DNA from: Macrostomum lignano | Lineage: Eukaryota | Reading direction: 5' to 3' | Assembly (NCBI GenBank): GCA_002269645.1 | Contig: NIVC01001696.1 | Location: 1-64,000, forward strand | DNA length: 64,000 bases | Part shown: positions 1 through 64,000 of the stretch, in pieces | Layout: every line of letters begins with the position of its first letter | Position numbering within the stretch: the first letter of the stretch is position 1 | Made by a program: the position numbers and the translations under genes | Notes under the pieces: generated by a model | Database searches by the model: none | Told to the model about the DNA's origin: nothing | The model's input: only the letters and a program-made list of their open reading frames with translations

Positions 1-549
1 GACACCAGCGTCTGAGGCACTCCATTCCTCGCAAAAACCGCTCTTAGAACACGCAGTACACTTTCTGGCAGATCGATCAGGCACCTGAATCGCCTCAGGC
101 CACCCTGAATAGGAGTCGGACAACAGCAGGAGCAGCCCAATACCAGAGATCTCACAGTGGTCCATGTGAACTCGCGCCCATGGCTCACTCTCGGCTGGCC
201 AGATGTCGATTTTCCGCTGAAGCACCGGTCGAGTTTCTGAGCACTGCGGACAGCGCTCCACAAAAGTCCGCACCTCGCGATCCAGGCCAGGCCACCAGAA
301 TTCCTTGGAGATGTGCGCCTGGTGTTGTCAGCACTCGGGTGTACTTCGTCATGGGCCGCCTCCAGGATGCGCCTGCGCGAGAATGGGTGGCGGCACAATT
401 CTGGTTCCATGGATCACCAGGCCATCTTCGACTGACAGAGCCTCACGACACGCCTTGTACGGTCTCTCCACCTGCGACACCTGGCCCCACCTGCCGTTCT
501 GATTCTCTGCCGGAGCCGTGTCAACAGCGAACACTCCGAGTTCCTTCAC
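1..549 (-). pseudogene. Gypsy integrase, N-terminal part (frameshifted, truncated by the window)
   Basis: LSVEDGLVIHGTRIVPP, then RVHMDH...DSYSGWPEA and VFARNGVPQTLVS in shifting frames. Confidence 0.85.
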
Positions 550-614
550 GTAGCTCTTGCAAGGTCACCAGAGCCCCTTCAGTGACGACCTCAGACTCCA
601 GCTGGTGAATTAAA

Positions 615-1110
615 TCATTCTGTGCATCTTGCTCGCGCAAAGCTCAAACGTGACAAAGCATCAGCATCCGTCATCAGCCTCCCAGGCACGTACTCGACCA
701 CGTAATCGAAAGCCGACAGTCTCAAAGCCCAGCGCATTAGTCTTGCTGACACCGTTTTGGGAAGGTTTTTGCTCGGATTGAAAATATACTTTAGCGGCTC
801 ATGGTCGGTCTGGAGAGTAAACCTCTTGCCTAGCAGCATCTTGCGAGCTCTCTCCACTGCCCAAACAATTGCAAGGGCCTCTCTCTCAATGTTCGAGTAA
901 TTTGCTTCAGACTTCGTCAGAGCACGTGACAGGTACATAACCGGATGACCTGACTGCACCAGAACAGCACCCAATGACTGCTCACTAGCATCCACGCGGA
1001 GACAGACAGGAGAGCTGACATCAAATGGTTTCACGCACGGATTCGAACTTAGGCTCTGCTTCACATAGGCAAACGCGGCTTCGGCCACAGAACTCCACTC
1101 GAACACCGGT
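615..1110 (-). pseudogene. Gypsy RNase H domain
   Basis: VDASEQSLGAVL, YSNIEREALAIVWAV, TDHEPLKYIF, RWALRLSAFDY, ADALSR. Confidence 0.9.
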
Positions 1111-2533
1111 CCGCCCGGCGAAGTTCCTGCAAAGGCCGGCACTTCTCAGCAAAATTGGAGACCAACCGACCGTAGAACTGGGCCAGTCCCAGAAACCGCT
1201 CGAGGTCCTTCTTGTTCTTTGGAGCTTCCACATCCTGAATCCGCTGAACCATGCCAGGATCTGGCTTGATCCCTTCCTCATCTATTATGTGGCCAAGAAA
1301 CTTCAAACTGCGTGCTTCCATGATGCACTTTGCTTCATTGACTTTAACATTTGCCGCTCTCAGCTTGTCGAGTATTCCTGTGCGAATGTTCTCCAGCTCT
1401 GCCTTCGTCACCGCACCCATGAGGACGTCATCTTGGTACACAATGACACCTGGATGTTCGCCTAGCAGCTTCTCCATCTCACGCTGGAACACAGACGGAG
1501 AGACTTTAATGCCGTACGGCAGCCTATTGAAGCGATAACAGCCAAATGGAGTGTTGATGGTGGTGATGTCTTTAGACTCACTGTCCAGCGGTATTTGATA
1601 ATAGGCATCAGAAAGGTCAAGACGGCAAAACAGCTTCTTGTTGGCCATCTTGGAAAACGCTGTCTCTATTGATGGAGTCAGGTATGTCTGATCCTGCCCC
1701 CACTGATTGACTGCTGTGTAGTCTCCGCAAATCCTCACTGACGCCTTGTCTGACTTCACCGTCACCACAATCGGGCTGCCCCACTCCGACGATGTCACTC
1801 TCTCGACTATTCCCGCCTTCTCCATCAAGTCCAGCTCCTTTTTTACTAACGGACGCAGCGCCAATGGCAGCTCTCTGGCTGGCTGGAAGATCGGCCCGGC
1901 TCCTGTCTTCAACCGAATCTCTCCGACTGCTCCCTTAATACCCAGTAAGCTCTCATACCTGTTGCTGCTGGGTGCCTTGGCCTCATCAGAATGGTGAGCT
2001 GGCAGCGAGTTGAGCAAATCCCGGCCTAGCAGTCCAAACTTTTGCTGGCAGTCGATGACAGGCAACTCAGCGGCAATGAAGCGACCGTCCGTGCCGTCAG
2101 TCTCCACCAGGCACTCCAGGATGCCGAGCTGCTTCATCACATGACCGTCGTAGGCCAGCATCCGGGACTTCGCCGATTTCAGTGGCGGTCTGCCAAGATC
2201 TTCCCAGATCTTTCTTGATATCAGCGAGCACGCCGCACCGCTATCCTTCTCCATCTTCACCTGCTTGCCGTTGATCTTGACCATGCAGAAAGCAGCCGGG
2301 GTGCCCTCACCGCAGTAGAAGACGGGCTCATAACTGGTAGAATCTGCAGACATTGCTTTTTCTGCGGCGAAGTGAGTTTTGGCGCTCCTGCAGACTCGGG
2401 CGAAGTGTCCGAGTTTTCCGCACTGACGACAGGTGGCTTTCAGCGCCCAGCAGTCAGTTGGCTTGCGATGAGACTTCTGGCCGCAGCGCTGGCAGATCTG
2501 GCTTCCACTCACATTCGGTCTCGACTTCTCCAC
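1061..2533 (-). pseudogene. pol: Gypsy pol: CCHC knuckles, aspartic protease, reverse transcriptase
   Basis: CQRC..H..C and CRQCGKLGHFARVC; protease KDSGAACSLI; RT WGSPIVV, RICGDY, LDLSDAY, YQDDVL, FLGH. Confidence 0.92.
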
Positions 2534-3198
2534 CGCATTGACACCGGCGCGTCTTCGAGGTCCCGGCGTGGCGCATCGTGGCTAGGCGCCGTCTGGTGCA
2601 CCGCTGAACCAACTTGAGCCTGGCCTAACGCAGTCAGCGGCCCAGTCAAGAAGGTGCTCACCATCTGTAGCTGCTGCACATAGTCTGAAATCTGGTCCAC
2701 CGAAAGCTCCGACGAAACCTCACGTTCGAGCACTTTGCTTCTGATGTCCTGATTGCTGAGGCCAGCAATCAGTCGCATTTTGATCAGCTGCTCTGCTGGG
2801 TTCGCACCCTCGTCCTTTAGCTTCTCGAACTCACACACCACTGCTTGTTCTCGAAGACGGGCAGCGAAGCCGGTGATGCTCTCACCCTCGCCCTGGCGCA
2901 TGGACATGAAGGCCGCCCGCTCCGAAATCAGCAGCCTTTTCTGCGGTTCCAGAAACCGAATCAGGCACGCTTTGATGTCGGCCCACTTCATCTTAGAAAG
3001 CTGGCTCGGTGCCACCAGCTGCTTCACTTTGATTAGCTGAGCCACGCCCAGACAGCCCAGAAAAGCGTCTGTCAGTGCCAGGTTGCCGTCGGTGTCCTGC
3101 ACTCCTTTTGACCTTGCTTGAGCATCGAAGACTTCGACCCATGCCCGCAGCTCTTCAATGCTTTCCAGTGGCAGTGGGTCTCGTAGCTTGATAGACAT
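2509..3198 (-). pseudogene. gag: Gypsy gag (frameshifted before the zinc knuckles)
   Basis: ATG just after the PBS (MSIKLRDPLPLE...); Mag-like gag motifs (FMSMRQGEGESITGFAARLREQAVVCEF, IKMRLIAGL); the knuckles lie in another frame. Confidence 0.85.
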
Positions 3199-3205
3199 GC
3201 ATGCG

Positions 3206-3223
3206 ATCCTGCTCGCGACGCCA
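3206..3223 (-). promoter_or_regulatory. Primer-binding site, tRNA-Ser-like
   Basis: Minus strand TGGCGTCGCGAGCAGGAT; its complement ATCCTGCTCGCGACG-CCA resembles the 3' end of a tRNA-Ser(CGA)-type tRNA (from memory). Confidence 0.75.
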
Positions 3224-3226
3224 AAA

Positions 3227-3564
3227 TGTTGGAAATGACAAGCTAAGGCGAGCAATTGCTTTGAGACGAGAAAACGATAGCTCTGAGCCAATGCTCCGTG
3301 CGAAACTATTTATTATCAACGATAAAGCACGAACCCGCGACAACCCCCCAACCCAGGACTAAAACTCACCGCACTGCACATCAGAGCACGATGACAATAA
3401 TAACTTGATACGTACACTCAGACTGAACAAAAGTACAAGCACCAGTGAAATAGCATCAATACAATAATAACTTGATACGTACACTCAGACTGAACAAAAG
3501 TACAAGCACCAGTGAAATAAGCAATCAAATAATAAACAGTGCGAAGCCCCGCCCAAGCCTAACA
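3227..3564 (-). repeat. 5' LTR (338 bp) with an internal ~65-bp tandem duplication
   Basis: TGTT...AACA termini, located 3 nt from the PBS; duplicated block at ~3394-3451 and ~3461-3519. The second LTR lies outside the window, so it cannot be compared. Confidence 0.8.
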
Positions 3565-4252
3565 AGTGTCAAGCGTCAACGATTTTGGTTTCATAAACAT
3601 TGGTCCTTACTCGTGTTAAAAATACCTCAATTTTATGTCTATGGTTGAGACACCAAATGAAATCGATCCAGCCTTTAGACCACAGACCACAATTTTAGGA
3701 TCTGTATTTTAGACAGACTTGATTTAAAAACGGCCTCTGCGTTCTTCTTGGACTTCAATACACAGTTTTAATAAAGCTACAAGTGTCACAGCGAATTGTC
3801 AAAAACACAAGACAAGAGGAAGTATACTTTCACACAGAAGCATCCAGCTTTGTGCATGTCTATGGACAAAACCCCTGAAGAAGCGCTTGTAATTTGTCAA
3901 ATTTCGCTTGTCACTTGTCACTTCTAACTTGTCCGACAAGTGCTTTATGAAATCGGCCCCTGTCTGAGCCTTGGGGGTTGGTCACGGGGGTGGCACAAGG
4001 ATTCATGGCACTACAGTTGACAGACTTGGGGCTGACCCCTGCCCCCGGAAAAGTAAAGTTTGCAGCTAAAAAGCCTACAATAGCTAAATTATAAAACTGC
4101 ATCCATAAAACTACCAAAATTACCAAGTAAGTGTTACTAAGCCATGACTTCATAAGATGATAAAAACTATAGATATTTTGCTCAGATTGAAAACAGTGTA
4201 TCAAAATGCTAAATTCTGGGAAAAGGAAATTTTTAAGTTTGCACTGATCGAG

Positions 4253-5186
4253 TGCTAAAATGAGTGCCTGCGGCGCTAAAAGGAGTGCCTGCGGCGCTAA
4301 AATGAGTGCCTGCGGCGCTAAAATGAGTGCCTGCGGCGCTAAAATGAGTGCCTGCGGCGCTAAAATGAGTGCCTGTGGCGCCAAAATGAGTGCCTGCGGC
4401 GCTAAAATGAGTGCCTGCAGCTCTAAAGTAATTGCCTGCGGATCCAAAATGAGTGCCTGCGGCGCTAAAATGAGTGCCTGCGGCGCTAAAATGAGTGCCT
4501 GCGGCGCTAAAATGAGTGCCTGCGGCGCTAAAATGAGTGCCTGCAGCTCTAAAGTAATTGCCTGCGGATCCAAAATGAGTGCCTGCGGCGCTAAAATGAG
4601 TGTCTGCAGCGCTAAAATGAGTGCCTGCGGCGCTAAAATGAGTACCTGCGGCGCTAAAATGAGTGCCTGCGGCGCTAAAATGAGTGCCTGTGGCGCTAAA
4701 ATGAGTACCTGCGGCGCTAAAATGAGTGCCTGCGGCGCTAAAATGAGTGCCTGCGGCGCTAAAATGAGTGCCTGCAGCTCTAAAGTAATTGCCTGCGGAT
4801 CCAAAATGAGTGCCTGCGGATCCAAAATGAGTGCCTGCGGCGCTAAAATGAGTGCCTGCGGCGCTAAAATGAGTGTCTGCAGCGCTAAAATGAATGCCTG
4901 CGGCGCTAAAATGAGTGCCTGTGGCGCTAAAATGAGTACCTGCGGCGCTAAAATGAGTGCCTGCGGCGCTAAAATGAGTGACTGCGGCGCTAAAATGAGT
5001 ACCTGCGGCGCTAAAATGAGTGCCTGCGGTGCCAAAATGAGTGCCTGCAGCGCTAAAATGAGTGTCTGCGGTGCTAAAATGAGTGTCTGCAGCGCTAAAA
5101 TGAGTGCCTGTGGCGCTAAAATGAGTGCCTGCGGCGCTAAAATGAGTGCCTGCGGCGCCAAAATTAGTGCCTGCGGATCCAAAATA
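4253..5186. repeat. 21-bp minisatellite (AAAATGAGTGCCTGCGGCGCT)n
   Basis: Direct tandem array; explains the periodic ORFs MSACGAK and LILAPQA. Confidence 0.97.
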
Positions 5187-5544
5187 AGTACACTTTAAAA
5201 GTTCTATACAAATACTAACCTTCTTAGAAATTCTGAAATCAGAGCTCGTGCTCTAGCACTCTTGTACTTTCATTTATCTGCCTGGCAGTTGGGATTGTTT
5301 GTTTACTATTAAATTCCTCTCTACTAACAATTAATCCATCAGTCCTCTGCTGCTGTCAGAGAGTTTGTCTATTCATAGTCAGGATTTTCTGTTTGCATTT
5401 GTTTTATCACGGTTTCTTGAATGCTTTGTTGAATACTTTGCTTTGCAAAATATGCGCAATCTACTACTAAAGTTTACTTTACAACTTCCTCAGTAGAACA
5501 TTGCGCTTGAGATACGCTGCAATATCGAAGGCGCACAGATGAGA

Positions 5545-6030
5545 GGCGCCAATATGAATGGCGCCAAGATAAAAGACACCAAGATAAAGGGCGCCAAGAT
5601 AAAAGGCGCCAAGATAATGGGCGCCAAGATAAAAGGCGCCAAGATAAAAGGCGCCAAGATAAAGGGCGCCAAGATAAAAGGCACCAAGATAAAGGGCGCC
5701 AAGATAAAAGGCACCAAGATAAAGGGCGCCAAGATAAAGGGCGCCAAGATAAAGGGCGCCAAGATAATGGGCGCCAAGATGAAGGGAGCCAAGATGAAGG
5801 GCGCCAAGATAAAAGGCGCCAAGATAAAGGGCGCCAAGATAAAAGGCACCAAGAAAAAGGGCGCCAAGATAAAAGGCACCAAGATAAAAGGCGCCAAGAT
5901 AATGGGCGCCAAGATGAAGGGCGCCAAGATAAAGGGCGCCAAGATAAAAGGCACCAAGATAAAGGGCGCCAAGATGAAGGGCGCCAAGATGAAGGGCGCC
6001 AAGATGAGTGGCGCTAAGATGAGTGGCAAA
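5545..6030. repeat. 15-bp minisatellite (GGCGCCAAGATAAAA)n
   Basis: Tandem array; explains the GAKIK and APFIL ORFs. Confidence 0.95.
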
Positions 6031-6397
6031 AGATAACTGGCAATAAAGAATTAAAATGCAGCAATGAAGTCAAACTGATAAAATATGAAAATATTTATAA
6101 ACTTTCTTAAACCATTTTTACACATGTACATACCGGATGCAGTAAAATATTTACGGAATTAATTAAAAATCTTCACTTTTTCACAGAAGCAACAGAATTA
6201 ACTATTGACAGGTAACTGATTTTTGTCGTTTTCTGGCTAATCAGTTTTTTTTTAAATTACGCAAAAATAATTTGCAATTTATTGTCATAAAAAGCGCATA
6301 AAATATGGTTTAAATCGATATACACATAAAAATTTTTTTTACTTTTGTTTGAAGCACAAAACAACTGAGATACAATCCATCATTTCAGACAGACTCG

Positions 6398-6968
6398 CAC
6401 CTGCCTGATGTACACATCCCCAATCATCGCACCTGCCTGATGTACACATCCTCAATCATCACACCTGCCTGATGTACACATCCTCAATCATCACACCTGT
6501 CTGATGTACACATCCTCAATCATAACACCTGTCTGATGTACACATCCTCAATCATCACACCTGTCTGATGTACACATCCTCAATCATCGCACCTGCCTGA
6601 TGTACACATCCTCAATCATCACACCTGCCTGATGTACACATCCTCAATCATCACACCTGTCTGATGTACACATCCTCAATCATCACACCTGCCTGATGTA
6701 CACATCCTCAATCATCACACCTGTCTGATGTACACATCCTCAATCATCACACCTGCCTGATGTACACATCCTCAATCATCACACCTGTCTGATGTACACA
6801 TCCTCAATCATCACACCTGCCTGATGTACACATCCTCAATCATCACACCTGCCTGATGTACACATCCTCAATCATCACACCTGCCTGATGTACACATCCT
6901 CAATCATCACACCTGCCTGATGTACACATCCTCAATCATCACACCTGCCTGATGTACACATCCTCAAT
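6398..6968. repeat. 32-bp minisatellite (CACACCTGCCTGATGTACACATCCTCAATCAT)n
   Basis: About 18 near-identical units. Confidence 0.95.
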
Positions 6969-6995
6969 CACCACACCCACCCCACAGAAGGTCAG

Positions 6996-8519
6996 TCAGA
7001 CCAGCTGCAGCATCCGCAGCCGCCTGCACACGGAGCAGTTGTCGCTGTAGGCAGACGACCTCAATCCGCTCCTCACGACTCCGCTGCCAGATCGACGCGA
7101 CAGGCGGCACTGGCAGGAGTCCGGGCTGATCTGCACAATTCCGCCACCGCTGCCGCCGCCTCCCAGCGACCAGCCCTGGCGCGACAGCGGACGCAGCTCC
7201 GCTGGCAACGGCATGATCGACCTCGTGATTGGCAGGAAATTGTTGTCAGAATTAACGACATTGCCAGGCGGCGGCGCGGACGCTGAACGGATCAGGCAGT
7301 TGCCGGTGTACAGGCGGCACAGGCGAGTCCGGGTCTTCGGTATGAACAGGCTGAGCTCGGGTGGGACAGGACGCGGCTCGGAGTTCTTCTGCCGGTGCTT
7401 GGCGACCTCGGCTAGCAGGTGCTCCTGGTACAGCTGGTTTGCTGACTTCTGGTGCCGGGGCGGTACGACGCTGGCTGAAGACCGCGGCCTCGGGTACACC
7501 TGCCGCTGCTTCTGTCGGAGCGGCTTCTTCACGCGACGTTTTGCCGGGTCCCGCTGGGCCATCTGGTCAAACAGGTCGTCCAACTCGACAATGTCTTCGT
7601 CTGGATCGTCGAGACGCCACAGTTCGGCGATCAGAGCTTCGGATTCGCTGGCTTCCGCCGCTGCTGCCGCCGCCGCTGCCGCCGACTCGTTGCGTCGTTT
7701 GGCCGATCGCTGAAACCGCACAGGGAATCTGCCGCTCTGTGGACGAGCCGCCAGCGACGCCGGCGCAGCCCCGACGCCGTTGACCTTGGCCGAGGCGCTG
7801 CCGCCCCAGCAGAGGTCGTCCGAGGTCAAGGGCGGTTGGCGCTTGTAGTGGGGCGGCTGCTGCTTGCTGGAGCGCGGGCGAAACGTGGTGTGCAGATTGT
7901 TCCAGTTCACCTTGGAGGGGTTCGCTGCACTGACTGTGCCGCTGGCTGCAGGTGAATTCAAGTATTTTGAAATTAATAATAATACATGATAAATATTGAG
8001 TACACCTGTCCTAATTGGGCCAGATGTGCAACCGACAGCTCAGCCGCAGCTATTGCGCGGCGCATCTGAAGGCTTCGTACGGCTGTTCAGTGCCATGACA
8101 CACACCCTCAATTACCCCAGCTAATGCTGGCACCCATTTTACAGTTAGGTGAACTGAAGCAATGCAGAGTTAAGTCTCTTGCTCAAGGACACAAATTGTA
8201 GCAGTGGAATCGAGAGTCACATCCCTAACCTTAGAGTCGTGAGTTCGACGCTCTGACCACTAGGCTGCATCCCTTTAAGATTAAGTTTGGGTTAGAAATT
8301 TGGTTCATGCAAAAGAGTGCTGTTATGGAGTGAGTGCTGTCATAGAGTGCTGTTATGGATTGAGTGCTGTCATAGAGTGCTGTTATGGTGTCAGTGCTGT
8401 CATAGAGTAATATATAAATATGCACGCATAATTTCAAAAAAAATCAATTTCCGACCTTCAATTGTCAGTCCGTTCCGCTTATTTTGAGCATCGTCAGACG
8501 CTGGAATCTGCTGCATCAT
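6996..8519 (-). CDS. Uncharacterised low-complexity protein, 2 exons: 8519-8456 and 7945-6996
   Basis: GC-rich 320-codon open frame with acceptor CTGCAG at 7946. The upstream mini-exon MMQQIPASDDAQNKRNGLTIE joins in phase 1 via a weak donor (G|GTCGGA). No family recognised. Confidence 0.6.
8002..8273 (-). mobile_element. tRNA-derived SINE with CORE-like central domain (copy 1)
   Basis: Minus strand has A-box CAGCCTAGTGG, a degenerate B-box, and TGTGTCCTTGAGCAAGAGACTTAAC...CTGTAAATGGG, which resembles the MIR/CORE domain. Three copies in the window. Confidence 0.8.
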
Positions 8520-8978
8520 CAACTTATGATAATTAACCTAATTACTGTACTGAAAAAAACTATTTAGATGCAGGTGACCAGACCAGTTTAAACGAAGTGT
8601 TTCTGCTATATAACTGAGCTATATTGAGCAGACCTACATAGCAAATAATATGCTTAAAAACTTGACAGAAAGTGGAGGGAAAGGTGTAGATGAAGAACTG
8701 GTAGCTGAGATGCGCTGCTGAGGCTAGCATATAGAGACAGGACAGAACCTATGCATACGGCTAGGGGTTATTTATCTATCTAACTCATTGCAGTGAGCAG
8801 TGCAAAGTAAGAAAATCTGTACAGAGCCAAGACGACATCGGGGTGCGAGCCATCTCTCCTGTCAGTGCGCAAAAACGAATAATGGAAAAGCGCTGCAGAA
8901 CCCCCCCCCCTACCGCTGCAACTGCGTTTTAAATAATTAATCTTTGTTATACTGCGCTCCAGTCTTTTTTACGACTAC

Positions 8979-9788
8979 CAGGGGCGTCGCCATTGGATTT
9001 TATAGAATTAGAGGTTAGAGGTTAGACAAAGCCAAGATTTCTATATTACAGGACTGAATTCCTACAATTTTTTGGGAAGCAGTATTGTTTAGCTCTCACT
9101 TTGGCGCCACAGGCACTCACTTTGGCGCCGCAGGCACTCATTATGGCGCCGCAGGCACTCATTTTGGCGCTGCAGGCACTCATTATGGCGCCACAGGCAC
9201 TCACTTTGGCGCCGCAGGCACTCATTATGGCGCCACAGGCACTCACTTTGGCGCCGCAGACACTCATTATGGCGCCGCAGGCACTCATTTTGGCGCCGCA
9301 GGCACTCATTATGGCGCCACAGGCACTCATTTTGGCGCCACAGGCACTCACTTTGGCGCCGCAGACAGACATTCATTTTGGCGCCGCAGGCACTCATTTT
9401 AGCGCCGCAGGCACTCATTTTGGCCCCGCCAAACACTTATTATGGCGCCGCAGGCACTCATTTTAGCGCCGCAGGCACTCATTTTGGCGCCGCAGACAGA
9501 CATTCATTTTGGCGCCGCAGGCACTCATTTTGGCGCCGCAGACAGACATTCATTTTGGCGCCGCAGGCACTCATTTTAGCGCCGCAGGCACTCATTTTAG
9601 CGCCACAGGCACTCATTTTAGCGCCGCAGACGGGCGCTATCATTTCGGCGCCTCAAACAGGCACTTATTTTGGGGCCGAAAGCGCTATGAAGCAAAACTA
9701 TTGATTTCCATAAGGGGTCACAAGGTGTGGTGGGGGACAATTAAAGTATTGGCATGTCCCCCCATAGCTTTTACTGGGGACGCCACAG
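8979..9788. mobile_element. hAT-type MITE carrying the 21-bp minisatellite
   Basis: Imperfect TIRs CAGGGGCGTCGCCA / CTGGGGACGCCACAG; flanks ACGACTAC / ACGACTTA (6/8 TSD match); subterminal GGGGGACA...TGTCCCCC hairpin. Confidence 0.65.
9095..9680. repeat. 21-bp minisatellite, reverse complement of the 4253-5186 family
   Basis: Unit CACTCATTTTGGCGCCGCAGG. Confidence 0.95.
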
Positions 9789-10621
9789 ACGACTTATGTT
9801 TATAATGTTTATATTGTTTTATTGTTTATAATGTTTGTAATGTTTATAAATAAACTGAAGTTAGTTAGTCTCTAGCAAACGTTTTGGTAAAGAAAACAAT
9901 ATCTCTCTAAACAACAAGCAAAGATTAACAACTCCTGGACATTAAGAATGGATCGACATTATATAAGACCCAATAAGAAATTACGTGGCTTCTACATGTC
10001 TGAATAATTAACAAGCATTAGAGTTGAAGTTAATGAACTTACTACTAGGTTAGTGTTAAATTCAGTAGTATGTAGCTTAAATATAGCGTTTCTTTTTTCC
10101 AGCGATCTCTATTTTTTCTGGCCATCGGGGGTGCACGGATCTACTTAAGCGAAAATTGAACCAAAGTACTGCATTCAAATTGACGCCACAAAAGTTTAAT
10201 GAAATAGTTTATAAGATGAATAAGTACAACTACGGTTTTCAGGCGAATAATTAGTCAATGGAAAACTAACTTGATCTGGTACTACTATATACCGGCGAGT
10301 TTGAAAAAATGAAAACAACTACGAGTATAACAAACAGAGTGCTAGATAAAACAAAAACGATTTTGGTCAAATGAAGCAAACATTAGTAAGAGATAAATGA
10401 GTTCGCAGACTCGCTAATAAGACCAACAGAAAAGGTAATTAAATAACAAATAAATTCTCGACTATATTTCCCTTGCATGCGCAAATTAATCTAGATTCTT
10501 CTGCAAGGAAACAATTTTAAATTGGTGCCAAAAACTACGAGTACAAGTCAGCAAAGCCCCCCCTGCTGTGCGTTTACTACTTTTTCTTAGACTGTGGCTA
10601 TACCTAGCTTGAATTACCATC

Positions 10622-11779
10622 TCAGTCAGTCTTCCCGACGACTTTTCCGTTACTACTAACAGCGGCATTATTGTCCGCCAAGTCGTCGTCATCCTCAACT
10701 TCATTATTGTCGGACATCTCCGAATCCGAGCGGATGTCTCCATCAGTCTGGCCGGTGCGCAGCAGGTACAACACGATGCGGAATATGTAGTAGGTCCAGA
10801 CACAGTGCAACACCTGCAGCAGCACAAACATGCCAACGAACATGTAGTAGACAAGACAGGGTGGAATCTCCAGCGCTGGTAGACTGTGGGCGTACACTGA
10901 GTACACTACTCGGATTGGTAGAGCTACTAGCCTAGACAGGACCCAGACGATGAGAAACACGCCGAAAGTGGCGTCGCTCAATTTCTGAGCACCCAGGTAT
11001 TTTGCCAGCTTGCCAAACGACAGGAGGGGATCTACGGCGTCATGAATGACGAGTGTTAAAAGGCCAACCCTGGTGAAGTTGAACGCCCACGACAGCAAGA
11101 TCAAACCAATTGTAACCAGATGATGAGCTGTCAGCTCGTAGAAGTCCTTTCGTTTGATATCGGCTGTCAGAGTGATTAGGGAGGAAGCGTAGAAGCCCAG
11201 TTCGAGCATGTAGTACCAGAAGGCCGCTCGGCTGAGATGGTGCTGCGGCCAGTCAAGCCACAGGTGGCGGCTGTCCCAGAAGTGCGGCTCGTTCCACTGC
11301 AGCACGAGGCCATAGGTGACGAACACGGTGTAGTAGATGAGGTACCAGCTGCACTCGGTGAATCGAGCCAACTGAGTCGGTTTGTCGCGATTCCTTCGCA
11401 ACCGAAGCCAGTTTTCTACGGATCTCTCGCTGACGTTAGCCGTCCTAGCCAGCTCCTTCAGCTCGGCAGGTGCCAGGCGCCTTCGATGGCCCAGCAACGG
11501 TTCCAGAAGTCGCGTTCGAGCGGCGAACCAGCCCGGCAAGCGGACGCGGCGATCGGACAGTTTCAAGCGCTGTCCAAGTGGCTTAAGCAAACTGTAGTGC
11601 AGCATGCCTCGGAGGAGAAGCATCAGAATGGTGCACAGCACTCCGTAGAACCACAGGTCCGACAGTTGAGGCCGAGACACGCCCGGCACTACGGCTTTGA
11701 ACTTGTGCCACGGGTATGGATCGCGCAGCCACAGCCACCACGCTGGAGGCTGCTCTGGTGACCCATTGGAGGAAGACAT
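10622..11779 (-). CDS. CERS: Ceramide synthase (LASS/CerS; Hox-like domain plus TLC/Lag1 domain), intronless CDS, 385 aa
   Basis: ELKELARTANVSERSVENWLRLRRN (Hox-like); FTECSWYLIYY; YYMLELGFY; RKDFYELTAHHLVTIGLI; LVIHDAVD Lag1p motif. Confidence 0.95.
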   Translation of the reverse strand: MSSSNGSPEQPPAWWLWLRDPYPWHKFKAVVPGVSRPQLSDLWFYGVLCTILMLLLRGMLHYSLLKPLGQRLKLSDRRVRLPGWFAARTRLLEPLLGHRRRLAPAELKELARTANVSERSVENWLRLRRNRDKPTQLARFTECSWYLIYYTVFVTYGLVLQWNEPHFWDSRHLWLDWPQHHLSRAAFWYYMLELGFYASSLITLTADIKRKDFYELTAHHLVTIGLILLSWAFNFTRVGLLTLVIHDAVDPLLSFGKLAKYLGAQKLSDATFGVFLIVWVLSRLVALPIRVVYSVYAHSLPALEIPPCLVYYMFVGMFVLLQVLHCVWTYYIFRIVLYLLRTGQTDGDIRSDSEMSDNNEVEDDDDLADNNAAVSSNGKVVGKTD

Positions 11780-13084
11780 GCTTTTGGTTTCCGGGTTACC
11801 CGATCAAGTCCGAATCTAGAGTTTGGAATGAAACGTAGACTTATAATATACGACTAGAGATCTGGATTTATGAATCAACGCGAGCAGTGTAAACGGGTAA
11901 ATGCAGCTTGGCTAATGTGTCGTGCATTTGCACGCAGGTAAGACGTGAACATTTTATACAGTCAAAAGATTGTTAATTCTTTGGACTAACTTTAGGCCTT
12001 AGTTCTTATCGGTACGTGCTTATAAGTCACTACATGTACCTGTATGACATGACCGCCCAACGTTCGTGTGTCCATGCCATCATGCGCGACTTAAGACTGA
12101 CCCCCCCCCCTAGATCGAGATGCGATAAGCTGTTCTTATCCAGTGTATTATTACGGTTCAAGTAAATATAAATTACTACGAGTGTATCAGATATATATTC
12201 ACAACTTTCCACTTACAAATTGATATCGATCCGATTTGATACAACTGCGTAGCAAACTAACGAACTCGGTGTATAATTAACAGTCAACTCAAAACAGCTG
12301 AGGTATATTTTGGTCGATCTAAAGAAGGGGAAGAGTGGAAAAGGCAAGAGATTTCTTTCGGCTTGGCTTGCCACTTAAGTACGAGCTGCGTATGCGTTGC
12401 ACGTTGCACTTCGAGTGAGCAACCCCCCTTGCACATGTAAGCTAAGCTACAATGTAGATCTCTACCGGCAACTCCACCTGACTACCTAAGAGGTACAATC
12501 AAACCTAAGCTAATGCAGCAGTGACTGTACTTGTTGGTAGCCAATTAACGACTCACTTTTTTCGCACGGTCGGGTTTCTCTCCCACGGCACTCAGTGTAA
12601 AAATGACTTCTATATTTTATAAACTGTTGTACAGTACGTGAATGTAAAAATGAAATCATATTTTTCGGCATTCAGAGCAGATTTATAAGAGCAAAATTGA
12701 AAGGAGAGAGAGAGACAGAGCTAAGAGCGGGGACACGACCTCTATACCTACGCCTGTATTTCATTCTTCACGCAGTTTTACTGCAGAGTGCCATTGCCAC
12801 ACTGAACCCGCGCGTACACAAAGCCATACAGTCTGTAAGTCTTATTGAATGTAAAACCGGATTTATCCGAACAACACTGACTATTTGCTGTGCTAAGGAC
12901 CGGCACAGGTAGAAAGTGGTGCGCAGACAGAGCCTACTGAAAAGAGAAGCAGTCTACTATCTTCCAATCTTTCAAATGGCTTCTCGTTAGGTATATAACA
13001 AATGCATACTCACGGAAATCTCTTACATTTACCAATTTGCAATTTTCACATGCGGCTAAATAATCAGAATTCAGCGACTGATGA

Positions 13085-13790
13085 TCTGGGAGGCTTGCCC
13101 AGCAACTGAAGATTTAAGAGGCTGACCCTGCAACTGAGAATCTGGGATTCTGGTGGCCCAGCAACTGGGGATCTTGAAGGCTGGTTCAGGAACTGAGGAC
13201 CTGGGAAGCTGGTCCTGCAACTGACACTCTGGAAGGCTGGTTCAGCAACTGAGGATCTGAGAGGCTGGCACAGCAACTGAGGATCTGAGAGGCTGGCACA
13301 GCAACTGAGGATCTGAGAGGCTGGCACAGCAACTGAGGATCTGGGAGCTAGGTTGCCTTAGTAACTGAGGATCTAGGAGGCTGGCCCAGCAACTGACACT
13401 CTGGGAGCTAGGTTGCCTTAGCAACTGAGGATCTGGGAGCTAGGTTGCCTTAGCAACTGAGGATCTGGGAGCTAGGTTGCCTTAGCAACTGAGGATCTGG
13501 GAGCTAGGTTGCCTTAGCAACTGAGGATCTGGGAGCTAGGTTGCCTTAGCAACTGAGGATCTGGGAGGTTGCCCCAGCAACTGAGGATCTGGGAGGCTGG
13601 CCCAGCAACTGAGGATCTGGGAGGCTGGCCCAGCAACTGAGGATCTGGGAGGCTGGCCCAGCAACTGAGGATCTGGGAGGTTGCCCCAGCAACTGAGGAT
13701 CTGGGAGGCTGGCCCAGCAACTGAGGATCTGGGAGGCTGGCCCAGCAACTGAGGATCTGGGAGGCTGGCTCAGTAACTGAGGCTCTGGAA
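13085..13790. repeat. 28/32-bp minisatellite containing GTTGCC-NN-AGCAAC palindromes
   Basis: Units AGCAACTGAGGATCTGGGAG(CTAGGTTGCCTT or GCTGGCCC). Confidence 0.95.
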
Positions 13791-14500
13791 AGTAGACAAA
13801 CCTACATAAAATATAATCTATTTTTTAGTACAATGAATCAACAAAGAGTGCTAACAGGTCTAAAATATGTAACTCCGAGTCATAGCTTAAATGTGTGGCA
13901 AATATCTACAGTCAACTAAAGCCCTGGGTTTAACAAGGGTTTGACAAGTAATAAATATTTAGAAAAGTACAAATAACGTGAATCGAGAAGACAGTAAGCA
14001 AATCAACTTTTTTACACTACTTTGGCATATAGCACAAATATAGAAACACACAAGCATAACTGCCAGTTATTTTGGCGTAGTTTATTTGTTGACATAACTA
14101 ATTAATTATAAAAGCTACTAAAAACTCGTGACATTATTACTTACAATAGTAGCGAGAGCGAAATTGCCTTAAAACAGTTATATATCGTCAATTAGCAACA
14201 ACTATTAAAATGCTGGAAAACCACCGAGACATCAGATCAGAGCAAAGAGATAGGGAAAACGTAGCTGTGAAAGTTGAAGGGAGAGATAAAGGGAGAGCTA
14301 AAGGGAAAGTTGAAGGAAGAATTAAAGGGAAAGTTGAAGGGAGAGATGAAGGAAGAGATTAAGGGAAAGATGAAGGGAGAGACAAAGGGAGATACTTAGG
14401 GAAGAGACAGACGGAAAGGAAACAAAATATTATGACATATAGCTGCACAGCACAAGCTAGCAAACTTTTATAAAATGATGGTTAAATAAAACAAAGCCAA

Positions 14501-17500
14501 TCAAGCCGCAGAATAATACGCTTTGATAATCTTAACCTCTTCAACTGGTCGATCATTAGAGTCCGTAGCAACCAGACCGAGCTTCTGCACAGTTCTCATT
14601 CCGCTATAGACCCTTCCAAATATAGTATGCTTATTGTCTAGCCACTCAGTCGGGGCCAGTGTGATAAAAAACTGCGACCCGTTCGTATTTGGTCCAGAAT
14701 TGGCCATGCTGACTATACCAGCGCCTGAGTGCTTCAAGTCTGAATGGATCTCATCGTCGAAATGCTTGCCATAGATGGACGAACCGCCCCGACCAGTGCC
14801 CGTGGGGTCGCCGCCTTGCACCATGAAATCGCGTACGATCCGATGAAACTTCACGTCGTTATAGTAGCCGCGTTTCACCAGCTCAGCAAAGTTCTTGCAA
14901 GTTTTTGGCGCATGACGCCAATATAGTTCGATTTCGAATGAGCCCAAGCTGAGAAAGGAGAGTCAGGCAAGGAGAGCGCGAGTTGTTGGTGGGCCTTTGA
15001 TATCAAAGTAAAGTTGCCAAGAATTTGCTTTGCATGAGAACATTTTGTATTTGCAACAACAAGATCCTAGCAACCAATGTTGATAGTCAGGCAAGGAGAG
15101 TCAGGCAAGGAGAGCGCGAGTTGTTGGTGGGCCTTTGATATCAAAGTAAAGTTGCCAAGAATTTGCTTTGCATGAGAACATTTTGTATTTGCAACAACAA
15201 GATCCTAGCAACCAATGTTGATAATAGCTAAGCAGAATTATAGAGAAATGGTTTTCTATCTGGCAGTAGCAGCAATCATATCAGATATCAAACTGCAATA
15301 TGATGCTCTACAAAAGTGCACCTTCAACTTGATGACTTCAGCTTGACCTTCAACTTGTTGATACCAATTTTTTTATATGAAAAGCTTGTCTCTATATAAA
15401 AGAGCAATGGAATAAAGTGCAGGAAGCAATGGTAAAGCACAATACCTACTATGGCATCAATAGTGGGTAGCAGTATCAATGTGAGACCATTTTATGTCAG
15501 CAATTGAAGCATTAAATACTTGTAGCATACATAAATTTCTAAACATTAAGTGACTACTCATGATCTTTGTTACTTTTCCAGTTTTGACACATGAGTCAAA
15601 GTTTTTTCTAAGCTAAAAAGAACTTTAACTGCTGAGTGCAACACAATGGGTGACAATTGTCTACAATCTATTCTGCTACTCCAATTCTACTATAACACTT
15701 TTCTAACTCATTAAGAAGTTCTTCAAAAGTTTAAAATGAAGCATAGATGCATAGAAATTTTACTTTGAAGTGTTAGTGCTAGTGTTTTTCAATTTTTAGA
15801 ATTAATTTGGAATTGCAATCTTATGAGCTGTCCTACACTATATTATATTGTTTTAACATGCCTTAAAAAAAGAAAATAAATTATTTGTGACAAAAACAAA
15901 ACAAGCTTACTAATTACTTTTACAGATACTCGTTATACACTTAGTTTATTTTCAAGAAATATATAGTGATTGTATATTGTAAAACAAAATTCTTTGTCAC
16001 TTTGCAAGGCTTTTAAATCCTTGCATTCAAGTTTAGAAAATTAGTGTCTATAGAAGTTTTAGCAAATGCTTTGTACTTTTATTATTATGCTATAACTTTC
16101 TATCTTCAAATTATAATGAAGTTTTATCATTTAAAAACTACTTTCCTATGCTTTGAATATTATTTTGACAAGTGAAAAAATTAATTTGACATTTGTAATT
16201 TCCATGTTTATTTCATTGTCTATCTTTGCATGTAAGTTCAGCTAGGCCTATTATCCATACTCAGGAAGGTGGCCTGCACGCAGGAATTTTCCCGCGTGCA
16301 CAAGCCACGCTAAAATTTTGGCGTGCAAAGTTGGTGTGCAAATAGGGGTCTCAAGCCACGCCTAAATTTTCAGCGTACAAGTTTTTTACTTGGCGTGTAA
16401 CTTTGGCGTGCAATTACAAACTGACAGTATATCAACAAGTCAGATATAGATGTATACACTATATATATATAATATATAAAGTTAAACGTGAACAATTGAA
16501 TTTAAATATTGATTGAACCAACTAGTTTAGGCTACAGCCTAGCCTACAGCCAGGCCTACACTCTACAGCCTACATTAAAATTAAAATATCCAATAACTTT
16601 TAAATGCTCTTATTTTGTGACTCTTGTAGACTTTTAGTTTATTTGTTTCTTGAAATGTAAAGAAAAAGTTTTTGATACTCACTATGTTCTTCGTAGCAAA
16701 TTTCTTTTTTTTATATAAACTTTGTTTAACGTAAGTAGAAAATTTATTTAAAAATAGTATCTAATATGGTTAATATTCAAATCACACGTACATGAGGCGT
16801 AAATGATTTTCGGTATTCAAGATTTTTGGCATGCAACAAAAACGTCATATTAAGGGTTTTAAAAAATTGGCATACATTGGCGTGCACCAAGGATTTTTCC
16901 ATAAATTGATTCCCGCGTGCACTTGCCACCTTCCTGACTATGGCCTATTATTGTACTTGACTTTTGCAAGCATTAAGAATTGGTGATTCTAATTAGGCCT
17001 AATGTCTTGGATGCCAATTTTGGTTGGTCTTACATGATCATACATGAAATCCACCAACAAATTAAGTATATGCCTAATAGTTATTTTCTAGTGAATGAAT
17101 GCCAATTAAAATATAAAAATGCTCAATTTTTTATACTTAATCATGATTTGTATTTTAAGCACACAATATTGGCAAATGGTATCTCTACAAAACATTTAAT
17201 ATTAGTGCCCCAAAATTGCCACCTCCACCCAATACAAAATCCGACATACGCAATTGCCTAAATTGCTACTATTACCAAAATAGATATTCTTAAATAACTA
17301 AAATTAAATAAAGATACTCATTAAACAAACTAATGCCCTCAAGAAACTAGTTTTTTTCTAAATCTAAGTCTTTTAAAATTTACTTAAAAAGTAAAAACAT
17401 AAAATAAAATATATTTTTGCATTTTGTTTTGTCAGCCTTAGGCATAGCCAGTTTTGAACATGCCATTTTTGTGCTAGAATGAGCAAAATATAAGGTGATT

Positions 17501-17894
17501 GTAAACTGAAACTGGCAAAATTTGAAGTCTGGGTTCATTTTTTGTGTGTAAAATATACATATACACACTTGGCTTAATTTTAAAATTGTACCCTAAAATT
17601 AAAAATAAAATTGACAAGTGGGTATGGTTTAGATGTGGTCCCATAACTTATTTTTCTGTTGAAGCCATTTTTGCACTGCCTCTAACTAAGAAAAAATAGA
17701 AATTGCACTCTGAGCCTTTAAATTACACTGAAATAGCACAGGATACAATTTTGTACCTTGTCTCTGGCAAAATGTTTCAATGTTTTAAAATTAAAACATA
17801 ATTAACTATAATATAGAGAATAAAACATTAGTTTAAACCAAGTTGGAATTCATTTAACTTACTTGGTTTCAATTTTGATGACTGGGGGTTCATG
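14501..17894 (-). CDS. PPIL1: Spliceosomal cyclophilin PPIL1; exons 17894-17863 and 14948-14501
   Basis: MKPPVIKIETN|LGSFEIELYWRHAPKTCKNFAEL...FHRIVRDFMVQGGDPTGTGRGG...MANSGPNTNGSQFFITL; phase-2 GTAAGT..CAG intron. Confidence 0.93.
14961..15223. repeat. ~135-bp tandem duplication at the PPIL1 intron end
   Basis: Two copies of AGTCAGGCAAGGAGAGCGCG...CAATGTTGATA. Confidence 0.9.
16255..16943. mobile_element. MITE with ~30-bp TIRs and 8-bp TSD (hAT/P-like), in the PPIL1 intron
   Basis: TIR CCATA(C/G)TCAGGAAGGTGGC; exact TSD CCTATTAT at 16247-16254 and 16944-16951. Confidence 0.88.
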
Positions 17895-18691
17895 AGAGGC
17901 CATTGGCATTGATTTAGTTCAATGGCCAAAATTAGATTAGCCTTATTGACAGAGAGTAGTATCAAGTTAGGCCTAGCTTTTAGAACTAGGGCCTAATTAC
18001 TTGAATACACAGTATAATATAAGCTGAACTTATGTGAACTAGGACCTACCTAGCAGTAAAGAAGTCACAGTATAAAATTTAAATAAAAAGAAAATTGCCT
18101 ATAAAGTATTAAGTCTATTCGACCTTTTAAATCAAAATATGCCCTACTCTGTTACTGTCAGCAGTCTCCAGTTGCAGTTTGACTTTTACTTTCTGGTTTT
18201 AATAGCCTACCCCTTTGGCCTTTTGTTTTAGGCTAGTCTACGCTCCAAATCTACTTTTTAGTTTTATGGAACTATGGAGTGTAGTTGTGAACTGGTATGT
18301 AGTCTTACAGACGTAGCTCTTAAGATAAGTTTATATCTAGGTGTAGTTCAACTAAGTATTAAATTTTATTTAATCAAAGACAATGGAGTATATCCTTTTT
18401 ACTGAAGGCGTGAAGCAACCCAGGCGTGCACATCTATGCGTGACGTCATAGGCCAAACAGTATTTTTTCGGAGAAAATTTTAAAACATCAACTTAATTTT
18501 TCATATTTTTCTATAGAAAAAACGCAAAACCTAAGAAAACTAAAAATATTCATTTGATTTTGTATAGTTCTTGTTTTTAAATACCGAATTTTTTGTTACA
18601 CTTGTTTTACTTTGTGCAATTAAAGTCCGTTAAAACGTGTTTTAAGTTCTTAAAGCCAAGCGCGGTGCGCGGCGCTGGAGAGGGAGAAATA

Positions 18692-18951
18692 GGGCCTTTT
18701 CATATTGCTTGTTCTGGTTCCAGAGCCAGAACCAATTTGTGAAGTATAACTTTTTGCCTCCATAACTAGAGGGAGATACGTGCTATAAAGTTTTTATTAT
18801 TGAATGACAATCGCCAAGAAGAAAGTGAAAAATTGTGCTAAGTTAGGTTGTTAAGGCAGTCAAATATTAACAGAGTTTAATAGTTATACTGCTGTTTTTC
18901 TTGGAATTCCGAACCGATTCTGGTTCTGGAATTGGTAATATGAAAAGGCCC
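18692..18951. mobile_element. 260-bp MITE with 3-bp TSD (PIF/Harbinger-like)
   Basis: Perfect 15-bp TIR GGGCCTTTTCATATT; ATA on both flanks. Confidence 0.8.
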
Positions 18952-21380
18952 ATAGAGAGACTAGGCTACCTGCGCTGACGCTGATGCTGTCGCTGACTAA
19001 GGTGTTGGAGAATGTAGAAAAAGGCTACAACTGTTCCCCTCCACTGAACTGCCGGAATATGGCTTTCTCATCATAGGCTAATTATGCTAATATCGAATAT
19101 CGATCTCACCTAACGTGACAACGTCCTAGACCTAAGTACTAAGTATTTAACTTTCATGTAAATTTTTTTTTCATAAGATTAGGCATAGGCCTAGGCTAGG
19201 GGCTAGGGCTGCTGGCCATTATAATATAGGGCCTAGTCAAATGACTCAAATATTACTAGAAGCCTAATGCCCAATGCCATGATATTATCAGGTCTAATAG
19301 TAATTACAATGTCATTATTTATTTGGTAGTTGTTATTGTTATGGTGACCATCTATAGGCTAGGCCCTAAATAACAAAATGGTTGTTTTTTATAATTAATG
19401 CATAAGACACTATGTGGGCCTATGTTCTTTACTTAATAAAACCATATAAATAGCAAAACTGTTATTTTTATGGTCACTGTAGCTAAGAAACAAAATGGCT
19501 ATTGCCTATTTTTATGGTCAAATTTCAGTCTGATTTCAGTCTAAAATTCAAATTTCAGAAATTTCAGTTAAATTACAATGTAGGCCCCTATTCTAATAGT
19601 TAACAATTACCTAAAATAAGCTACCATGACAAGAACCACTAGAAGTTACCATTGTATTTATTAATAAAACATTTCTTTATTTTTTTAATTTAACCATAGG
19701 CCTAATAATATTTGCACAACAATTTCGTCACTTTATTTAGATGGTATTTGTTTTAAGTGTTAACTATAAAAATAACCATCTTGCTATTTATATGGTCACT
19801 ATAACAATAACAACTGCCTATTTCTTTAGCCATTTTTAGCCTTTTTGCATTGTACACTAAGTGTTTTTTTAGTACAAGGTGTTCAAAAAAGATCTAGGAC
19901 TAGGCTTATGACTAGGCAACAGGCCTACACTACACAGTATAGCTTCTGGGTGCACTAGGCCTTTTAAATTTGCAGTTTCTTGCAAGCTATAGTATCCATA
20001 CTTATAGACATAGCTGTTGTGCCAATAGGCTCCAATTTAAAAAAGGGTAGATAGGAGAAGATTAATAACAACACTAAAAATAGAACACTTTGAATAAAGT
20101 GGCAGATATGTTGCATTACAAAAAACTAAAAAAAAATTCTAGTAAACAGTGGCACATAGTAAAAGCTGATCAAAAAGATTTAGCTCACAACAGGTCATCT
20201 ACAATGTATAGTCTATCCATGCCCTGTATGAACTATGATTTTAGGTACATTTTCAAGGCATAATTGAATAATATATGTTAGTCAGATAATTGATTCTTAG
20301 TAAATTAAACAAATGATCAAAAAAAGAAATTACCATAAAGTCAAAGCCTATATTTTTTAATTATTTTCAATGTGAGCTAAAATACATCATAGAGTTTTCA
20401 ATTTGAAAAGGCCTAAAAAGCAAAAAAATGCAAAAAAATTTAACTACTAGCTGGCAGTCAAAAAGTCAGGTTTCTTGTTGGTTTGTTTGTTTTATAGGTA
20501 TAAGTGCATCAGCCCCTAGCCAGGGGTCTTATGTTAATATTTATATTTTATCGTTTGAAATTAGTTGAAGAGGTTTCTTTCATTCATTCATTAATAAGTA
20601 CTGGGCAAACGAAGGCCCTGTGCCTCAGCCCTAGGGGGGGGGGGCTCTTACGCAATTGATGTATTTTTTGTTCCTGTTGGTATGATATATATTATTTTAA
20701 GGGTCGAGTTTGGAAGAGTAAAAATAAAACAAATTAAATTGATACAGTAGTAAAACTAAATACAAAGAAACAATGCAAATAAAACTTAAAACAAATGAAA
20801 GAGTGTAAGATGGGTAAAACAAATGAGTGAGAGTTGAAACTAAAAACAGAAAAGGAGTGTAAGAGTTATGTACAGTGATGAAGCACAAATGTTTGTAGGA
20901 GAAATTCAAAAGATGGTGTAGTTGAAGAGGTTTCTTCACTGCAAGCACTGCTTTTTATTTATAGAGAAGCTCCTAATCTCAATGTCTTGCTCTCTAACAT
21001 TTTCCAAGCTTGAACTACTATTAGTAGGGTAAAAAGCATATCCACCTTATAATAAGTACAATAAATAAACAATTTGTAATTGGTAAGTAAATATATCAAA
21101 AAAAAAAGATTTTTATATTAAAAACTCATACATTGTTTTAGAATCAAAGAGAATAATGTCGTTTATTTAAAATATTGACTTGAAATGGCAGAAAGAATGT
21201 TTAAACAAATCCAGCTATTGTAGATTAATAAAAACCCTATTGAGGTAAGAGTGAGGTTACTTTCAATCAGTTGATTGACATTGCAAATTTCTCAAGATTT
21301 TAGATTTGAACTGCATTGATTTAATTCTAGTCAATCAATTCTATTCATGCAAAAACTGCAAAAGCATCAAGACATACAGC

Positions 21381-22970
21381 ATGATTGAATATTGCAGCAA
21401 AAAAATTATGATGACTACCATTGGTGGTTTAATTTTGTAAGCTTTTCTATTGCCAGATTAAAATATTTTGTTATTTAATTGTAGAAATAATACAATACAT
21501 TCATTCTCTCACTTTTCCTAGCATATGCATCTTGGCTTTGTATCTGGAGGATGCACTAATTGAGCATCCAGAAGCTGTCAAGGCGGATGCTGTTCCATTG
21601 GCACCAGATTCCGCTGGCACTGCGTCTACAGCTTCTTCGCCTGCTAAGCCAGGCTCCCAGCTGATTCTGCCTAATCCTCAGCAGGTTTGTCCGCTCTGCG
21701 CACCTTTGTTTTTCGCACCTGAATGCCCCTTGACTAGCTCTCTGCTTCATCTGCCCTCTGCCTCCCCTCTGCCTGTCTTCCCCTCTGCCTCCCCTCTGCC
21801 TGTCTTCCCCTCTGGCCTCTGCCTCCCCTCTGCCTGTCTTCCCCTCTGCCCTCTGCCTCCCCTCTGCCTCCCCTCTGCCTGTCTTCCCCTCTGCCCTCTG
21901 CCTCCCCTCTGCCCTCTGCCTCCCCTCTGCCTGTCTTCCCCTCTGCCTGCCCTCCGCCTCCCCTTCCCTCTGCTCTCTGCCTCCCCTCTGCCTGTCTTCC
22001 CATCTGCCCTCTGCCTCCCCTCTGCCTGTCTTCCCCTCTGCCCTCTGCCTCCCCTCTGCCCTCTGCCTCCCCTCTGCCTGCCCTCCGCCTCCCCTTCCCT
22101 CTGCCCTCTGCCTCCCCTCTGCCTGTCTTCCCCTCTGCCTGCCCTCCGCCTCCCCTTCCCATCTGCCCTCTGCCTCCCCTCTGCCTGTCTTCTCCTCTGC
22201 CCTCTGCCTCCCCTCTGCCCTCTGCCTCCCCTCTGCCCTCTGCCTCCCCTCTGCCTGCCCTCCGCCTCCCCTTCCCTCTGCTCTCTGCCTGCCCCATCTG
22301 CCTTCCCTTCTGCTCTCTGCCTGCCCTCTGCCTTCCCCTCTGCCCTCTGCCTGCCCCCTATGCCTTCCCCTCTGCCCTCTAACTGCCCTCTTCCTGCCCC
22401 TCTGCCTTGCCCTCTGCCTGCCCTCCCCCTGCTTCCCCTCTCCCCTCTCTACCTCTTCCCCCTCTCCTTCTCCCTCTCCCTCTGTCTCTAGCCCTCCCTT
22501 TACCTCTCCTGACTCTCCCTCTGCCCCCATCCTTAACAGCATTCCCTCTCCTATCTGCCTTCCATATCCTACTGGCCTTACACTTGCCTACCGCTCCCCC
22601 CCTGCACCCCCAGGTGCTTCTACCCGGCAACCGCAGCTGCCTAGCGGTGGGGCCGTGTATTCGTTGCAGCCAATTCGAATCCAGTCTATCAAACGCCAAA
22701 TTATCATCCTATTGCGTATCTGGCTACAAGCGCCGTGTCGCGTGCCCCGGCGACAGCGAACAGAAATCTACGCCATCTAGATTCGCCGCCTGTCCATCCA
22801 ATTTGATACCGACACAGTCGCAGGCACTGGAGCGCGGCAAATTCTTTCTATTTCACGCACTGTGCTTTCTAGCGTTGCTTTTATCTGGCGCACTTGTGCA
22901 GAGAAGGCAGCGACAGTTAAATCGTAGCTTTGCTGATCGGATTAACAAACAGGTGGCTTCTGGTGTTTGA
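21381..22970 (+). CDS. JTB: Jumping translocation breakpoint protein; exons 21381-21436, 21522-21684, 22614-22970
   Basis: MIEYCSKKIMMTTIGGLIFICILALYLED N-terminus; JTB cysteine pattern C..GPCIRC..F...C..GYKRRVAC..C; TM helix then RRQRQLNR; splice phases 2 and 0 are consistent. Confidence 0.9.
21740..22560. repeat. C/T-rich degenerate minisatellite (CCCTCTGCCTCCCCTCTG-like) in JTB intron 2
   Basis: Low-complexity array; source of several spurious ORFs. Confidence 0.9.
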
Positions 22971-23159
22971 ATTTGAATTGCTGTTATTATTGCTTTTTTT
23001 CTTTAACCGACCGATCGCCTTTCTACTAGTCTTGACAGAACCTGAAAATAATTATTTTTTCTGTTTATTATCTACCAGTAATGTAGCTTTGGATTTCTTC
23101 AAAATTAGTGTTGAAAATCCTATTACTAATTTGGCCTTCAGCTGACTTGAATTAAGGTC

Positions 23160-23945
23160 CATAGCAGTCTTGAGAATTAGTCCTAAACTGACCTAAAATA
23201 TCGCATCTTGCAGCTTTAGGAAACTGGTCCAAAACTTACCTAAAATATCGCACTTAGCGGTTTTAGGAAACTGGTCCTAAACTGACCTAAAATATCGCCC
23301 TGGTAGTCTTGAAACTGGTCCTAAACTGACCTAAAATATGATCCCTGGCACTCTTAGGGAACTGGTCCTAAACTAACTGAAAATATGGCCCTGACAGGCC
23401 TGACACTATTATGGAACTGTTCCTAAACTTACCTAAAATATCGCATCTGGCAGTTTTAGGAAACTGGTCCTAAACTTACCTAAAATATCGCATCTGGCAG
23501 TTTTAGGAAACTGGTCCAAAACTTACCTAAAATATCGCATCTGGCAGTTTTAGAAACTGGTCCAAAACTTACCTAAAATATCGCATCTGGCAGTTTTAGA
23601 AACTGGTCCAAAACTTACCTAAAATATCGCATCTGGCAGTTTTAGAAACTGGTCCAAAACTTACCTAAAATATCGCATCTGGCAGTTTTAGAAACTGGTC
23701 CAAAACTTACCTAAAATATCGCATCTGGCAGTTTTAGAAACTGGTCCAAAACTTACCTAAAATATCGCCCTGGTAGTCTTGAAACTGGTCCTAAACTGAC
23801 CTAAAATATGATCCCTGGCACTCTTAGGGAACTGGTCCTAAACTAACTGAAAATATGGCCCTGACACTAGTATGGAACTGGTCCTAAACTGACCTAAAAT
23901 ATGGCTGCTGGCAGTCTTGGAACTGATCCTAAACTTACCTAAATT
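23160..23945. repeat. ~46-bp minisatellite (AAACTGGTCCAAAACTTACCTAAAATATCGCATCTGGCAGTTTTAG)n
   Basis: Homogeneous core with diverged edges. Confidence 0.93.
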
Positions 23946-25319
23946 ATCGCTCTTGGTAAGTCCTGCAAAGTTGTTTTGTATACTGACATAAACTGATAAG
24001 AGCGTGTTCCGTAATGATATAAATATTGTCAATAAATATACGTACTGGTCACTGAATAGTGAATACAGTTTTAAATGTTTTTAGTAATTTACGAGTATTG
24101 ACACCACTTCATGATATTAAATGCCTAATATTGCGTCAACACAAACTCTCCTGATTATGATTATTTAAATATAGATACAATGTTATTAAGCTGTTAAGTC
24201 TTAGTTTATTGTTTCATAAACTTCTGTGACTGTATTGCATTTTTAACAGCGAGATTTGCGTGAATGCGTTTGATTGAAATTTCATTCCATTTTCTCTTTT
24301 TATTTTGTGCATGCTGTAAATTAATGTTTGTTTATTCAGTTATTGCTATTAGTAAAAGTCGTGTATTTTCAGAGAAATATTTATAACAGCAGTCAGTCTG
24401 ATTTTATCAGCATTATTTATTTCGACCAATTAATTGCTTACTAAGAATATTCTTTATTGGTTAATTAATATAGTTATATTAAAGTGGTGAACTTGTACTA
24501 TAGGACACAAAATACATTATTTACTTGAAGAAGGTTGTTTTGATTAATATTTATTCACTAATATAAAAAACTATCGATTAACTAAGCTTGAACAATATAG
24601 TCTGGCGTTTGTTAATTTCGGTTTGAATAGTTTTTAATTTTGGAAGAGTGATTTTCAAAAAAACGAAGAAATTTTTGGAAATGAAGGCGCATCATCGTAC
24701 ATTACGTCTACTCTGTTCTGTACTCTACTTGGCTGGGCTGGATCATCTTCCTTAAGTCTAATGATGAAGTCTGTAGCGGTGGTTATTTTTTGGCTTCTAC
24801 AAATTAATGTAGTTTTTGTACGGATTAATTTGTACGCTGAGTTACGAGTAGATCGTTCGCGCTATTCTGCAGATAGGGCGGGTTATGTGCATGTCGGGAA
24901 GGAAGGGACGGGAGTTAGTATGTACATTAAGCCTGAAAAAAATAAAGGCTACAGGGTGAGGGGGGTTGGTAAGATAAGAGAGGCGAAGGCTGGTTTGGCA
25001 TGGGTGGAAGGACGGACGGAAGGCCTGGGGTTTTACAACCTACCCCTCCTCCCCAGTTCTCTCCCTTCTATTCAGTTTATAATCTGCCGTCCGCTCGCCC
25101 GCCCCACCCAAACCGTTTTCCTTTCCTTTTTTACAACTCACTCGCCCACCCACTTTTCTGCCGGTGTGTGTTTTGCGTGCCATTTTTGTTTTGGCCCAAA
25201 CACCCTCTAAGAGACGACAGAAAGCGTGAATTAAGTGGAACCAAAAGTTTGATTAAACACACTGCTAAATACTCCAATACAAATAGTCTGTCTACAGTGT
25301 GGTCTAGCCAGAGAGATCC

Positions 25320-28300
25320 ATGTCAGCCAGTAGTCAAGACTTCTGGCGCACCGGAACTGGGGTAGGCGTTGGCACTGGCCTGCCGCGCAAGGTGGCCAAA
25401 GGACGAGCTCAAGGAACTCTGCTCTCGTCAACTAAGTCGATGGACAATCTAAATCAAACCGCCGCGTCGGAGCAGTCCTCGGTGCCGCAAATCGATCTGA
25501 CCAATTTTGACAGCCCTGAATTCGATTGTCTCGACTATGTCCTTACTAGTCCGCGCAGCCTAGAGGCCTGCCACCGTCTAGGCCTACAACCGGTTCGTCT
25601 GTTGTACAAACGGCTGCAGGATTTCGAGCTCGAGAATCCGGGATTACCCGTGGCGCAGCTGTTTGAACTCTACGATCAGCACGAAGCCGAGAGGAAGGCC
25701 AGTCTGAGCTTAGCTAGACAGGAGCGCGAGAAACTGATGGCTGCCGAGGAGTTTGTTGAGAATGATTCAGCAATTCGGTTAGTGACTTAGTGATCGATAC
25801 TAAATACATTAGCTGCTTAGGTTTTTATGATAGAAATTTGTGGTTTTAGTTTTATTATCAGTTTTCTTAGAATAAGTGATTTAAAAAAACTATAGATCAA
25901 GAACTTCCAGGGTCTGTAGATGAAGATGTAGAATATGACTTCCATCAGGATCTCTAGATTGCTTCCATGGTCTGTAGATGGCTTCCAGGGTTTGTAGATA
26001 GCTTCATGGTTTTTAGATGGCTTCCAAGGTCTGTAGATGGCTTCCAGGGTTATTAGATGGCTTCTAGGGTTATTAGATGGCTTCCAGGGTTATTAGATGG
26101 CTTCTAGGGTCTGTAGATGGCTTCCAATGTTTCTAAAAAACTTGATCTATGCAAAAGAACCGTCAAGTTACAAACCATGGATAGCTTCCATGGTTCGTAG
26201 ATAGCTTCCATGGTTTGTAGATAGCTTCCATGGTTCGTAGATAGCTTCCAGGGTTTGTAGATAGCTTCCAGGGTTTGTAGATAGCTTCCAGGGTTTGTAG
26301 ATAGCTTCCATGGTTCGTAGATAGCTTCCAGGGTTTGTAGATAGCTTCCATGGTTTGTAGATAGCTTCCATGGTTCGTAGATAGCTTCCATGGTTTGTAG
26401 ATAGCTTCCAGGGTTTGTAGATAGCTTCCATAGTTTGTAGATAGCTTCCAGGGTTTGTAGATAGTTTCCAGGGTTTGTAGATAGCTTCCATGGTTTGTAG
26501 ATAGCTTCCATGGTTTGTAGATGTCTTCCAGGGTTTGTAGATAGCTTCCATGGTTTGTAGATAGCTTCCATGGTTTGTAGGTAGCTTCCATGGTTTGTAG
26601 ATAGCTTCCATGGTTTGTAGATAGCTTCCATGGTTTGTAGGTAGCTTCCATGATTTGTAGATGGCTTCCATGGTTTGTAGGTAGCTTCCATGGTTCGTAG
26701 ATAGCTTCCAGGGTTTGTAGATAGCTTCCATGGTTTGTAGATAGCTTCCATGGTTTGTAGATAGCTTCCATGGTTTGTAGATAGCTTCCATGGTTTGTAG
26801 GTAGCTTCCATGGTTTGTAGATGGCTTCCAGGGTTTGTAGATAGCTTCCATGGTTTGTAGATAGCTTCCATGGTTTGTAGGTAGCTTCCATGGTTTGTAG
26901 ATGGCTTCCAGGGTTTGTAGATAGCTTCCATGGTTCGTAGATAGCTTCCATGGTTTGTAGATAGCTTCTATGGTTTGTAGATAGCTTCCATGGTTTTTAG
27001 ATGGCTTCCAAGGTCTGTAGATGGCTTCCAGGGTTTTTAGATGGCTTCCAAGGTCTGTAGATGGCTTCCAGGGTTATTAGATGGCTTCCAAGGTCTGTAG
27101 ATGGCTTCCAGGGTTATTAGATGGCTTCTAGGGTCTGTAGGTGGCTTCCAAGGTCTGTAGATGGCTTCCAGGGTTATTAGATGGCTTCCAAGGTCTGTAG
27201 ATGGCTTCCAGGGTTATTAGATGGCTTCTAGGGTCTGTAGGTGGCTTCCAAGGTCTGTAGATGGCTTCCAAGGTCTGTAGGTGGCTTCCAATGTTTCTAA
27301 AAGCTTGATCTATGCAAATGAGCCGTCAAGTTGCATAAAAATCATATAATGCAGCAAAAAATGAGGTCCATAGACCTCTGCCTCTACTGCAGTTTTTAAT
27401 CACTAAATTCCACACTTAATTGTGTTTGTTTCAGCAGTAAGCAGCAGCAGGCAGCTCCGTTGCTTAGCAACGGCGGGACCGACTCTGGCAATTGGGAGTC
27501 GCAGATTCGCCGGGAACTGGCGGATCACGAGGTTCAAGCTGAACGACTGACGCAGCGGTTGGAAACTCGGCGGTTAAGGCGGCTGGTGAGTGTGGAATGG
27601 GTTGGTTATGAGCGCCAAATTAGGTGTCTGAATGGCGCCAAATTAGGTGTCTTGATGGCGCTAAATTAGGTGTCTGAATGGCGCCAAATTAGGTGTCTAA
27701 CTGGTGCCAAATTAGGTGCTTGAATTAGGTGTCTAAATGGCGACAAATTAGGTGTCTAACGGGCGCCAAATTATGTGTCTAAATGACGCTAAATTAGGTG
27801 TCTAAATGGCGCCAAATTAGGTGTCTAAATGGCGCCAAATTAGGTGTCTGATTCTGAACAGCGCCAAATTAGGTGTCTGAATGGCGCCAAATTAGGTGTC
27901 TGATTCTGAACAGCGCCAAGTTAGGTGTCTGAATGGCGCCAAATTAGGTGTCTGATTCTGAACAGCGCCAAATTAGGTGTCTGAATGGCGCCAAATTAGG
28001 CGTCTGATTCTGAACAGCGCCAAGTTAGGTGTCTGAATGGCGCCAAATTTGGTGTCTGAATGGCGCCAAATTAGGTGTTACACAAGTACCTCACACCGAC
28101 GCGCCCGCCTCAGGAGGAGTCAAAAGCGCGCCGCGACCGTGAGCACCAGCTGACTGAGCAGAAGCAGCAACAGCAGCAGCAGCAGCAGATCACTGGCAGC
28201 AGCAGCAGACCCCGACAGCGCTCCCAATCCACCGACGCTCTGAGCTCGTCAAGCCTGGGCGCCGTGGAACCATGGGAGACGCGCCAGCGTCAGGCTGAGA

Positions 28301-29501
28301 TGCGCCGGCGCCAGGAGCAGCGCCGAGCGAGTGGCACCAGCGGTGCGGCGCTACAGGACAGCGCCGATCAGTTGGCGCGCGCCAGCCGCGCCAAATCCAG
28401 CCAAGAAGCCGAGGAGCGACAGCGCCGTCATCGGCAGCTAAAACGACGCGAACTGGCGCACCGAGACCGATCAGCTGAGATGCGCCGCATGGCTAAGCGC
28501 GAATCTGAATCTGCGCGCCAGGCTAGGGTGCTACGCGCGCAGTCGGCCACTAGGAATCACGAACTGGCGATGGAGAAGAAGCAGCTGAGCCTGAAGGAGC
28601 AGCAGCTGATGCAGCTGGAGAGGTAGTTTTCACGGAAAAAATACTTGTAGTAAAGATTTTCACTGGATTAGGTTATGATTTGGATTATTAGGGGATAATA
28701 GCAGAATGGGATTCGGATTACTCAGGGATAATAGCGGAATGGGATTTGGATTATTGGGTGATAATAGCAGAATGGAATTTGGATTATTAGGGGATAATAG
28801 CAGAATGGGATTTGGATTATTGGGGGATAACAAATCGAGATTCATTTCTAGGCATAAAGCGAATAAGAAGAGAAAAACTTTTACTAGACACTACTGTTAG
28901 TAGAAATATAGGGAAATGCTTTATAATAATGGAAACACTGCAAATTTATTGTATACTCTACTAACAGTAACACTATTCGACTCTAAATTAGTCACGACAG
29001 CGACTAATTAAAATGCAAATCTCCTTAAATTAAACAAAAAATCAACCATCGCTTCGTCTTCCCCTCAGATTTCGCTCGTCAGTCGAGCGCCGGAAGCGCT
29101 TAGAAAGGGAGATCGACGAATACAAGGAGGAGCTGCGGCGCTATCGCGAACTGGCTGAACGGCGCGCCGAAGAGGTGGTGAATCGGCGCTCCCAGCAGAT
29201 GGCGCGCCGAGCCGCAGCTAAAGAATCTCAGCGCCAAGCTGTGGCGCGCCGAAATCAGCGCGAACAGGAGCGCGCCGAGGAGGCCTGGCGCAGTCAGACA
29301 GAATCAAAATTGCTGGCTAAACAACAGGAAGCGGCTAAGCTTGTTGAGGCGCGCAATCGGGAGCGCCAAAATGTGCGCGCCACCGCGGAGACGGCGGCGC
29401 GACTGCGCGCCAGTGCTAAGCGCGGCTCGGATACGTTTGACAAGAAAGTGGCACAAGTTAATCTGGTTAATAGTCTGGGCTTTGGTCACGAGTTTAAGTG
29501 A
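25320..29501 (+). CDS. CCDC177: CCDC177/CCDC185-family coiled-coil protein; exons 25320-25777, 27435-27585, 28114-28622, 29069-29501
   Basis: IDLTNFD...YVLTSPRSLEACHRLGLQPVRLL...LYDQHEAER signature, then long coiled coils; all three introns are GT-AG and phase-consistent (2, 0, 2). Confidence 0.85.
25905..27295. repeat. 20-bp minisatellite (ATAGCTTCCATGGTTTGTAG)n in CCDC177 intron 1
   Basis: Tandem array; gives MEAIYKPWK ORFs in three frames. Confidence 0.97.
27608..28075. repeat. GGCGCCAAATTAGGTGTCTGAAT minisatellite in CCDC177 intron 2
   Basis: Tandem units of about 23-29 bp. Confidence 0.93.
28665..28835. repeat. 33-bp minisatellite in CCDC177 intron 3
   Basis: Five units of GGGATTTGGATTATTAGGGGATAATAGCAGAAT. 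Confidence 0.9.
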
Positions 29502-30036
29502 TGAAATTTTACTGTTATTACTAGCAGTAGGCGGGTAAGTGTGGCTTTATTTGTCATACCATCAACGGGATTTGCAGATAAGGCCAACCAGCAAAGGGAG
29601 AAAATTGAGGGTTGGGGCAGGACTTGGCAGAGAGAGGCGGCCCGTAAATCCTCTCTCGGGTTCTTTGAAACTTCCCAATAGCAATCCGGCCCGCTCAAAG
29701 TTTTTGTCTCTTCTCAGCTCATTTTTCTTTTCTATCCTCTATCATTTCCCTTCTCCCCTCTCCTCTTTCCTCTCCTCTATCCTCTTCTCTTTCCTTTCTT
29801 ATTTCCTCTCCTCTCTCATCTCCCCTCTCCCCTCCTCTCTCATCTCCCCTCTCCCCTCCTCTCCCTCTCCTGTCATCTCCCCTCTCCTCTCTCTCCTCTC
29901 CTCTCTTATCTCACTTCTCCCATCTTCTCTCATTTCCCCTCTCTCCTCTCGTCTCTATGGCCTGCAGTCATGCGCTAGATTTTATATATAATCCTTAAGT
30001 TAAAAAAGTTTGCCAACCCCAGTGTTAGGGTTGATA

Positions 30037-30287
30037 ACACCTGCCCCAAGTGGGCCAGATGTGCAACCGACAGCTCAGCCGCAGCTATTGCACGGTGCAT
30101 CTGAAGGCTGCGTACGGCTGTTCAGTTCAAGCTAATGCTGGCACCAATTTTACAGCTGGGCGAACTGAAGCAGTGCAGATCGTTAAGTGTCTTGCTCAAT
30201 GACACAAATTGTTCCAAGTTGGGTCGAGAATCGAACTTCCGACCTTTCAGTCGGGAGTCCGACGTTCTAACCACTAGGCTACAACCC
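30037..30287 (-). mobile_element. tRNA-derived CORE-like SINE (copy 2)
   Basis: Homologous to 8002-8273; A-box TAGCCTAGTGG on the minus strand. Confidence 0.8.
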
Positions 30288-31949
30288 TCTAGGCTATACA
30301 TGGCTTAAGGGAAAGTTGCTGAAAAGTTTTGCGGTCACAGTTAAATTGAGTATAGTAGAGTTGAGTTGAGCCATAGACAGCTGGCTTGGCGGGCAATCAA
30401 TAGAAAAGTATGGGGACTTTGTCTATGACCCAGAGCTGCTGCAGCCAATAGGCATTCTCCACTTGATCAGCTTGATTATCATCAACTTGACTAATCTGTT
30501 GGGCCATAGACTAAATGAGTTCGAAATAATCTAATCTGTCAGTGTAGTGTCTTGTGGCCAAAGCCAATGTTTTTAACAACAATTTTCATGTTCTTTTTCA
30601 AATTTTAATTAACTAAAGACTATATATTACTTAACACTAAGTAAATCTTATTGTCTGATTTTTAAAATGATTTCAACTGGAAAAAATGTTTTTCTTTTGT
30701 TTTTTCTATTATTTCTCTAGGAATTCTTGGAATTTGCCGTTTGTTTCTATCTATTTTTATACTTGTGAACATAGTTCTGACCGTCCGAACATTCTTTTAA
30801 GACTTTTTTCTCGCATTGATCCCTCCATCTTCGGATACTTTCCGTCCTGTTGTATGCGTACAAGAATGTTAAATATAGTTATAGAAAATGCTCACGACTT
30901 TATTATTAAAGCTGAGTTCAGTGCTGGTTACTGAACAGTTAATCGTCAATTGCGTTTAGATTTCGTTTTTTCGTGTCTTTAGGACCGATTGTTTAAACAT
31001 TCAATCTTACGAAACCAGTTAGTTCAATGAAGATCAGGGCTGGGCGATGCCTGATGAGGACCGAGAACTATAAAAGTAGCAGCTTTAATCCAACTCTAGC
31101 CCATGCGCAATTAAGTACTAGAAAAACTATAGATAGGCCACTCCGCATATTTGCGTGTAAACTACATGCACTATCAGTTTAGTTGTAAATTAATTAAACC
31201 GAAGCAATTTTTGTACTTTTAAACACAAGGCTCATTATTGGCTCTTAATTACCCCCCCACGCCCCCCCCCAGTAGCTTAAGCCCTCTAACTGCGTCTTGA
31301 CTCTTTCCACACAAAACCACTACACCCCCTTACCGCCGCCGAATTTTATTGCCTTTCTGAGTGTTTTAGCCTTAAGCTGCTATGTACATTTCAGTTTGCG
31401 TTGGGTAATGTACGTTTATGACTGAACCAATTACAATAGCAAGCCAGCTGTTCCGTGTTTTCGTCTGATATTCTACATTGAATTGCTAACTATCTATATC
31501 ACTCACCAATTCCCTCATTTTATTTATCTCTGTCGTATGTACAGCTTTTTTGTTAAAACAGTTTCAGGCTACTAGTATTAAAGAGACAACCACACAATTG
31601 TGTGCCTTCTGTTTGCCCTTTTTTCTACACTAACAGGAGGGATCCACCGACCCCCCACCCCCCCCCCCTACCGTGGCTTGAACCACCGCCCACCCCTCCT
31701 TTTCAGAAAATCGATACCCTCAATTTCGTTGTCTATACTCTATCCCCTTCTGCGCGTACAACAAATGCACATTAAGCCAGTCCTGGGCGCAACGCGACCC
31801 CATTTTTGGCTCAGCCAATCACAATGCAACAGACGGACTACAATTTTATTATAGCGTAATAATAAAATCAATGGAATGGAATGGTCAGTTTTGTAAATCA
31901 TACTCAGAACTGCCATTCGAAAGTGAATACGCTATTTTTCCGAGAAAAA

Positions 31950-34765
<2,816 letters not shown>

Positions 34766-34989
34766 CTGCGAAATACGTGTCTGATGAATAAATTGCGCTT
34801 GCTAATTCTGGGTGTACCGACAATTGACTCTCCAATCTAAACCCAATAAGGCTGATTCACACTACCATCAGATTAGGACACTAATTTACAAAGCAATGAT
34901 AATTTTGATGTACAAGTTGTTTGGTCGCACGATGATTTTGCCATATTTTATGGCTATGTGAGCAAGCCTTAGAGACCCTTATTCCTATC

Positions 34990-35425
34990 CTAAATCTTAA
35001 GCTACACCAAAATCTAACCAAAAGCCATAACCTAACCCGTAGCCTAAACCTTAACCCTAAGCTAAACGCCCAACTCTAACTCTAACCATAAACCTAAGCT
35101 ATGAGTAAACTGCATCCTAAACTCTAACACAAACCTAACCTAAACCTAAACCTAAAGCAAACTTAACCTGAACCTAAACTGAACCCTAACGCAAACCTAA
35201 CCTAAGCCTAATCTGAACCCTAACGCAAACATACATGTAACCTAACCTAAACCTAATCCGAACCCTAACGCAAACCTAACCTAAATCCAACCCGAACCCT
35301 AACGCAAACCTAGCCTAACCTAAATCTGATCCAAACCCTAACGCAACCCTAACTTAAACCCTAACACTAACCTAACCTAAACTCTAACCCAACCTTGTTT
35401 AACCCTTTTACCTTTACCCTAATCT
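34990..35425. repeat. Degenerate telomere-like (CCCTAA/CCTAA) array
   Basis: Many ACCCTAA and AACCTAA units; interstitial position. Confidence 0.8.
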
Positions 35426-36149
35426 AAATATAAGTTGTCAACAGTCAAATATTTGGTAGTCAATGTTGAGCTTTTTTTAATAACTATCCGGTGGCTTAAA
35501 GTTTAGCCGAGATTAGCTATATTTGGAATGAATAAAAACTAAAACTATTAAATAATTTTTTTGATTTTTTTAGTTATTCACATAAACTCAATATTGACGG
35601 GTTGCTTTCACAACCTCGAAACAACCTCGCTTGTGAAGTCGGCTGCTAAAATGGTTTTCGAGGTTGTGAAATTTCGAGCTTGTGAAGCGACCCCATATTG
35701 ACTACCAAATATTTGATTAATTCCTTCCCAATATTCAACAATCTAATCACGATTAGTCATCTATGAAGATTCTATGAACTTTTAGCTACACATACTTTCA
35801 TTTATTGCAATCTGACAACTTTCAAAGATAATTAGAATATTTATTCGTTTAAATATAAACCAATTTTTATTGCAAACACTTTTTGTGTTTGGAATAGCTA
35901 GTATCATCTTTTTAATTATTTATGTCTATTGCAAATTGCAATTGTAAAATTTACTTACTAGCTAGTTTAGTTAGTTTACTTAAGTTTCCTAGCTATCACA
36001 AAGTACACCTAGATCAAAGGAATGAATTATCGAGCTGGTATGGACAGTGTATGAAATATTCAAAACTTGCTCGAAACCGTCTAGTTTATGGGAATTTTCT
36101 AGTATGTGTGAATATCCTCACTTTTGTCAATAGTCTCAAGTTAGTGTAA

Positions 36150-36640
36150 ACCGTCTATGGTTTGTGTAAATAATTTATAGTTTGTGTGAATAGTTTATAG
36201 TTTGTGTGAATAGTATCTAGTTTGTGTGAATTGTTTATAAGTCCCTAGTTCATTTGAACCGTCTATAGTTTGTGTGAATAGTCTCTACTTTTTGTGAATA
36301 GTGTCTAGTTTGTGTGATAGTCTCTAGCTTGTGTTAATAGTCTCTAGCTTGTGTTAATAGTCTCTGATTTGTGTGACTAGTTTATAGTTTGTGTGAATAG
36401 TCTCTAGTTTGCGTGAGTTGTCCCTAGTTCATTTGAACCGTCTATAGTTTGTGTGAATAGTCTCTTGTTTGTGTGAACAGTCTCTTGCTTGTGTGAATAG
36501 TTTCTTGTTTGTGTGAACAGTCTCTTGCTTGTGTGAATAGTCCTTTTTGTGTGAAGAAGTGTCAGGTTTATGTGAACAGTCTCTTGCTTGTGTGAATAGT
36601 CCTTTTTGTGTGAAGAAGTGTCAGGTTTATGTGAACAGTC
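36150..36640. repeat. Degenerate ~20-bp array (TAGTTTGTGTGAATAGTCTC)
   Basis: Visible tandem periodicity. Confidence 0.85.
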
Positions 36641-37273
36641 AATGTCAATAAGACCAGCTTTTGTGAATTGAGCTAAGTTAAAATACAAAAAGTTACATGA
36701 AAAGAAGCAGTATCATTTCCTTCAAAGATGGAAATCAGAAAAGTGAAAAAACAGCAGTTTTGTATTGTTTATTTGTTGAGAAAATATTGCAAAAAAGCAA
36801 AAAATAAACGCACAGAGAAACCGGCTTAATGCAATAGTTGAAAACTGTAAACGGGAGTAGTGACCAAATATTAAAGGATTTTTTGACTCAAATAAATGGA
36901 GTCTATTAGGCATAAAGTGAACTAGATGTGTATAAAAACTGGAACAAATAACGACAAAGAGAGCAAAAAGCTGCAAAATAAACGCAAAACAAACTTCGGC
37001 CACTAAGAGAGGTGTTTGTTTTCTGATTGAGGAAATCAAGCTTGACCAGATTTGAAAACGAACAAATGTACTTTTAACCAGCCATAAAGCCATCAAAACC
37101 GTGCTTACCCTGGACTGAGAGATGATGAAATGAAACACAAACTTAGAAGCAGAAAAAGAACCCGACTGCATTGTGAAAAGCTTAGTATAGCACGGCAGCT
37201 AGTATAGTTAACTTGTGTTGAGTCAGTACTCAACCAGTAGAGTTTCAGTCTCAAGTAGCTCCCGCTGCACTGC

Positions 37274-40200
37274 TCAATTGTGTCGGTAGCAGCGACGGCC
37301 ATTGGCGACGTGCTGCGCATTGCCGACACAAGCCGGCAGGGGCACCATGCGGCCGCCGCCTTCTCCGTTGCGGTGCACCCTGCTGCGGCTGCGGTGCTCC
37401 CGGTGATCCCGCTGGTGCTCCCGGTGCTCCCGGTGTCCGCGGCTGTCGAGACGAAGCTCCCTACGATCGTGGCTGCGATGACGTTGGCGACTCTGGCGGT
37501 AAGGACGGCTCTCGCGTTGCTCGCGAATCTGCGCATTTGTGACATTTTGCTGTTTTAGTAACCATAATATGAATGTCGCGAAGATTAAATGATGGAGATT
37601 ATTGAAAAACGAGGGGACTTAAGCGTGGGGAAATTTATGCAAAATATGCTGGATCAAAGATTCAGCAAATTTTAAAAATCCCTAAAGTTTGAGAGCGCCC
37701 TAAGGAAATCAAATTATTAGTATCCCTAAAGATTAAAGAATAGGGATTCTGATACAGGGAATTAGAGAATGAGGATCTTGATAGACACAGGGAATCAGAG
37801 AATGGGAATCTTGATAGAAAACAGGGGATCAGAGTAGAGGATCTTAATAGACACAGGGGATCAGAGAATAGGGATCTTGATAGACAAAGGGGATCAGAGA
37901 ATGAGGATCTAGATAGACACAGAGGAACAAAGAATGGGGGATCTTGATAGACACAGGGGATCAGAGAATGGGGATCTAGATAGACACAGAGGAACAAAGA
38001 ATGGGGGATCTTGATAGACACAGGGGATCAGAGAATGGGGATCTAGATAGACACAGAGGAACAAAGAATGGGGGATCTTGATAGACACAGGGGATCAGAG
38101 AATGGGGATCTAGATAGACACAGAGGAACAAAGAATGGGGGATCTTGATAGACACGGAGGATCAGAGAATGGGGATCTTAATAGACACAGGGGATCAGAG
38201 AATGGGGATCTAGATAGACACAGAGGATCAGAGAATGGGGATCTTAATAGACACGGAGGATCAGAGAATGGGGATCTAGATAGACACGGAGGATCAGAGA
38301 ATGGGGATCTAGATAGACACAGAGGAACAAAGAATGGGGGATCTTGATAGACACAGGGGATCAGAGAATGGGGATCTTGATAGACACAGGGGATCAGAGA
38401 ATGGGGATCTAGATAGACACAGAGGAACAAAGAATGGGGGATCTTGATAGACACAGGGGATCAGAGAATGGGGATCTAGATAGACACAGAGGAACAAAGA
38501 ATGGGGGATCTTGATAGACACAGGGGATCAGAGAATGGGGATCTAGATAGACACAGAGGAACAAAGAATGGGGGATCTTGATAGACACAGGGGATCAGAG
38601 AATGGGGATCTAGATAGACACAGAGGAACAAAGAATGGGGGATCTTGATAGGCACAGGGGATCAGAGAATGGGGATCTTAATAGACACGGAGGATCAGAG
38701 AATGGGGATCTAGATAGACACAGAGGAACAAAGAATGGGGGATCTTGATAGACACAGGGGATCAGAGAATGGGGATCTAGATAGACACAGAGGAACAAAG
38801 AATGGGGGATCTTGATAGGCACAGGGGATCAGAGAATGGGGATCTTAATAGACACGGAGGATCAGAGAATAGGGAATTCTCTGGATTCACAGGCGGGATG
38901 CGGGATTTCTTGATAGACAAAGGGGATCAGAGAATGGGAATCTTGATAGACACGGAGGATCAGAGAATGTGGATCTTAATAGAAAACAGGGGATCAGAGA
39001 ATGGGGATCTTAACAGACACGGAGGATCAGAGAACTTTTATTAGCTTTCTCACGTTTTGCTGCTGACGCCGAATCAGGATCTCGCGTAGCTCGGAAGCGC
39101 TGCGTCGAATTCGTTCAAAAGCGCCCATGAGTTCCTTGTAGTCCTCGTCAGCTTTTTCCAGCCTAGAAACCAGCTGGGCCTTGCGCCGCCTCTCGGTCTC
39201 CATACAGTGGATCAACTCGGACTGCCGCTCCTTAGCGGCGAGGCCAGCCTGCTTGACCGCGGAGAGTCGTTGAAGTGCGATCTCGGCTTGGTCCTTGTAC
39301 TGCTTCTCCTCTTTCTGCTTCTTGCCAAGGTACATCTTCAGCAGAGAGCTCCTTTCTAACATAGCGGCCGTGGCGGCGCGGCACTCCATCAGGCGGCGCT
39401 GCTTTTCCGCGTGGACTTCTTTGGCAATTTGAACTTGGCGCTTCAGTTGCAGCCGGGACTGGGTTATATTGGGATGGCAGGCGGAGATTCTAGAGACATG
39501 GGATCACAGAAATCAGGGTCTACGAAAAGTCGGAGGATGAAGCTATGAATATGATGATCTTTGTGAATCCAGGGAATGGGAATCTTTGCGAATCCAGGGA
39601 ATGGGGATACCTGTGAATCCAGGGAATGGGGAACTTTTTGAATCCAGAGAATGGGGATACCTATGAATCCAGGGAATGGGGAACTTTGTGAATCCAGGGA
39701 ATGGGGATATCTGTGAATCCAGGAAATGGGGATATCTGTGAATCCAGGATCCAGAGAATGGGGATATCTGTGAATCCAGGAAATGGGGATATCTGTGAAT
39801 CCAGGAAATGGGGTTATCTGTGAATCCAGGATCCAGAGAATGGGGATATCTGTGAATCCAGGAAATGGGGAACTTTGTGAATCCAGGGAATGGGGATATC
39901 TGTGAATCCAGGAAATGGGGATATCTGTGAATCCAGGATCCAGAGAATGGGGATATCTGTGAATCCAGGGAATGGGGAACTTTGTGAATCCCGAGAATTG
40001 GGATATCTGTGAATCCAGGAAATGGGAATATCTGTGAATCCAGGGAATTGGGATATCTGTGAATCCAGGAAGTGGGGCTATCTGTGAATCCAGGGAATGG
40101 GGAACTTTGTGAATCTAGAGAATGTGGATATCTGTGAATCCAGGGAATGGGGAACTTTGTGAATCCAGAGAATGGTGATACCTGTGAATCCAGGAAATGG

Positions 40201-40650
40201 GGCTATCTGTGAATCCAGAGAATGGTGATACCTGTGAATCCAGGGAATAGAGGTATGAAGTCAGGAGATTACAGAATGCGAACGCACCTGCACCATCCAG
40301 GTATTGACGCTGTGCTTCACCAAGCTAATCGCCAGCTTTATCTCCACGCCGACCAGACCGCGATCGTGGGTTTGAACATGCCGACTGTCGTGCAGGTTGA
40401 TCACTTTCCTATCGTCAAGGCTTTGATCAGTGCACAGTAGGCAATAGAAGCCACAAGTCGCATTCAAAGTTTTACTAAACATCCAGGGCTTGTGGTTGCC
40501 ACAGAACACGTGGCCACAAGCACAAATTAAGCCTTCATTAATCAGAGGCAAGTTGCATGTTGAAATGTTGCAGTACATCACGCAGTCATCGTTAGGCTTT
40601 TTGATTTTCAAGTTGCCAACTGGTTCAGTTTTCACCATTTTGCTATTCAT
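37274..40650 (-). CDS. CCNB1IP1: Meiotic RING E3 ligase HEI10/CCNB1IP1; exons 40650-40288, 39458-39054, 37549-37274
   Basis: YCNISTC...CACGHVFCGNH...CLLC RING; LVGVEIKLAISLVKHSVNTWMVQ resembles HEI10 LAGL..EI.....AL.FW.YQ; then a coiled coil. Phase-0 GT-AG introns. The last exon is less certain. Confidence 0.82.
37740..39030. repeat. ~33-bp minisatellite in HEI10 intron 2
   Basis: Units GATCAGAGAATGGGGATCTTGATAGACACAGGG and variants. Confidence 0.95.
39560..40255. repeat. ~26-bp minisatellite in HEI10 intron 1
   Basis: Units GAATGGGGATATCTGTGAATCCAGG(G/A). Confidence 0.95.
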
Positions 40651-43600
40651 TCTTTCTAGTAAAAAGAACTGTTACTGAAACCAATTAGGGTTTTGAATGT
40701 TTGATGCATAAGAAGTAAAAAATAAACGCTTAAAATACTTGAGTCATTGAGATAACACAATTGGCTTCTTAAAAAAATTATTGTAGATAGACATACAGTA
40801 TTTCTAAGTATGTTGAAATAATTCTAAATAAATTGATACTACATTAAAAAATATATATACATAATATTTGCTTACATGAATTGTAGAAAGTCCTGTATAA
40901 CTAATTTTAGTATGGCAAGTAGTTAGTTTAATATAATTTTGTTGAAACAGGTAGCTACTTAAATAGACCTTTCTATTGATCTATTGAGGTAATTTATAAT
41001 TAATAACTTTGGCTTTAACAATAAATTAAATATAATAGTTTAGCCTACTTTGCATTGATATTAAATAGTTAGGGAATTGAGTGTGAAGATTGAGAAAAAA
41101 TAATTTTTTTAAATAAGCCTACATAACACAATGTCTATGACTTGAGATGCATTGAGACAAATCATTTAGCAAAATCATGAAAATATTGAACTTTGAATTC
41201 AAAATTTTGGGCATTGATTAAAAAATTAATTAGAAAATCTAATGCACTAAAAATGTATATTTTCTATAAATAAAAAGCGGCGTATTCCCTAGAACTAGAT
41301 CAATCAGATAACACAAAATTATATGCCAGTGGTAAAATAAAAATTAATATTTAAAGTTCACTTTCAGATTGAATGTTTTCTGAGCTTTTAAACGTTAGTC
41401 ATTCTATTCCAGTAGGGCCTACTACTAGAAGGAAAACTATACTAGTTAATTATAAATCAAAGCATGTGTGTAAACAGAAAATCACAAAATCTAAACTAGC
41501 TACACGAAGTTTGTGGCTTGGATTGCACACAACAAATAATACGATACGAGCACAGCATAGTTTCACATACAAGCAGTGTAATTATTCCTTGCCTTTAATA
41601 TATGATAGAAGAAGTTAGGCTTAGGACTATAAATGGTACTCAAAAACTACTTTGAGATTAGTAAAAGTAAAAGCTAGTGAAGACGTTTTGCTATTTAGTT
41701 AGTGAAAACTGGAAGAAGATCGAATGGCGCAGCGAATCAGCGATATTTTTGAAAATTAGTTGTAGTAGGAATGATCAAGTGCATGCAAAAGTGAGTAAAG
41801 AAACAAAAATACACTTATGATAATGAACAAAATTGATTTATAACTTAAACCTCCAACTGCTGAAGAAAAAAAATTATTAAAAAAATTTTTTAATTGAAGT
41901 TCATTTAGACAATAACCATAGTAATGGCAAGTAGTATGGCGAGAAATTTGGTTCTAAAAAATTTGAGGGCTAAGTTTTATAAAATACTTAACGGAGATTT
42001 TTTTCACTTTTTCAGCCTGTTAGATTACAATTGCATTCTTTTTTCATTGCAATATTTATTTTTTGTAAGGTACATGTACAAAGTGTTAAAAGACTTCTTT
42101 GTAATTTGCAGGAGGATCGAGTTTCCTGTCATTTTAATTTCCTTTTTTGTACATGCATATGTTCCCAGCCAAGAAAGTAAAAAATCGGAATCGTTACATT
42201 CTTTATTTAATTTGTTGCTGATTTCAATCCTAATAGGAATTGCTAAAAGCCACACCATCAGGCAGTAAAGCATTTACATGTATGTACAGCGAGACATACA
42301 CAGGGCATGCGTAGTTGTCGAAAACTGTATAAACAGGGCGCATGACAGCGCTGCAATTTGAAGGGTTTTTTAGAGAGAGCCTGTCAACTCAAAGTGGAGC
42401 CCGAGTAACCTATGTTCACAAGCGATACGGGATAGTTAGTAATATTATGTCAACTTTAAGCTCATAATTGGTCCTTATCCCGGCCCAGCTTTATTAATTA
42501 ACCCACACCTCCCAACAAGTCCTACTTTTCGTCACTTTTTGCCAAACCCAGCTTTCAGGTGTCACTGTGAGCGGAATGACGTATCATTTGTGTACATATA
42601 TCTCACTCGGGATTCAGTATACGTACTAAATTTGATCGTTAAATAAGTTGACTGGACCTTTTGTCAGTATTGAAAGGCCGGAATTTAATTAGTATCGCAG
42701 TCCCTGGATACACGCATATACAGTTACACAGTTAGACACTTATTTTGGACAGCGCATCTGAAATTGCTCGTACTATTGTCGGGTTTCGACCTTCCGGCCC
42801 CCTTGTGGGGAAGCCTTCGGGCCTCAGGTCTCAGAAATAGATCAATTAGAGTCCTGGCGGCACTCCTGTCAGATGGTCAGCCCCAGGTAGCTTGATTGTG
42901 TGGCGAGCAGTCTAGGTCCTATAGCTAAGAGAGGGACAGCGAGAGACAAGCAGGGAGAATTTTGAAGGTAGAAATTAGTTAATCCGCAGATTAGCTAACT
43001 CGCTGCCACCAGCCCTTACGTCCTGGCTCACCACACCCGGACTCTCAAAATCGGGCTTCCGACTAAGGGGCTTTGCACATACCTGCCAACTAGTGTATTT
43101 TTGCTGTCAATCTCGAAGTCATAGCCGATGATAAGGGACACTGCTGGGACTTGATCGCATTGGCCATGCAGGTACAGAGGGGACTTGTGCAGGGGATTCT
43201 TTGCAGTGGCGAGACTATGGGGTAGTTACATGTACTATTACATTGCTAAATACGAAGAATTGTACTTTTGACCTTCAACGCGCCAACCAGCCTCTCCTAG
43301 CGCTGATGATAGGCTAACTCGAACATCAGAGACCGCATGATTCATCACCCGAGCCGCTTGGCTAACCTAGAGTGCACAGAGTACATCTCTGGAGCCGATT
43401 CTGCACTATTGGCAATTTCGCTAACTGATTTGATAGATTGATCGACTGAGAACTGCCTTGCCATAGGTCCACTGTGACCGGCGCCTACTAGCTTAGCTAC
43501 TCATCTGAGCCATCGGCGAACAAAGAAATAAAACCGATAAAAATAACTGTTAGATTTCCTTCTCCTTAAATCACTTCACACCAGATTGAATTGGAGTTTT

Positions 43601-44394
43601 AGACTACTAGCAGTATTGAATGACTTCTGCCTCAATTACAGCACTACTGAACAAAATGAGCAAAAGCGTGCGCCTAATCCAGCTACTGAAACAGGGGACA
43701 GATAAGGGATCACCCAATCAAGCAAGTCTCGGCAGCCTCTCACCCAACCAATCAGAAACTCAACAGCCGGAGACCAGGTAATCCACAGTGACCGAATCGG
43801 CTTCGCAGCTGTAGGCCCGGGATGATGCTGATGTCACAATCTTCGCTGATAGCTAGCAGGTGATGCTCTTAACCTTGATGTTCGTTGCTGATGACCAGGG
43901 GGACTCGTCCTTGATGATAATGGGGGAAGGTCGCAATCTGGGGATCAAGAAACGACGGTCAGTTCCTGGCCGGTGGAGCCAAGGGTAGTACCCGGTCGCA
44001 AAAAGGTTGCAGTCCGAGCGGGCCAAAAACACCGGTTTAAATAGCCGCCAACTGGACCGCAGTTTGTTATAATGGAACACGTCGATTCTGATTGGCTGAG
44101 CCGATTTGTTAAAATGAGCGTCGAATTTTCTGATTGGATGAGCTAGCTGCCACCCAAAATCACGTGACCGGAAGATCCTATCAGTTCCCTCGGGGTCGTA
44201 AAAACATGACAGGTGCGGCCAAAAATCACTCAAAATCGCAACAAAATGATTTATGACTTTTCGCGTAGAATTGACAAAAATGAATGAAAAAATATACATT
44301 AGAAAGCTCTTATTAAATAGAAAGTGAAGATAATGAAGAGAAATCGCTAATCGCTAATCCCAAAGTACTTTTAGGGGTAAAACGCATAGCTGTC

Positions 44395-45445
44395 AAAGCT
44401 GTCACACGCTTGAGTGAACACGAACAATAGGCTCTGACCTCATAAATCTGATGGCCTGTCAAAAATGATGCAAAAAAAGCTATCATTCGCATCCCCTCAG
44501 GCCATCTGGCGCGCGCCTCAACACTGAGTGAGGCGCAGGTGGCTGTCAGCTACCAACTTTGAAAGCGATGATTTACGACCCAAAAAGCTGCGCCTACGTT
44601 ATTATGACTACTAGTATGACCAAACATTATATCTAGTATAGATTCTATGACAATTCGCAGAAAAAGGATAAAAATGCCCATTGCCCACTGTTAGTAGGCT
44701 AGTAAGTTTAGAGCCCATGTGCTAGCGCGGGATTTGGAAAAAAGTGCGTCCTCATCACTATAATTAGACAGTACATGTGATGATATGTTCCCTCTGCAAG
44801 ACGGTATTACCGGTACTGTTTTGCAGACAGATCGAGGTACGGCCGGTACTTCTCAGTAAGGATATAGTAGCACTGCTGTGCCCGCGATGAGCAATCAGCT
44901 CTGGCCCTCGGTCAGGGGCATTTGGAGCAAATTAAGCATTGCACTTTTAACCCCCCACGCCGCGTTCGCAACGGCCCTCCGTTCTCCCCGCGCTCCCCAC
45001 ATTTACAATGTACATGTAATGTACCTCTCTAGCGTCCGTGCCCAAGTTTTGATTCGCTATTTTATGTGCGCCGCGATTGTGCCCGCCAATCGGCAGTTGG
45101 GAAAGCATTTATGCGGCCCTAAACTCTATAACCATGGAGATTTGAGGTGAGATGGAAGTTAAAATTTTGAAGTTCATTGAGGTCAACGCAATAAAATTTG
45201 CGTTGAAATAAGTATACAGATGAGTTGGAGGTGAGCGAGAGAGAGCTAGTTTCGATGACACAGCTAGTCAGCCTACGAGTAAATTGCTCAAAAACAATAC
45301 ATTAGAAACATTCCGCTTGCTCTGCCTCGCTTCATTGGGATGAGTCATCACAGTGACTCATGCTTATCGCCCACCCCACTCCCCGCGCACCAACCCCATC
45401 TCCTTTTTATTGTTCGAAATCATTATTCATGCGTGTGACAGTTTT
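44395..45445. mobile_element. Possible ~1-kb non-autonomous DNA transposon
   Basis: Imperfect inverted repeat CTGTCACACGC..GA...CGAACAATA at ~44400 and its reverse complement at ~45408-45441; no clear TSD. Confidence 0.4.
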
Positions 45446-45538
45446 ATGACCCTCTATCTTCCTAAGTTTTTCCTGTCTGTTACGTAATCCCCAATCATAA
45501 ATCATTTTTCTCAGCTGCGCCCCATCCCAATTTCTTAT

Positions 45539-45590
45539 CCAATCACAGCAGCGTGGCTGACGTGTGACGTCATCAGGGTTGCTTGGTAAC
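45539..45590. promoter_or_regulatory. Promoter-like cluster: CCAAT box, CRE, X-box-like site
   Basis: CCAAT 45539-45543; TGACGTCA 45565-45572; GTTGCTTGGTAAC 45578-45590. Confidence 0.5.
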
Positions 45591-45635
45591 GAAAGTCAAG
45601 GACAAGACACGGCCTTCAATATCACGCATCACGCA

Positions 45636-47489
45636 TCCTAGATCCCAGATCCTAGATCCCAGATCCTAGATCCCAGATCCTAGATCCCAGATCCTAGATC
45701 CCAGATCCTAGATCCCAGATCCTAGATCCCAGATCCTAGATCCCAGATCCTAGATCCCAGATCCTAGATCCCAGATCCTAGATCCCAGATCCTAGATCCC
45801 AGATCCTAGATCCCAGATCCTAGATCCCAGATCCTAGATCCCAGATCCTAGATCCCAGATCCTAGATCCCAGATCCTAGATCCCAGATCCTAGATCCCAG
45901 ATCCTAGATCCCAGATCCTAGATCCCAGATCCTAGATCCCAGATCCTAGATCCCAGATCCTAGATCCCAGATCCTAGATCCCAGATCCTAGATCCCAGAT
46001 CCTAGATCCCAGATCCTAGATCCCAGATCCTAGATCCCAGATCCTAGATCCCAGATCCTAGATCCCAGATCCTAGATCCCAGATCCTAGATCCCAGATCC
46101 TAGATCCCAGATCCTAGATCCCAGATCCTAGATCCCAGATCCCAGATCCTAGATCCCAGATCCTAGATCCCAGATCCTAGATCCCAGATCCTAGATCCCA
46201 GATCCTAGATCCCAGATCCTAGATCCCAGATCCTAGATCCCAGATCCTAGATCCCAGATCCTAGATCCCAGATCCTAGATCCCAGATCCTAGATCCCAGA
46301 TCCTAGATCCCAGATCCTAGATCCCAGATCCTAGATCCCAGATCCTAGATCCCAGATCCTAGATCCCAGATCCTAGATCCCAGATCCTAGATCCCAGATC
46401 CTAGATCCCAGATCCTAGATCCCAGATCCTAGATCCCAGATCCTAGATCCCAGATCCTAGATCCCAGATCCTAGATCCCAGATCCTAGATCCCAGATCCT
46501 AGATCCCAGATCCTAGATCCCAGATCCTAGATCCCAGATCCTAGATCCCAGATCCTAGATCCCAGATCCTAGATCCCAGATCCTAGATCCCAGATCCTAG
46601 ATCCCAGATCCTAGATCCCAGATCCTAGATCCCAGATCCTAGATCCCAGATCCTAGATCCCAGATCCTAGATCCCAGATCCTAGATCCCAGATCCTAGAT
46701 CCCAGATCCTAGATCCCAGATCCTAGATCCCAGATCCTAGATCCCAGATCCTAGATCCCAGATCCTAGATCCCAGATCCTAGATCCCAGATCCTAGATCC
46801 CAGATCCTAGATCCCAGATCCTAGATCCCAGATCCTAGATCCCAGATCCTAGATCCCAGATCCTAGATCCCAGATCCTAGATCCCAGATCCTAGATCCCA
46901 GATCCTAGATCCCAGATCCTAGATCCCAGATCCTAGATCCCAGATCCTAGATCCCAGATCCTAGATCCCAGATCGTAGATCCCAGATCGTAGATCCCAGA
47001 TCGTAGATCCCAGATCGTAGATCCCAGATCGTAGATCCCAGATCGTAGATCCCAGATCGTAGATCCCAGATCGTAGATCCCAGATCCTAGATCCCAGATC
47101 CTAGATCCCAGATCCTAGATCCCAGATCCTAGATCCCAGATCCTAGATCCCAGATCCTAGATCCCAGATCCTAGATCCCAGATCCTAGATCCCAGATCCT
47201 AGATCCCAGATCCTAGATCCCAGATCCTAGATCCCAGATCCTAGATCCCAGATCCTAGATCCCAGATCCTAGATCCCAGATCCTAGATCCTAGATCCCAG
47301 ATCCTAGATCCCAGATCCCAGATCCTAGATCCCAGATCCTAGATCCCAGATCCTAGATCCCAGATCCTAGATCCCAGATCCTAGATCCCAGATCCTAGAT
47401 CCCAGATCCCAGATCCTAGATCCCAGATCCTAGATCCCAGATCCTAGATCCCAGATCCTAGATCCCAGATCCTAGATCCCAGATCCCAG
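45636..47489. repeat. 14-bp satellite (ATCCTAGATCCCAG)n, ~1.85 kb, nearly invariant
   Basis: A dimer of 7-bp units; includes a block of eight C>G variant units at ~46970-47080. Confidence 0.98.
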
Positions 47490-47905
47490 AGGGTGACATT
47501 CGGTCAGAATACATGTCAGTAGTAAATTGTAATGTAAGTTACTCTACAAAATGTATGGTACAATTTTGTTCTCATGCAGTTGTATAAGATTTTTAAAAAG
47601 TTTCATTTTTTATTCCTTTTATAAAAGACCTGCTGCCTTTTTACATTTATAATTTCTTCGTTGTAAAAGTATTGTAAGGCCACGCTAAAAAACTCTCTCA
47701 GTGCTGACATAGATTCTCTACTTATGTTCGTACTAATTAATTCATAGGCTTGACCAGCACGTGACATAGACATTCACTCTTTCTTTGTTAAATTGTTAGA
47801 CACGAAATTAAATTTAATCTGTTCTCAAAAGTTGCTCAAATCGTAAAACGCTTTGCAGACTGAATTTTCTACAATTAATATAGCTTTCAAAAGCTGCTAT
47901 TTACG

Positions 47906-49886
47906 ATGCCAAACACCGTCAATGTTAGTGTCGAATACTGGTAAGTCATCAGCCTATGTTTTATTTTTAGAGAGTTTCATTTATCTCAGTATACGTACAT
48001 GTATATAGATTGTCTTTTTTAGACAGTAAATTTGATTGGGGTTACTGTGGAATTGCTGAGATGCCAAGGGTTAGTGGGGAATTGCTGAGATGCCAAGGGT
48101 TACTGGGGAATTGCTGAGATGCCAAGGGTTACTTGGGAATTGCTGAGATGCCAAGGGTTAGTGGGGAATTGCTGAGATGCCAAGGGTTAGTGGGGGAATT
48201 GCTGAGATGCCAAGGGTTAGTGGGGGAATTGCTGAGATGCCAAGGGTTAGTGGGGAATTGCTGAGATGCCAAGGGTTACTGGGGAATTGCTGAGATGCCA
48301 AGGGTTAGTGGGGAATTGCTGAGATGCCAAGGGTTACTGGGGAATTGCTGAGATGCCAAGGGTTACTGGGGAATTGCTGAGATGCCAAGGGTTAGTGGGG
48401 GAATTGCTGAGATGCCAAGGGTTAGTGGGGGAATTGCTGAGATGCCAAGGGTTAGTGGGGGAATTGCTGAGATGCCAAGGGTTACTGGGGAATTGCTGAG
48501 ATGCCAAGGGTTACTTGGGAATTGCTGAGATGCCAAGGGTTACTGGGGAATTGCTGAGATGCCAAGGGTTACTGGGGAATTGCTGAGATGCCAAGGGTTA
48601 CTTGGGAATTGCTGAGATGCCAAGGGTTACTGGGGAATTGCTGAGATGCCAAGGGTTAGTGGGGGAATTGCTGAGATGCCAAGGGTTAGTGGGGGAATTG
48701 CTGAGATGCCAAGGGTTAGTGGGGAATTGCTGAGATGCCAAGGGTTACTGGGGAATTGCTGAGATGCCAAGGGTTACTTGGGAATTGCTGAGATGCCAAG
48801 GGTTAGTGGGGGAATTGCTGAGATGCCAAGGGTTAGTGGGGGAATTGCTGAGATGCCAAGGGTTACTGGGGAATTGCTGAGATGCCAAGGGTTAGTGGGG
48901 AATTGCTGAGATGCCAAGGGTTACTGGGGAATTGCTGAGATGCCAAGGGTTAGTGGGGAATTGCTGAGATGCCAAGGGTTACTGGGGAATTGCTGAGATG
49001 CCAAGGGTTACTGGGGAATTGCTGAGATGCCAAGGGTTACTGGGGAATTGCTGAGATGCCAAGGGTTACTTGGGAATTGCTGAGATGCCAAGGGTTAGTG
49101 GGGGAATTGCTGAGATGCCAAGGGTTAGTGGGGGAATTGCTGAGATGCCAAGGGTTAGTGGGGGAATTGCTGAGATGCCAAGGGTTAGTGGGGAATTGCT
49201 GAGATGCCAAGGGTTACTGGGGAATTGCTGAGATGCCAAGGGTTAGTGGGGAATTGCTGAGATGCCAAGGGTTACTGGGGAATTGCTGAGATGCCAAGGG
49301 TTACTGGGGAATTGCTGAGATGCCAAGGGTTAGTGGGGAATTGCTGAGATGCCAAGGGTTACTGGGGAATTGCTGAGATGCCAAGGGTTACTGGGGAATT
49401 GCTGAGATGCCAAGGGTTACTGGGGAATTGCTGAGATGCCAAGGGTTAGTGGGGGAATTGCTGAGATGCCAAGGGTTACTGGGGAATTGCTGAGATGCCA
49501 AGGGTTACTGGGGAATTGCTGAGATGCCAAGGGTTACTGGGGAATTGCTGAGATGCCAAGGGTTAGTAAAATCTCTACTGATCATCTATAATTCCCCTCC
49601 CCCCCAACCTTACAGCAGCGTCCAATGAGACTACGAACCACGCTATGAGCACCTGCGCGAAGCAATTCTCAGCGCGTGCCCTAGCGGAGTTCAGGTATCC
49701 GGTGTTGCTGGTCGTCGGGGCGCTTACGAGGTGACAGTCAATGGCCAATTGATTTTCTCTAAGCTGAAGATGCGCTGTTTCCCCGTTGAGAAACAGGTGG
49801 TCGACGAGGTGAAGAAAGCCACGAATGGTGTGAAGCCTAAGAAGCTGGGATCAGATACCGGAGGTTGTGGATGTCATCTATTGTAG
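47906..49886 (+). CDS. MIEN1: Selenoprotein W2/MIEN1-like (Rdx family), paralog A; exons 47906-47940 and 49616-49886; Sec TGA at 49626-49628; 101 aa
   Basis: MPNTVNVSVEYC|SVQUDYEPRYEHLREAIL...GRRGAYEVTVNGQLIFSKLKMRCFP...GCGCHLL*. The frame stays open and homologous for 85 codons past the TGA; the TGA is shared with paralog B; SECIS in the 3'UTR. Confidence 0.92.
48040..49566. repeat. 29/30-bp minisatellite (GGGGAATTGCTGAGATGCCAAGGGTTACT)n in the paralog A intron
   Basis: About 52 units filling most of the intron. Confidence 0.98.
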
Positions 49887-50044
49887 CGCTATTGGCTTCG
49901 TTTTTACTTAATTTTCTTGATTTCTCTCTCATAAACGAAGTCTTTTTTCAATGAATAAACAGATTTTGATATTTGAAATGTATATTTCTACTTTAAGTAG
50001 ACTAAATAGTAGCATAAATTGAATTCAGAAACAAAAACAAATAG

Positions 50045-50184
50045 AAAAACCAGCGCGTGCCCAGACGTATGACGACAGGCCTCGGCGTTAAAATCCTAAT
50101 TGGAACCGTCCGCAGCATCGCACCGGATGGGCGCCACTTGTCTGACACACCTATCTGGCTGAGTCTGTGCGCGCGTTGGTTTTT
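50045..50184 (+). promoter_or_regulatory. SECIS element (atypical) of paralog A
   Basis: ATGA 50069-50072 / TGA 50143-50145 core; GACAGG:CTTGTC and GGCGT:GCGCC helix II; AAAA 50090-50093; TCC-TAATT-GGA mini-stem; 22-position basal helix. Confidence 0.85.
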
Positions 50185-50579
50185 TGGTTTCATTTAAACA
50201 AAAAAACTGTGAAAAAAGTTACGTTTATAAGAGGAGAAAGAAAGAAAATAAGTTGTGGCAGAAAAGTGTCTTAAAAGTAACTTTTGATTTATTCGGCATC
50301 AAATATACATGTATCTTGAAACATAGTTCATTTTTTTGCTTCATGCAGTCGCATGCTGCGCTACTTTTAATATCAAGGTTGAATACTTTTCTAGCGGCTT
50401 TTTTATGAAGGGCTACTTAAAAAAAGAATAAAAATACTAAATAGTTTGCTTGACTTGTGGACCATTAAAGATATGTACATTATGCTTAAATTAGAAAAAA
50501 TATACTATAGTTAGGGCAAGTTAGCTTAAAAATTTGTTAATTAGAAGAAAGTTAAAAGATAACTTTAAAATGGAAGAAA

Positions 50580-51440
50580 GGGCGCAGCTGGCACTGTGGC
50601 TGAGACGGCTCTGAGGGTCCTAAGCTGTCAGTCGAGATGCTCCTGGAGCTCTGCCATCTTGGGCATGAGAGGCTGCCTGTTAGAAGCAGGAAGATTGCGG
50701 ATCTCGCTCTGGAATTCAAGCGGCAGGCGGCTCCAGAGCGCGTAGACGTAGCTGTCGAGGGTGCAGGCAAGCTCGCCGAGGCGGAGGAGCTGGCCGGTGG
50801 CCAGGTGGAGGGCGTCTGTGAATTCCTTGAGCTCACCCAAGTCGGAGGCAGAGCTGAAGTGAAAGGCGAGGAGACGCTGGAAGGAGGCGTTCTTTTTCTC
50901 CTGCGTGTCGGCGTAGTTGGCCTGGAGGACACGCAGCAGTCCTCCACGTAGGCGCCCGGTTGGCAGGCGTCGAGGGCACCGAGATTCTTGAGAGCGGAGC
51001 CGGAGAGCAAACCGCGGAGTGCCTCAAATTTGTCGACGTCTTTGAGGCTGGAGCGGTCGACGCGGTAAACGAAGGCATCCCAGAAGCCCGGAAATGCAGC
51101 AGGGTCCGTACCGTCGAAGGTCGGGAGAAGCACGTTCTTGAGAATGGTGGAGCGGATGAGCCCGGTCGGATCGTGAGCATCTGATGCGGGCGTTGAGGCA
51201 GCTGGTGTCGAGGCTGGACGGACGGTGGCAGCTAGCGAGCTGTTGCATCAGGTGCTGGTTCTGCTGCATCATCGCGGGTCATGGAGGCGAGGTAAGGCGT
51301 TGACGTCAACTCCGGGTTAACAGGAGAGGCGGCAGAGATCGGTCTGAGCAGCAGGATCGGAGCCATTGCTCCGGCTGAAGAAGCTGGTGACGGGTCACTG
51401 AGGTCAAAGGGCGGTTGCTGATTTCCGTCAAGGCCGCGCG
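50580..51440 (-). pseudogene. BEL/Pao retrotransposon gag relic (DUF1759-like), frameshifted
   Basis: LLPTFDG...FWDAFVYRVDRSSLKDVDKFEALRGLLSGSA; flanking segments are in other frames; no pol. Confidence 0.75.
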
Positions 51441-51454
51441 CTCTTTGTACGTTC

Positions 51455-51728
51455 CCAGAGAGCTACATTAAACTATGGTGTCATTGCCTTCGATGGTATG
51501 GCAGAGAGCTACATTAAACTATGGTGTCATTGCCTTCGATGGTTGGCAGAGAGCTACATTAAACTATGGTGTCATTGCCTTCGATGGTATGGCAGAGAGC
51601 TACATTAAACTATGGTGTCATTGCCTTCGATGGTATGGCAGAGAGCTACATAAACGATGGTATCATGGCCTTTGATGGTATGTCAGAGAGCTACATTTAA
51701 CGATGGTATCATGGCCTTTGATGGTATC
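51455..51728. repeat. 46-bp minisatellite
   Basis: Six units of AGAGAGCTACATTAAACTATGGTGTCATTGCCTTCGATGGTATGGC. Confidence 0.93.
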
Positions 51729-52363
51729 ATTGCAGGCAGCGGAGTTCGATGTTATCACTGTCTTCCTGGGCTAGCTTGTAGCAGCTGTGCTGAAGAGGGC
51801 CCTGTGGAGGCGGTGCCAGCAGGGACGAAAGCGGAGTCTAGACAGAGACGGCAGGAGACACGGCGGCAGCTGCGCGGTGCATCGGAGAAGTTCGGAGCAG
51901 TGCCTCTGGAGAGACAACTGCTCTGGGTAGGGTACTCGTACATCGTAGATTTTAAGATTAGTGCGAGCAGTGTTGCTCTGATGTGAAGATCTTTGTGGTG
52001 ATATCTTGACGGGCAGCTGGTTGGCAGTAATATTGCATGGCGACCACACGCAAAAATACAGAAGGAAATACTATTTTTTCAGCTTACATGTGTAAATCTG
52101 ACAGAAACATTTAATTTGCATGTCCTACACCAGCGTTTTTATTAACTCTAGGAATTTTCCATTAAAAGATAACCGTACAAATTTGATGGCTAAAGTGTAA
52201 AATATGATTATATACTCTTGTCATGCAAAATTATACAGACTGAACTTTAATACATTGTATTCAAATGTCAAAAAAATCTTATCAAATGTTAAAGCTGTCT
52301 GCAGTCTGCTGCATTATGCTTCATCGAGATTGAATTGAGCTGATTTACACCGGCCTAGCTTAT

Positions 52364-52637
52364 GGCCAGATGTGCAACCGACAGCTCCGCCGCAGCTATT
52401 TTGCGGCGCATCTGAAGACTGCGTTCAGTCCAATTAAGGACTGGGGTCGCCACACACCCTGAATTACCCCAGCTAATGCTGGCACCAATTTTACAGCTGG
52501 GTGAACTGAAGCAAATAAATGCAGAGTTTACATGTAAAATATCTTCTTGATCGTGCTGCACACAAAATTGTTCCAGTGGGATCGGGAATCGAATCCCCAA
52601 CCTTCAAGTCGTGAGTTTGACGCTCAACCACTAGGCT
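52364..52637 (-). mobile_element. tRNA-derived CORE-like SINE (copy 3)
   Basis: Minus strand A-box TAGCCTAGTGG and B-box GGATTCGATTCC; homologous to copies 1 and 2. Confidence 0.8.
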
Positions 52638-53009
52638 AAAACATTTTATAATAAATATTTAATTGCCTTAAAAATATAAAAATGAATACACCTTTTTTAC
52701 GCATGCATCTATTACATACAAAACATGTATGCGTTTTTCCTTTACCTTTAACATGCTTTACGCTAACTAAATTTTACATAATGTAGTAATACAGTTTTCT
52801 GACTTTGTTCTGTATTAAAAATGCTTTTGGTTTTTACATTTTGCGGAAACATTTGTTAACTTTTATGTTTGTTTTTATCGCGGTAATACAGTTTTTATAT
52901 AAAATGAATTTTCAGTGCTAAAAAAATAAGGAAACGGCAACGCATCATAATAAAATATTAAATAAACCTTAACATTCTTAGAGACAGAAGTTACTTTACG
53001 TCGTTTACG

Positions 53010-56000
53010 ATGTCGCACCCCGTTACCGTTAGTGTTGAATACTGGTAAGTATCATTTTATTAATACTTTAACAGTTGAACTTGATGCACTAAAAAGATTA
53101 AAACATAGGGGATAGGTGGGTGGGGCTACCTTCTTCTTTAGTAGTACTATATACTAACTTTGATGCCATTGTATCCAAATGTCAAATCTGTTGAATCGGT
53201 TTTGAATCGATAGAAATCCACTAGGCCTATACTGAAATAGTTAGCTACAAGAATCTGTTAGGCCTAGTTTTTACAATAAATGAATTTAATTAGCAAACTA
53301 CGCCTAATTCCATTCTCTCTTGCTGTCCAATTGGTACAAACAGTTTTTATGAGGATAGGCCTAGTATAGAAGCGTTAAAGCTATACCCAAAGTTCCAGAC
53401 CAGTATCAGTCTAATAGGCCAACTATTTTTATATTTGTACATGCATGTGTTTCTATTATAATAAAGTTTGTGGCTATTATTAAGTGTTTAGGCCTATTTA
53501 GAGATGGATAAATAGTCTATTTTTGTATAGGCCCTATATGTAGAGTAATTATTATTAGTGTTGCTTCTCATCTCAACAAAACAAGAATATTTTATACAAT
53601 ATTTCTATTGCATTAATTTTGAAGTAAGTTGTATTAATATATTTATATTCTTGAAGGGGTAATTAAGCTAAGTTGGGAATCCTACAATGGCCACCAAGTT
53701 GTTCCAGGGGGTTCTATCTGGCTATTCACAATCCTACGGCTGTCACCAAATTGTTAGAGGATTTTATTTTTAATTTTAACCTATCCTGCTGATGCTACAG
53801 AACTCTTGAGTATCCTGGAATGAGTTTTATAATTTTAAAGGTTCATGTATAAGCTAGCCATTTAAACCAGTTAGAATTACTAGAATTACTAAGTTACGAG
53901 GTTAGAACTATGGGCTTTCATGTAAGTACGGATTGCCCTAGTAGCGCGTAGTGCCTGAGCAGCAAGACACTGTTTAGCTAAGGGGGTGACTAAGTCCTAA
54001 AAAGCAGTCATCTCCAATGGACCAAGGGTGCCCAGTGAATTCTTGTTTCCTATCTACAGATTTGCTTGTGTCATTCACGACCTGTCATTGGTTGTTCGAT
54101 TCGAAATAGCCACTGGGATAATTCTCCCTTGTCTATTGGCTGATCACGCCTCTGTTCTTTGCGGGTCCGCTTATTGGCTCATAGACTGTTAGTCTGATAC
54201 TCTTGGTAGATTCCACCTTTGCCCAATGAGCAGTCGCTCTCAGCTTTTGACAAATAAAGAAGGCTTGAACACCTCTAATTTTCTTAGGCAAATCGCCTCT
54301 ATATTCAGGATCGAGTAAAAAGCTCAGTCGCCTCTTTGGGTGCAAAACTCCCATGTATTTATAATAAGATTGGGGTGGGGGACCAGATTCATTTAAACAA
54401 AAAATATTTTCCAAGTTATGTTTCCATAGTGACGCAAAAATTTAAATTGGGCCTACATCAATGTTAAGTTTATTTACTTGCTAAGAACCATAGTCGGAAT
54501 AGTTTCCATGCATTTTGGTGCTTAGCATTTTGGTACTCCAGATTGCTTTTTGGTGCTCTAGTTTATGATGCCTAAATAATAATAAAAAGTAATATAATAG
54601 CAAATATAATAAATACTTTACAAAACATTTAGTATTTCTAATGAAAGCTATAATCCAGTAGGCCTATCTATTTTTTTTTCAATTGGCATGTCTTTTAAAT
54701 TTTGAAAAATCAGGTCAATTTAATTGTATGCACTTTTCGAATCCTTTATTACAATTATAAGGTTGCACTGCACTTAGCATGCATGCTAAGAAGAGTTATT
54801 TAGGTAAAGATGAAATCTATCAATAATGCTAAATGTAGTTTTGATCAAAATTATGGAATGGCACAAATCTATTCTAGTATTGATTTCTTGAGTCACATGA
54901 TTCTGTTTTATTTCTTAAAAAATCAAATTGAAAGAAAAAAATTACATGAAACAAGACCATTTTTTAATTTAAACCCAGGTCAGCTTAACAAAATGAATAC
55001 CTAAGTTATTAAATAAATAAGTATTATAAAGCAAAGTGCTTACTGCTAAATAGGGCTCATTTTTTATATTTTTGTGTTAACTCTAATTTTTAATTTAGGC
55101 ACCAAAAAGCAAACCGGGGTACCAAAATGTAGGGCAACAAAAAGGGTAGATACCGTCTAGATCATGCTAGGTGCATACCCAAATAAAACTTGAATAATTA
55201 CAAATGTATGCCAGAAAATTGAGTGTAGTGAATTAATTTTATAGATAAACAAAGTTTATTTACTTGCTGAGAACCATAGTCTTGATCATTCATGCCCTAA
55301 CAAAAATTAAATATATAAATGTATGCCAAAAAATAGAGTGCACACCTATTCTCAAAACTAAGCTGATTTTGCGACATTAAGTGACCTTTATATTTTTGTA
55401 TTTTTATATTTGTATTTTTATATTTTTATATTTTTGTGTTAACTCTAATTTTTAATTTAGGCACCAAAAAGCAAACCGGGGTACCAAAATGTAGGGCAAC
55501 AAAAAGGGTAGATACCGTCTAGATCATGCTAGGTGCATACCCAAATAAAACTTGAATAATTACAAATGTATGCCAGAAAATTGAGTGTAGTGAATTAATT
55601 TTATAGATAAACAAAGTTTATTTACTTGCTAAGAACCATAGTCTTGATCATTCATGCCCTAACAAAAATTAAATATATAAATGCATGCCAAAAAATAGAG
55701 TGCACACCTATTCTCAAAACTAAGCTGATTTTGCGACATTAAGTGACCTTTTTTATATTCTACTTTATAATAACTTTTCTATGATTCTATAAAATATATA
55801 CCAGGTATGCATGCATACTATTTTCTTAATAGTGATGTACACCAACTGTACATGCCTACTTTTGGCATGCAAGCAGTGTTGGGCACTATTAATGAAAATC
55901 TTAACTTTGTTAATGGCAAAAGCATTAGTGTTAAAACAAAAAAATCTTAACCTATTCACTTTTAATTTTGTTAAATTAACTAAAATTTAACTGATAATTG

Positions 56001-58936
56001 CTATTAAGTGTTAATCTATTAAAGTTACCACAGAAAATACAGAAATCTTGCAAAACAAACTTCATAATATACTGTCTGCTTTTCTACCTTTTAGCAAAAC
56101 ACTGAGATCATTTAAGGGATTTATAAGCTAAGAAAGTAAAAAATAATAATTTAAAAAACTTTTATGTGTAGTAGGGCAATATTTTAGGAATGGGAATTAG
56201 TAGCAAAGCAGATATGCTTTTTGCCTACTGTCAGTAGTTTAGGTTTAGGAAAGTAATTAGAGTGGGGGAAAAGCACTAGTTTTCGGGATTCCTTAGAAGT
56301 ATAGAGCAGTTTGGGGCTTGGGAAGCAGATTTGTTCATTCGCAGACTCGCAAAGTCTCAAATTAGTCTCAAATCACCGCGAGGCTATGGTTTTGTCTCGC
56401 ATAGAGGCGCCTAACCGCAGTACCTCTGTGAAACTTGTCTCTGCCTGGCTGAAAGCTTGTAATGAGTGAGTAGGCTGGGTTGGAGGGTAATAGTGGATCG
56501 GGAAGGGCTGTGGGTAGCTATATAGGAAGGCAGGCCTATACCTGTTCCAGTTGGTGCTTTGACGGTCTCCTTCAAGTGCCCTCTGAGCAAACAGCCAGCG
56601 ACCCTATTATAGCTGGAGTGTGCCAGAACCAGGACTGAGTCTGAGCAGGACGAGACCATTGGCATGGTCACTATAGAAATGGTCGGTTGGCGAAGCAAAG
56701 GGTGAAATAGTCCCGGCGATTAGCCCTCCTGCCGCTTCAAAGATAAGAGACTGTCTGGCAAGAGTACCCGGGGTTTAGTTGGGGGGGGAGGCTCTTTTGG
56801 GCTGCCACGGCTGTGGGGGCGGTCATATGACCAGTTTTTGGCTTTTCTAACCCATGGGATTCCTGACTGGTACATCCTTCCGCTGTCACTGTCCCCCAGG
56901 AAGGTTTTTGATTTGTCAATTGCCCTTTGTACAGTCCTCTTAGCTCCAATTAGGATCTCAGTGTACATAAGTACACTCCCAACCTGGAATTAATTTATAT
57001 CTAGTGGTGTAAGAGCCTAATCAATGGCTGAGGCGCCAAATACTTATTACTGTTACTGCTTGGGAAGCAGATTCGTTCGTTTGTGGACTCGCGAAGTCTC
57101 AAATTAGGAAAGGTAAGAGGCAGGAAAAATATTAGGAAATACGTAAAACTGTTAGTGGTAGTCGATGCCAACAACAGTACACTACAAGGTAGTCAATGCC
57201 TAGCTTTTCCCACAAGTAAAGTAACAATAACCATTGCATGCTGATTTTCTTTTCTTTTTTTGAAATAAAAAAGTTTTGTTAAATATTTTGGTTTTCCTGT
57301 GTCACTCCTTATCACTAAATTAATAGAAATAGGGAAGCAGGAAGCCTGGTGGCAGCAAATCTACCAAAATCTAAAACCAGTAAATCCACTAGTAAAATCC
57401 TTAGCAATAGAAAACCAGTAGCCCTAACCGCGAGGTACCACGCATGTCCATATGTATATAATACTACTAAAAATAAGCATATGGTAAAAAGGTCAGAGGT
57501 AACTCATTTATTTGAAACTTGAAAGCTAATTGATTAATAATAAAATACAAATATAAAGGTTGTTTCAATAGCATTAGTAAGTGCAGCAGAAAGTTAAGAA
57601 AAATTGGGAAAGAAGTGAATCAAAGTAATTGATGCTCATGCACAAGCAATAACATAATTTTAATTCATTATTAAAGTTCATTAGTAAGAAGTTATTATAT
57701 TTGCATCATCATTGTTAAAAACAAAAATGTTAATTATGTATTTAGATAAATTGAAATACATATTGCAATGTAACTTCTTGCCAGATTTATATTTTTGTTC
57801 TTTTTTGCATCCTTGGTCATTGACATTGCCATTAACGTTAAGGATGAATAAGGGATATTATTAATGCAAATTTGTTAATCCATTAGTGCAAAAAATCCTA
57901 ATGGCAGTCTATTAATGTTAATGAAAAATTCTAATGCTTATTAATGGATAAATGCTTATTAATGGACTAGTGCCTAACACTGCATACAAGGCCAATGCAC
58001 ACCTAAATTTTTGGGTGTACACTATACTATACTATATGCATGATCCAGTGTTTAGGCTAAGAACTATGTAAATACCAGTGTCAAGATCATATATTAGTAT
58101 AGGCCTAATGTATACCAGAACAAAATTTGCTTCTTGACTCTAGCTCATAGCTTTTATACTCATAAGCCATATATGCGCAACTGCTGGCCAACCTGGCCAA
58201 TCCAGCCACTGTAAATTATATAAGCTTTGTATTATATGCTAAGCTAGGTAATAGTCTAGCCTATTGACATAAGAGATCAGGCTGAGTGGCAAGTGGGAGC
58301 CAATACAAAAGCAGGGCCACAAAAGCCTTAACATGATCTGGGGCAACAAGGATGTGGAATTTTATTTGTATACACATTTGTGGACTAGTGTACTGTTGTT
58401 GCCAACCCAAGAAAAAGCAAGGGAAGAAAAGGAAAGAAAGCAAATTAAGAAAAAACAAATATGTGACTGTGACAATCTGCAATCAAAAGCAATAAGTAGT
58501 ATTAATAGCTTTAAATCATATTTAAAGGGTTGAAGCCAGTCTTTGCTTAGTTAGATGCCGAGACATTTTACTGGAGCAGCACAGTCATAATTACTCCTGC
58601 CGTTTACCCAGTTGCGATTTTTATTGAGCATATATCCTTACTGGTTATCCCAATTTCACCCAATGCAGTGGCAGCGGATGAGGCTACGAACCCCGCTATG
58701 AGCACCTGCGCAGAGCTATTCTCAGCGCGTGCCCCAGCGGGGTTCAGATCTCCGGTCACGATGGTCGCCGGGGCAGCTTCGAGGTGACAATCAATGGCCA
58801 GCTGATTTTCTCCAAGCTGAAGCTGCACGGCTTTCCTGATGAAAATCAGGTTGTCGAACAGGTGAAGCGAGCTACAAATGGCGACAATCCTAACGTACTG
58901 GAAGATTCTCAAAGTCCCGGATGTAATCTGCTGTAA
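53010..58936 (+). CDS. MIEN1: Selenoprotein W2/MIEN1-like (Rdx family), paralog B; exons 53010-53044 and 58669-58936; Sec TGA at 58679-58681; 100 aa
   Basis: MSHPVTVSVEYC|GSGUGYEPRYEHLRRAIL...GRRGSFEVTINGQLIFSKLKLHGFPDE...SPGCNLL*. Very similar to fish SelW2 (VEYCGGUGYEPRY...GSFEIEINGQLIFSKLE, from memory); SECIS present. Confidence 0.93.
55063..55757. repeat. ~362-bp tandem duplication in the paralog B intron
   Basis: Two near-identical copies (e.g. TACCGTCTAG at 55151 and 55513). Confidence 0.92.
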
Positions 58937-59093
58937 TGCTGTGCTTCGCTATTAACTTTTCATTTACAATCTCTCCGAAGAGCGTTTTCTCTTTTTTACA
59001 ATGAATAAACAAATTTAGACGGTCAAAAACGTATATTTCTACTGTAAGTAGACTAAATAGTAGCATGAATTGAATTTCGTCAAAAACAAATAG

Positions 59094-59255
59094 AAAAACC
59101 AGCGCGAGCCCAGACGTATGACGACAGGCCTCGGCGTTAAAATCCTAATTGGAACCGTCCGCACCAGTACACCGGATGGGCGCCACCTGTCTGATATTAT
59201 TGGCTAAAACTTTGCTTGACATTGTTTGGCTAAGTCTGTGCGCGCGTTGGGTTTT
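59094..59255 (+). promoter_or_regulatory. SECIS element (atypical) of paralog B
   Basis: ATGA 59118-59121 / TGA 59192-59194; GACAGG:CCTGTC (G-C where paralog A has G-U); same AAAA, mini-stem and extra hairpin. Confidence 0.85.
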
Positions 59256-59639
59256 TTGGTTTCATTTATAAACAAAAAATTACATTGATATGATTAGAAA
59301 GAGAGAAAATCACTTTGTGGCAGAAAAGTGTCTTAAAAGTAATTTTTGATTTATTAAGCGTCAAATATATCCTAAAACATTGTTTTTTTGCTTTCTGTGC
59401 ACTCGTATGCTGTGCAACATTTATTCAGGTTGAAAACTTTTTACCCGCGGTATTTTTGGACCGATACAATTAAGCTCTGTGTTTTATTTAAAGGCCACTT
59501 AAATTGAAATATAAAATATAATAAATCAGAATTCTACGAGTGTAAGTTACTCGCCCACTATAAAATCTCTCAATTTTAACTTTATTAAAGAGTAAAAAGT
59601 TTTCGAGTTTTCTAATTTTTACTTTTCACCTATCCAGTG

Positions 59640-59950
59640 GTCCTAGCAACAGATATGTCCTTTTCTGGCTTCCCTAGCAACAGATATCTGTGTCCTTCTG
59701 GCTTCCCTAGAAACAGATATCTGTGTCCTTCTGGCTTCCCTAGCAACAGATATCTGTGTCCTTCTGGCTTCCCTAGCAACAGATATCTGTGTCCTTCTGG
59801 CTTCCCTAGCAACAGATATCTGTCCACTTCTGGCTTCCCTAGCAACAGATATCTGTGTCCTTCTGGCTTCCCTAGCAACAAATATCTGTCCCCTTTTAGC
59901 TTCCCTAGCAACAGATATCTGTCCCGTTCTGGCTTCCCTAGCAACAGTTA
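59640..59950. repeat. 33-bp minisatellite (TTCTGGCTTCCCTAGCAACAGATATCTGTGTCC)n
   Basis: About nine units. Confidence 0.93.
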
Positions 59951-60214
59951 TATTTCCTTGGCTTTGTTATAAAAATTTTATGTTATTATGGGATTGGAAA
60001 AGTTTTCTGAGGTCTGTCTTCATAAGTTATGCGTGTACATTTGCTAGACTTAGTCGCAGTGCATTGCATTTTGATGGTTCCGACAAGATCAGCTTTTGTT
60101 TATTCCAACGGTTTTAAACTTTTTCGAATTCTGAAATTTAGAAGAATGTTGTTAGATGTAGAAAGTGGTTGATATTGAATAACATGATATAGTGCATGTC
60201 CAGTAAGGGAATCT

Positions 60215-60535
60215 CATGCCTTACAGGAGTCTCATATCTAACAGGGGTATCTCATCTAGCAGGTGAATCTCATCTCTAACAGAGACCTCATCTAACAGGG
60301 GAAACTCATATCCAACAGGAATCTCATATCTAACAGGGATCTCATCTAACAGGGGAATCTAATATCTAACAGGAATCTCCTCTAACAGAGGAATCTCATA
60401 TCTAACAGGATTCTTCTCACAGGGGAATATCATATCTAACAGGGATCTCCTCTAACAGAGGAATCTCATATCTAACAGGATTCTTCTCACAGGGGAATCT
60501 CATATCTAACAGGAATCTCCTCTAACAGGGAATCT
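60215..60535. repeat. Degenerate AACAGGGGAATCTCATATCT array
   Basis: Tandem ~19-21-bp units. Confidence 0.85.
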
Positions 60536-60610
60536 CAGTACACGTACATGTGCACGCAGTGATACGTATAGATGAGTACAAAAACATCTCACCGTCAGAA
60601 GTGCTTGACA

Positions 60611-61803
60611 TCAGCTGGAAGCAGCGGCAGCAGCGGCCGTTTTTGCCAGCAGAGATCGCATCGCGGCGCTCTCCTGCGCGTCGGCCACGGCCGTCGGCGT
60701 GACGCCTTTGATGTTGGGCCTCGTCGGGTCGGCACCGGCGCTGAGAAGCAGCTCCGCCATGCGCAAGTGGCGGTGCATTGCGCAATAGAACAGTGCCGTC
60801 TGGCCCTGCGGGTGTTTGCGTGTGCAAAGGTTTGGGTCTAGTGACATATGTATGCACAAAGGGGAGCCATGAAAGGGGCCGTATCCGACAACCGCACAAT
60901 GGCCCCAGAAAAATTGCACTCTCCCAGTAAGTAAATGAAAGAGGTAACCATCGAGGCTCGACGAATAAGAGGAACTGTATACTTTTGGCACCTCTTTGGC
61001 AGGTATTGCATAGGTATGAGACAGCTAGGGGCTCCCACCAAGAGACAGGGCTCCCACCAAAAGACAGGAGCGCCCACCAAAAGACAGGAGCGCCCACCAA
61101 GAGACAGGGCTCCCACCAAAAGACAGGAGCGCCCACCAAGAGACAGGAGCGCCCACCAAGAGACAGGAGCGCCCACCAAGAGACAGAATTAAGGGTCCAC
61201 CAAGAGATAGGAGGCTTTTTGACGGGCGTTGGCGACAAACCAAAAATACTTCGAAATCTTTCGCAATCGAGTGGTTCAACGAATTTTGAAATTTGGCAAA
61301 ACTTCAGAGGCTTAGGGTTGTTAGGTTAGGGTAGGTTTTGCAATTTGTCGGCTGTTTAATGGCTTGGCGAATGTGGAATGTCAACGTCGTGGCGGACCTG
61401 CAGCCCCACGCACTCACCTGATCATCAACCGCGTCAGCGCTGGCTCCAGCATCGAGTAGTGCCTTCGTCACATCCGGGTTGCCATTGTTCTTCAGCATGG
61501 CGCAGCGCACGATGGCGCAGCATCCGCTTGCGTCTCTGGCCGAGAGCAACTCGCTTCTCATAGGTTCTTCACCCTGCTCATCGACAAGAGCCTTGTCTGA
61601 CTTTGACTCCCTGTCCACTGCATCGCTCTCCGGACAGAAGTTCAACAGCAGGCTGATGGCTTCGAGCTTCTCGCCGTCAACAGCGTAGTGCAGTGCTGTG
61701 GAGCCTTTGCGATCCCGTTTGAGTCTGCTGGCACCGCGGTCCAGCAGCTGCCTGATGCTCGGCAGTATGCCTCTGTAGCACACTAGCATGAGGGCCGTCT
61801 TGC
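60611..61803 (-). CDS. Ankyrin-repeat protein, last two exons (61803-61418, 60805-60611); FANK1-like; 5' exons lie outside the window
   Basis: GKTALMLVCYRG...GSTALHYAVDG...LLDAGASADAVDDQ|GQTALFYC...LLSAGADPT ankyrin repeats; resemblance to the FANK1 C-terminus is from memory. Confidence 0.85.
61020..61185. repeat. 19/20-bp minisatellite in the ankyrin gene intron
   Basis: Units GGAGCGCCCACCAAGAGACA. Confidence 0.9.
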
Positions 61804-61904
61804 CTGCGGGGGGTTGCGAAATTTTAGGATCCAAGGACTGCTAACCAAGGTCAGTTAAAGGAGCTCAGAGCAGCTCAGCGGTAATTACGATCAAGGGTCA
61901 GAGA

Positions 61905-64000
61905 ACGTCATGCTGAATCAAGTGTCACAGAACGTCATGCTGAATCAAGTGTCAGAGAACGTCATGCTGAATCAAGTGTCAGAGAACGTCATGCTGAATC
62001 AAGTGTCAGAGAACGTCATGCTGAATCAAGTGTCACAGAACGTCATGCTGAATCAACTGTCACAGAACGTCATGCAGAATCAACTGTCACAGAACGTCAT
62101 GCTGAATCAAGTGTCAGGGAACGTCATGCTGAATCAACTGTCAGAGAGCGTCATGCTGAATCAACTGTCAGAGAACGTCATGCTGAATCAACTGTCAGAG
62201 AACGTCATGCTGAATCAAGTGTCAGAGAACGTCATGCTGAATCAAGTGTCAGAGAACGTCATGCTGAATCAAGTGTCAGAGAGCGTCATGCTGAATCAAG
62301 TGTCACAGAACGTCATGCTGAATCAACTGTCAGAGAACGTCATGCTGAATCAACTGTCAGGGAACGTCATGCTGAATCAAGTGTCAGAGAACGTCATGCT
62401 GAATCAAGTGTCACAGAACGTCATGCTGAATCAACTGTCAGGGAACGTCATGCTGAATCAACTGTCAGAGAGCGTCATGCTGAATCAAGTGTCAGAGAGC
62501 GTCATGCTGAATCAACTGTCAGGGAACGTCATGCTGAATCAAGTGTCAGAGAACGTCATGCTGAATCAAGTGTCAGAGAACGTCATGCTGAATCAACTGT
62601 CACAGAACGTCATGCTGAATCAACTGTCAGGGAACGTCATGCTGAATCAACTGTCACAGAACGTCATGCTGAATCAACTGTCAGAGAACGTCATGCTGAA
62701 TCAAGTGTCAGAGAACGTCATGCTGAATCAAGTGTCAGAGAGCGTCATGCTGAATCAACTGTCACAGAACGTCATGCTGAATCAACTGTCAGAGAACGTC
62801 ATGCTGAATCAAGTGTCAGGGAACGTCATGCTGAATCAACTGTCAGGGAACGTCATGCTGAATCAAGTGTCAGAGAACGTCATGCTGAATAAAGTGTCAG
62901 GGAACGTCATGCTGAATCAAGTGTCAGAGAGCGTCATGCTGAATCAAGTGTCACAGAACGTCATGCTGAATCAACTGTCAGAGAACGTCATGCTGAATCA
63001 AGTGTCAGAGAACGTCATGCTGAATCAAGTGTCAGAGAGCGTCATGCTGAATCAAGTGTCACAGAACGTCATGCTGAATCAAGTGTCAGAGAGCGTCATG
63101 CTGAATCAACTGTCAGAGAGCGTCATGCTGAATCAAGTGTCAGAGAGCGTCATGCTGAATCAAGTGTCACAGAACGTCATGCTGAATCAAGTGTCACAGA
63201 ACGTCATGCTGAATCAACTGTCAGAGAACGTCATGCTGAATCAAGTGTCAGGGAACGTCATGCTGAATCAACTGTCAGAGAACGTCAAGCTGAATCAACT
63301 GTCAGAGAACGTCATGCAGAATCAAGTGTCAGAGAACGTCATGCTGAATCAACTGTCAGGGAACGTCATGCTGAATCAAGTGTCAGAGAACGTCATGCTG
63401 AATCAAGTGTCAGAGAACGTCATGCTGAATCAACTGTCACAGAACGTCATGCTGAATCAACTGTCAGAGAGCGTCATGCTGAATCAAGTGTCAGAGAGCG
63501 TCATGCTGAATCAACTGTCAGGGAACGTCATGCTGAATCAACTGTCACAGAACGTCATGCTGAATCAACTGTCAGAGAACGTCATGCTGAATCAAGTGTC
63601 AGAGAACGTCATGCTGAATCAACTGTCAGGGAACGTCATGCTGAATCAAGTGTCAGAGAACGTCATGCTGAATCAAGTGTCACAGAACGTCATGCTGAAT
63701 CAACTGTCAGGGAACGTCATGCTGAATCAACTGTCAGAGAGCGTCATGCTGAATCAACTGTCAGAGAGCGTCATGCTGAATCAACTGTCAGAGAGCGTCA
63801 TGCTGAATCAACTGTCAGAGAACGTCATGCTGAATCAAGTGTCAGAGAGCGTCATGCTGAATCAAGTGTCACAGAACGTCATGCTGAATCAACTGTCAGA
63901 GAACGTCATGCTGAATCAAGTGTCAGAGAGCGTCATGCTGAATCAAGTGTCAGAGAGCGTCATGCTGAATCAAGTGTCAGAGAGCGTCATGCTGAATCAA
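61905..64000. repeat. 27-bp satellite (AGAGAACGTCATGCTGAATCAAGTGTC)n, runs off the window end
   Basis: About 77 units with three polymorphic positions; lies in an intron of the ankyrin gene. Confidence 0.98.

What the first reader, a model, noticed from the sequence alone, without database searches (positions are those of the whole stretch)
47906..58936. Tandem pair of hidden SelW2/MIEN1 selenoproteins with a predicted non-canonical CxxxU redox motif
Seen: two 2-exon genes missed by the ORF track because each has an in-frame TGA (49626, 58679) followed by ~85 conserved codons and a SECIS. Joining exon 1 (ends TAC TG|) to the first AG after the pyrimidine tract gives VEYC-SVQ-U-DYEPRY (A) and VEYC-GSG-U-GYEPRY (B), with three residues between Cys and Sec in both. 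In B no AG exists at the position needed to make CxxU. Known: Rdx-family proteins (SELENOW, SELENOT, SELENOH, SELENOV, SelW2/MIEN1) use CxxU or CxxC. Inference: a lineage-specific CxxxU thioredoxin-like selenoenzyme subfamily, duplicated and diverged around Sec (Q-U-D versus G-U-G), probably with altered redox potential or substrates.
Basis: partly seen in the sequence, partly recalled or inferred. Interest (0 to 1): 0.9.

Follow-up and report, generated by a model that had tools for sequence, protein, structure and literature searches.

The report
Flatworm SelW2 selenoprotein pair, odd spacing
Two neighbouring genes in the flatworm Macrostomum lignano encode small selenium-containing redox proteins of a known family (SelW2/MIEN1). 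The genome sequence suggests, but cannot prove without RNA data, that their active-site cysteine and selenocysteine lie one residue further apart than in every relative examined.

Summary
The window is Macrostomum lignano contig NIVC01001696.1. There are two same-strand, two-exon Rdx-family genes, A (47906-49886) and B (53010-58936). Each has an in-frame TGA where relatives carry Sec or Cys, 84-85 conserved codons after it, a C-terminal CaaX box, and one shared SECIS-like element in the 3'UTR.

The closest relatives are MIEN1 and fish selenoprotein W2a, so the genes are ordinary SelW2 selenoproteins. GenBank and UniProt already hold truncated models.

The CxxxU claim is supported by genome comparison only:
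- Nematostella, Pomacea and lamprey share the same intron inside the Cys codon, and exon 2 starts ag|T GGN NNN TGA.
- M. lignano B keeps that acceptor and carries one extra codon: ag|T GGC AGC GGA TGA.
- In both A and B the first AG lies exactly 10 nt before the TGA.
- About 70 homologues are all CxxU or CxxC.
- Three contigs agree, which rules out an assembly error.

A has a CAGCAG tandem acceptor that can give canonical CVQU, and B has an AG 6 nt downstream that would give CGU.

I could reach no transcripts, and Rfam does not recognise the SECIS-like element. Verdict: real selenoprotein genes, with CxxxU probable (about 0.6) but unproven.

The parts
47906..47940 (+). Gene A coding exon 1 (MPNTVNVSVEY + TG of the Cys codon). 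The donor TG|gtaagt starts at 47941.
   Evidence: Read directly and translated. It is 83% identical to B exon 1 over 52 nt, and this is the only similarity upstream of exon 2. The donor pattern occurs only twice in the window with an intact GT.
47941..49615 (+). Gene A intron, phase 2, inside the Cys codon. It holds a 29-bp x 52 minisatellite at 48039-49565.
   Evidence: There is no AG between 49567 and 49613, and a pyrimidine tract precedes the acceptor.
49613..49618 (+). Gene A tandem acceptor CAGCAG (NAGNAG). The first AG gives C-SVQ-U and the second gives C-VQ-U.
49616..49886 (+). Gene A coding exon 2, from the first AG. Sec codon TGA at 49626-28, stop TAG at 49884-86, C-terminal CaaX box CHLL.
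50069..50145 (+). Gene A SECIS candidate. ATGA at 50069-72, helix II of 6 + 5 bp, unpaired AAAA at 50090-93, partner TGA at 50143-45. It is flanked by a long helix I (about 50046-50066 with 50166-50187).
   Evidence: Rfam is negative.
53010..53044 (+). Gene B coding exon 1 (MSHPVTVSVEY + TG). The donor TG|gtaagt starts at 53045.
   Evidence: The same exon is present in L002.
53045..58668 (+). Gene B intron, phase 2, 5.6 kb. The acceptor is aatgcag|T.
   Evidence: The acceptor context ag|TGG is the same as in Nematostella, Pomacea and lamprey.
58669..58936 (+). Gene B coding exon 2, T GGC AGC GGA TGA... Sec codon at 58679-81, stop TAA at 58934-36, CaaX box CNLL. An alternative AG at 58673-74 would give C-G-U.
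   Evidence: The sequence is identical in L002 and L003.
59118..59194 (+). Gene B SECIS candidate. The first 46 nt are identical to gene A. All substitutions relative to A fall in loops or change G.U to G-C.
   Evidence: Rfam is negative.

Best explanation
These are two tandemly duplicated SelW2/MIEN1-type (Rdx family) selenoprotein genes of Macrostomum lignano.

Gene structure. Each gene has a 35-nt first coding exon that ends inside the redox Cys codon. An ancestral phase-2 intron follows. The second exon carries the Sec-UGA, the rest of the thioredoxin-like domain and a C-terminal CaaX box. A conserved SECIS-like stem-loop in the 3'UTR recodes the UGA.

Splicing and motif. Splicing to the first (ancestral) AG places three residues between Cys and Sec: CGSGU in B and CSVQU in A. 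The cause is a one-codon insertion that predates the duplication. In A the CAGCAG tandem acceptor probably also produces a CVQU (canonical CxxU) isoform.

Inferred function. The proteins act as small thiol/selenol oxidoreductases that cycle through a Cys12-Sec16 selenenylsulfide. They are membrane-tethered by geranylgeranylation of the CaaX Cys, as described for MIEN1.

Shown versus inferred. Shown: gene structure, family, selection and the genomic spacing. Inferred: which AG is used, Sec insertion, redox chemistry and prenylation.
For: Identity of the genes:
- Pfam Rdx scores E 1.4e-18 and 5e-17.
- The PDB best hit is MIEN1 2LJK at E 1.3e-17, then SelW 2NPB at E 1.7e-6. Both alignments need a one-residue gap between Cys and the Sec position.
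- A profile search returns MIEN1 and 'selenoprotein W2a'.
- The CaaX Cys is invariant in the 18-sequence alignment.

Sec codon:
- The TGA aligns with the TGA of homologues, which the collection prints as W. Their Logan transcripts do not translate with table 11.
- Post-TGA dN/dS is 0.34 with dS 0.60.

SECIS candidate:
- It is the only AUGA...GA element with an adjoining helix in either 3'UTR.
- The first 46 nt are identical in A and B, against 67% identity at third codon positions.
- All substitutions are in loops or change G.U to G-C.

Splice site:
- Nematostella has ttttag|T GGT GGA TGA GGG TAC.
- Pomacea has tgcag|T GGC AAA TGA GGC TAT.
- Lamprey has tgcag|T GGT GGC TGA GGG TAC.
- All three have exon 1 ending TAY TG|gt.
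- B has atgcag|T GGC AGC GGA TGA GGC TAC, which is the same acceptor plus one codon.
- The first AG is 10 nt before the TGA in both A and B, while their second AGs are at different positions.
- Both first AGs are CAG, the motif enriched at M. lignano cis-acceptors (PMC8629364). Neither has an AG in the 38-47 nt upstream.

Not an assembly error: three contigs are identical.

Expression: the GenBank CDS comes from an RNA-seq-based annotation (PMC5730564).
Against: - No transcript or junction evidence could be obtained.
- A's CAGCAG acceptor allows canonical CVQU, and two CAGs in tandem are commonly both used (general knowledge of NAGNAG acceptors).
- B has a competing CAG 6 nt downstream.
- Every one of about 70 homologues is CxxU or CxxC, and Mariotti et al. 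[quoted passage not shown] The prior for a working CxxxU is therefore low.
- Rfam SECIS_1 does not match the candidate even in a 106-nt search.
- The AAAA lies 17 nt after AUGA on the 5' strand, against about 12 nt in the Rfam consensus.
- A conserved AATAAA lies upstream of the candidate SECIS.
Confidence: 0.6

Rival explanations
1. These are the same genes, but the working proteins keep canonical or near-canonical spacing. Gene A is spliced mainly at the distal AG of CAGCAG to give CVQU. The one-codon-longer form is a minor NAGNAG by-product. Gene B, which cannot make CxxU, is a diverging paralogue whose CGSGU product has a weakened or changed activity.
For: - The second AG of A gives C-V-Q-U in frame.
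- All homologues are CxxU or CxxC (PMC3316567).
- A and B share the hexamer GCAGCG around the second AG of each. This allows an alignment in which the two second AGs are homologous.
Against: - That alignment needs two independent 3-nt events at the same site.
- The ungapped alignment puts both first AGs at -10 from the TGA.
- B's first AG matches the outgroup acceptor context.
- B is as constrained as A: dN/dS is 0.34, the SECIS candidate is intact and three copies are identical.
Confidence: 0.22
2. Gene B is spliced at the downstream AG (58673-74), which the inserted AGC created. The product is C-G-U, one residue shorter than canonical.
For: The join is in frame. The site is a CAG only 6 nt from the first AG, a distance at which two AGs can compete (general splicing knowledge).
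Against: - It is not the first AG after the branch region.
- It is preceded by purines (gtggcag).
- No homologue has CxU.
- A has no AG at that position.
Confidence: 0.08
3. The TGA is a genuine stop, or the copies are decaying pseudogenes, and no selenoprotein is made.
For: - Rfam finds no SECIS.
- An AATAAA precedes the candidate SECIS.
- The deposited gene models start after the TGA.
Against: - There are 84-85 open, homologous codons after the TGA, with dN/dS 0.34 at dS 0.60.
- The TGA sits exactly at the Sec position of relatives.
- The 3'UTR element is far better conserved than synonymous sites.
- Rfam SECIS_1 found a SECIS in only 1 of 4 control SelW2 genes, so its silence here means little.
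Confidence: 0.05
4. The extra codon is a sequencing or assembly artefact.
For: None beyond the rarity of the motif.
Against: - Three separate contigs carry the identical gcagtggcagcggatgagg.
- A and B both have the 10-nt spacing with different sequences.
- The site is not a homopolymer.
Confidence: 0.01

Closest known systems
Selenoprotein W2 (SelW2): fish/frog selenoprotein W2a-c, and the flatworm SelW2 genes of Schmidtea mediterranea and Schistosoma japonicum
   Same: - Rdx domain, with Sec at the same aligned position followed by GYEPRY-type sequence.
- First coding exon ending in the Cys codon.
- C-terminal CaaX box.
- Tandem duplicates also occur in zebrafish (SelW2a/b).
Sources; PMC3316567; PMC3828610.
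   Different: - All described SelW2 proteins have CxxU. Here the genome dictates CxxxU from the ancestral acceptor (or CxU in B).
- There is an extra residue in the ACPSGV loop.
- The SECIS-like element has a longer helix II and a branched apical part.
MIEN1 / C17orf37 / Rdx12 (PDB 2LJK)
   Same: It is the best solved-structure match, at E 1.3e-17 over residues 5-97. The length is similar and it shares the CaaX tail (CVIL against CNLL / CHLL).
   Different: MIEN1 has CxxC (CEPC) with Cys in place of Sec, and it has no SECIS. The alignment needs a one-residue gap in the motif.
SELENOW (SelW1; PDB 2NPB)
   Same: Same Rdx fold family and a CGAU-type motif. Matched at E 1.7e-6.
   Different: It is more distant, has no CaaX tail and has CxxU spacing.
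NAGNAG tandem splice acceptors
   Same: Gene A has CAGCAG at the intron-exon boundary. Use of either AG adds or removes one codon (Ser).
   Different: Here the toggled codon would lie between the two redox-active residues of a selenoprotein. Whether both AGs are used was not tested.

Membership tests
Rdx family (Pfam PF10262: SelW, SelT, SelH, Rdx12) | Significant match to the family profile over the whole domain | tested here: met
   B scores 67.3 bits (E 1.4e-18) and A scores 62.3 bits (E 5e-17). The cut-off is 22.6 bits, and profile positions 1-73/74 of 74 are covered.
Rdx family (Pfam PF10262: SelW, SelT, SelH, Rdx12) | CxxC / CxxU redox motif between strand 1 and helix 1 | tested here: inconclusive
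   - Splicing at the first (ancestral) AG gives CxxxU in both genes.
- A's distal AG gives CxxU.
- B can only give CxxxU or CxU.
- Which AG is used could not be tested.
Rdx family (Pfam PF10262: SelW, SelT, SelH, Rdx12) | Thioredoxin-like fold | not tested
The fold is inferred only from sequence matches to 2LJK and 2NPB.
SelW2 / MIEN1 subfamily | Closer to SelW2/MIEN1 than to SelW1 | tested here: met
   MIEN1 scores E 1.3e-17 against SelW at 1.7e-6. The named hits of the profile search are MIEN1 and selenoprotein W2a.
SelW2 / MIEN1 subfamily | C-terminal CaaX (prenylation) box | tested here: met
   The tails are CHLL (A) and CNLL (B). The Cys is invariant across 18 aligned family members. Prenylation itself was not tested.
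SelW2 / MIEN1 subfamily | Conserved phase-2 intron splitting the redox Cys codon (TG|N) | tested here: met
   M. lignano A and B, Nematostella, Pomacea and lamprey all have exon 1 ending TAY TG|gt.
Eukaryotic selenoprotein gene | In-frame UGA at a position where homologues have Sec or Cys, with a conserved ORF downstream | tested here: met
Eukaryotic selenoprotein gene | SECIS element in the 3'UTR (AUGA...AA...GA kink-turn core) | tested here: inconclusive
   - There is one candidate per gene with an AUGA / UGA core, helix II and unpaired AAAA. It is near-identical between the paralogues.
- The bare pattern arises in 3.7% of shuffles.
- Rfam SECIS_1 is silent, but it also missed 3 of 4 control SelW2 genes.
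- The AUGA-to-AA spacing is 17 nt, against about 12 nt in the Rfam consensus.
Eukaryotic selenoprotein gene | Sec actually incorporated | not testable with these tools
   This needs 75Se labelling, mass spectrometry or ribosome profiling.
NAGNAG alternative acceptor | Two AGs 3 nt apart at the acceptor, both with a favourable -3 base | tested here: met
   Gene A has CAGCAG at 49613-18. Gene B lacks it.
NAGNAG alternative acceptor | Both junctions present in mRNA | not testable with these tools
   No M. lignano transcripts are in the searchable collections.

The most novel reading that the evidence does not exclude
A one-codon insertion between the redox Cys and Sec became fixed in a Macrostomum SelW2 ancestor. 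It has been kept under purifying selection in two paralogues, making the first Rdx/thioredoxin-fold selenoproteins with CxxxU. In gene A, a CAGCAG tandem acceptor lets splicing switch the active site between CxxxU and CxxU, so one gene would make two selenoenzymes with different redox properties.
Probability: 0.3. Interest if true: 0.65.

Novelty: new variant of a known kind. Interest (0 to 1): 0.45.

Why it matters
CxxU/CxxC spacing is treated as invariant in SelW, SelW2, SelV, SelT, SelH and MIEN1. If a working CxxxU form exists, it is a natural experiment on how loop length sets the reactivity of a selenenylsulfide in a thioredoxin fold. The biochemical function of that fold in the SelW family is still unknown.

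The case also shows how selenoprotein genes get mis-annotated. The deposited models are truncated after the UGA, and one is a chimera.

If RNA data show canonical CVQU in gene A, the finding reduces to two more SelW2 genes in a flatworm, which is ordinary.

Tried and rejected
1. Rfam on the whole window, on both 3'UTRs and on the 106-nt candidate gave no SECIS hit. In controls, SECIS_1 found 1 of 4 homologous SelW2 genes, so I treat the negative as uninformative.

2. The search for M. lignano transcripts or other Macrostomum homologues gave nothing beyond the genome's own truncated models.
- Word-indexed searches with B and with an 18-sequence profile.
- Exact look-ups of 12 guessed products: CxxxW, CxxW, CxW, forms starting at an internal start codon, and forms starting just after the TGA.
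- A contig look-up.

3. The 1.84-billion-representative search and the cluster look-ups gave many SelW2/MIEN1 relatives, all CxxU or CxxC. None could be identified as a flatworm.

5. Other exon 1 candidates: the donor pattern occurs only at the two proposed exons.

6. SL trans-splicing as an explanation of the 'YEPRY' start of the deposited proteins: the ATG of the spliced leader would be out of frame at all three AGs (worked out by hand from the SL sequence in PMC8629364). This remains unexplained.

7. The literature search for CxxxU in Rdx proteins returned only kinetoplastid SelK, which is not a thioredoxin fold.

8. The supplement of the flatworm selenoproteome paper is not held.


Full report
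**Origin of the window.** The 83-aa product of B's exon 2 is on record from GCA_002269645.1, contig NIVC01001696.1. Its cluster mates are PAA68382.1 / PAA73720.1, 'hypothetical protein BOX15_Mlig033428g4, partial [Macrostomum lignano]', and UniProt A0A1I8HGK5, 'Selenoprotein W'. NIVC00000000 is the Mlig_3_7 assembly, which was annotated from RNA-seq-derived transcripts (PMC5730564). The genes are not wholly unknown, but the public models start after the UGA. The UniProt model is a chimera of A exon 2, an antisense ORF (50637-50951) and B exon 2.

**Observation.** All coordinates check out.
- Gene A: ATG at 47906; exon 1 ends TAC TG at 47940 followed by gtaagt; first AG at 49614-15; TGA at 49626-28; stop at 49884-86.
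- Gene B: ATG at 53010; exon 1 ends at 53044; first AG at 58667-68; TGA at 58679-81; stop at 58934-36.
- Splicing to the first AG gives VEYC-SVQ-U-DYEPRY in A and VEYC-GSG-U-GYEPRY in B.
- B has GG where an AG would be needed for CxxU.

**What the genes are.**
- Both spliced proteins hit Pfam Rdx (E 1e-18 and 5e-17, full profile coverage).
- The best solved structure is MIEN1/C17orf37 (2LJK, E 1.3e-17), ahead of SelW (2NPB, E 1.7e-6). Both alignments place a one-residue gap between Cys and the Sec position.
- A profile search of 5.8 billion proteins returns MIEN1 and fish 'selenoprotein W2a'.
- The C-terminal Cys of a CaaX box (CHLL, CNLL) is invariant across the family alignment.
- SelW2 genes are already described in flatworms: three in Schmidtea and one in S. 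japonicum (PMC3828610).
- Tandem SelW2a/b duplicates are described in zebrafish (PMC3316567).

**Are they alive?**
- A and B are similar only in exon 1 (52 nt, 83%) and from the TGA to about 500 nt past the stop. The introns have diverged beyond recognition.
- After the TGA, dS is 0.60, dN is 0.20 and dN/dS is 0.34.
- Three M. lignano contigs carry B with an identical acceptor-to-TGA sequence. This excludes an assembly artefact.

**SECIS.**
- Rfam gives nothing at any threshold.
- A pattern-plus-pairing scan finds exactly one AUGA...GA element with an adjoining helix in each 3'UTR, at homologous positions: 50069-50145 and 59118-59194.
- The element has AUGA opposite UGA, a helix II of 6 + 5 bp interrupted by a 4x1 loop, an unpaired AAAA, two small apical hairpins and a long outer helix.
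- Its first 46 nt are identical in A and B, while third codon positions are 67% identical.
- All substitutions lie in loops or change G.U to G-C.
- The bare pattern arises in 3.7% of shuffled UTRs.
- The AAAA is 17 nt from AUGA on the 5' strand (12 nt on the 3' strand), against about 12 nt in the Rfam consensus. That difference probably explains the Rfam miss.
- As a control, Rfam SECIS_1 found a SECIS (31.6 bits, below its own threshold) in only one of four homologous SelW2 genes.
- I rate the element a probable but atypical SECIS.
- A conserved AATAAA (49954-59 / 59004-09) lies upstream of it. Poly(A) site data are needed.

**The CxxxU question.**
- Survey: of the roughly 70 relatives whose N-termini I read, every one is CxxU or CxxC. 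In these, TGA is printed as W, and the Logan transcripts fail to translate with a standard table. [quoted passage not shown]
- Gene structure in three outgroups:
  - Nematostella...GAA TAT TG|gtgaga ... ttttag|T GGT GGA TGA GGG TAC.
  - Pomacea: GAA TAC TG|gtaagt ... tgcag|T GGC AAA TGA GGC TAT.
  - Lamprey: GAG TAC TG|gtgagg ... tgcag|T GGT GGC TGA GGG TAC.
- The intron is therefore ancestral, and exon 2 ancestrally begins T GGN NNN TGA, 7 nt from AG to TGA.
- M. lignano B reads atgcag|T GGC AGC GGA TGA GGC TAC. This is the same acceptor and the same flanking codons with one extra codon (10 nt). B's first AG is thus the orthologue of the canonical acceptor, and the extra residue lies inside the exon.
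- In A the first AG also lies exactly 10 nt before the TGA. The second AGs of A and B are at different distances (7 and 4 nt before the TGA).
- The simplest history is one insertion before the duplication, retained in both copies over dS 0.6 under purifying selection.
- Both first AGs are CAG, the motif enriched at M. lignano cis-acceptors. They follow AG-free stretches of 47 and 38 nt.

**What remains open.**
- No transcript could be reached, so which AG is used is inferred.
- CAGCAG acceptors are often used at both AGs, so A may well make both CSVQU and CVQU.
- B's inserted AGC itself created the downstream AG.
- No literature in the held library mentions CxxxU in an Rdx protein. The only CxxxU found is kinetoplastid SelK.

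**Mechanism (inferred).** The proteins are about 100 residues long with a thioredoxin-like fold. Cys12 would sit at the end of strand 1 and Sec16 at the start of helix 1. They would cycle between selenol/thiol and selenenylsulfide. Geranylgeranylation of the CaaX Cys would anchor them to membranes, as reported for MIEN1 (my knowledge of the MIEN1 literature, not tested here). One more residue in the loop would change ring size and probably redox potential. The direction and size of that change are unknown.

**Verdict.** The gene pair and its selenoprotein nature are solid, and they are ordinary for a free-living flatworm. The CxxxU spacing is the most parsimonious reading of the genome (about 0.75 for B, about 0.6 for both genes as the main product), but it is unproven. 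It is a new variant of a known kind, of moderate interest, and could be settled quickly with existing RNA-seq data.

Noticed in passing
window 58679-58687 and 49626-49634: Two deposited models both begin at YEPRY: GenBank PAA68382.1 / PAA73720.1 (83 aa) and UniProt A0A1I8HGK5 (397 aa). YEPRY is the first complete codon after the AG formed by TGA+G (58681-82 / 49628-29), not the codon right after the TGA. Either the transcript models start at that AG or the CDS was trimmed. The ATG of the M. lignano spliced leader (...TTGCATG) would be out of frame there. An S. japonicum SelW2 isoform lacking exon 1 has been reported (PMC3828610).
   Followed up: partly
window 49616-51000 and 58700-58936: UniProt A0A1I8HGK5 'Selenoprotein W' is a chimeric prediction. 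It joins A exon 2, the unrelated ORF 50637-50951 and B exon 2. Its A-type part differs from the window's A at 4 residues, so a further A-like copy exists in the genome.
   Followed up: partly
window 49954-49959 and 59004-59009: A conserved CAATGAATAAACA, containing an AATAAA signal, lies about 70 nt after each stop codon and about 110 nt upstream of the SECIS candidate. If it were used as the poly(A) signal, the SECIS would be lost from the mRNA.
   Followed up: no
window 49985-50030 and 50250-50293 (B: 59037-59080, 59299-59345): Two further 3'UTR blocks are about as conserved between A and B as the SECIS candidate, well above synonymous-site identity. Their sequences are GTATATTTCTACTnTAAGTAGACTAAATAGTAGCAT and TTGTGGCAGAAAAGTGTCTTAAAAGTAA. 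Their function is unknown.
   Followed up: no
window 48039-49565: A 29-bp minisatellite (52 copies, 96% matches) fills most of gene A's only intron.
   Followed up: no
window 47000-47490; 51456-51727; 55061-55751; 59642-59951: Other tandem arrays lie around the gene pair: 14 bp x 36 just upstream of gene A, 46 bp x 6 between the genes, 362 bp x 1.9 inside B's intron, and 33 bp x 9.5 downstream of B.
   Followed up: no
A residues 31-37 / B residues 31-37 (ACPSGVQ): Both M. lignano proteins carry a second one-residue insertion relative to all aligned homologues, in the loop after helix 1.
   Followed up: no
window 1061-2533 (-): A 490-aa ORF with reverse transcriptase and retroviral-type aspartyl protease domains. 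It looks like an LTR-retrotransposon pol fragment.
   Followed up: no
window 10622-11779 (-); 31881-32615 (+); 61304-61834 (-): Other host gene pieces in the window: a TLC-domain (TRAM/LAG1/CLN8) ORF, a protein kinase domain exon and an ankyrin-repeat ORF.
   Followed up: no

Follow-up and report, generated by a model that had tools for sequence, protein, structure and literature searches.

The spacing of the two redox residues, CxxC or, with selenocysteine (Sec, U), CxxU, is treated as a defining trait of thioredoxin-like redox centres. The SelW2 group (SELENOW2; also MIEN1, C17orf37 or Rdx12) of the Rdx family is known from vertebrates and platyhelminths, with Sec forms in fish, frog, shark and platyhelminths and tandem SelW2 duplicates in zebrafish (PMC3316567, PMC3828610). 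Searched by profile with post-Sec pieces of the genes described below, 1.84 billion representatives yield 340 relatives, bearing names such as "migration and invasion enhancer 1(-like)" and "Selenoprotein W, 2a/2b". The motif is visible in the 30 relatives whose N-terminus is captured, and every one of these 30 has two residues between Cys and Sec or Cys (24 CxxU, 6 CxxC), never one or three. (The best-ranked representative match, P0004, is a 2899-aa ankyrin-repeat protein that matches through "INGQLEMSKYL" repeats, and was set aside as a false positive.)

The stretch analyzed here, called the window, is positions 1-64000 (64,000 nucleotides) of contig NIVC01001696.1 in the Mlig_3_7 assembly of Macrostomum lignano. 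It contains two tandem plus-strand paralogs, A at 47.9-50.2 kb and B at 53.0-59.3 kb, whose sequences identify them as tandemly duplicated, Sec-containing SelW2/MIEN1-like genes of the Rdx family. Their second exons are 77% identical as DNA and 69% as protein. Both match the Pfam Rdx model (PF10262) over its full length, profile positions 1-74, with E = 1e-18 to 1e-19 and scores of 69.7 bits for A and 67.3 bits for B (cutoff 22.6). The top match among solved structures is human C17orf37/MIEN1 (2LJK, E = 2.7e-16), with the SelW structure 2NPB weaker (E = 3.7e-4). As in SelW2/MIEN1, the Rdx domain of A and B pairs a beta-1 strand, V.VEY-C, with a following Sec/Cys and (G/D)Y.PRY, and the proteins end in a CaaX-like box, CHLL in A and CNLL in B (CVIL in MIEN1); the Schistosoma relative also ends in CNLL, and most relatives in C-x-[ILV]-[LM]. 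The literature searched contains no paper linking Macrostomum to selenoproteins at the sequence level.

Upstream of exon 2, the paralogs can be aligned over just 52 nt (82.7% identity). This stretch includes the ATG, eleven codons and a final TG, followed by GTAAGT. The coding part of exon 1 lies at 47906..47940 (+) in A (ATG CCA AAC ACC GTC AAT GTT AGT GTC GAA TAC TG, or MPNTVNVSVEY plus TG; here and below a slash marks a splice boundary) and, homologous to it, at 53010..53044 (+) in B (MSHPVTVSVEY plus TG), so that exon 1 of each paralog supplies the beta-1 strand V.V.EY-C of the family. Both exons end in GAA TAC TG and adjoin a GTAAGT donor (47941-47946 in A, 53045-53050 in B, both +). Since exon 1 ends with TG before the donor, the redox Cys codon is split by the intron, and since no other donor is usable, the intron is phase 2, placed inside the Cys codon as in SelW2/MIEN1 relatives. 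The A intron (47941..49615, or to 49618 with the distal AG; +) consists mostly of a 29-bp minisatellite, 52 copies at 48039-49565; the B intron (53045..58668, +) is 5.6 kb long. Counted from the proximal acceptor, the coding part of exon 2 runs from 49616..49886 (+) in A, ending GGCGCHLL (CaaX-like), and from 58669..58936 (+) in B, ending SPGCNLL before the stop TAA at 58934-36.

Each second exon contains an in-frame TGA, at 49626..49628 (+) in A and 58679..58681 (+) in B, that we read as selenocysteine; in A the Rdx-domain ORF runs on past it to the stop TAG at 49884-49886. The UGA stands immediately 5' of (D/G)YEPRY, as it does in the relative P0005 and in seven outgroup genes, all of which have TGA at the equivalent place. 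In the single homolog checked (P0005), the residue printed as "W" by automatic gene calls is TGA. Both 3' UTRs contain a stem-loop with AUGA, an AAAA bulge or loop and a 3' UGA, called SECIS-like from its fold and its conservation between the paralogs: 50063..50150 (+) in A (AUGA 50069-72, AAAA 50090-93, 3' UGA 50143-45) and 59112..59200 (+) in B (AUGA 59118-21, AAAA 59139-42, 3' UGA 59192-94). AATAAA sites stand at 49954 in A and 59004 in B. The stem-loops are ~94-100% identical, with 94% for the SECIS-like core, and columns 101-250 of the UTR alignment 90-94% identical, although synonymous sites of the two genes have diverged to dS = 0.60. Whether run at the gathering score or at E <= 10, Rfam reports no SECIS match in the window; as it likewise recognizes none in four ortholog loci, its negative result in the window carries no weight.

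Public models of these genes begin at YEPRY, one residue past the Sec codon, as expected if the predictor took the AG inside TGAG/ to dodge the stop, and one UniProt entry is a 397-aa fusion of A-like and B-like parts. Transcripts are said to underlie the Mlig_3_7 annotation (TBONE/TransDecoder). The public models of A and B are mis-annotated, and are no evidence for real splice-site use.

The acceptors themselves can be read directly. In A (ccttacAGcAGcgtccaaTGA, written out as ccttacAG/cAG/cgtccaaTGA) a tandem acceptor, AG-C-AG, occupies 49614..49618 (+) within cttaCAGCAG, with AGs at 49614-15 and 49617-18 and the TGA at 49626-28. The proximal AG lies 10 nt from the UGA and gives TG/C AGC GTC CAA TGA, or C-S-V-Q-U; the distal AG lies 7 nt away and gives TG/C GTC CAA TGA, or C-V-Q-U. 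In B (aatgcAGtggcAGcggaTGA, written out as aatgcAG/tggcAG/cggaTGA) the tandem acceptors gcAG/tggcAG/ occupy 58667..58674 (+), with AGs at 58667-68 and 58673-74 and the TGA at 58679-81; here the proximal AG, again 10 nt from the UGA, gives C-G-S-G-U, and the distal, 4 nt away, gives C-G-U. The initial annotation had described the intron as interrupting the catalytic Cys codon (TG/Y) in both paralogs, with CSVQU or CVQU available from CAG/CAG/ in A and CGSGU or CGU from the two AGs of B, every option keeping the frame and the Cys, and the distal product of A being canonical CxxU. All of this holds: the exon ends, donors and acceptors are present as described, translation keeps all four options in frame with the Cys retained, and the CVQU spacing is that of all 30 relatives. 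What that annotation missed is that neither option of B is canonical, and that in both paralogs the distance from the first AG to the UGA exceeds that of every outgroup gene by 3 nt.

The outgroup comparison makes this plain. An exon 1 ending in (E/Q)(Y/H/F) plus TG/GT is found in six outgroup genes (Pomacea canaliculata, Lampetra planeri, Schistosoma turkestanicum and three tandem paralogs of Patiria miniata). The phase-2 intron is common to snail, lamprey, schistosome and sea star, and an intron at one phase in all these animals must be ancient and phase-fixed. Each of the seven outgroup genes has its first AG 7 nt 5' of the TGA, with CxxU as the product: cag/TGGCAAATGA in Pomacea (CGKU), cag/TGGTGGCTGA in Lampetra (CGGU), tag/TGGAGGATGA in Schistosoma (CGGU), cag/CAGCGGATGA, cag/CGGTGGATGA and tag/TGCCGGATGA in Patiria paralogs 1, 2 and 3 (CSGU, CGGU and CAGU), and cag/CGGTAGATGA in Dreissena (CGRU). 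(In P0036, from Paralvinella, the junction reads WNKDEY and lacks an in-frame TGA; this homolog was left out.) The distal AG of A falls in this same 7-nt register. From the first AG, the distance is 10 nt in A and in B, versus 7 nt in the outgroups, and this first-AG-to-UGA distance, not the presence of tandem AGs, is the unusual feature of the locus. Because their spacing is equal, no gap is needed to align A with B between the first AG and the TGA, in an acceptor alignment that is short and ambiguous; a single insertion predating the A/B duplication is the most parsimonious explanation of the 10-nt spacing.

Tandem AGs at this intron have a precedent. CAGCAG occurs in one of the seven outgroup genes, the MIEN1-like paralog 1 of Patiria miniata (locus L009, TGA at 2520), which resembles A in having CAG/CAG/C directly before the Sec codon, in the same intron. 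Its acceptor, cacag/cag/cggaTGA, is canonical at the proximal AG (CSGU), and its distal option is C-G-U, like the distal option of B; in A, by contrast, the proximal AG gives Cx3U, and canonical spacing is reached only through the distal AG. The Patiria CAG/CAGC exists because the Cys codon, TG/C, is completed by C and followed by the Ser codon AGC. We infer that the second AGs of A and B would likewise derive from a Ser AGC codon following a C.

B is the clearer case of the two. The canonical 7-nt position is occupied by GG, with no AG, and the second AG is at 4 nt; therefore CxxU cannot be encoded by B with any GT-AG splice. Several routes around this fail: the alternative donor GTTGAA at 53034 is poor, a donor 4 nt downstream brings in a TAA, an acceptor at 58671/58672 would have to use the GG, and intron-less read-through gives CSGSGU without a start. 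In spliced-leader (SL) trans-splicing an AUG may be donated by the leader; SL trans-splicing onto exon 2 with a leader AUG is frame-incompatible with either acceptor. B thus differs from SelW2/MIEN1 in lacking any CxxU option, where the 30 relatives and 7 outgroup genes all have two spacer residues, and the first-AG products of A and B differ from it in placing three residues between Cys and Sec. B is certain to depart from the invariant CxxU spacing; the same departure is probable for the major product of A.

Between A and B, dS is 0.60 and dN/dS is 0.34, with 0.24 for the domain core; the ratio averages the two lineages and is compatible with B having lost its function recently. B has an intact start codon, donor, acceptor region, SECIS-like element and C-terminal C-x-L-L, and looks functional, apparently under purifying selection and not decaying. 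The sequence from acceptor to UGA is identical in three genomic copies of B (the window, L002 and L003) and in two contigs for A, despite flanks that differ by 1-6%. The last 76 nt of the B intron are invariant in the three copies, and the preceding 192 nt differ by 4% (P about 0.04). An acceptor that is identical in three copies with ~4% intron divergence argues against both an assembly error and an old pseudogene. It could still be supposed that the extra triplets stem from faulty assembly, or that the genes are pseudogenes: the assembly was built on long reads, a 1-nt deletion disrupts the frame in the L002 copy of A, and exon 1 is missing within 10 kb of the L003 copy of B. A 3-nt insertion is atypical of long-read error, though, and the agreement of three contigs for B (two for A), the intact ORFs, donors and SECIS-like elements, and a dN/dS below 1 make an artefact of either kind highly improbable; assembly error as the source of the extra triplets we rejected, as three contigs agree.

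The reading we favor, with a probability of about one half, is that splicing at the first AG gives a lineage-specific Cx3U motif in both genes, with NAGNAG wobble probable only at A. The bases flagged by the initial annotation are the 3' end of the ancient phase-2 intron that splits the redox Cys codon, and both paralogs carry, relative to homologs in other animals, an extra in-frame triplet between the first AG after the branch/pyrimidine region and the Sec UGA. The spliceosome would take mainly the first AG in both genes, producing CSVQU from A and CGSGU from B, each resembling a canonical motif that has gained one residue in its middle. At A, the CAGCAG would probably wobble, adding a share of canonical CVQU to the products; at B, the second AG, four bases on, would be used rarely if ever. 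The motifs left when the inserted residue is disregarded are familiar ones. C-S-(V)-Q-U of A resembles the CSQU of the relative P0065, and C-G-(S)-G-U of B resembles CGGU, the commonest motif of the family; among the 30 relatives the residue that follows Cys can be Ser or Gly and the one that precedes Sec can be Gln or Gly, and Val after Cys, as in the distal product of A, is found in none (0/30). The gap-free A/B alignment, the family-like proximal motifs and the absence of that Val all favor the first AG as the homologous boundary. Certain considerations count against Cx3U. The family-wide invariance of CxxU/C suggests that a Cx3U protein would be impaired. At A, moreover, the distal AG has the canonical 7-nt distance and gains 7.4 bits against Pfam Rdx (with Sec written as Cys, 69.7 for the distal CVQC versus 62.3 for the proximal CSVQC). 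Scored in the same way, B reaches 67.3 bits with its proximal CGSGC, 65.4 with its distal CGC, and 73.6 in a hypothetical version with CGGC.

Those considerations lend themselves to a different account, in which A makes canonical CxxU through its distal AG, the upstream CAG being a recent and silent or minor addition, and B has its own 3-nt exonic insertion and is either neofunctionalized or slowly degenerating. The 7-nt register, the best Pfam score, the unanimity of the relatives and the behavior of one human acceptor (an RRP12-type CAGCAG is spliced 92% at the distal site) all speak for it. It requires, however, two independent +3 events within 10 bases in two paralogs, it puts after the Cys a Val foreign to the family, and it has the spliceosome pass over a first AG preceded by a clean pyrimidine region devoid of AG; its picture of B also sits poorly with purifying selection and intact signals. 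We regard this account as possible, if somewhat doubtful.

How much weight to place on the tandem AGs depends on how often they arise and which one is used. Within the window, 13-16% of AGs have another AG at +3 or +6, acceptor-like YAGs behind a pyrimidine tract included, and NAGNAGs make up about 6% of human acceptors (PMC1669710). With tandem AGs at ~13% of acceptor-like sites, the arrangement alone is ordinary and not beyond chance (for both paralogs together, the chance is about 0.02). The CAGCAG of A, at 49613-49618, is a HAGHAG motif on the intron-exon boundary. It is like NAGNAG acceptors (TassDB; "wobble splicing") in lying at a coding phase-2 intron and adding or removing one Ser, and unlike a NAGNAG in a tolerant surface loop in that the indel would hit a redox-active motif. 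The AGs of B are not a NAGNAG, being 6 nt apart with four nt between. The initial annotation had called NAGNAG alternative splicing common: CAGCAG does fall in the "plausible" HAGHAG class, and 39% of human HAGHAGs are EST-confirmed as alternatively spliced, but the use of NAGNAGs varies by species, with 0.7% confirmed in C. elegans (PMC1669710).

Which AG wins is best known from minigenes in human cells, not flatworms. Two CAGCAG minigenes gave proximal/distal ratios of 62/38 and 8/92, so "first AG dominates" is no rule for NAGNAG. With up to four bases inserted to separate the AGs, splicing became nearly exclusive to the proximal one, and competition is possible between AGs up to 6 nt apart. 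At this locus, the intron is AG-free from 49567 to 49613 in A and from 58629 to 58666 in B, and the first AG in each is thus preceded by 38-47 nt without AG, with pyrimidine tracts and branch-like motifs. The minigene ratios and the AG-free upstream stretch together lead one to expect both AGs to be used at A and the proximal one to predominate at B. Metagenome scans for spliced A or B junctions, with either acceptor allowed, returned no match, and a word-indexed protein search with spliced A matched only the B fragment of the window.

Up to four motif isoforms were envisaged initially, with both acceptor pairs used. For the B half of this proposal, the switch between CGSGU and CGU, the prospects are poor, because the four-nt gap is the spacing at which the proximal AG became nearly exclusive in minigenes. 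The broader version, with the ratio regulated by tissue, stage or selenium status so as to tune redox-centre geometry, can appeal to four options that are all in frame, to a plausible NAGNAG and AGs close enough to compete, and, weakly, to the 76-nt invariant end of the B intron in three copies. Set against these are the frequency of tandem AGs by chance, the gap in B, the Ser AGC codons that account for the second AGs as in Patiria, and the literature searched, which has no paper on NAGNAG together with a selenoprotein. We consider a regulated switch unlikely.

A further possibility concerns B by itself. CxU is a working motif in SELENOF (Sep15), and B spliced at its distal AG would be a CGU protein with the same one-residue spacing. 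SELENOF belongs to another family, whose thioredoxin-like fold context also differs, and is likened to B by spacing alone. The distal product keeps Gly after Cys (C-G-U-G-Y) and scores just 1.9 bits under the proximal one. However, the first AG of B is unobstructed and favored by the four-base separation, and the proximal cag/TGG of B matches the ag/TGG of Pomacea, Lampetra and Schistosoma, so a CGU protein also seems improbable, and distal use at B unlikely.

It would appear that the departure from CxxU is both better supported and more interesting than a regulated four-isoform switch, and that a fixed, lineage-specific Cx3U is the likelier of the two; through NAGNAG wobble, A possibly retains some of the ancestral CxxU product. 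Taken to its full extent, the proposal would be that a free-living flatworm lineage has re-spaced its otherwise invariant Rdx centre to Cys-x-x-x-Sec in two paralogs under selection, and that the NAGNAG at A toggles between Cx3U and CxxU and so alters active-site chemistry, a stronger statement that we think rather unlikely to hold in all its parts. If true, splice wobble would land in a catalytic motif. If one acceptor per gene is used, this is an ordinary selenoprotein pair, and the unusual motif in B remains. A gene under selection that is unable to encode CxxU would be a natural experiment on ring size versus selenenylsulfide chemistry, of heightened interest because both spacings may be encoded through a single NAGNAG in its sister gene, A.

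The 3' untranslated regions of the two tandem Sec-containing SelW2/MIEN1-like genes, paralogs A and B, are 90-94% identical over alignment columns 101-250 (window 49985-50200 against 59035-59270), with 94% identity in the SECIS-like core. What differs in the SECIS-like element (50063-50150 in A, 59112-59200 in B) is a set of bases in the apical loop and a single G-U/G-C change in the lower helix. The coding sequences, in contrast, have diverged to a synonymous distance (dS) of 0.6. High UTR identity despite this level of divergence suggests that the UTR is under strong constraint, or that gene conversion has acted on the UTR only.

Further genomic copies exist for both genes. A second copy of A (L002, contig NIVC01001400.1) is 97% identical, and its frame is broken by a 1-nt deletion (CCCTAGC to CCCAGC, L002 ~100-105, equivalent to window 49681-49686). 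Because a protein from an older assembly shares the substitutions of L002 and reads through with its frame unbroken, the break may stem from faulty assembly and not mark a pseudogene. A third copy of B (L003 1-5826, contig NIVC01000996.1) becomes collinear with the window only from ~54487, and both B exon 1 and paralog A are absent within the 10 kb upstream; this locus represents a structural variant or else a partial duplicate. Public protein models (PAA68382.1, PAA73720.1 and A0A1I8HGK5) lack exon 1 together with the Cys and Sec residues, starting instead at YEPRY, and one public model joins an A-like gene to a B-like one as a 397-aa "Selenoprotein W."

The sea star Patiria miniata carries three tandem Sec-containing MIEN1-like paralogs (locus L009, TGA codons at 2520, 7980 and 15354), each with its own exon 1 of the form ...E(Y/F)+TG|GT; the public models there start downstream of the UGA. 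In Dreissena polymorpha (L010), at least six tandem pseudo-copies, each consisting of an acceptor, 7 nt, TGA and GGTTAYGCC..., lie at 7185-7971, 5' of the real Sec exon, and one of them includes a cag|cag NAGNAG. In Schistosoma turkestanicum (L008), the region around the ortholog holds two mir-3492 precursors together with two type I hammerhead ribozymes, all exceeding their Rfam gathering scores (5598-5675, 14968-15045, 17369-17417 and 17946-17994), and the first intron of the ortholog contains one of the miRNAs.

RNA-gene matches near B are weak. A SNORD87-like match on the + strand of the B intron (58570-58654), immediately 5' of the acceptor, scores 23 bits against an Rfam gathering score of 50 (E = 1.1); it includes 14 nt of exact identity with the guide region (UGCCGUUUACCCAG), no clear C or D box was found within the stretch, and the match may reflect a relic snoRNA or have arisen by chance. 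A tRNA-like match on the - strand (52584-52638; 20 bits, E = 2.5), ~370 nt 5' of B exon 1, may be a tRNA-derived repeat. Three large, highly regular minisatellites occur in the window: a 14-bp unit in 134 copies 5' of A (45635-47490), a 29-bp unit in 52 copies occupying most of the A intron (48039-49565), and a 27-bp unit in 78 copies closing the window (61890-64000), the last array being of unequal length among allelic or homeologous contigs. Other content includes a retroelement ORF fragment with aspartyl protease and reverse transcriptase (1061-2533, - strand), a TLC-domain (TRAM/LAG1/CLN8) ORF (10622-11779, - strand) and a protein-kinase-domain ORF (31881-32615, + strand).

A CaaX-like box forms the C-terminus of each paralog: A closes with GGCGCHLL (49872-49886) and B with SPGCNLL (58922-58936). 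The Schistosoma ortholog likewise ends in CNLL, a majority of relatives have a C-x-[ILV]-[LM] C-terminus, and CVIL of human MIEN1 is comparable. From these termini, the products of A and B would be predicted prenylated selenoproteins. Both genes also contain an AATAAA (49954-49959 in A, 59004-59009 in B) within the conserved CAATGAATAAACA, ~70 nt past the stop codon and ~110 nt 5' of the SECIS-like element. If this AATAAA served as a poly(A) signal, the resulting mRNA would lack the SECIS, and translation would terminate at the UGA.

What the first reader, a model, noticed from the sequence alone, without database searches (positions are those of the whole stretch)
50045..50184. Atypical three-way-junction SECIS with an extra hairpin and a 22-position basal helix, conserved in both paralogs
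Seen (A, with B at 59094-59255): AUGA/UGA core, then GACAGG:CUUGUC (CCUGUC in B, a G-U/G-C swap), a 4x1 internal loop, GGCGU:GCGCC, AAAA and a UCC-UAAUU-GGA mini-stem. An additional 7-bp hairpin CCGUCCG-[11 nt]-CGGAUGG follows; its stem is invariant while its loop differs between paralogs (CAGCAUCGCAC vs CACCAGUACAC). Helix I pairs 50045-50066 with 50163-50184 (21/22 pairs in A, 19/22 in B), and the 3' internal loop is ~16 nt in A and ~39 nt in B. Known: canonical type I/II SECIS have about 11-13 nt between the core and the AA motif and no third arm; here the spacing is 16 nt. Inference: an undescribed SECIS architecture that pattern-based finders could miss, so other selenoproteins in this lineage could be unannotated.
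Basis: partly seen in the sequence, partly recalled or inferred. Interest (0 to 1): 0.85.

Follow-up and report, generated by a model that had tools for sequence, protein, structure and literature searches.

The report
Branched SECIS in flatworm SelW genes
Two neighbouring selenoprotein W-like genes of the flatworm Macrostomum lignano carry a conserved selenocysteine-insertion RNA signal with a normal core but a bulged stem and an enlarged, probably branched tip, a shape that standard search rules discard.

Summary
The window comes from Macrostomum lignano (assembly GCA_002269645.1). It holds two tandem two-exon Rdx/SelW-like genes, each with an in-frame TGA at the redox position.

About 180 nt after each stop codon lies the described element. 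It has:
- a long helix I;
- an A-UGA/GA core;
- an 11-bp helix II interrupted by a CCUC/A internal loop;
- a UAAAA run;
- a 3-bp mini hairpin;
- a 7-bp hairpin.

Neutral divergence between the paralogs is about 40-45%, but the stems and motifs differ by 0-8%. The 7-bp stem has 0/14 changes and its loop 4/11. There is no other SECIS candidate in either 3'UTR.

Nine SECIS candidates outside M. lignano (eight homologues and one TGR) are all unbranched, with 11-13 nt spacing; the five homologue genes read are CxxU. So the Macrostomum form is derived. It violates four published SECISearch filters, and a covariance model built from canonical relatives did not report it.

Caveats:
- There is no covariation and no experimental evidence.
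- The branch depends on a weak 3-bp stem.
- The 7-bp hairpin may simply be the type II helix 3, with a 12-nt insertion beside it.

Verdict: a new variant of a known kind, of moderate interest.

The parts
47906..47940 (+). Gene A exon 1 coding part: MPNTVNVSVEY plus TG of the Cys codon, followed by the donor GTAAGT
   Evidence: This is the only upstream stretch similar between the paralogs. The same exon end (EY + TG|GTAAGT or GTGAGG) is seen in homologues L010 and L011.
49616..49886 (+). Gene A exon 2 coding part: (C)SVQ-U-DYEPRY...GCGCHLL, then the stop TAG at 49884-49886
   Evidence: Pfam Rdx PF10262, E = 2.5e-13. dN/dS is 0.34 against paralog B.
49626..49628 (+). In-frame TGA (Sec codon 16) of gene A, at the Rdx redox position
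   Evidence: Homologues have TGA at the same place.
50045..50184 (+). SECIS A, whole element
50045..50066 (+). SECIS A helix I, 5' strand. It pairs with 50163-50184 (21 pairs, one C.U mismatch).
   Evidence: 1 of 22 positions differs from B on the 5' strand and 0 of 22 on the 3' strand.
50069..50073 (+). Unpaired A plus the UGAC 5' half of the non-Watson-Crick quartet (K-turn core)
   Evidence: It matches the SECISaln consensus A-UGAN followed by G. It is invariant in all four copies.
50074..50088 (+). Helix II 5' strand: GACAGG, the CCUC bulge (50080-50083), then GGCGU
   Evidence: 0 of 15 positions differ from B.
50089..50093 (+). UAAAA: the unpaired A-run at the top of helix II (AAR motif position)
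   Evidence: Invariant.
50094..50105 (+). 12-nt UCC-UAAUU-GGA-A: a 3-bp mini hairpin, or an insertion in internal loop 2
   Evidence: Pair probability 0.95 in the model but only -1.6 kcal/mol in isolation. 0 of 12 positions differ from B.
50106..50130 (+). 7-bp hairpin CCGUCCG-[CAGCAUCGCAC]-CGGAUGG, directly abutting the 3' strand of helix II
   Evidence: Pair probability 0.99. It contributes about -12 kcal/mol. The stem has 0 of 14 changes and the loop 4 of 11 against B.
50131..50142 (+). Helix II 3' strand: GCGCC, A50136, CUUGUC
   Evidence: The U at 50138 gives a G.U pair that is private to this copy.
50143..50146 (+). UGAC: the 3' half of the quartet (UGAU in B)
50147..50162 (+). 3' internal loop. 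It is unconstrained and carries a 22-nt insertion in B.
   Evidence: 7 of 16 aligned positions differ. The insertion is seen.
53010..53044 (+). Gene B exon 1 coding part: MSHPVTVSVEY plus TG, followed by the donor GTAAGT
58669..58936 (+). Gene B exon 2 coding part: (C)GSG-U-GYEPRY...SPGCNLL, then stop. The TGA is at 58679-58681.
   Evidence: The product after the TGA is P0001 in the protein collection. The same 90% cluster holds P0002, listed as NCBI PAA68382.1 and PAA73720.1.
59094..59255 (+). SECIS B. AUGA 59118-59121; helix II 59123-59128/59186-59191 and 59133-59137/59180-59184; AAAA 59139-59142; mini hairpin 59143-59153; 7-bp hairpin 59155-59179; 3' GA 59193-59194; helix I 59099-59115/59234-59250.
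50427..50432 (+). First AATAAA downstream of SECIS A (the counterpart in B is at 59520-59525). This is the likely distal poly(A) signal, which would keep the SECIS in the mRNA.
   Evidence: Paralog similarity ends at about 50390/59441. Its use as a poly(A) signal is inferred.

Best explanation
The element is the working SECIS of two tandem SelW-like (Rdx family) selenoprotein genes of Macrostomum lignano.

Inferred from established SECIS biology:
- The A-UGA/UGA quartet forms the K-turn that SECIS-binding protein 2 recognises.
- The complex recruits eEFSec with Sec-tRNA, so that the UGA at codon 16, about 440 nt upstream in the same last exon, is read as selenocysteine.

Shown here from sequence:
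- Helix II has 11 pairs plus one C.A mismatch. That puts the unpaired A-run at the usual helical distance from the core when measured on the 3' strand.
- Three extra nucleotides bulge out on the 5' strand.
- The apex is enlarged. The A-run is followed by a 12-nt segment that can form a 3-bp mini hairpin. A 7-bp hairpin then continues helix II directly.

The result is either a Y-shaped three-way junction or a type II SECIS with a 17-nt 5' bulge. All of these parts are under purifying selection. The form is derived, because relatives in other animals have plain hairpin SECISes. What the added parts do is not shown. The most likely role is to stabilise and present the A-run.
For: Gene context:
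- Pfam Rdx hits place the TGA at the redox position.
- Exon 1 and exon 2 join in frame across the TGA in both paralogs.
- dN/dS is 0.34 with dS 0.64 over 100 codons.
- Homologues have TGA at the same site.

Element:
- The core matches the SECISaln consensus, and helix II length lies within that paper's 11-16 bp range.
- The fold is the minimum-energy structure in both copies, with z about -4.
- It is the only conserved AUGA...GA candidate within 1.5 kb of either stop codon.

Selection:
- Unconstrained stretches differ by 39-46% between A and B.
- Stems and motifs differ by 0-8%.
- The 7-bp stem has 0/14 changes and its loop 4/11. The mini hairpin has 0/12.
- The diverged loop and the 22-nt insertion in B argue against recent gene conversion.
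- The same element is present at homeologous loci L004 and L005.

Derived state:
- Eight homologue loci (L009-L011, L013-L016, L019) and one TGR transcript (L007) have unbranched SECIS candidates with 11-13 nt spacing.
Against: - There is no compensatory base change in any helix. Only four near-identical sequences from one species were available.
- I had no transcript data, so inclusion of the element in the mRNA is inferred.
- A conserved AATAAA lies upstream of the SECIS in both genes and could yield SECIS-less transcripts.
- There is no evidence of Sec incorporation or SBP2 binding.
- Other 3'UTR blocks that are not part of the SECIS are also conserved, so conservation alone does not assign function to each arm.
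- The redox motif reads CxxxU rather than CxxU under the best gene model, which is itself unusual.
Confidence: 0.8

Rival explanations
1. The UCC/GGA mini-stem is the ancestral type II helix 3. The 7-bp hairpin is a true additional third arm forming an obligatory three-way junction with a function of its own, for example docking a lineage-specific factor or tuning Sec insertion efficiency.
For: - The minimum-energy and centroid folds of both copies contain all three helices, with pair probabilities of 0.95 or more.
- The three-way form is 3.6 kcal/mol better than the form without the mini-stem.
- The stem is invariant while the loop is free to vary.
Against: - The mini-stem has only 3 bp and -1.6 kcal/mol in isolation.
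- Multiloop energies are the least reliable part of the folding model.
- The 7-bp hairpin has a zero-nucleotide linker to helix II, which is the position of helix 3 in type II elements.
- There is no covariation.
Confidence: 0.35
2. The enlarged apex and the bulge are tolerated baggage. An insertion occurred before the gene duplication. It is kept because disrupting it would misfold the SECIS, not because it adds any function.
For: - Relatives work with plain hairpins.
- SECIS apices are known to vary; long mini-stems occur in Ostreococcus, Chlamydomonas and Dictyostelium.
- The hairpin loop sequence is free to vary.
Against: - 0/14 and 0/12 changes in the two added segments, against about 40% neutral divergence, show constraint on sequence or pairing.
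- This constraint is still compatible with a purely structural need.
Confidence: 0.3
3. It is not the functional SECIS. Either the genes are decaying pseudogenes or UGA-terminated fragments, or the real SECIS lies elsewhere.
For: - No RF00031 hit was found.
- The redox motif is an odd CxxxU.
- AATAAA lies upstream of the element.
Against: - Purifying selection acts on the reading frame on both sides of the TGA.
- The genes are retained in two paralogs and at least two further loci.
- There is no alternative candidate within 1.5 kb.
- The element is the best conserved part of the 3'UTR.
- RF00031 also misses canonical SECISes.
Confidence: 0.06
4. It is an ordinary type II SECIS that standard tools would accept, so nothing is atypical.
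For: - The core, the A-run, the pair count of helix II and helix I are all canonical.
Against: - The spacing is 17 nt and AA-to-GA is about 50 nt.
- There is a 4x1 internal loop and a branched or greatly enlarged apex, and each is outside the published filters.
- The canonical covariance model R2 did not report it, while held-out canonical elements scored 9.6-18.2 bits.
Confidence: 0.05

Closest known systems
Eukaryotic type II (form 2) SECIS element (Grundner-Culemann 1999; Fagegaltier 2000; SECISaln consensus, PMC2647825; Rfam RF00031)
   Same: - Location in the 3'UTR.
- Helix I and an internal loop.
- An unpaired A before the UGAN/NGAN quartet.
- G:C as the first pair after the quartet.
- Helix II within the 11-16 bp range.
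- An unpaired A-run on the 5' side above helix II.
- A further helix stacked on helix II.
   Different: - A 3-nt bulge (4x1 loop) inside helix II, giving 17 nt instead of 10-13 nt between core and A-run.
- A 17-nt 5' side of internal loop 2 that can form its own 3-bp hairpin.
- About 50 nt from the A-run to the 3' GA, instead of 15-39.
- A 21-pair helix I.
- No score with RF00031 or with a canonical model built here.
Lineage-specific SECIS variants with long mini-stems (Ostreococcus, Chlamydomonas, Dictyostelium; Lobanov et al. 2007, PMC2375036)
   Same: - An enlarged apical part on a canonical core.
- A lineage-restricted variant that needed modified search patterns.
   Different: Those are unbranched extensions of helix 3. 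Here extra sequence sits between the A-run and helix 3 and is predicted to branch, and helix II is bulged.
SECIS elements of homologous SelW-like genes in other eukaryotes (L009, L010, L011, L013-L016, L019)
   Same: - The same protein family.
- In the two homologues with genomic sequence (L010, L011), the same intron position, inside the Cys codon.
- TGA at the same site in the five homologues read (L009-L013).
- AUGA(C/A/U) core.
   Different: All are single hairpins of 31-44 nt between the core halves with 11-13 nt spacing. The five read have CxxU, whereas M. lignano has CxxxU.

Membership tests
Eukaryotic SECIS element | Lies in the 3'UTR of a gene with an in-frame UGA at a known Sec position | tested here: met
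   The Rdx domain aligns with the TGA at the redox Cys/Sec position. The stop codon is 183 nt before the core.
Eukaryotic SECIS element | Quartet of non-Watson-Crick pairs, UGAN/NGAN with tandem G.A, preceded by an unpaired A | tested here: met
   A-UGAC at 50069-50073 faces UGAC at 50143-50146 (UGAU in B), read directly from sequence. It is invariant in four copies. The actual non-canonical pairing is not testable here.
Eukaryotic SECIS element | Helix II of 11-16 bp between the quartet and the apical A-run | tested here: met
   6 + 5 pairs plus a C.A mismatch. The range is from SECISaln.
Eukaryotic SECIS element | 10-13 nt between NUGA and the unpaired AA, and no more than 2 consecutive unpaired nucleotides in the stem | tested here: not met
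   The spacing is 17 nt, and the CCUC bulge gives 4 unpaired nucleotides. The criteria are quoted.
Eukaryotic SECIS element | Unpaired AA(R) at the top of helix II | tested here: met
   UAAAA at 50089-50093 is unpaired in the minimum-energy and centroid folds.
Eukaryotic SECIS element | Unbranched apex (type I loop, or type II internal loop plus helix 3), with 15-39 nt from AA to the 3' GA | tested here: not met
   A three-way junction is predicted. The distance from the A-run to the GA is about 50-52 nt.
Eukaryotic SECIS element | Reaches the Rfam RF00031 gathering score | tested here: not met
   There was no hit even at E <= 10 in 800 nt. This is a weak test. None of nine comparators reached the gathering score, and only four were listed at all.
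Eukaryotic SECIS element | Binds SBP2 and supports Sec insertion at UGA | not testable with these tools
   This needs a binding assay, a reporter, or 75Se labelling.
Rdx / selenoprotein W-like family | Rdx thioredoxin-like domain (Pfam PF10262) | tested here: met
   E = 2.5e-13 for A and 4e-15 for B, above the curated cut-off.
Rdx / selenoprotein W-like family | CxxU (or CxxC) redox motif | tested here: not met
   The best gene models give C-S-V-Q-U (A) and C-G-S-G-U (B), which is CxxxU. The five homologue genes read (L009-L013) have CGGU or CGAU. A NAGNAG acceptor could give CVQU in A only. No transcript data were available to check this.

The most novel reading that the evidence does not exclude
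Macrostomum, and perhaps a wider flatworm clade, uses a distinct branched SECIS class. In this reading the extra arm and the helix II bulge are functional modules, such as a docking site for a lineage-specific factor or a tuner of Sec insertion efficiency. This class would be coupled to SelW-like proteins with a CxxxU redox motif. Because standard finders reject Y-shaped candidates, further selenoprotein genes with this SECIS type would remain unannotated in these genomes.
Probability: 0.15. Interest if true: 0.75.

Novelty: new variant of a known kind. Interest (0 to 1): 0.55.

Why it matters
Eukaryotic selenoprotein discovery depends on SECIS models. [quoted passage not shown]

A conserved SECIS that breaks all of these rules, attached to genes that clearly need one, shows that the rules are not universal. 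It gives a concrete test case for how much the apex and helix II can be altered while the K-turn and the A-run still work.

M. lignano can be made transgenic, so deletion variants could be tested in the native animal.

The practical consequence is that selenoproteomes of flatworms may be under-counted. That was not shown here.

Tried and rejected
1. Rfam RF00031 as a discriminator. There was no hit at gathering score or at E <= 10. However, the model also missed five of nine canonical comparator SECISes, so I give this little weight.

2. Looking for another, canonical SECIS in either 3'UTR.
- An ungapped-helix scan found none.
- In a constrained-fold scan, the described element was the best candidate in B.
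- In A, the only stronger candidates were GC-rich multibranched folds inside a non-conserved retroelement.

3. Orthologues from other Macrostomum species, to test covariation.
- The word-indexed protein search found only the window's own paralog.
- An exact 29-nt SECIS pattern found nothing in the metagenome contigs.

4. Other M. lignano selenoprotein SECISes as a lineage control. A thioredoxin glutathione reductase probe returned 4650 hits, and no M. lignano entry was among the 120 listed. I used one hit only as an Rfam positive control.

5. A 12-sequence alignment was too diverse for the search for related loci. A 4-sequence alignment worked.

6. The supplements of the platyhelminth selenoproteome paper are not held.

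7. Gene conversion as the cause of conservation. I rejected this because the hairpin loop (4/11) and the 3' internal loop (44% different, plus a 22-nt insertion) have diverged inside the conserved block.

8. The element as a repeat or transposon fragment. I rejected this because the hairpin pattern occurs only at the two SECIS sites in the window.

Full report
**Origin and gene context**

The window is part of contig NIVC01001696.1 of assembly GCA_002269645.1. The accession prefix NIVC00000000 belongs to the Mlig_3_7 genome of the free-living flatworm Macrostomum lignano.

The finding sits behind a short reading frame that Pfam assigns to the Rdx family (SelW/SelT/SelH). The E-values are 2.5e-13 and 4e-15, and the domain begins exactly at an in-frame TGA.

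A self-comparison shows two paralogous units, 49625-50390 and 58678-59441, at 77% identity. A 52-nt match further upstream turned out to be exon 1.

The gene models are:
- A: 47906-47940 plus 49616-49886.
- B: 53010-53044 plus 58669-58936.

Both models join in frame inside a Cys codon at a GTAAGT donor. The products are 101 and 100 residues long, with Sec at position 16.

Over 100 codons spanning the TGA, dS is 0.64 and dN/dS is 0.34. Both genes are therefore under purifying selection as readthrough proteins. UniRef lists a fused model of this locus as selenoprotein W.

**The observation**

RNAfold gives the described structure as the minimum-energy and centroid fold for both copies:
- A: -62.7 kcal/mol, z = -4.3.
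- B: -65.1 kcal/mol, z = -3.8.
- None of 200 shuffles folds as well.

Pair probabilities are:
- 1.0 for the inner part of helix I.
- 0.96-0.98 for the upper part of helix II.
- 0.95 for the 3-bp mini-stem.
- 0.99 for the 7-bp hairpin.

Minor corrections:
- The hairpin loops differ at 4 of 11 positions.
- The G.U pair is private to this A copy.
- B's long 3' loop carries a 22-nt insertion and is predicted to fold on itself.

**Is it the SECIS?**

The core reads A-UGAC-G ... C-UGA-C (C-UGA-U in B). This matches the SECISaln consensus of an unpaired A, UGAN/KGAW, and a G:Y first pair.

Helix II has 11 pairs plus a C.A mismatch, within that paper's 11-16 bp range. An unpaired UAAAA follows.

No other candidate exists within 1.5 kb of either stop codon:
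- An ungapped-helix scan found nothing.
- In a constrained-fold scan, the described element was the best candidate in B.
- In A, it was beaten only by GC-rich multibranched folds inside a non-conserved retroelement.

An AATAAA lies 243-265 nt downstream of the element in both genes, just beyond the end of paralog similarity. Another, conserved AATAAA lies upstream of the element. Inclusion in the mRNA is therefore likely but inferred.

**Selection**

Differences between A and B, by segment:

| Segment | Difference between A and B |
|---|---|
| Intron end | 43% |
| First 62 nt of the 3'UTR | 39% |
| 3' internal loop of the element | 44% |
| Synonymous sites | 43% |
| Helix I strands | 1/22 and 0/22 |
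| Core | 0/7 |
| Helix II 5' strand, including the CCUC bulge | 0/15 |
| UAAAA | 0/5 |
| Mini hairpin | 0/12 |
| 7-bp stem | 0/14 |
| Loop of the 7-bp hairpin | 4/11 |

With about 40% neutral divergence, 14 unchanged stem positions have a probability near 8e-4 (my calculation, 0.6^14).

The diverged loop and the insertion in B lie inside an otherwise identical block. That argues against recent gene conversion.

Homeologous loci L004 and L005 carry the same elements.

There are no compensatory changes in any helix. The structural evidence is therefore thermodynamic plus the stem/loop conservation contrast, not covariation.

**How atypical is it?**

Published SECISearch procedures set these requirements:
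- 10-13 nt between NUGA and the unpaired AA.
- 15-39 nt from AA to the 3' GA.
- No more than two consecutive unpaired nucleotides.
- Exclusion of Y-shaped candidates.

The element has 17 nt, about 50 nt, four unpaired nucleotides (CCUC), and a predicted Y shape. It fails all four.

Rfam RF00031 gives no hit even at E <= 10 in 800 nt. I do not lean on this. RF00031 listed only four of nine canonical comparators, at 24-32 bits, all below its 35-bit gathering score.

As a better control I built a covariance model (R2) from five canonical SECISes of homologous genes:
- With filters off, it scored four held-out canonical SECISes at 18.2, 14.8, 12.4 and 9.6 bits.
- It did not report the Macrostomum element at all in the 564-nt 3'UTR, where matches down to 0.9 bits were listed.

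**Relatives**

A phmmer search of 1.84 billion representatives found 128 relatives. Many end in a Cys-x-x-x box and have a W at the Sec position, because TGA was read as Trp by the gene caller.

I fetched loci for some of these and for metagenome or metatranscriptome relatives.

- L009, L010 and L011 show TGA within CGAU or CGGU.
- L010 and L011 share the intron position inside the Cys codon.
- All eight homologue loci (L009-L011, L013-L016, L019), and the TGR control L007, have single-hairpin SECIS candidates with 11-13 nt spacing.

The Macrostomum architecture, and its CxxxU motif, are therefore derived states.

**Which arm is extra?**

Energy evaluation of the upper domain:

| Form | Energy |
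|---|---|
| Three-way form | -23.1 kcal/mol |
| Without the mini-stem | -19.5 kcal/mol |
| Without the 7-bp hairpin | -11.2 kcal/mol |
| Mini hairpin in isolation | -1.6 kcal/mol |

The 7-bp hairpin joins the 3' strand of helix II with no linker. That is the place of helix 3 in type II elements and favours coaxial stacking (inference).

I therefore think it at least as likely that the 7-bp hairpin is the ordinary helix 3, and that UCC-UAAUU-GGA-A is a 12-nt insertion in internal loop 2. Either way, the element lies outside the canonical description.

**Mechanism (inferred)**

- SBP2 binds the K-turn.
- Helix II has one helical turn on the 3' strand, with CCU extruded. This presents the A-run at the canonical distance.
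- eEFSec with Sec-tRNA is delivered to UGA codon 16.
- The UGA lies in the last exon, so no exon junction follows it. In mammals that would spare the mRNA from nonsense-mediated decay; this is established knowledge that has not been tested in flatworms.
- The role of the added parts is unknown. Stabilising the junction is the simplest idea.

**Literature**

I found nothing describing branched SECISes in searches for three-way junction, Y-shaped, additional helix, or atypical, unusual or non-canonical SECIS. I also found no paper on Macrostomum selenoproteins.

The platyhelminth selenoproteome study covers Schmidtea, Schistosoma and Taenia. It used the standard metazoan SECIS patterns.

**Verdict**

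This is a real, conserved and very probably functional SECIS with a derived, non-canonical architecture. It is a new variant of a known kind. The branching itself, and any lineage-wide consequence, remain unproven.

Noticed in passing
window 47938-47940 + 49616-49628 (gene A); 53042-53044 + 58669-58681 (gene B): The redox motif reads C-S-V-Q-U in A and C-G-S-G-U in B. This is CxxxU, one residue longer than the CxxU (CGGU or CGAU) of the five homologue genes read. B differs from L010 by an extra AGC codon. A NAGNAG acceptor could restore CVQU in A only.
   Followed up: partly
window 49872-49883 (CHLL) and 58922-58933 (CNLL); homologues P0125-P0147: This SelW-like subfamily ends in a conserved Cys-x-x-x box (CHLL, CNLL, CVLL, CVIL, CIIL, CVIM, CSIL, CTIL...). 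This looks like a CaaX prenylation signal and suggests membrane anchoring.
   Followed up: partly
window 49949-49965 and 58999-59015: The block CAATGAATAAACA is conserved (1 of 17 positions differs) and contains an AATAAA upstream of the SECIS in both paralogs. It may be a proximal poly(A) site that would give SECIS-less transcripts.
   Followed up: partly
window 49979-50026 (B: about 59030-59077): A 48-nt 3'UTR block just before the SECIS is 92% conserved. It includes a small palindrome, UCUAC-UUUAA-GUAGA, whose loop changes (U to G) while the stem is kept.
   Followed up: no
window 50251-50295 (B: about 59306-59350): A second conserved 3'UTR block lies downstream of the SECIS (TTGTGGCAGAAAAGTGTCTTAAAAGTAA...). 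5 of 45 positions differ. Its function is unknown.
   Followed up: no
window 48039-49565: Intron 1 of gene A is almost entirely a 29-nt minisatellite of about 52 copies at 96% match. The corresponding intron of B is 5.6 kb and unrelated.
   Followed up: partly
window 59195-59233: The 3' internal loop of SECIS B carries a 22-nt insertion that repeats TTGGCTAA. The repeats are predicted to pair into an extra hairpin beside the core.
   Followed up: partly
window 615-3291 (-) and 50552-51133 (-): Retroelement reading frames are present. A gag/protease/reverse-transcriptase-like set lies at the start of the window. A GC-rich, gag-like-looking ORF lies immediately downstream of gene A's 3'UTR. Neither was run through a domain search.
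   Followed up: no
L004 461-612 and 10405-10578; L005 10408-10582: The same SelW-like gene pair recurs on at least two other contigs of the assembly, at 97-100% identity in the SECIS. This fits the duplicated M. lignano genome. An A copy was not found within 10 kb upstream in L005.
   Followed up: partly
L010 1-1103 and L011 1-2952: In two unidentified animal genomes, the SelW-like homologue lies next to a TRPM channel-alpha-kinase gene. This suggests conserved synteny there. No such gene was looked for beside the M. lignano pair.
   Followed up: no
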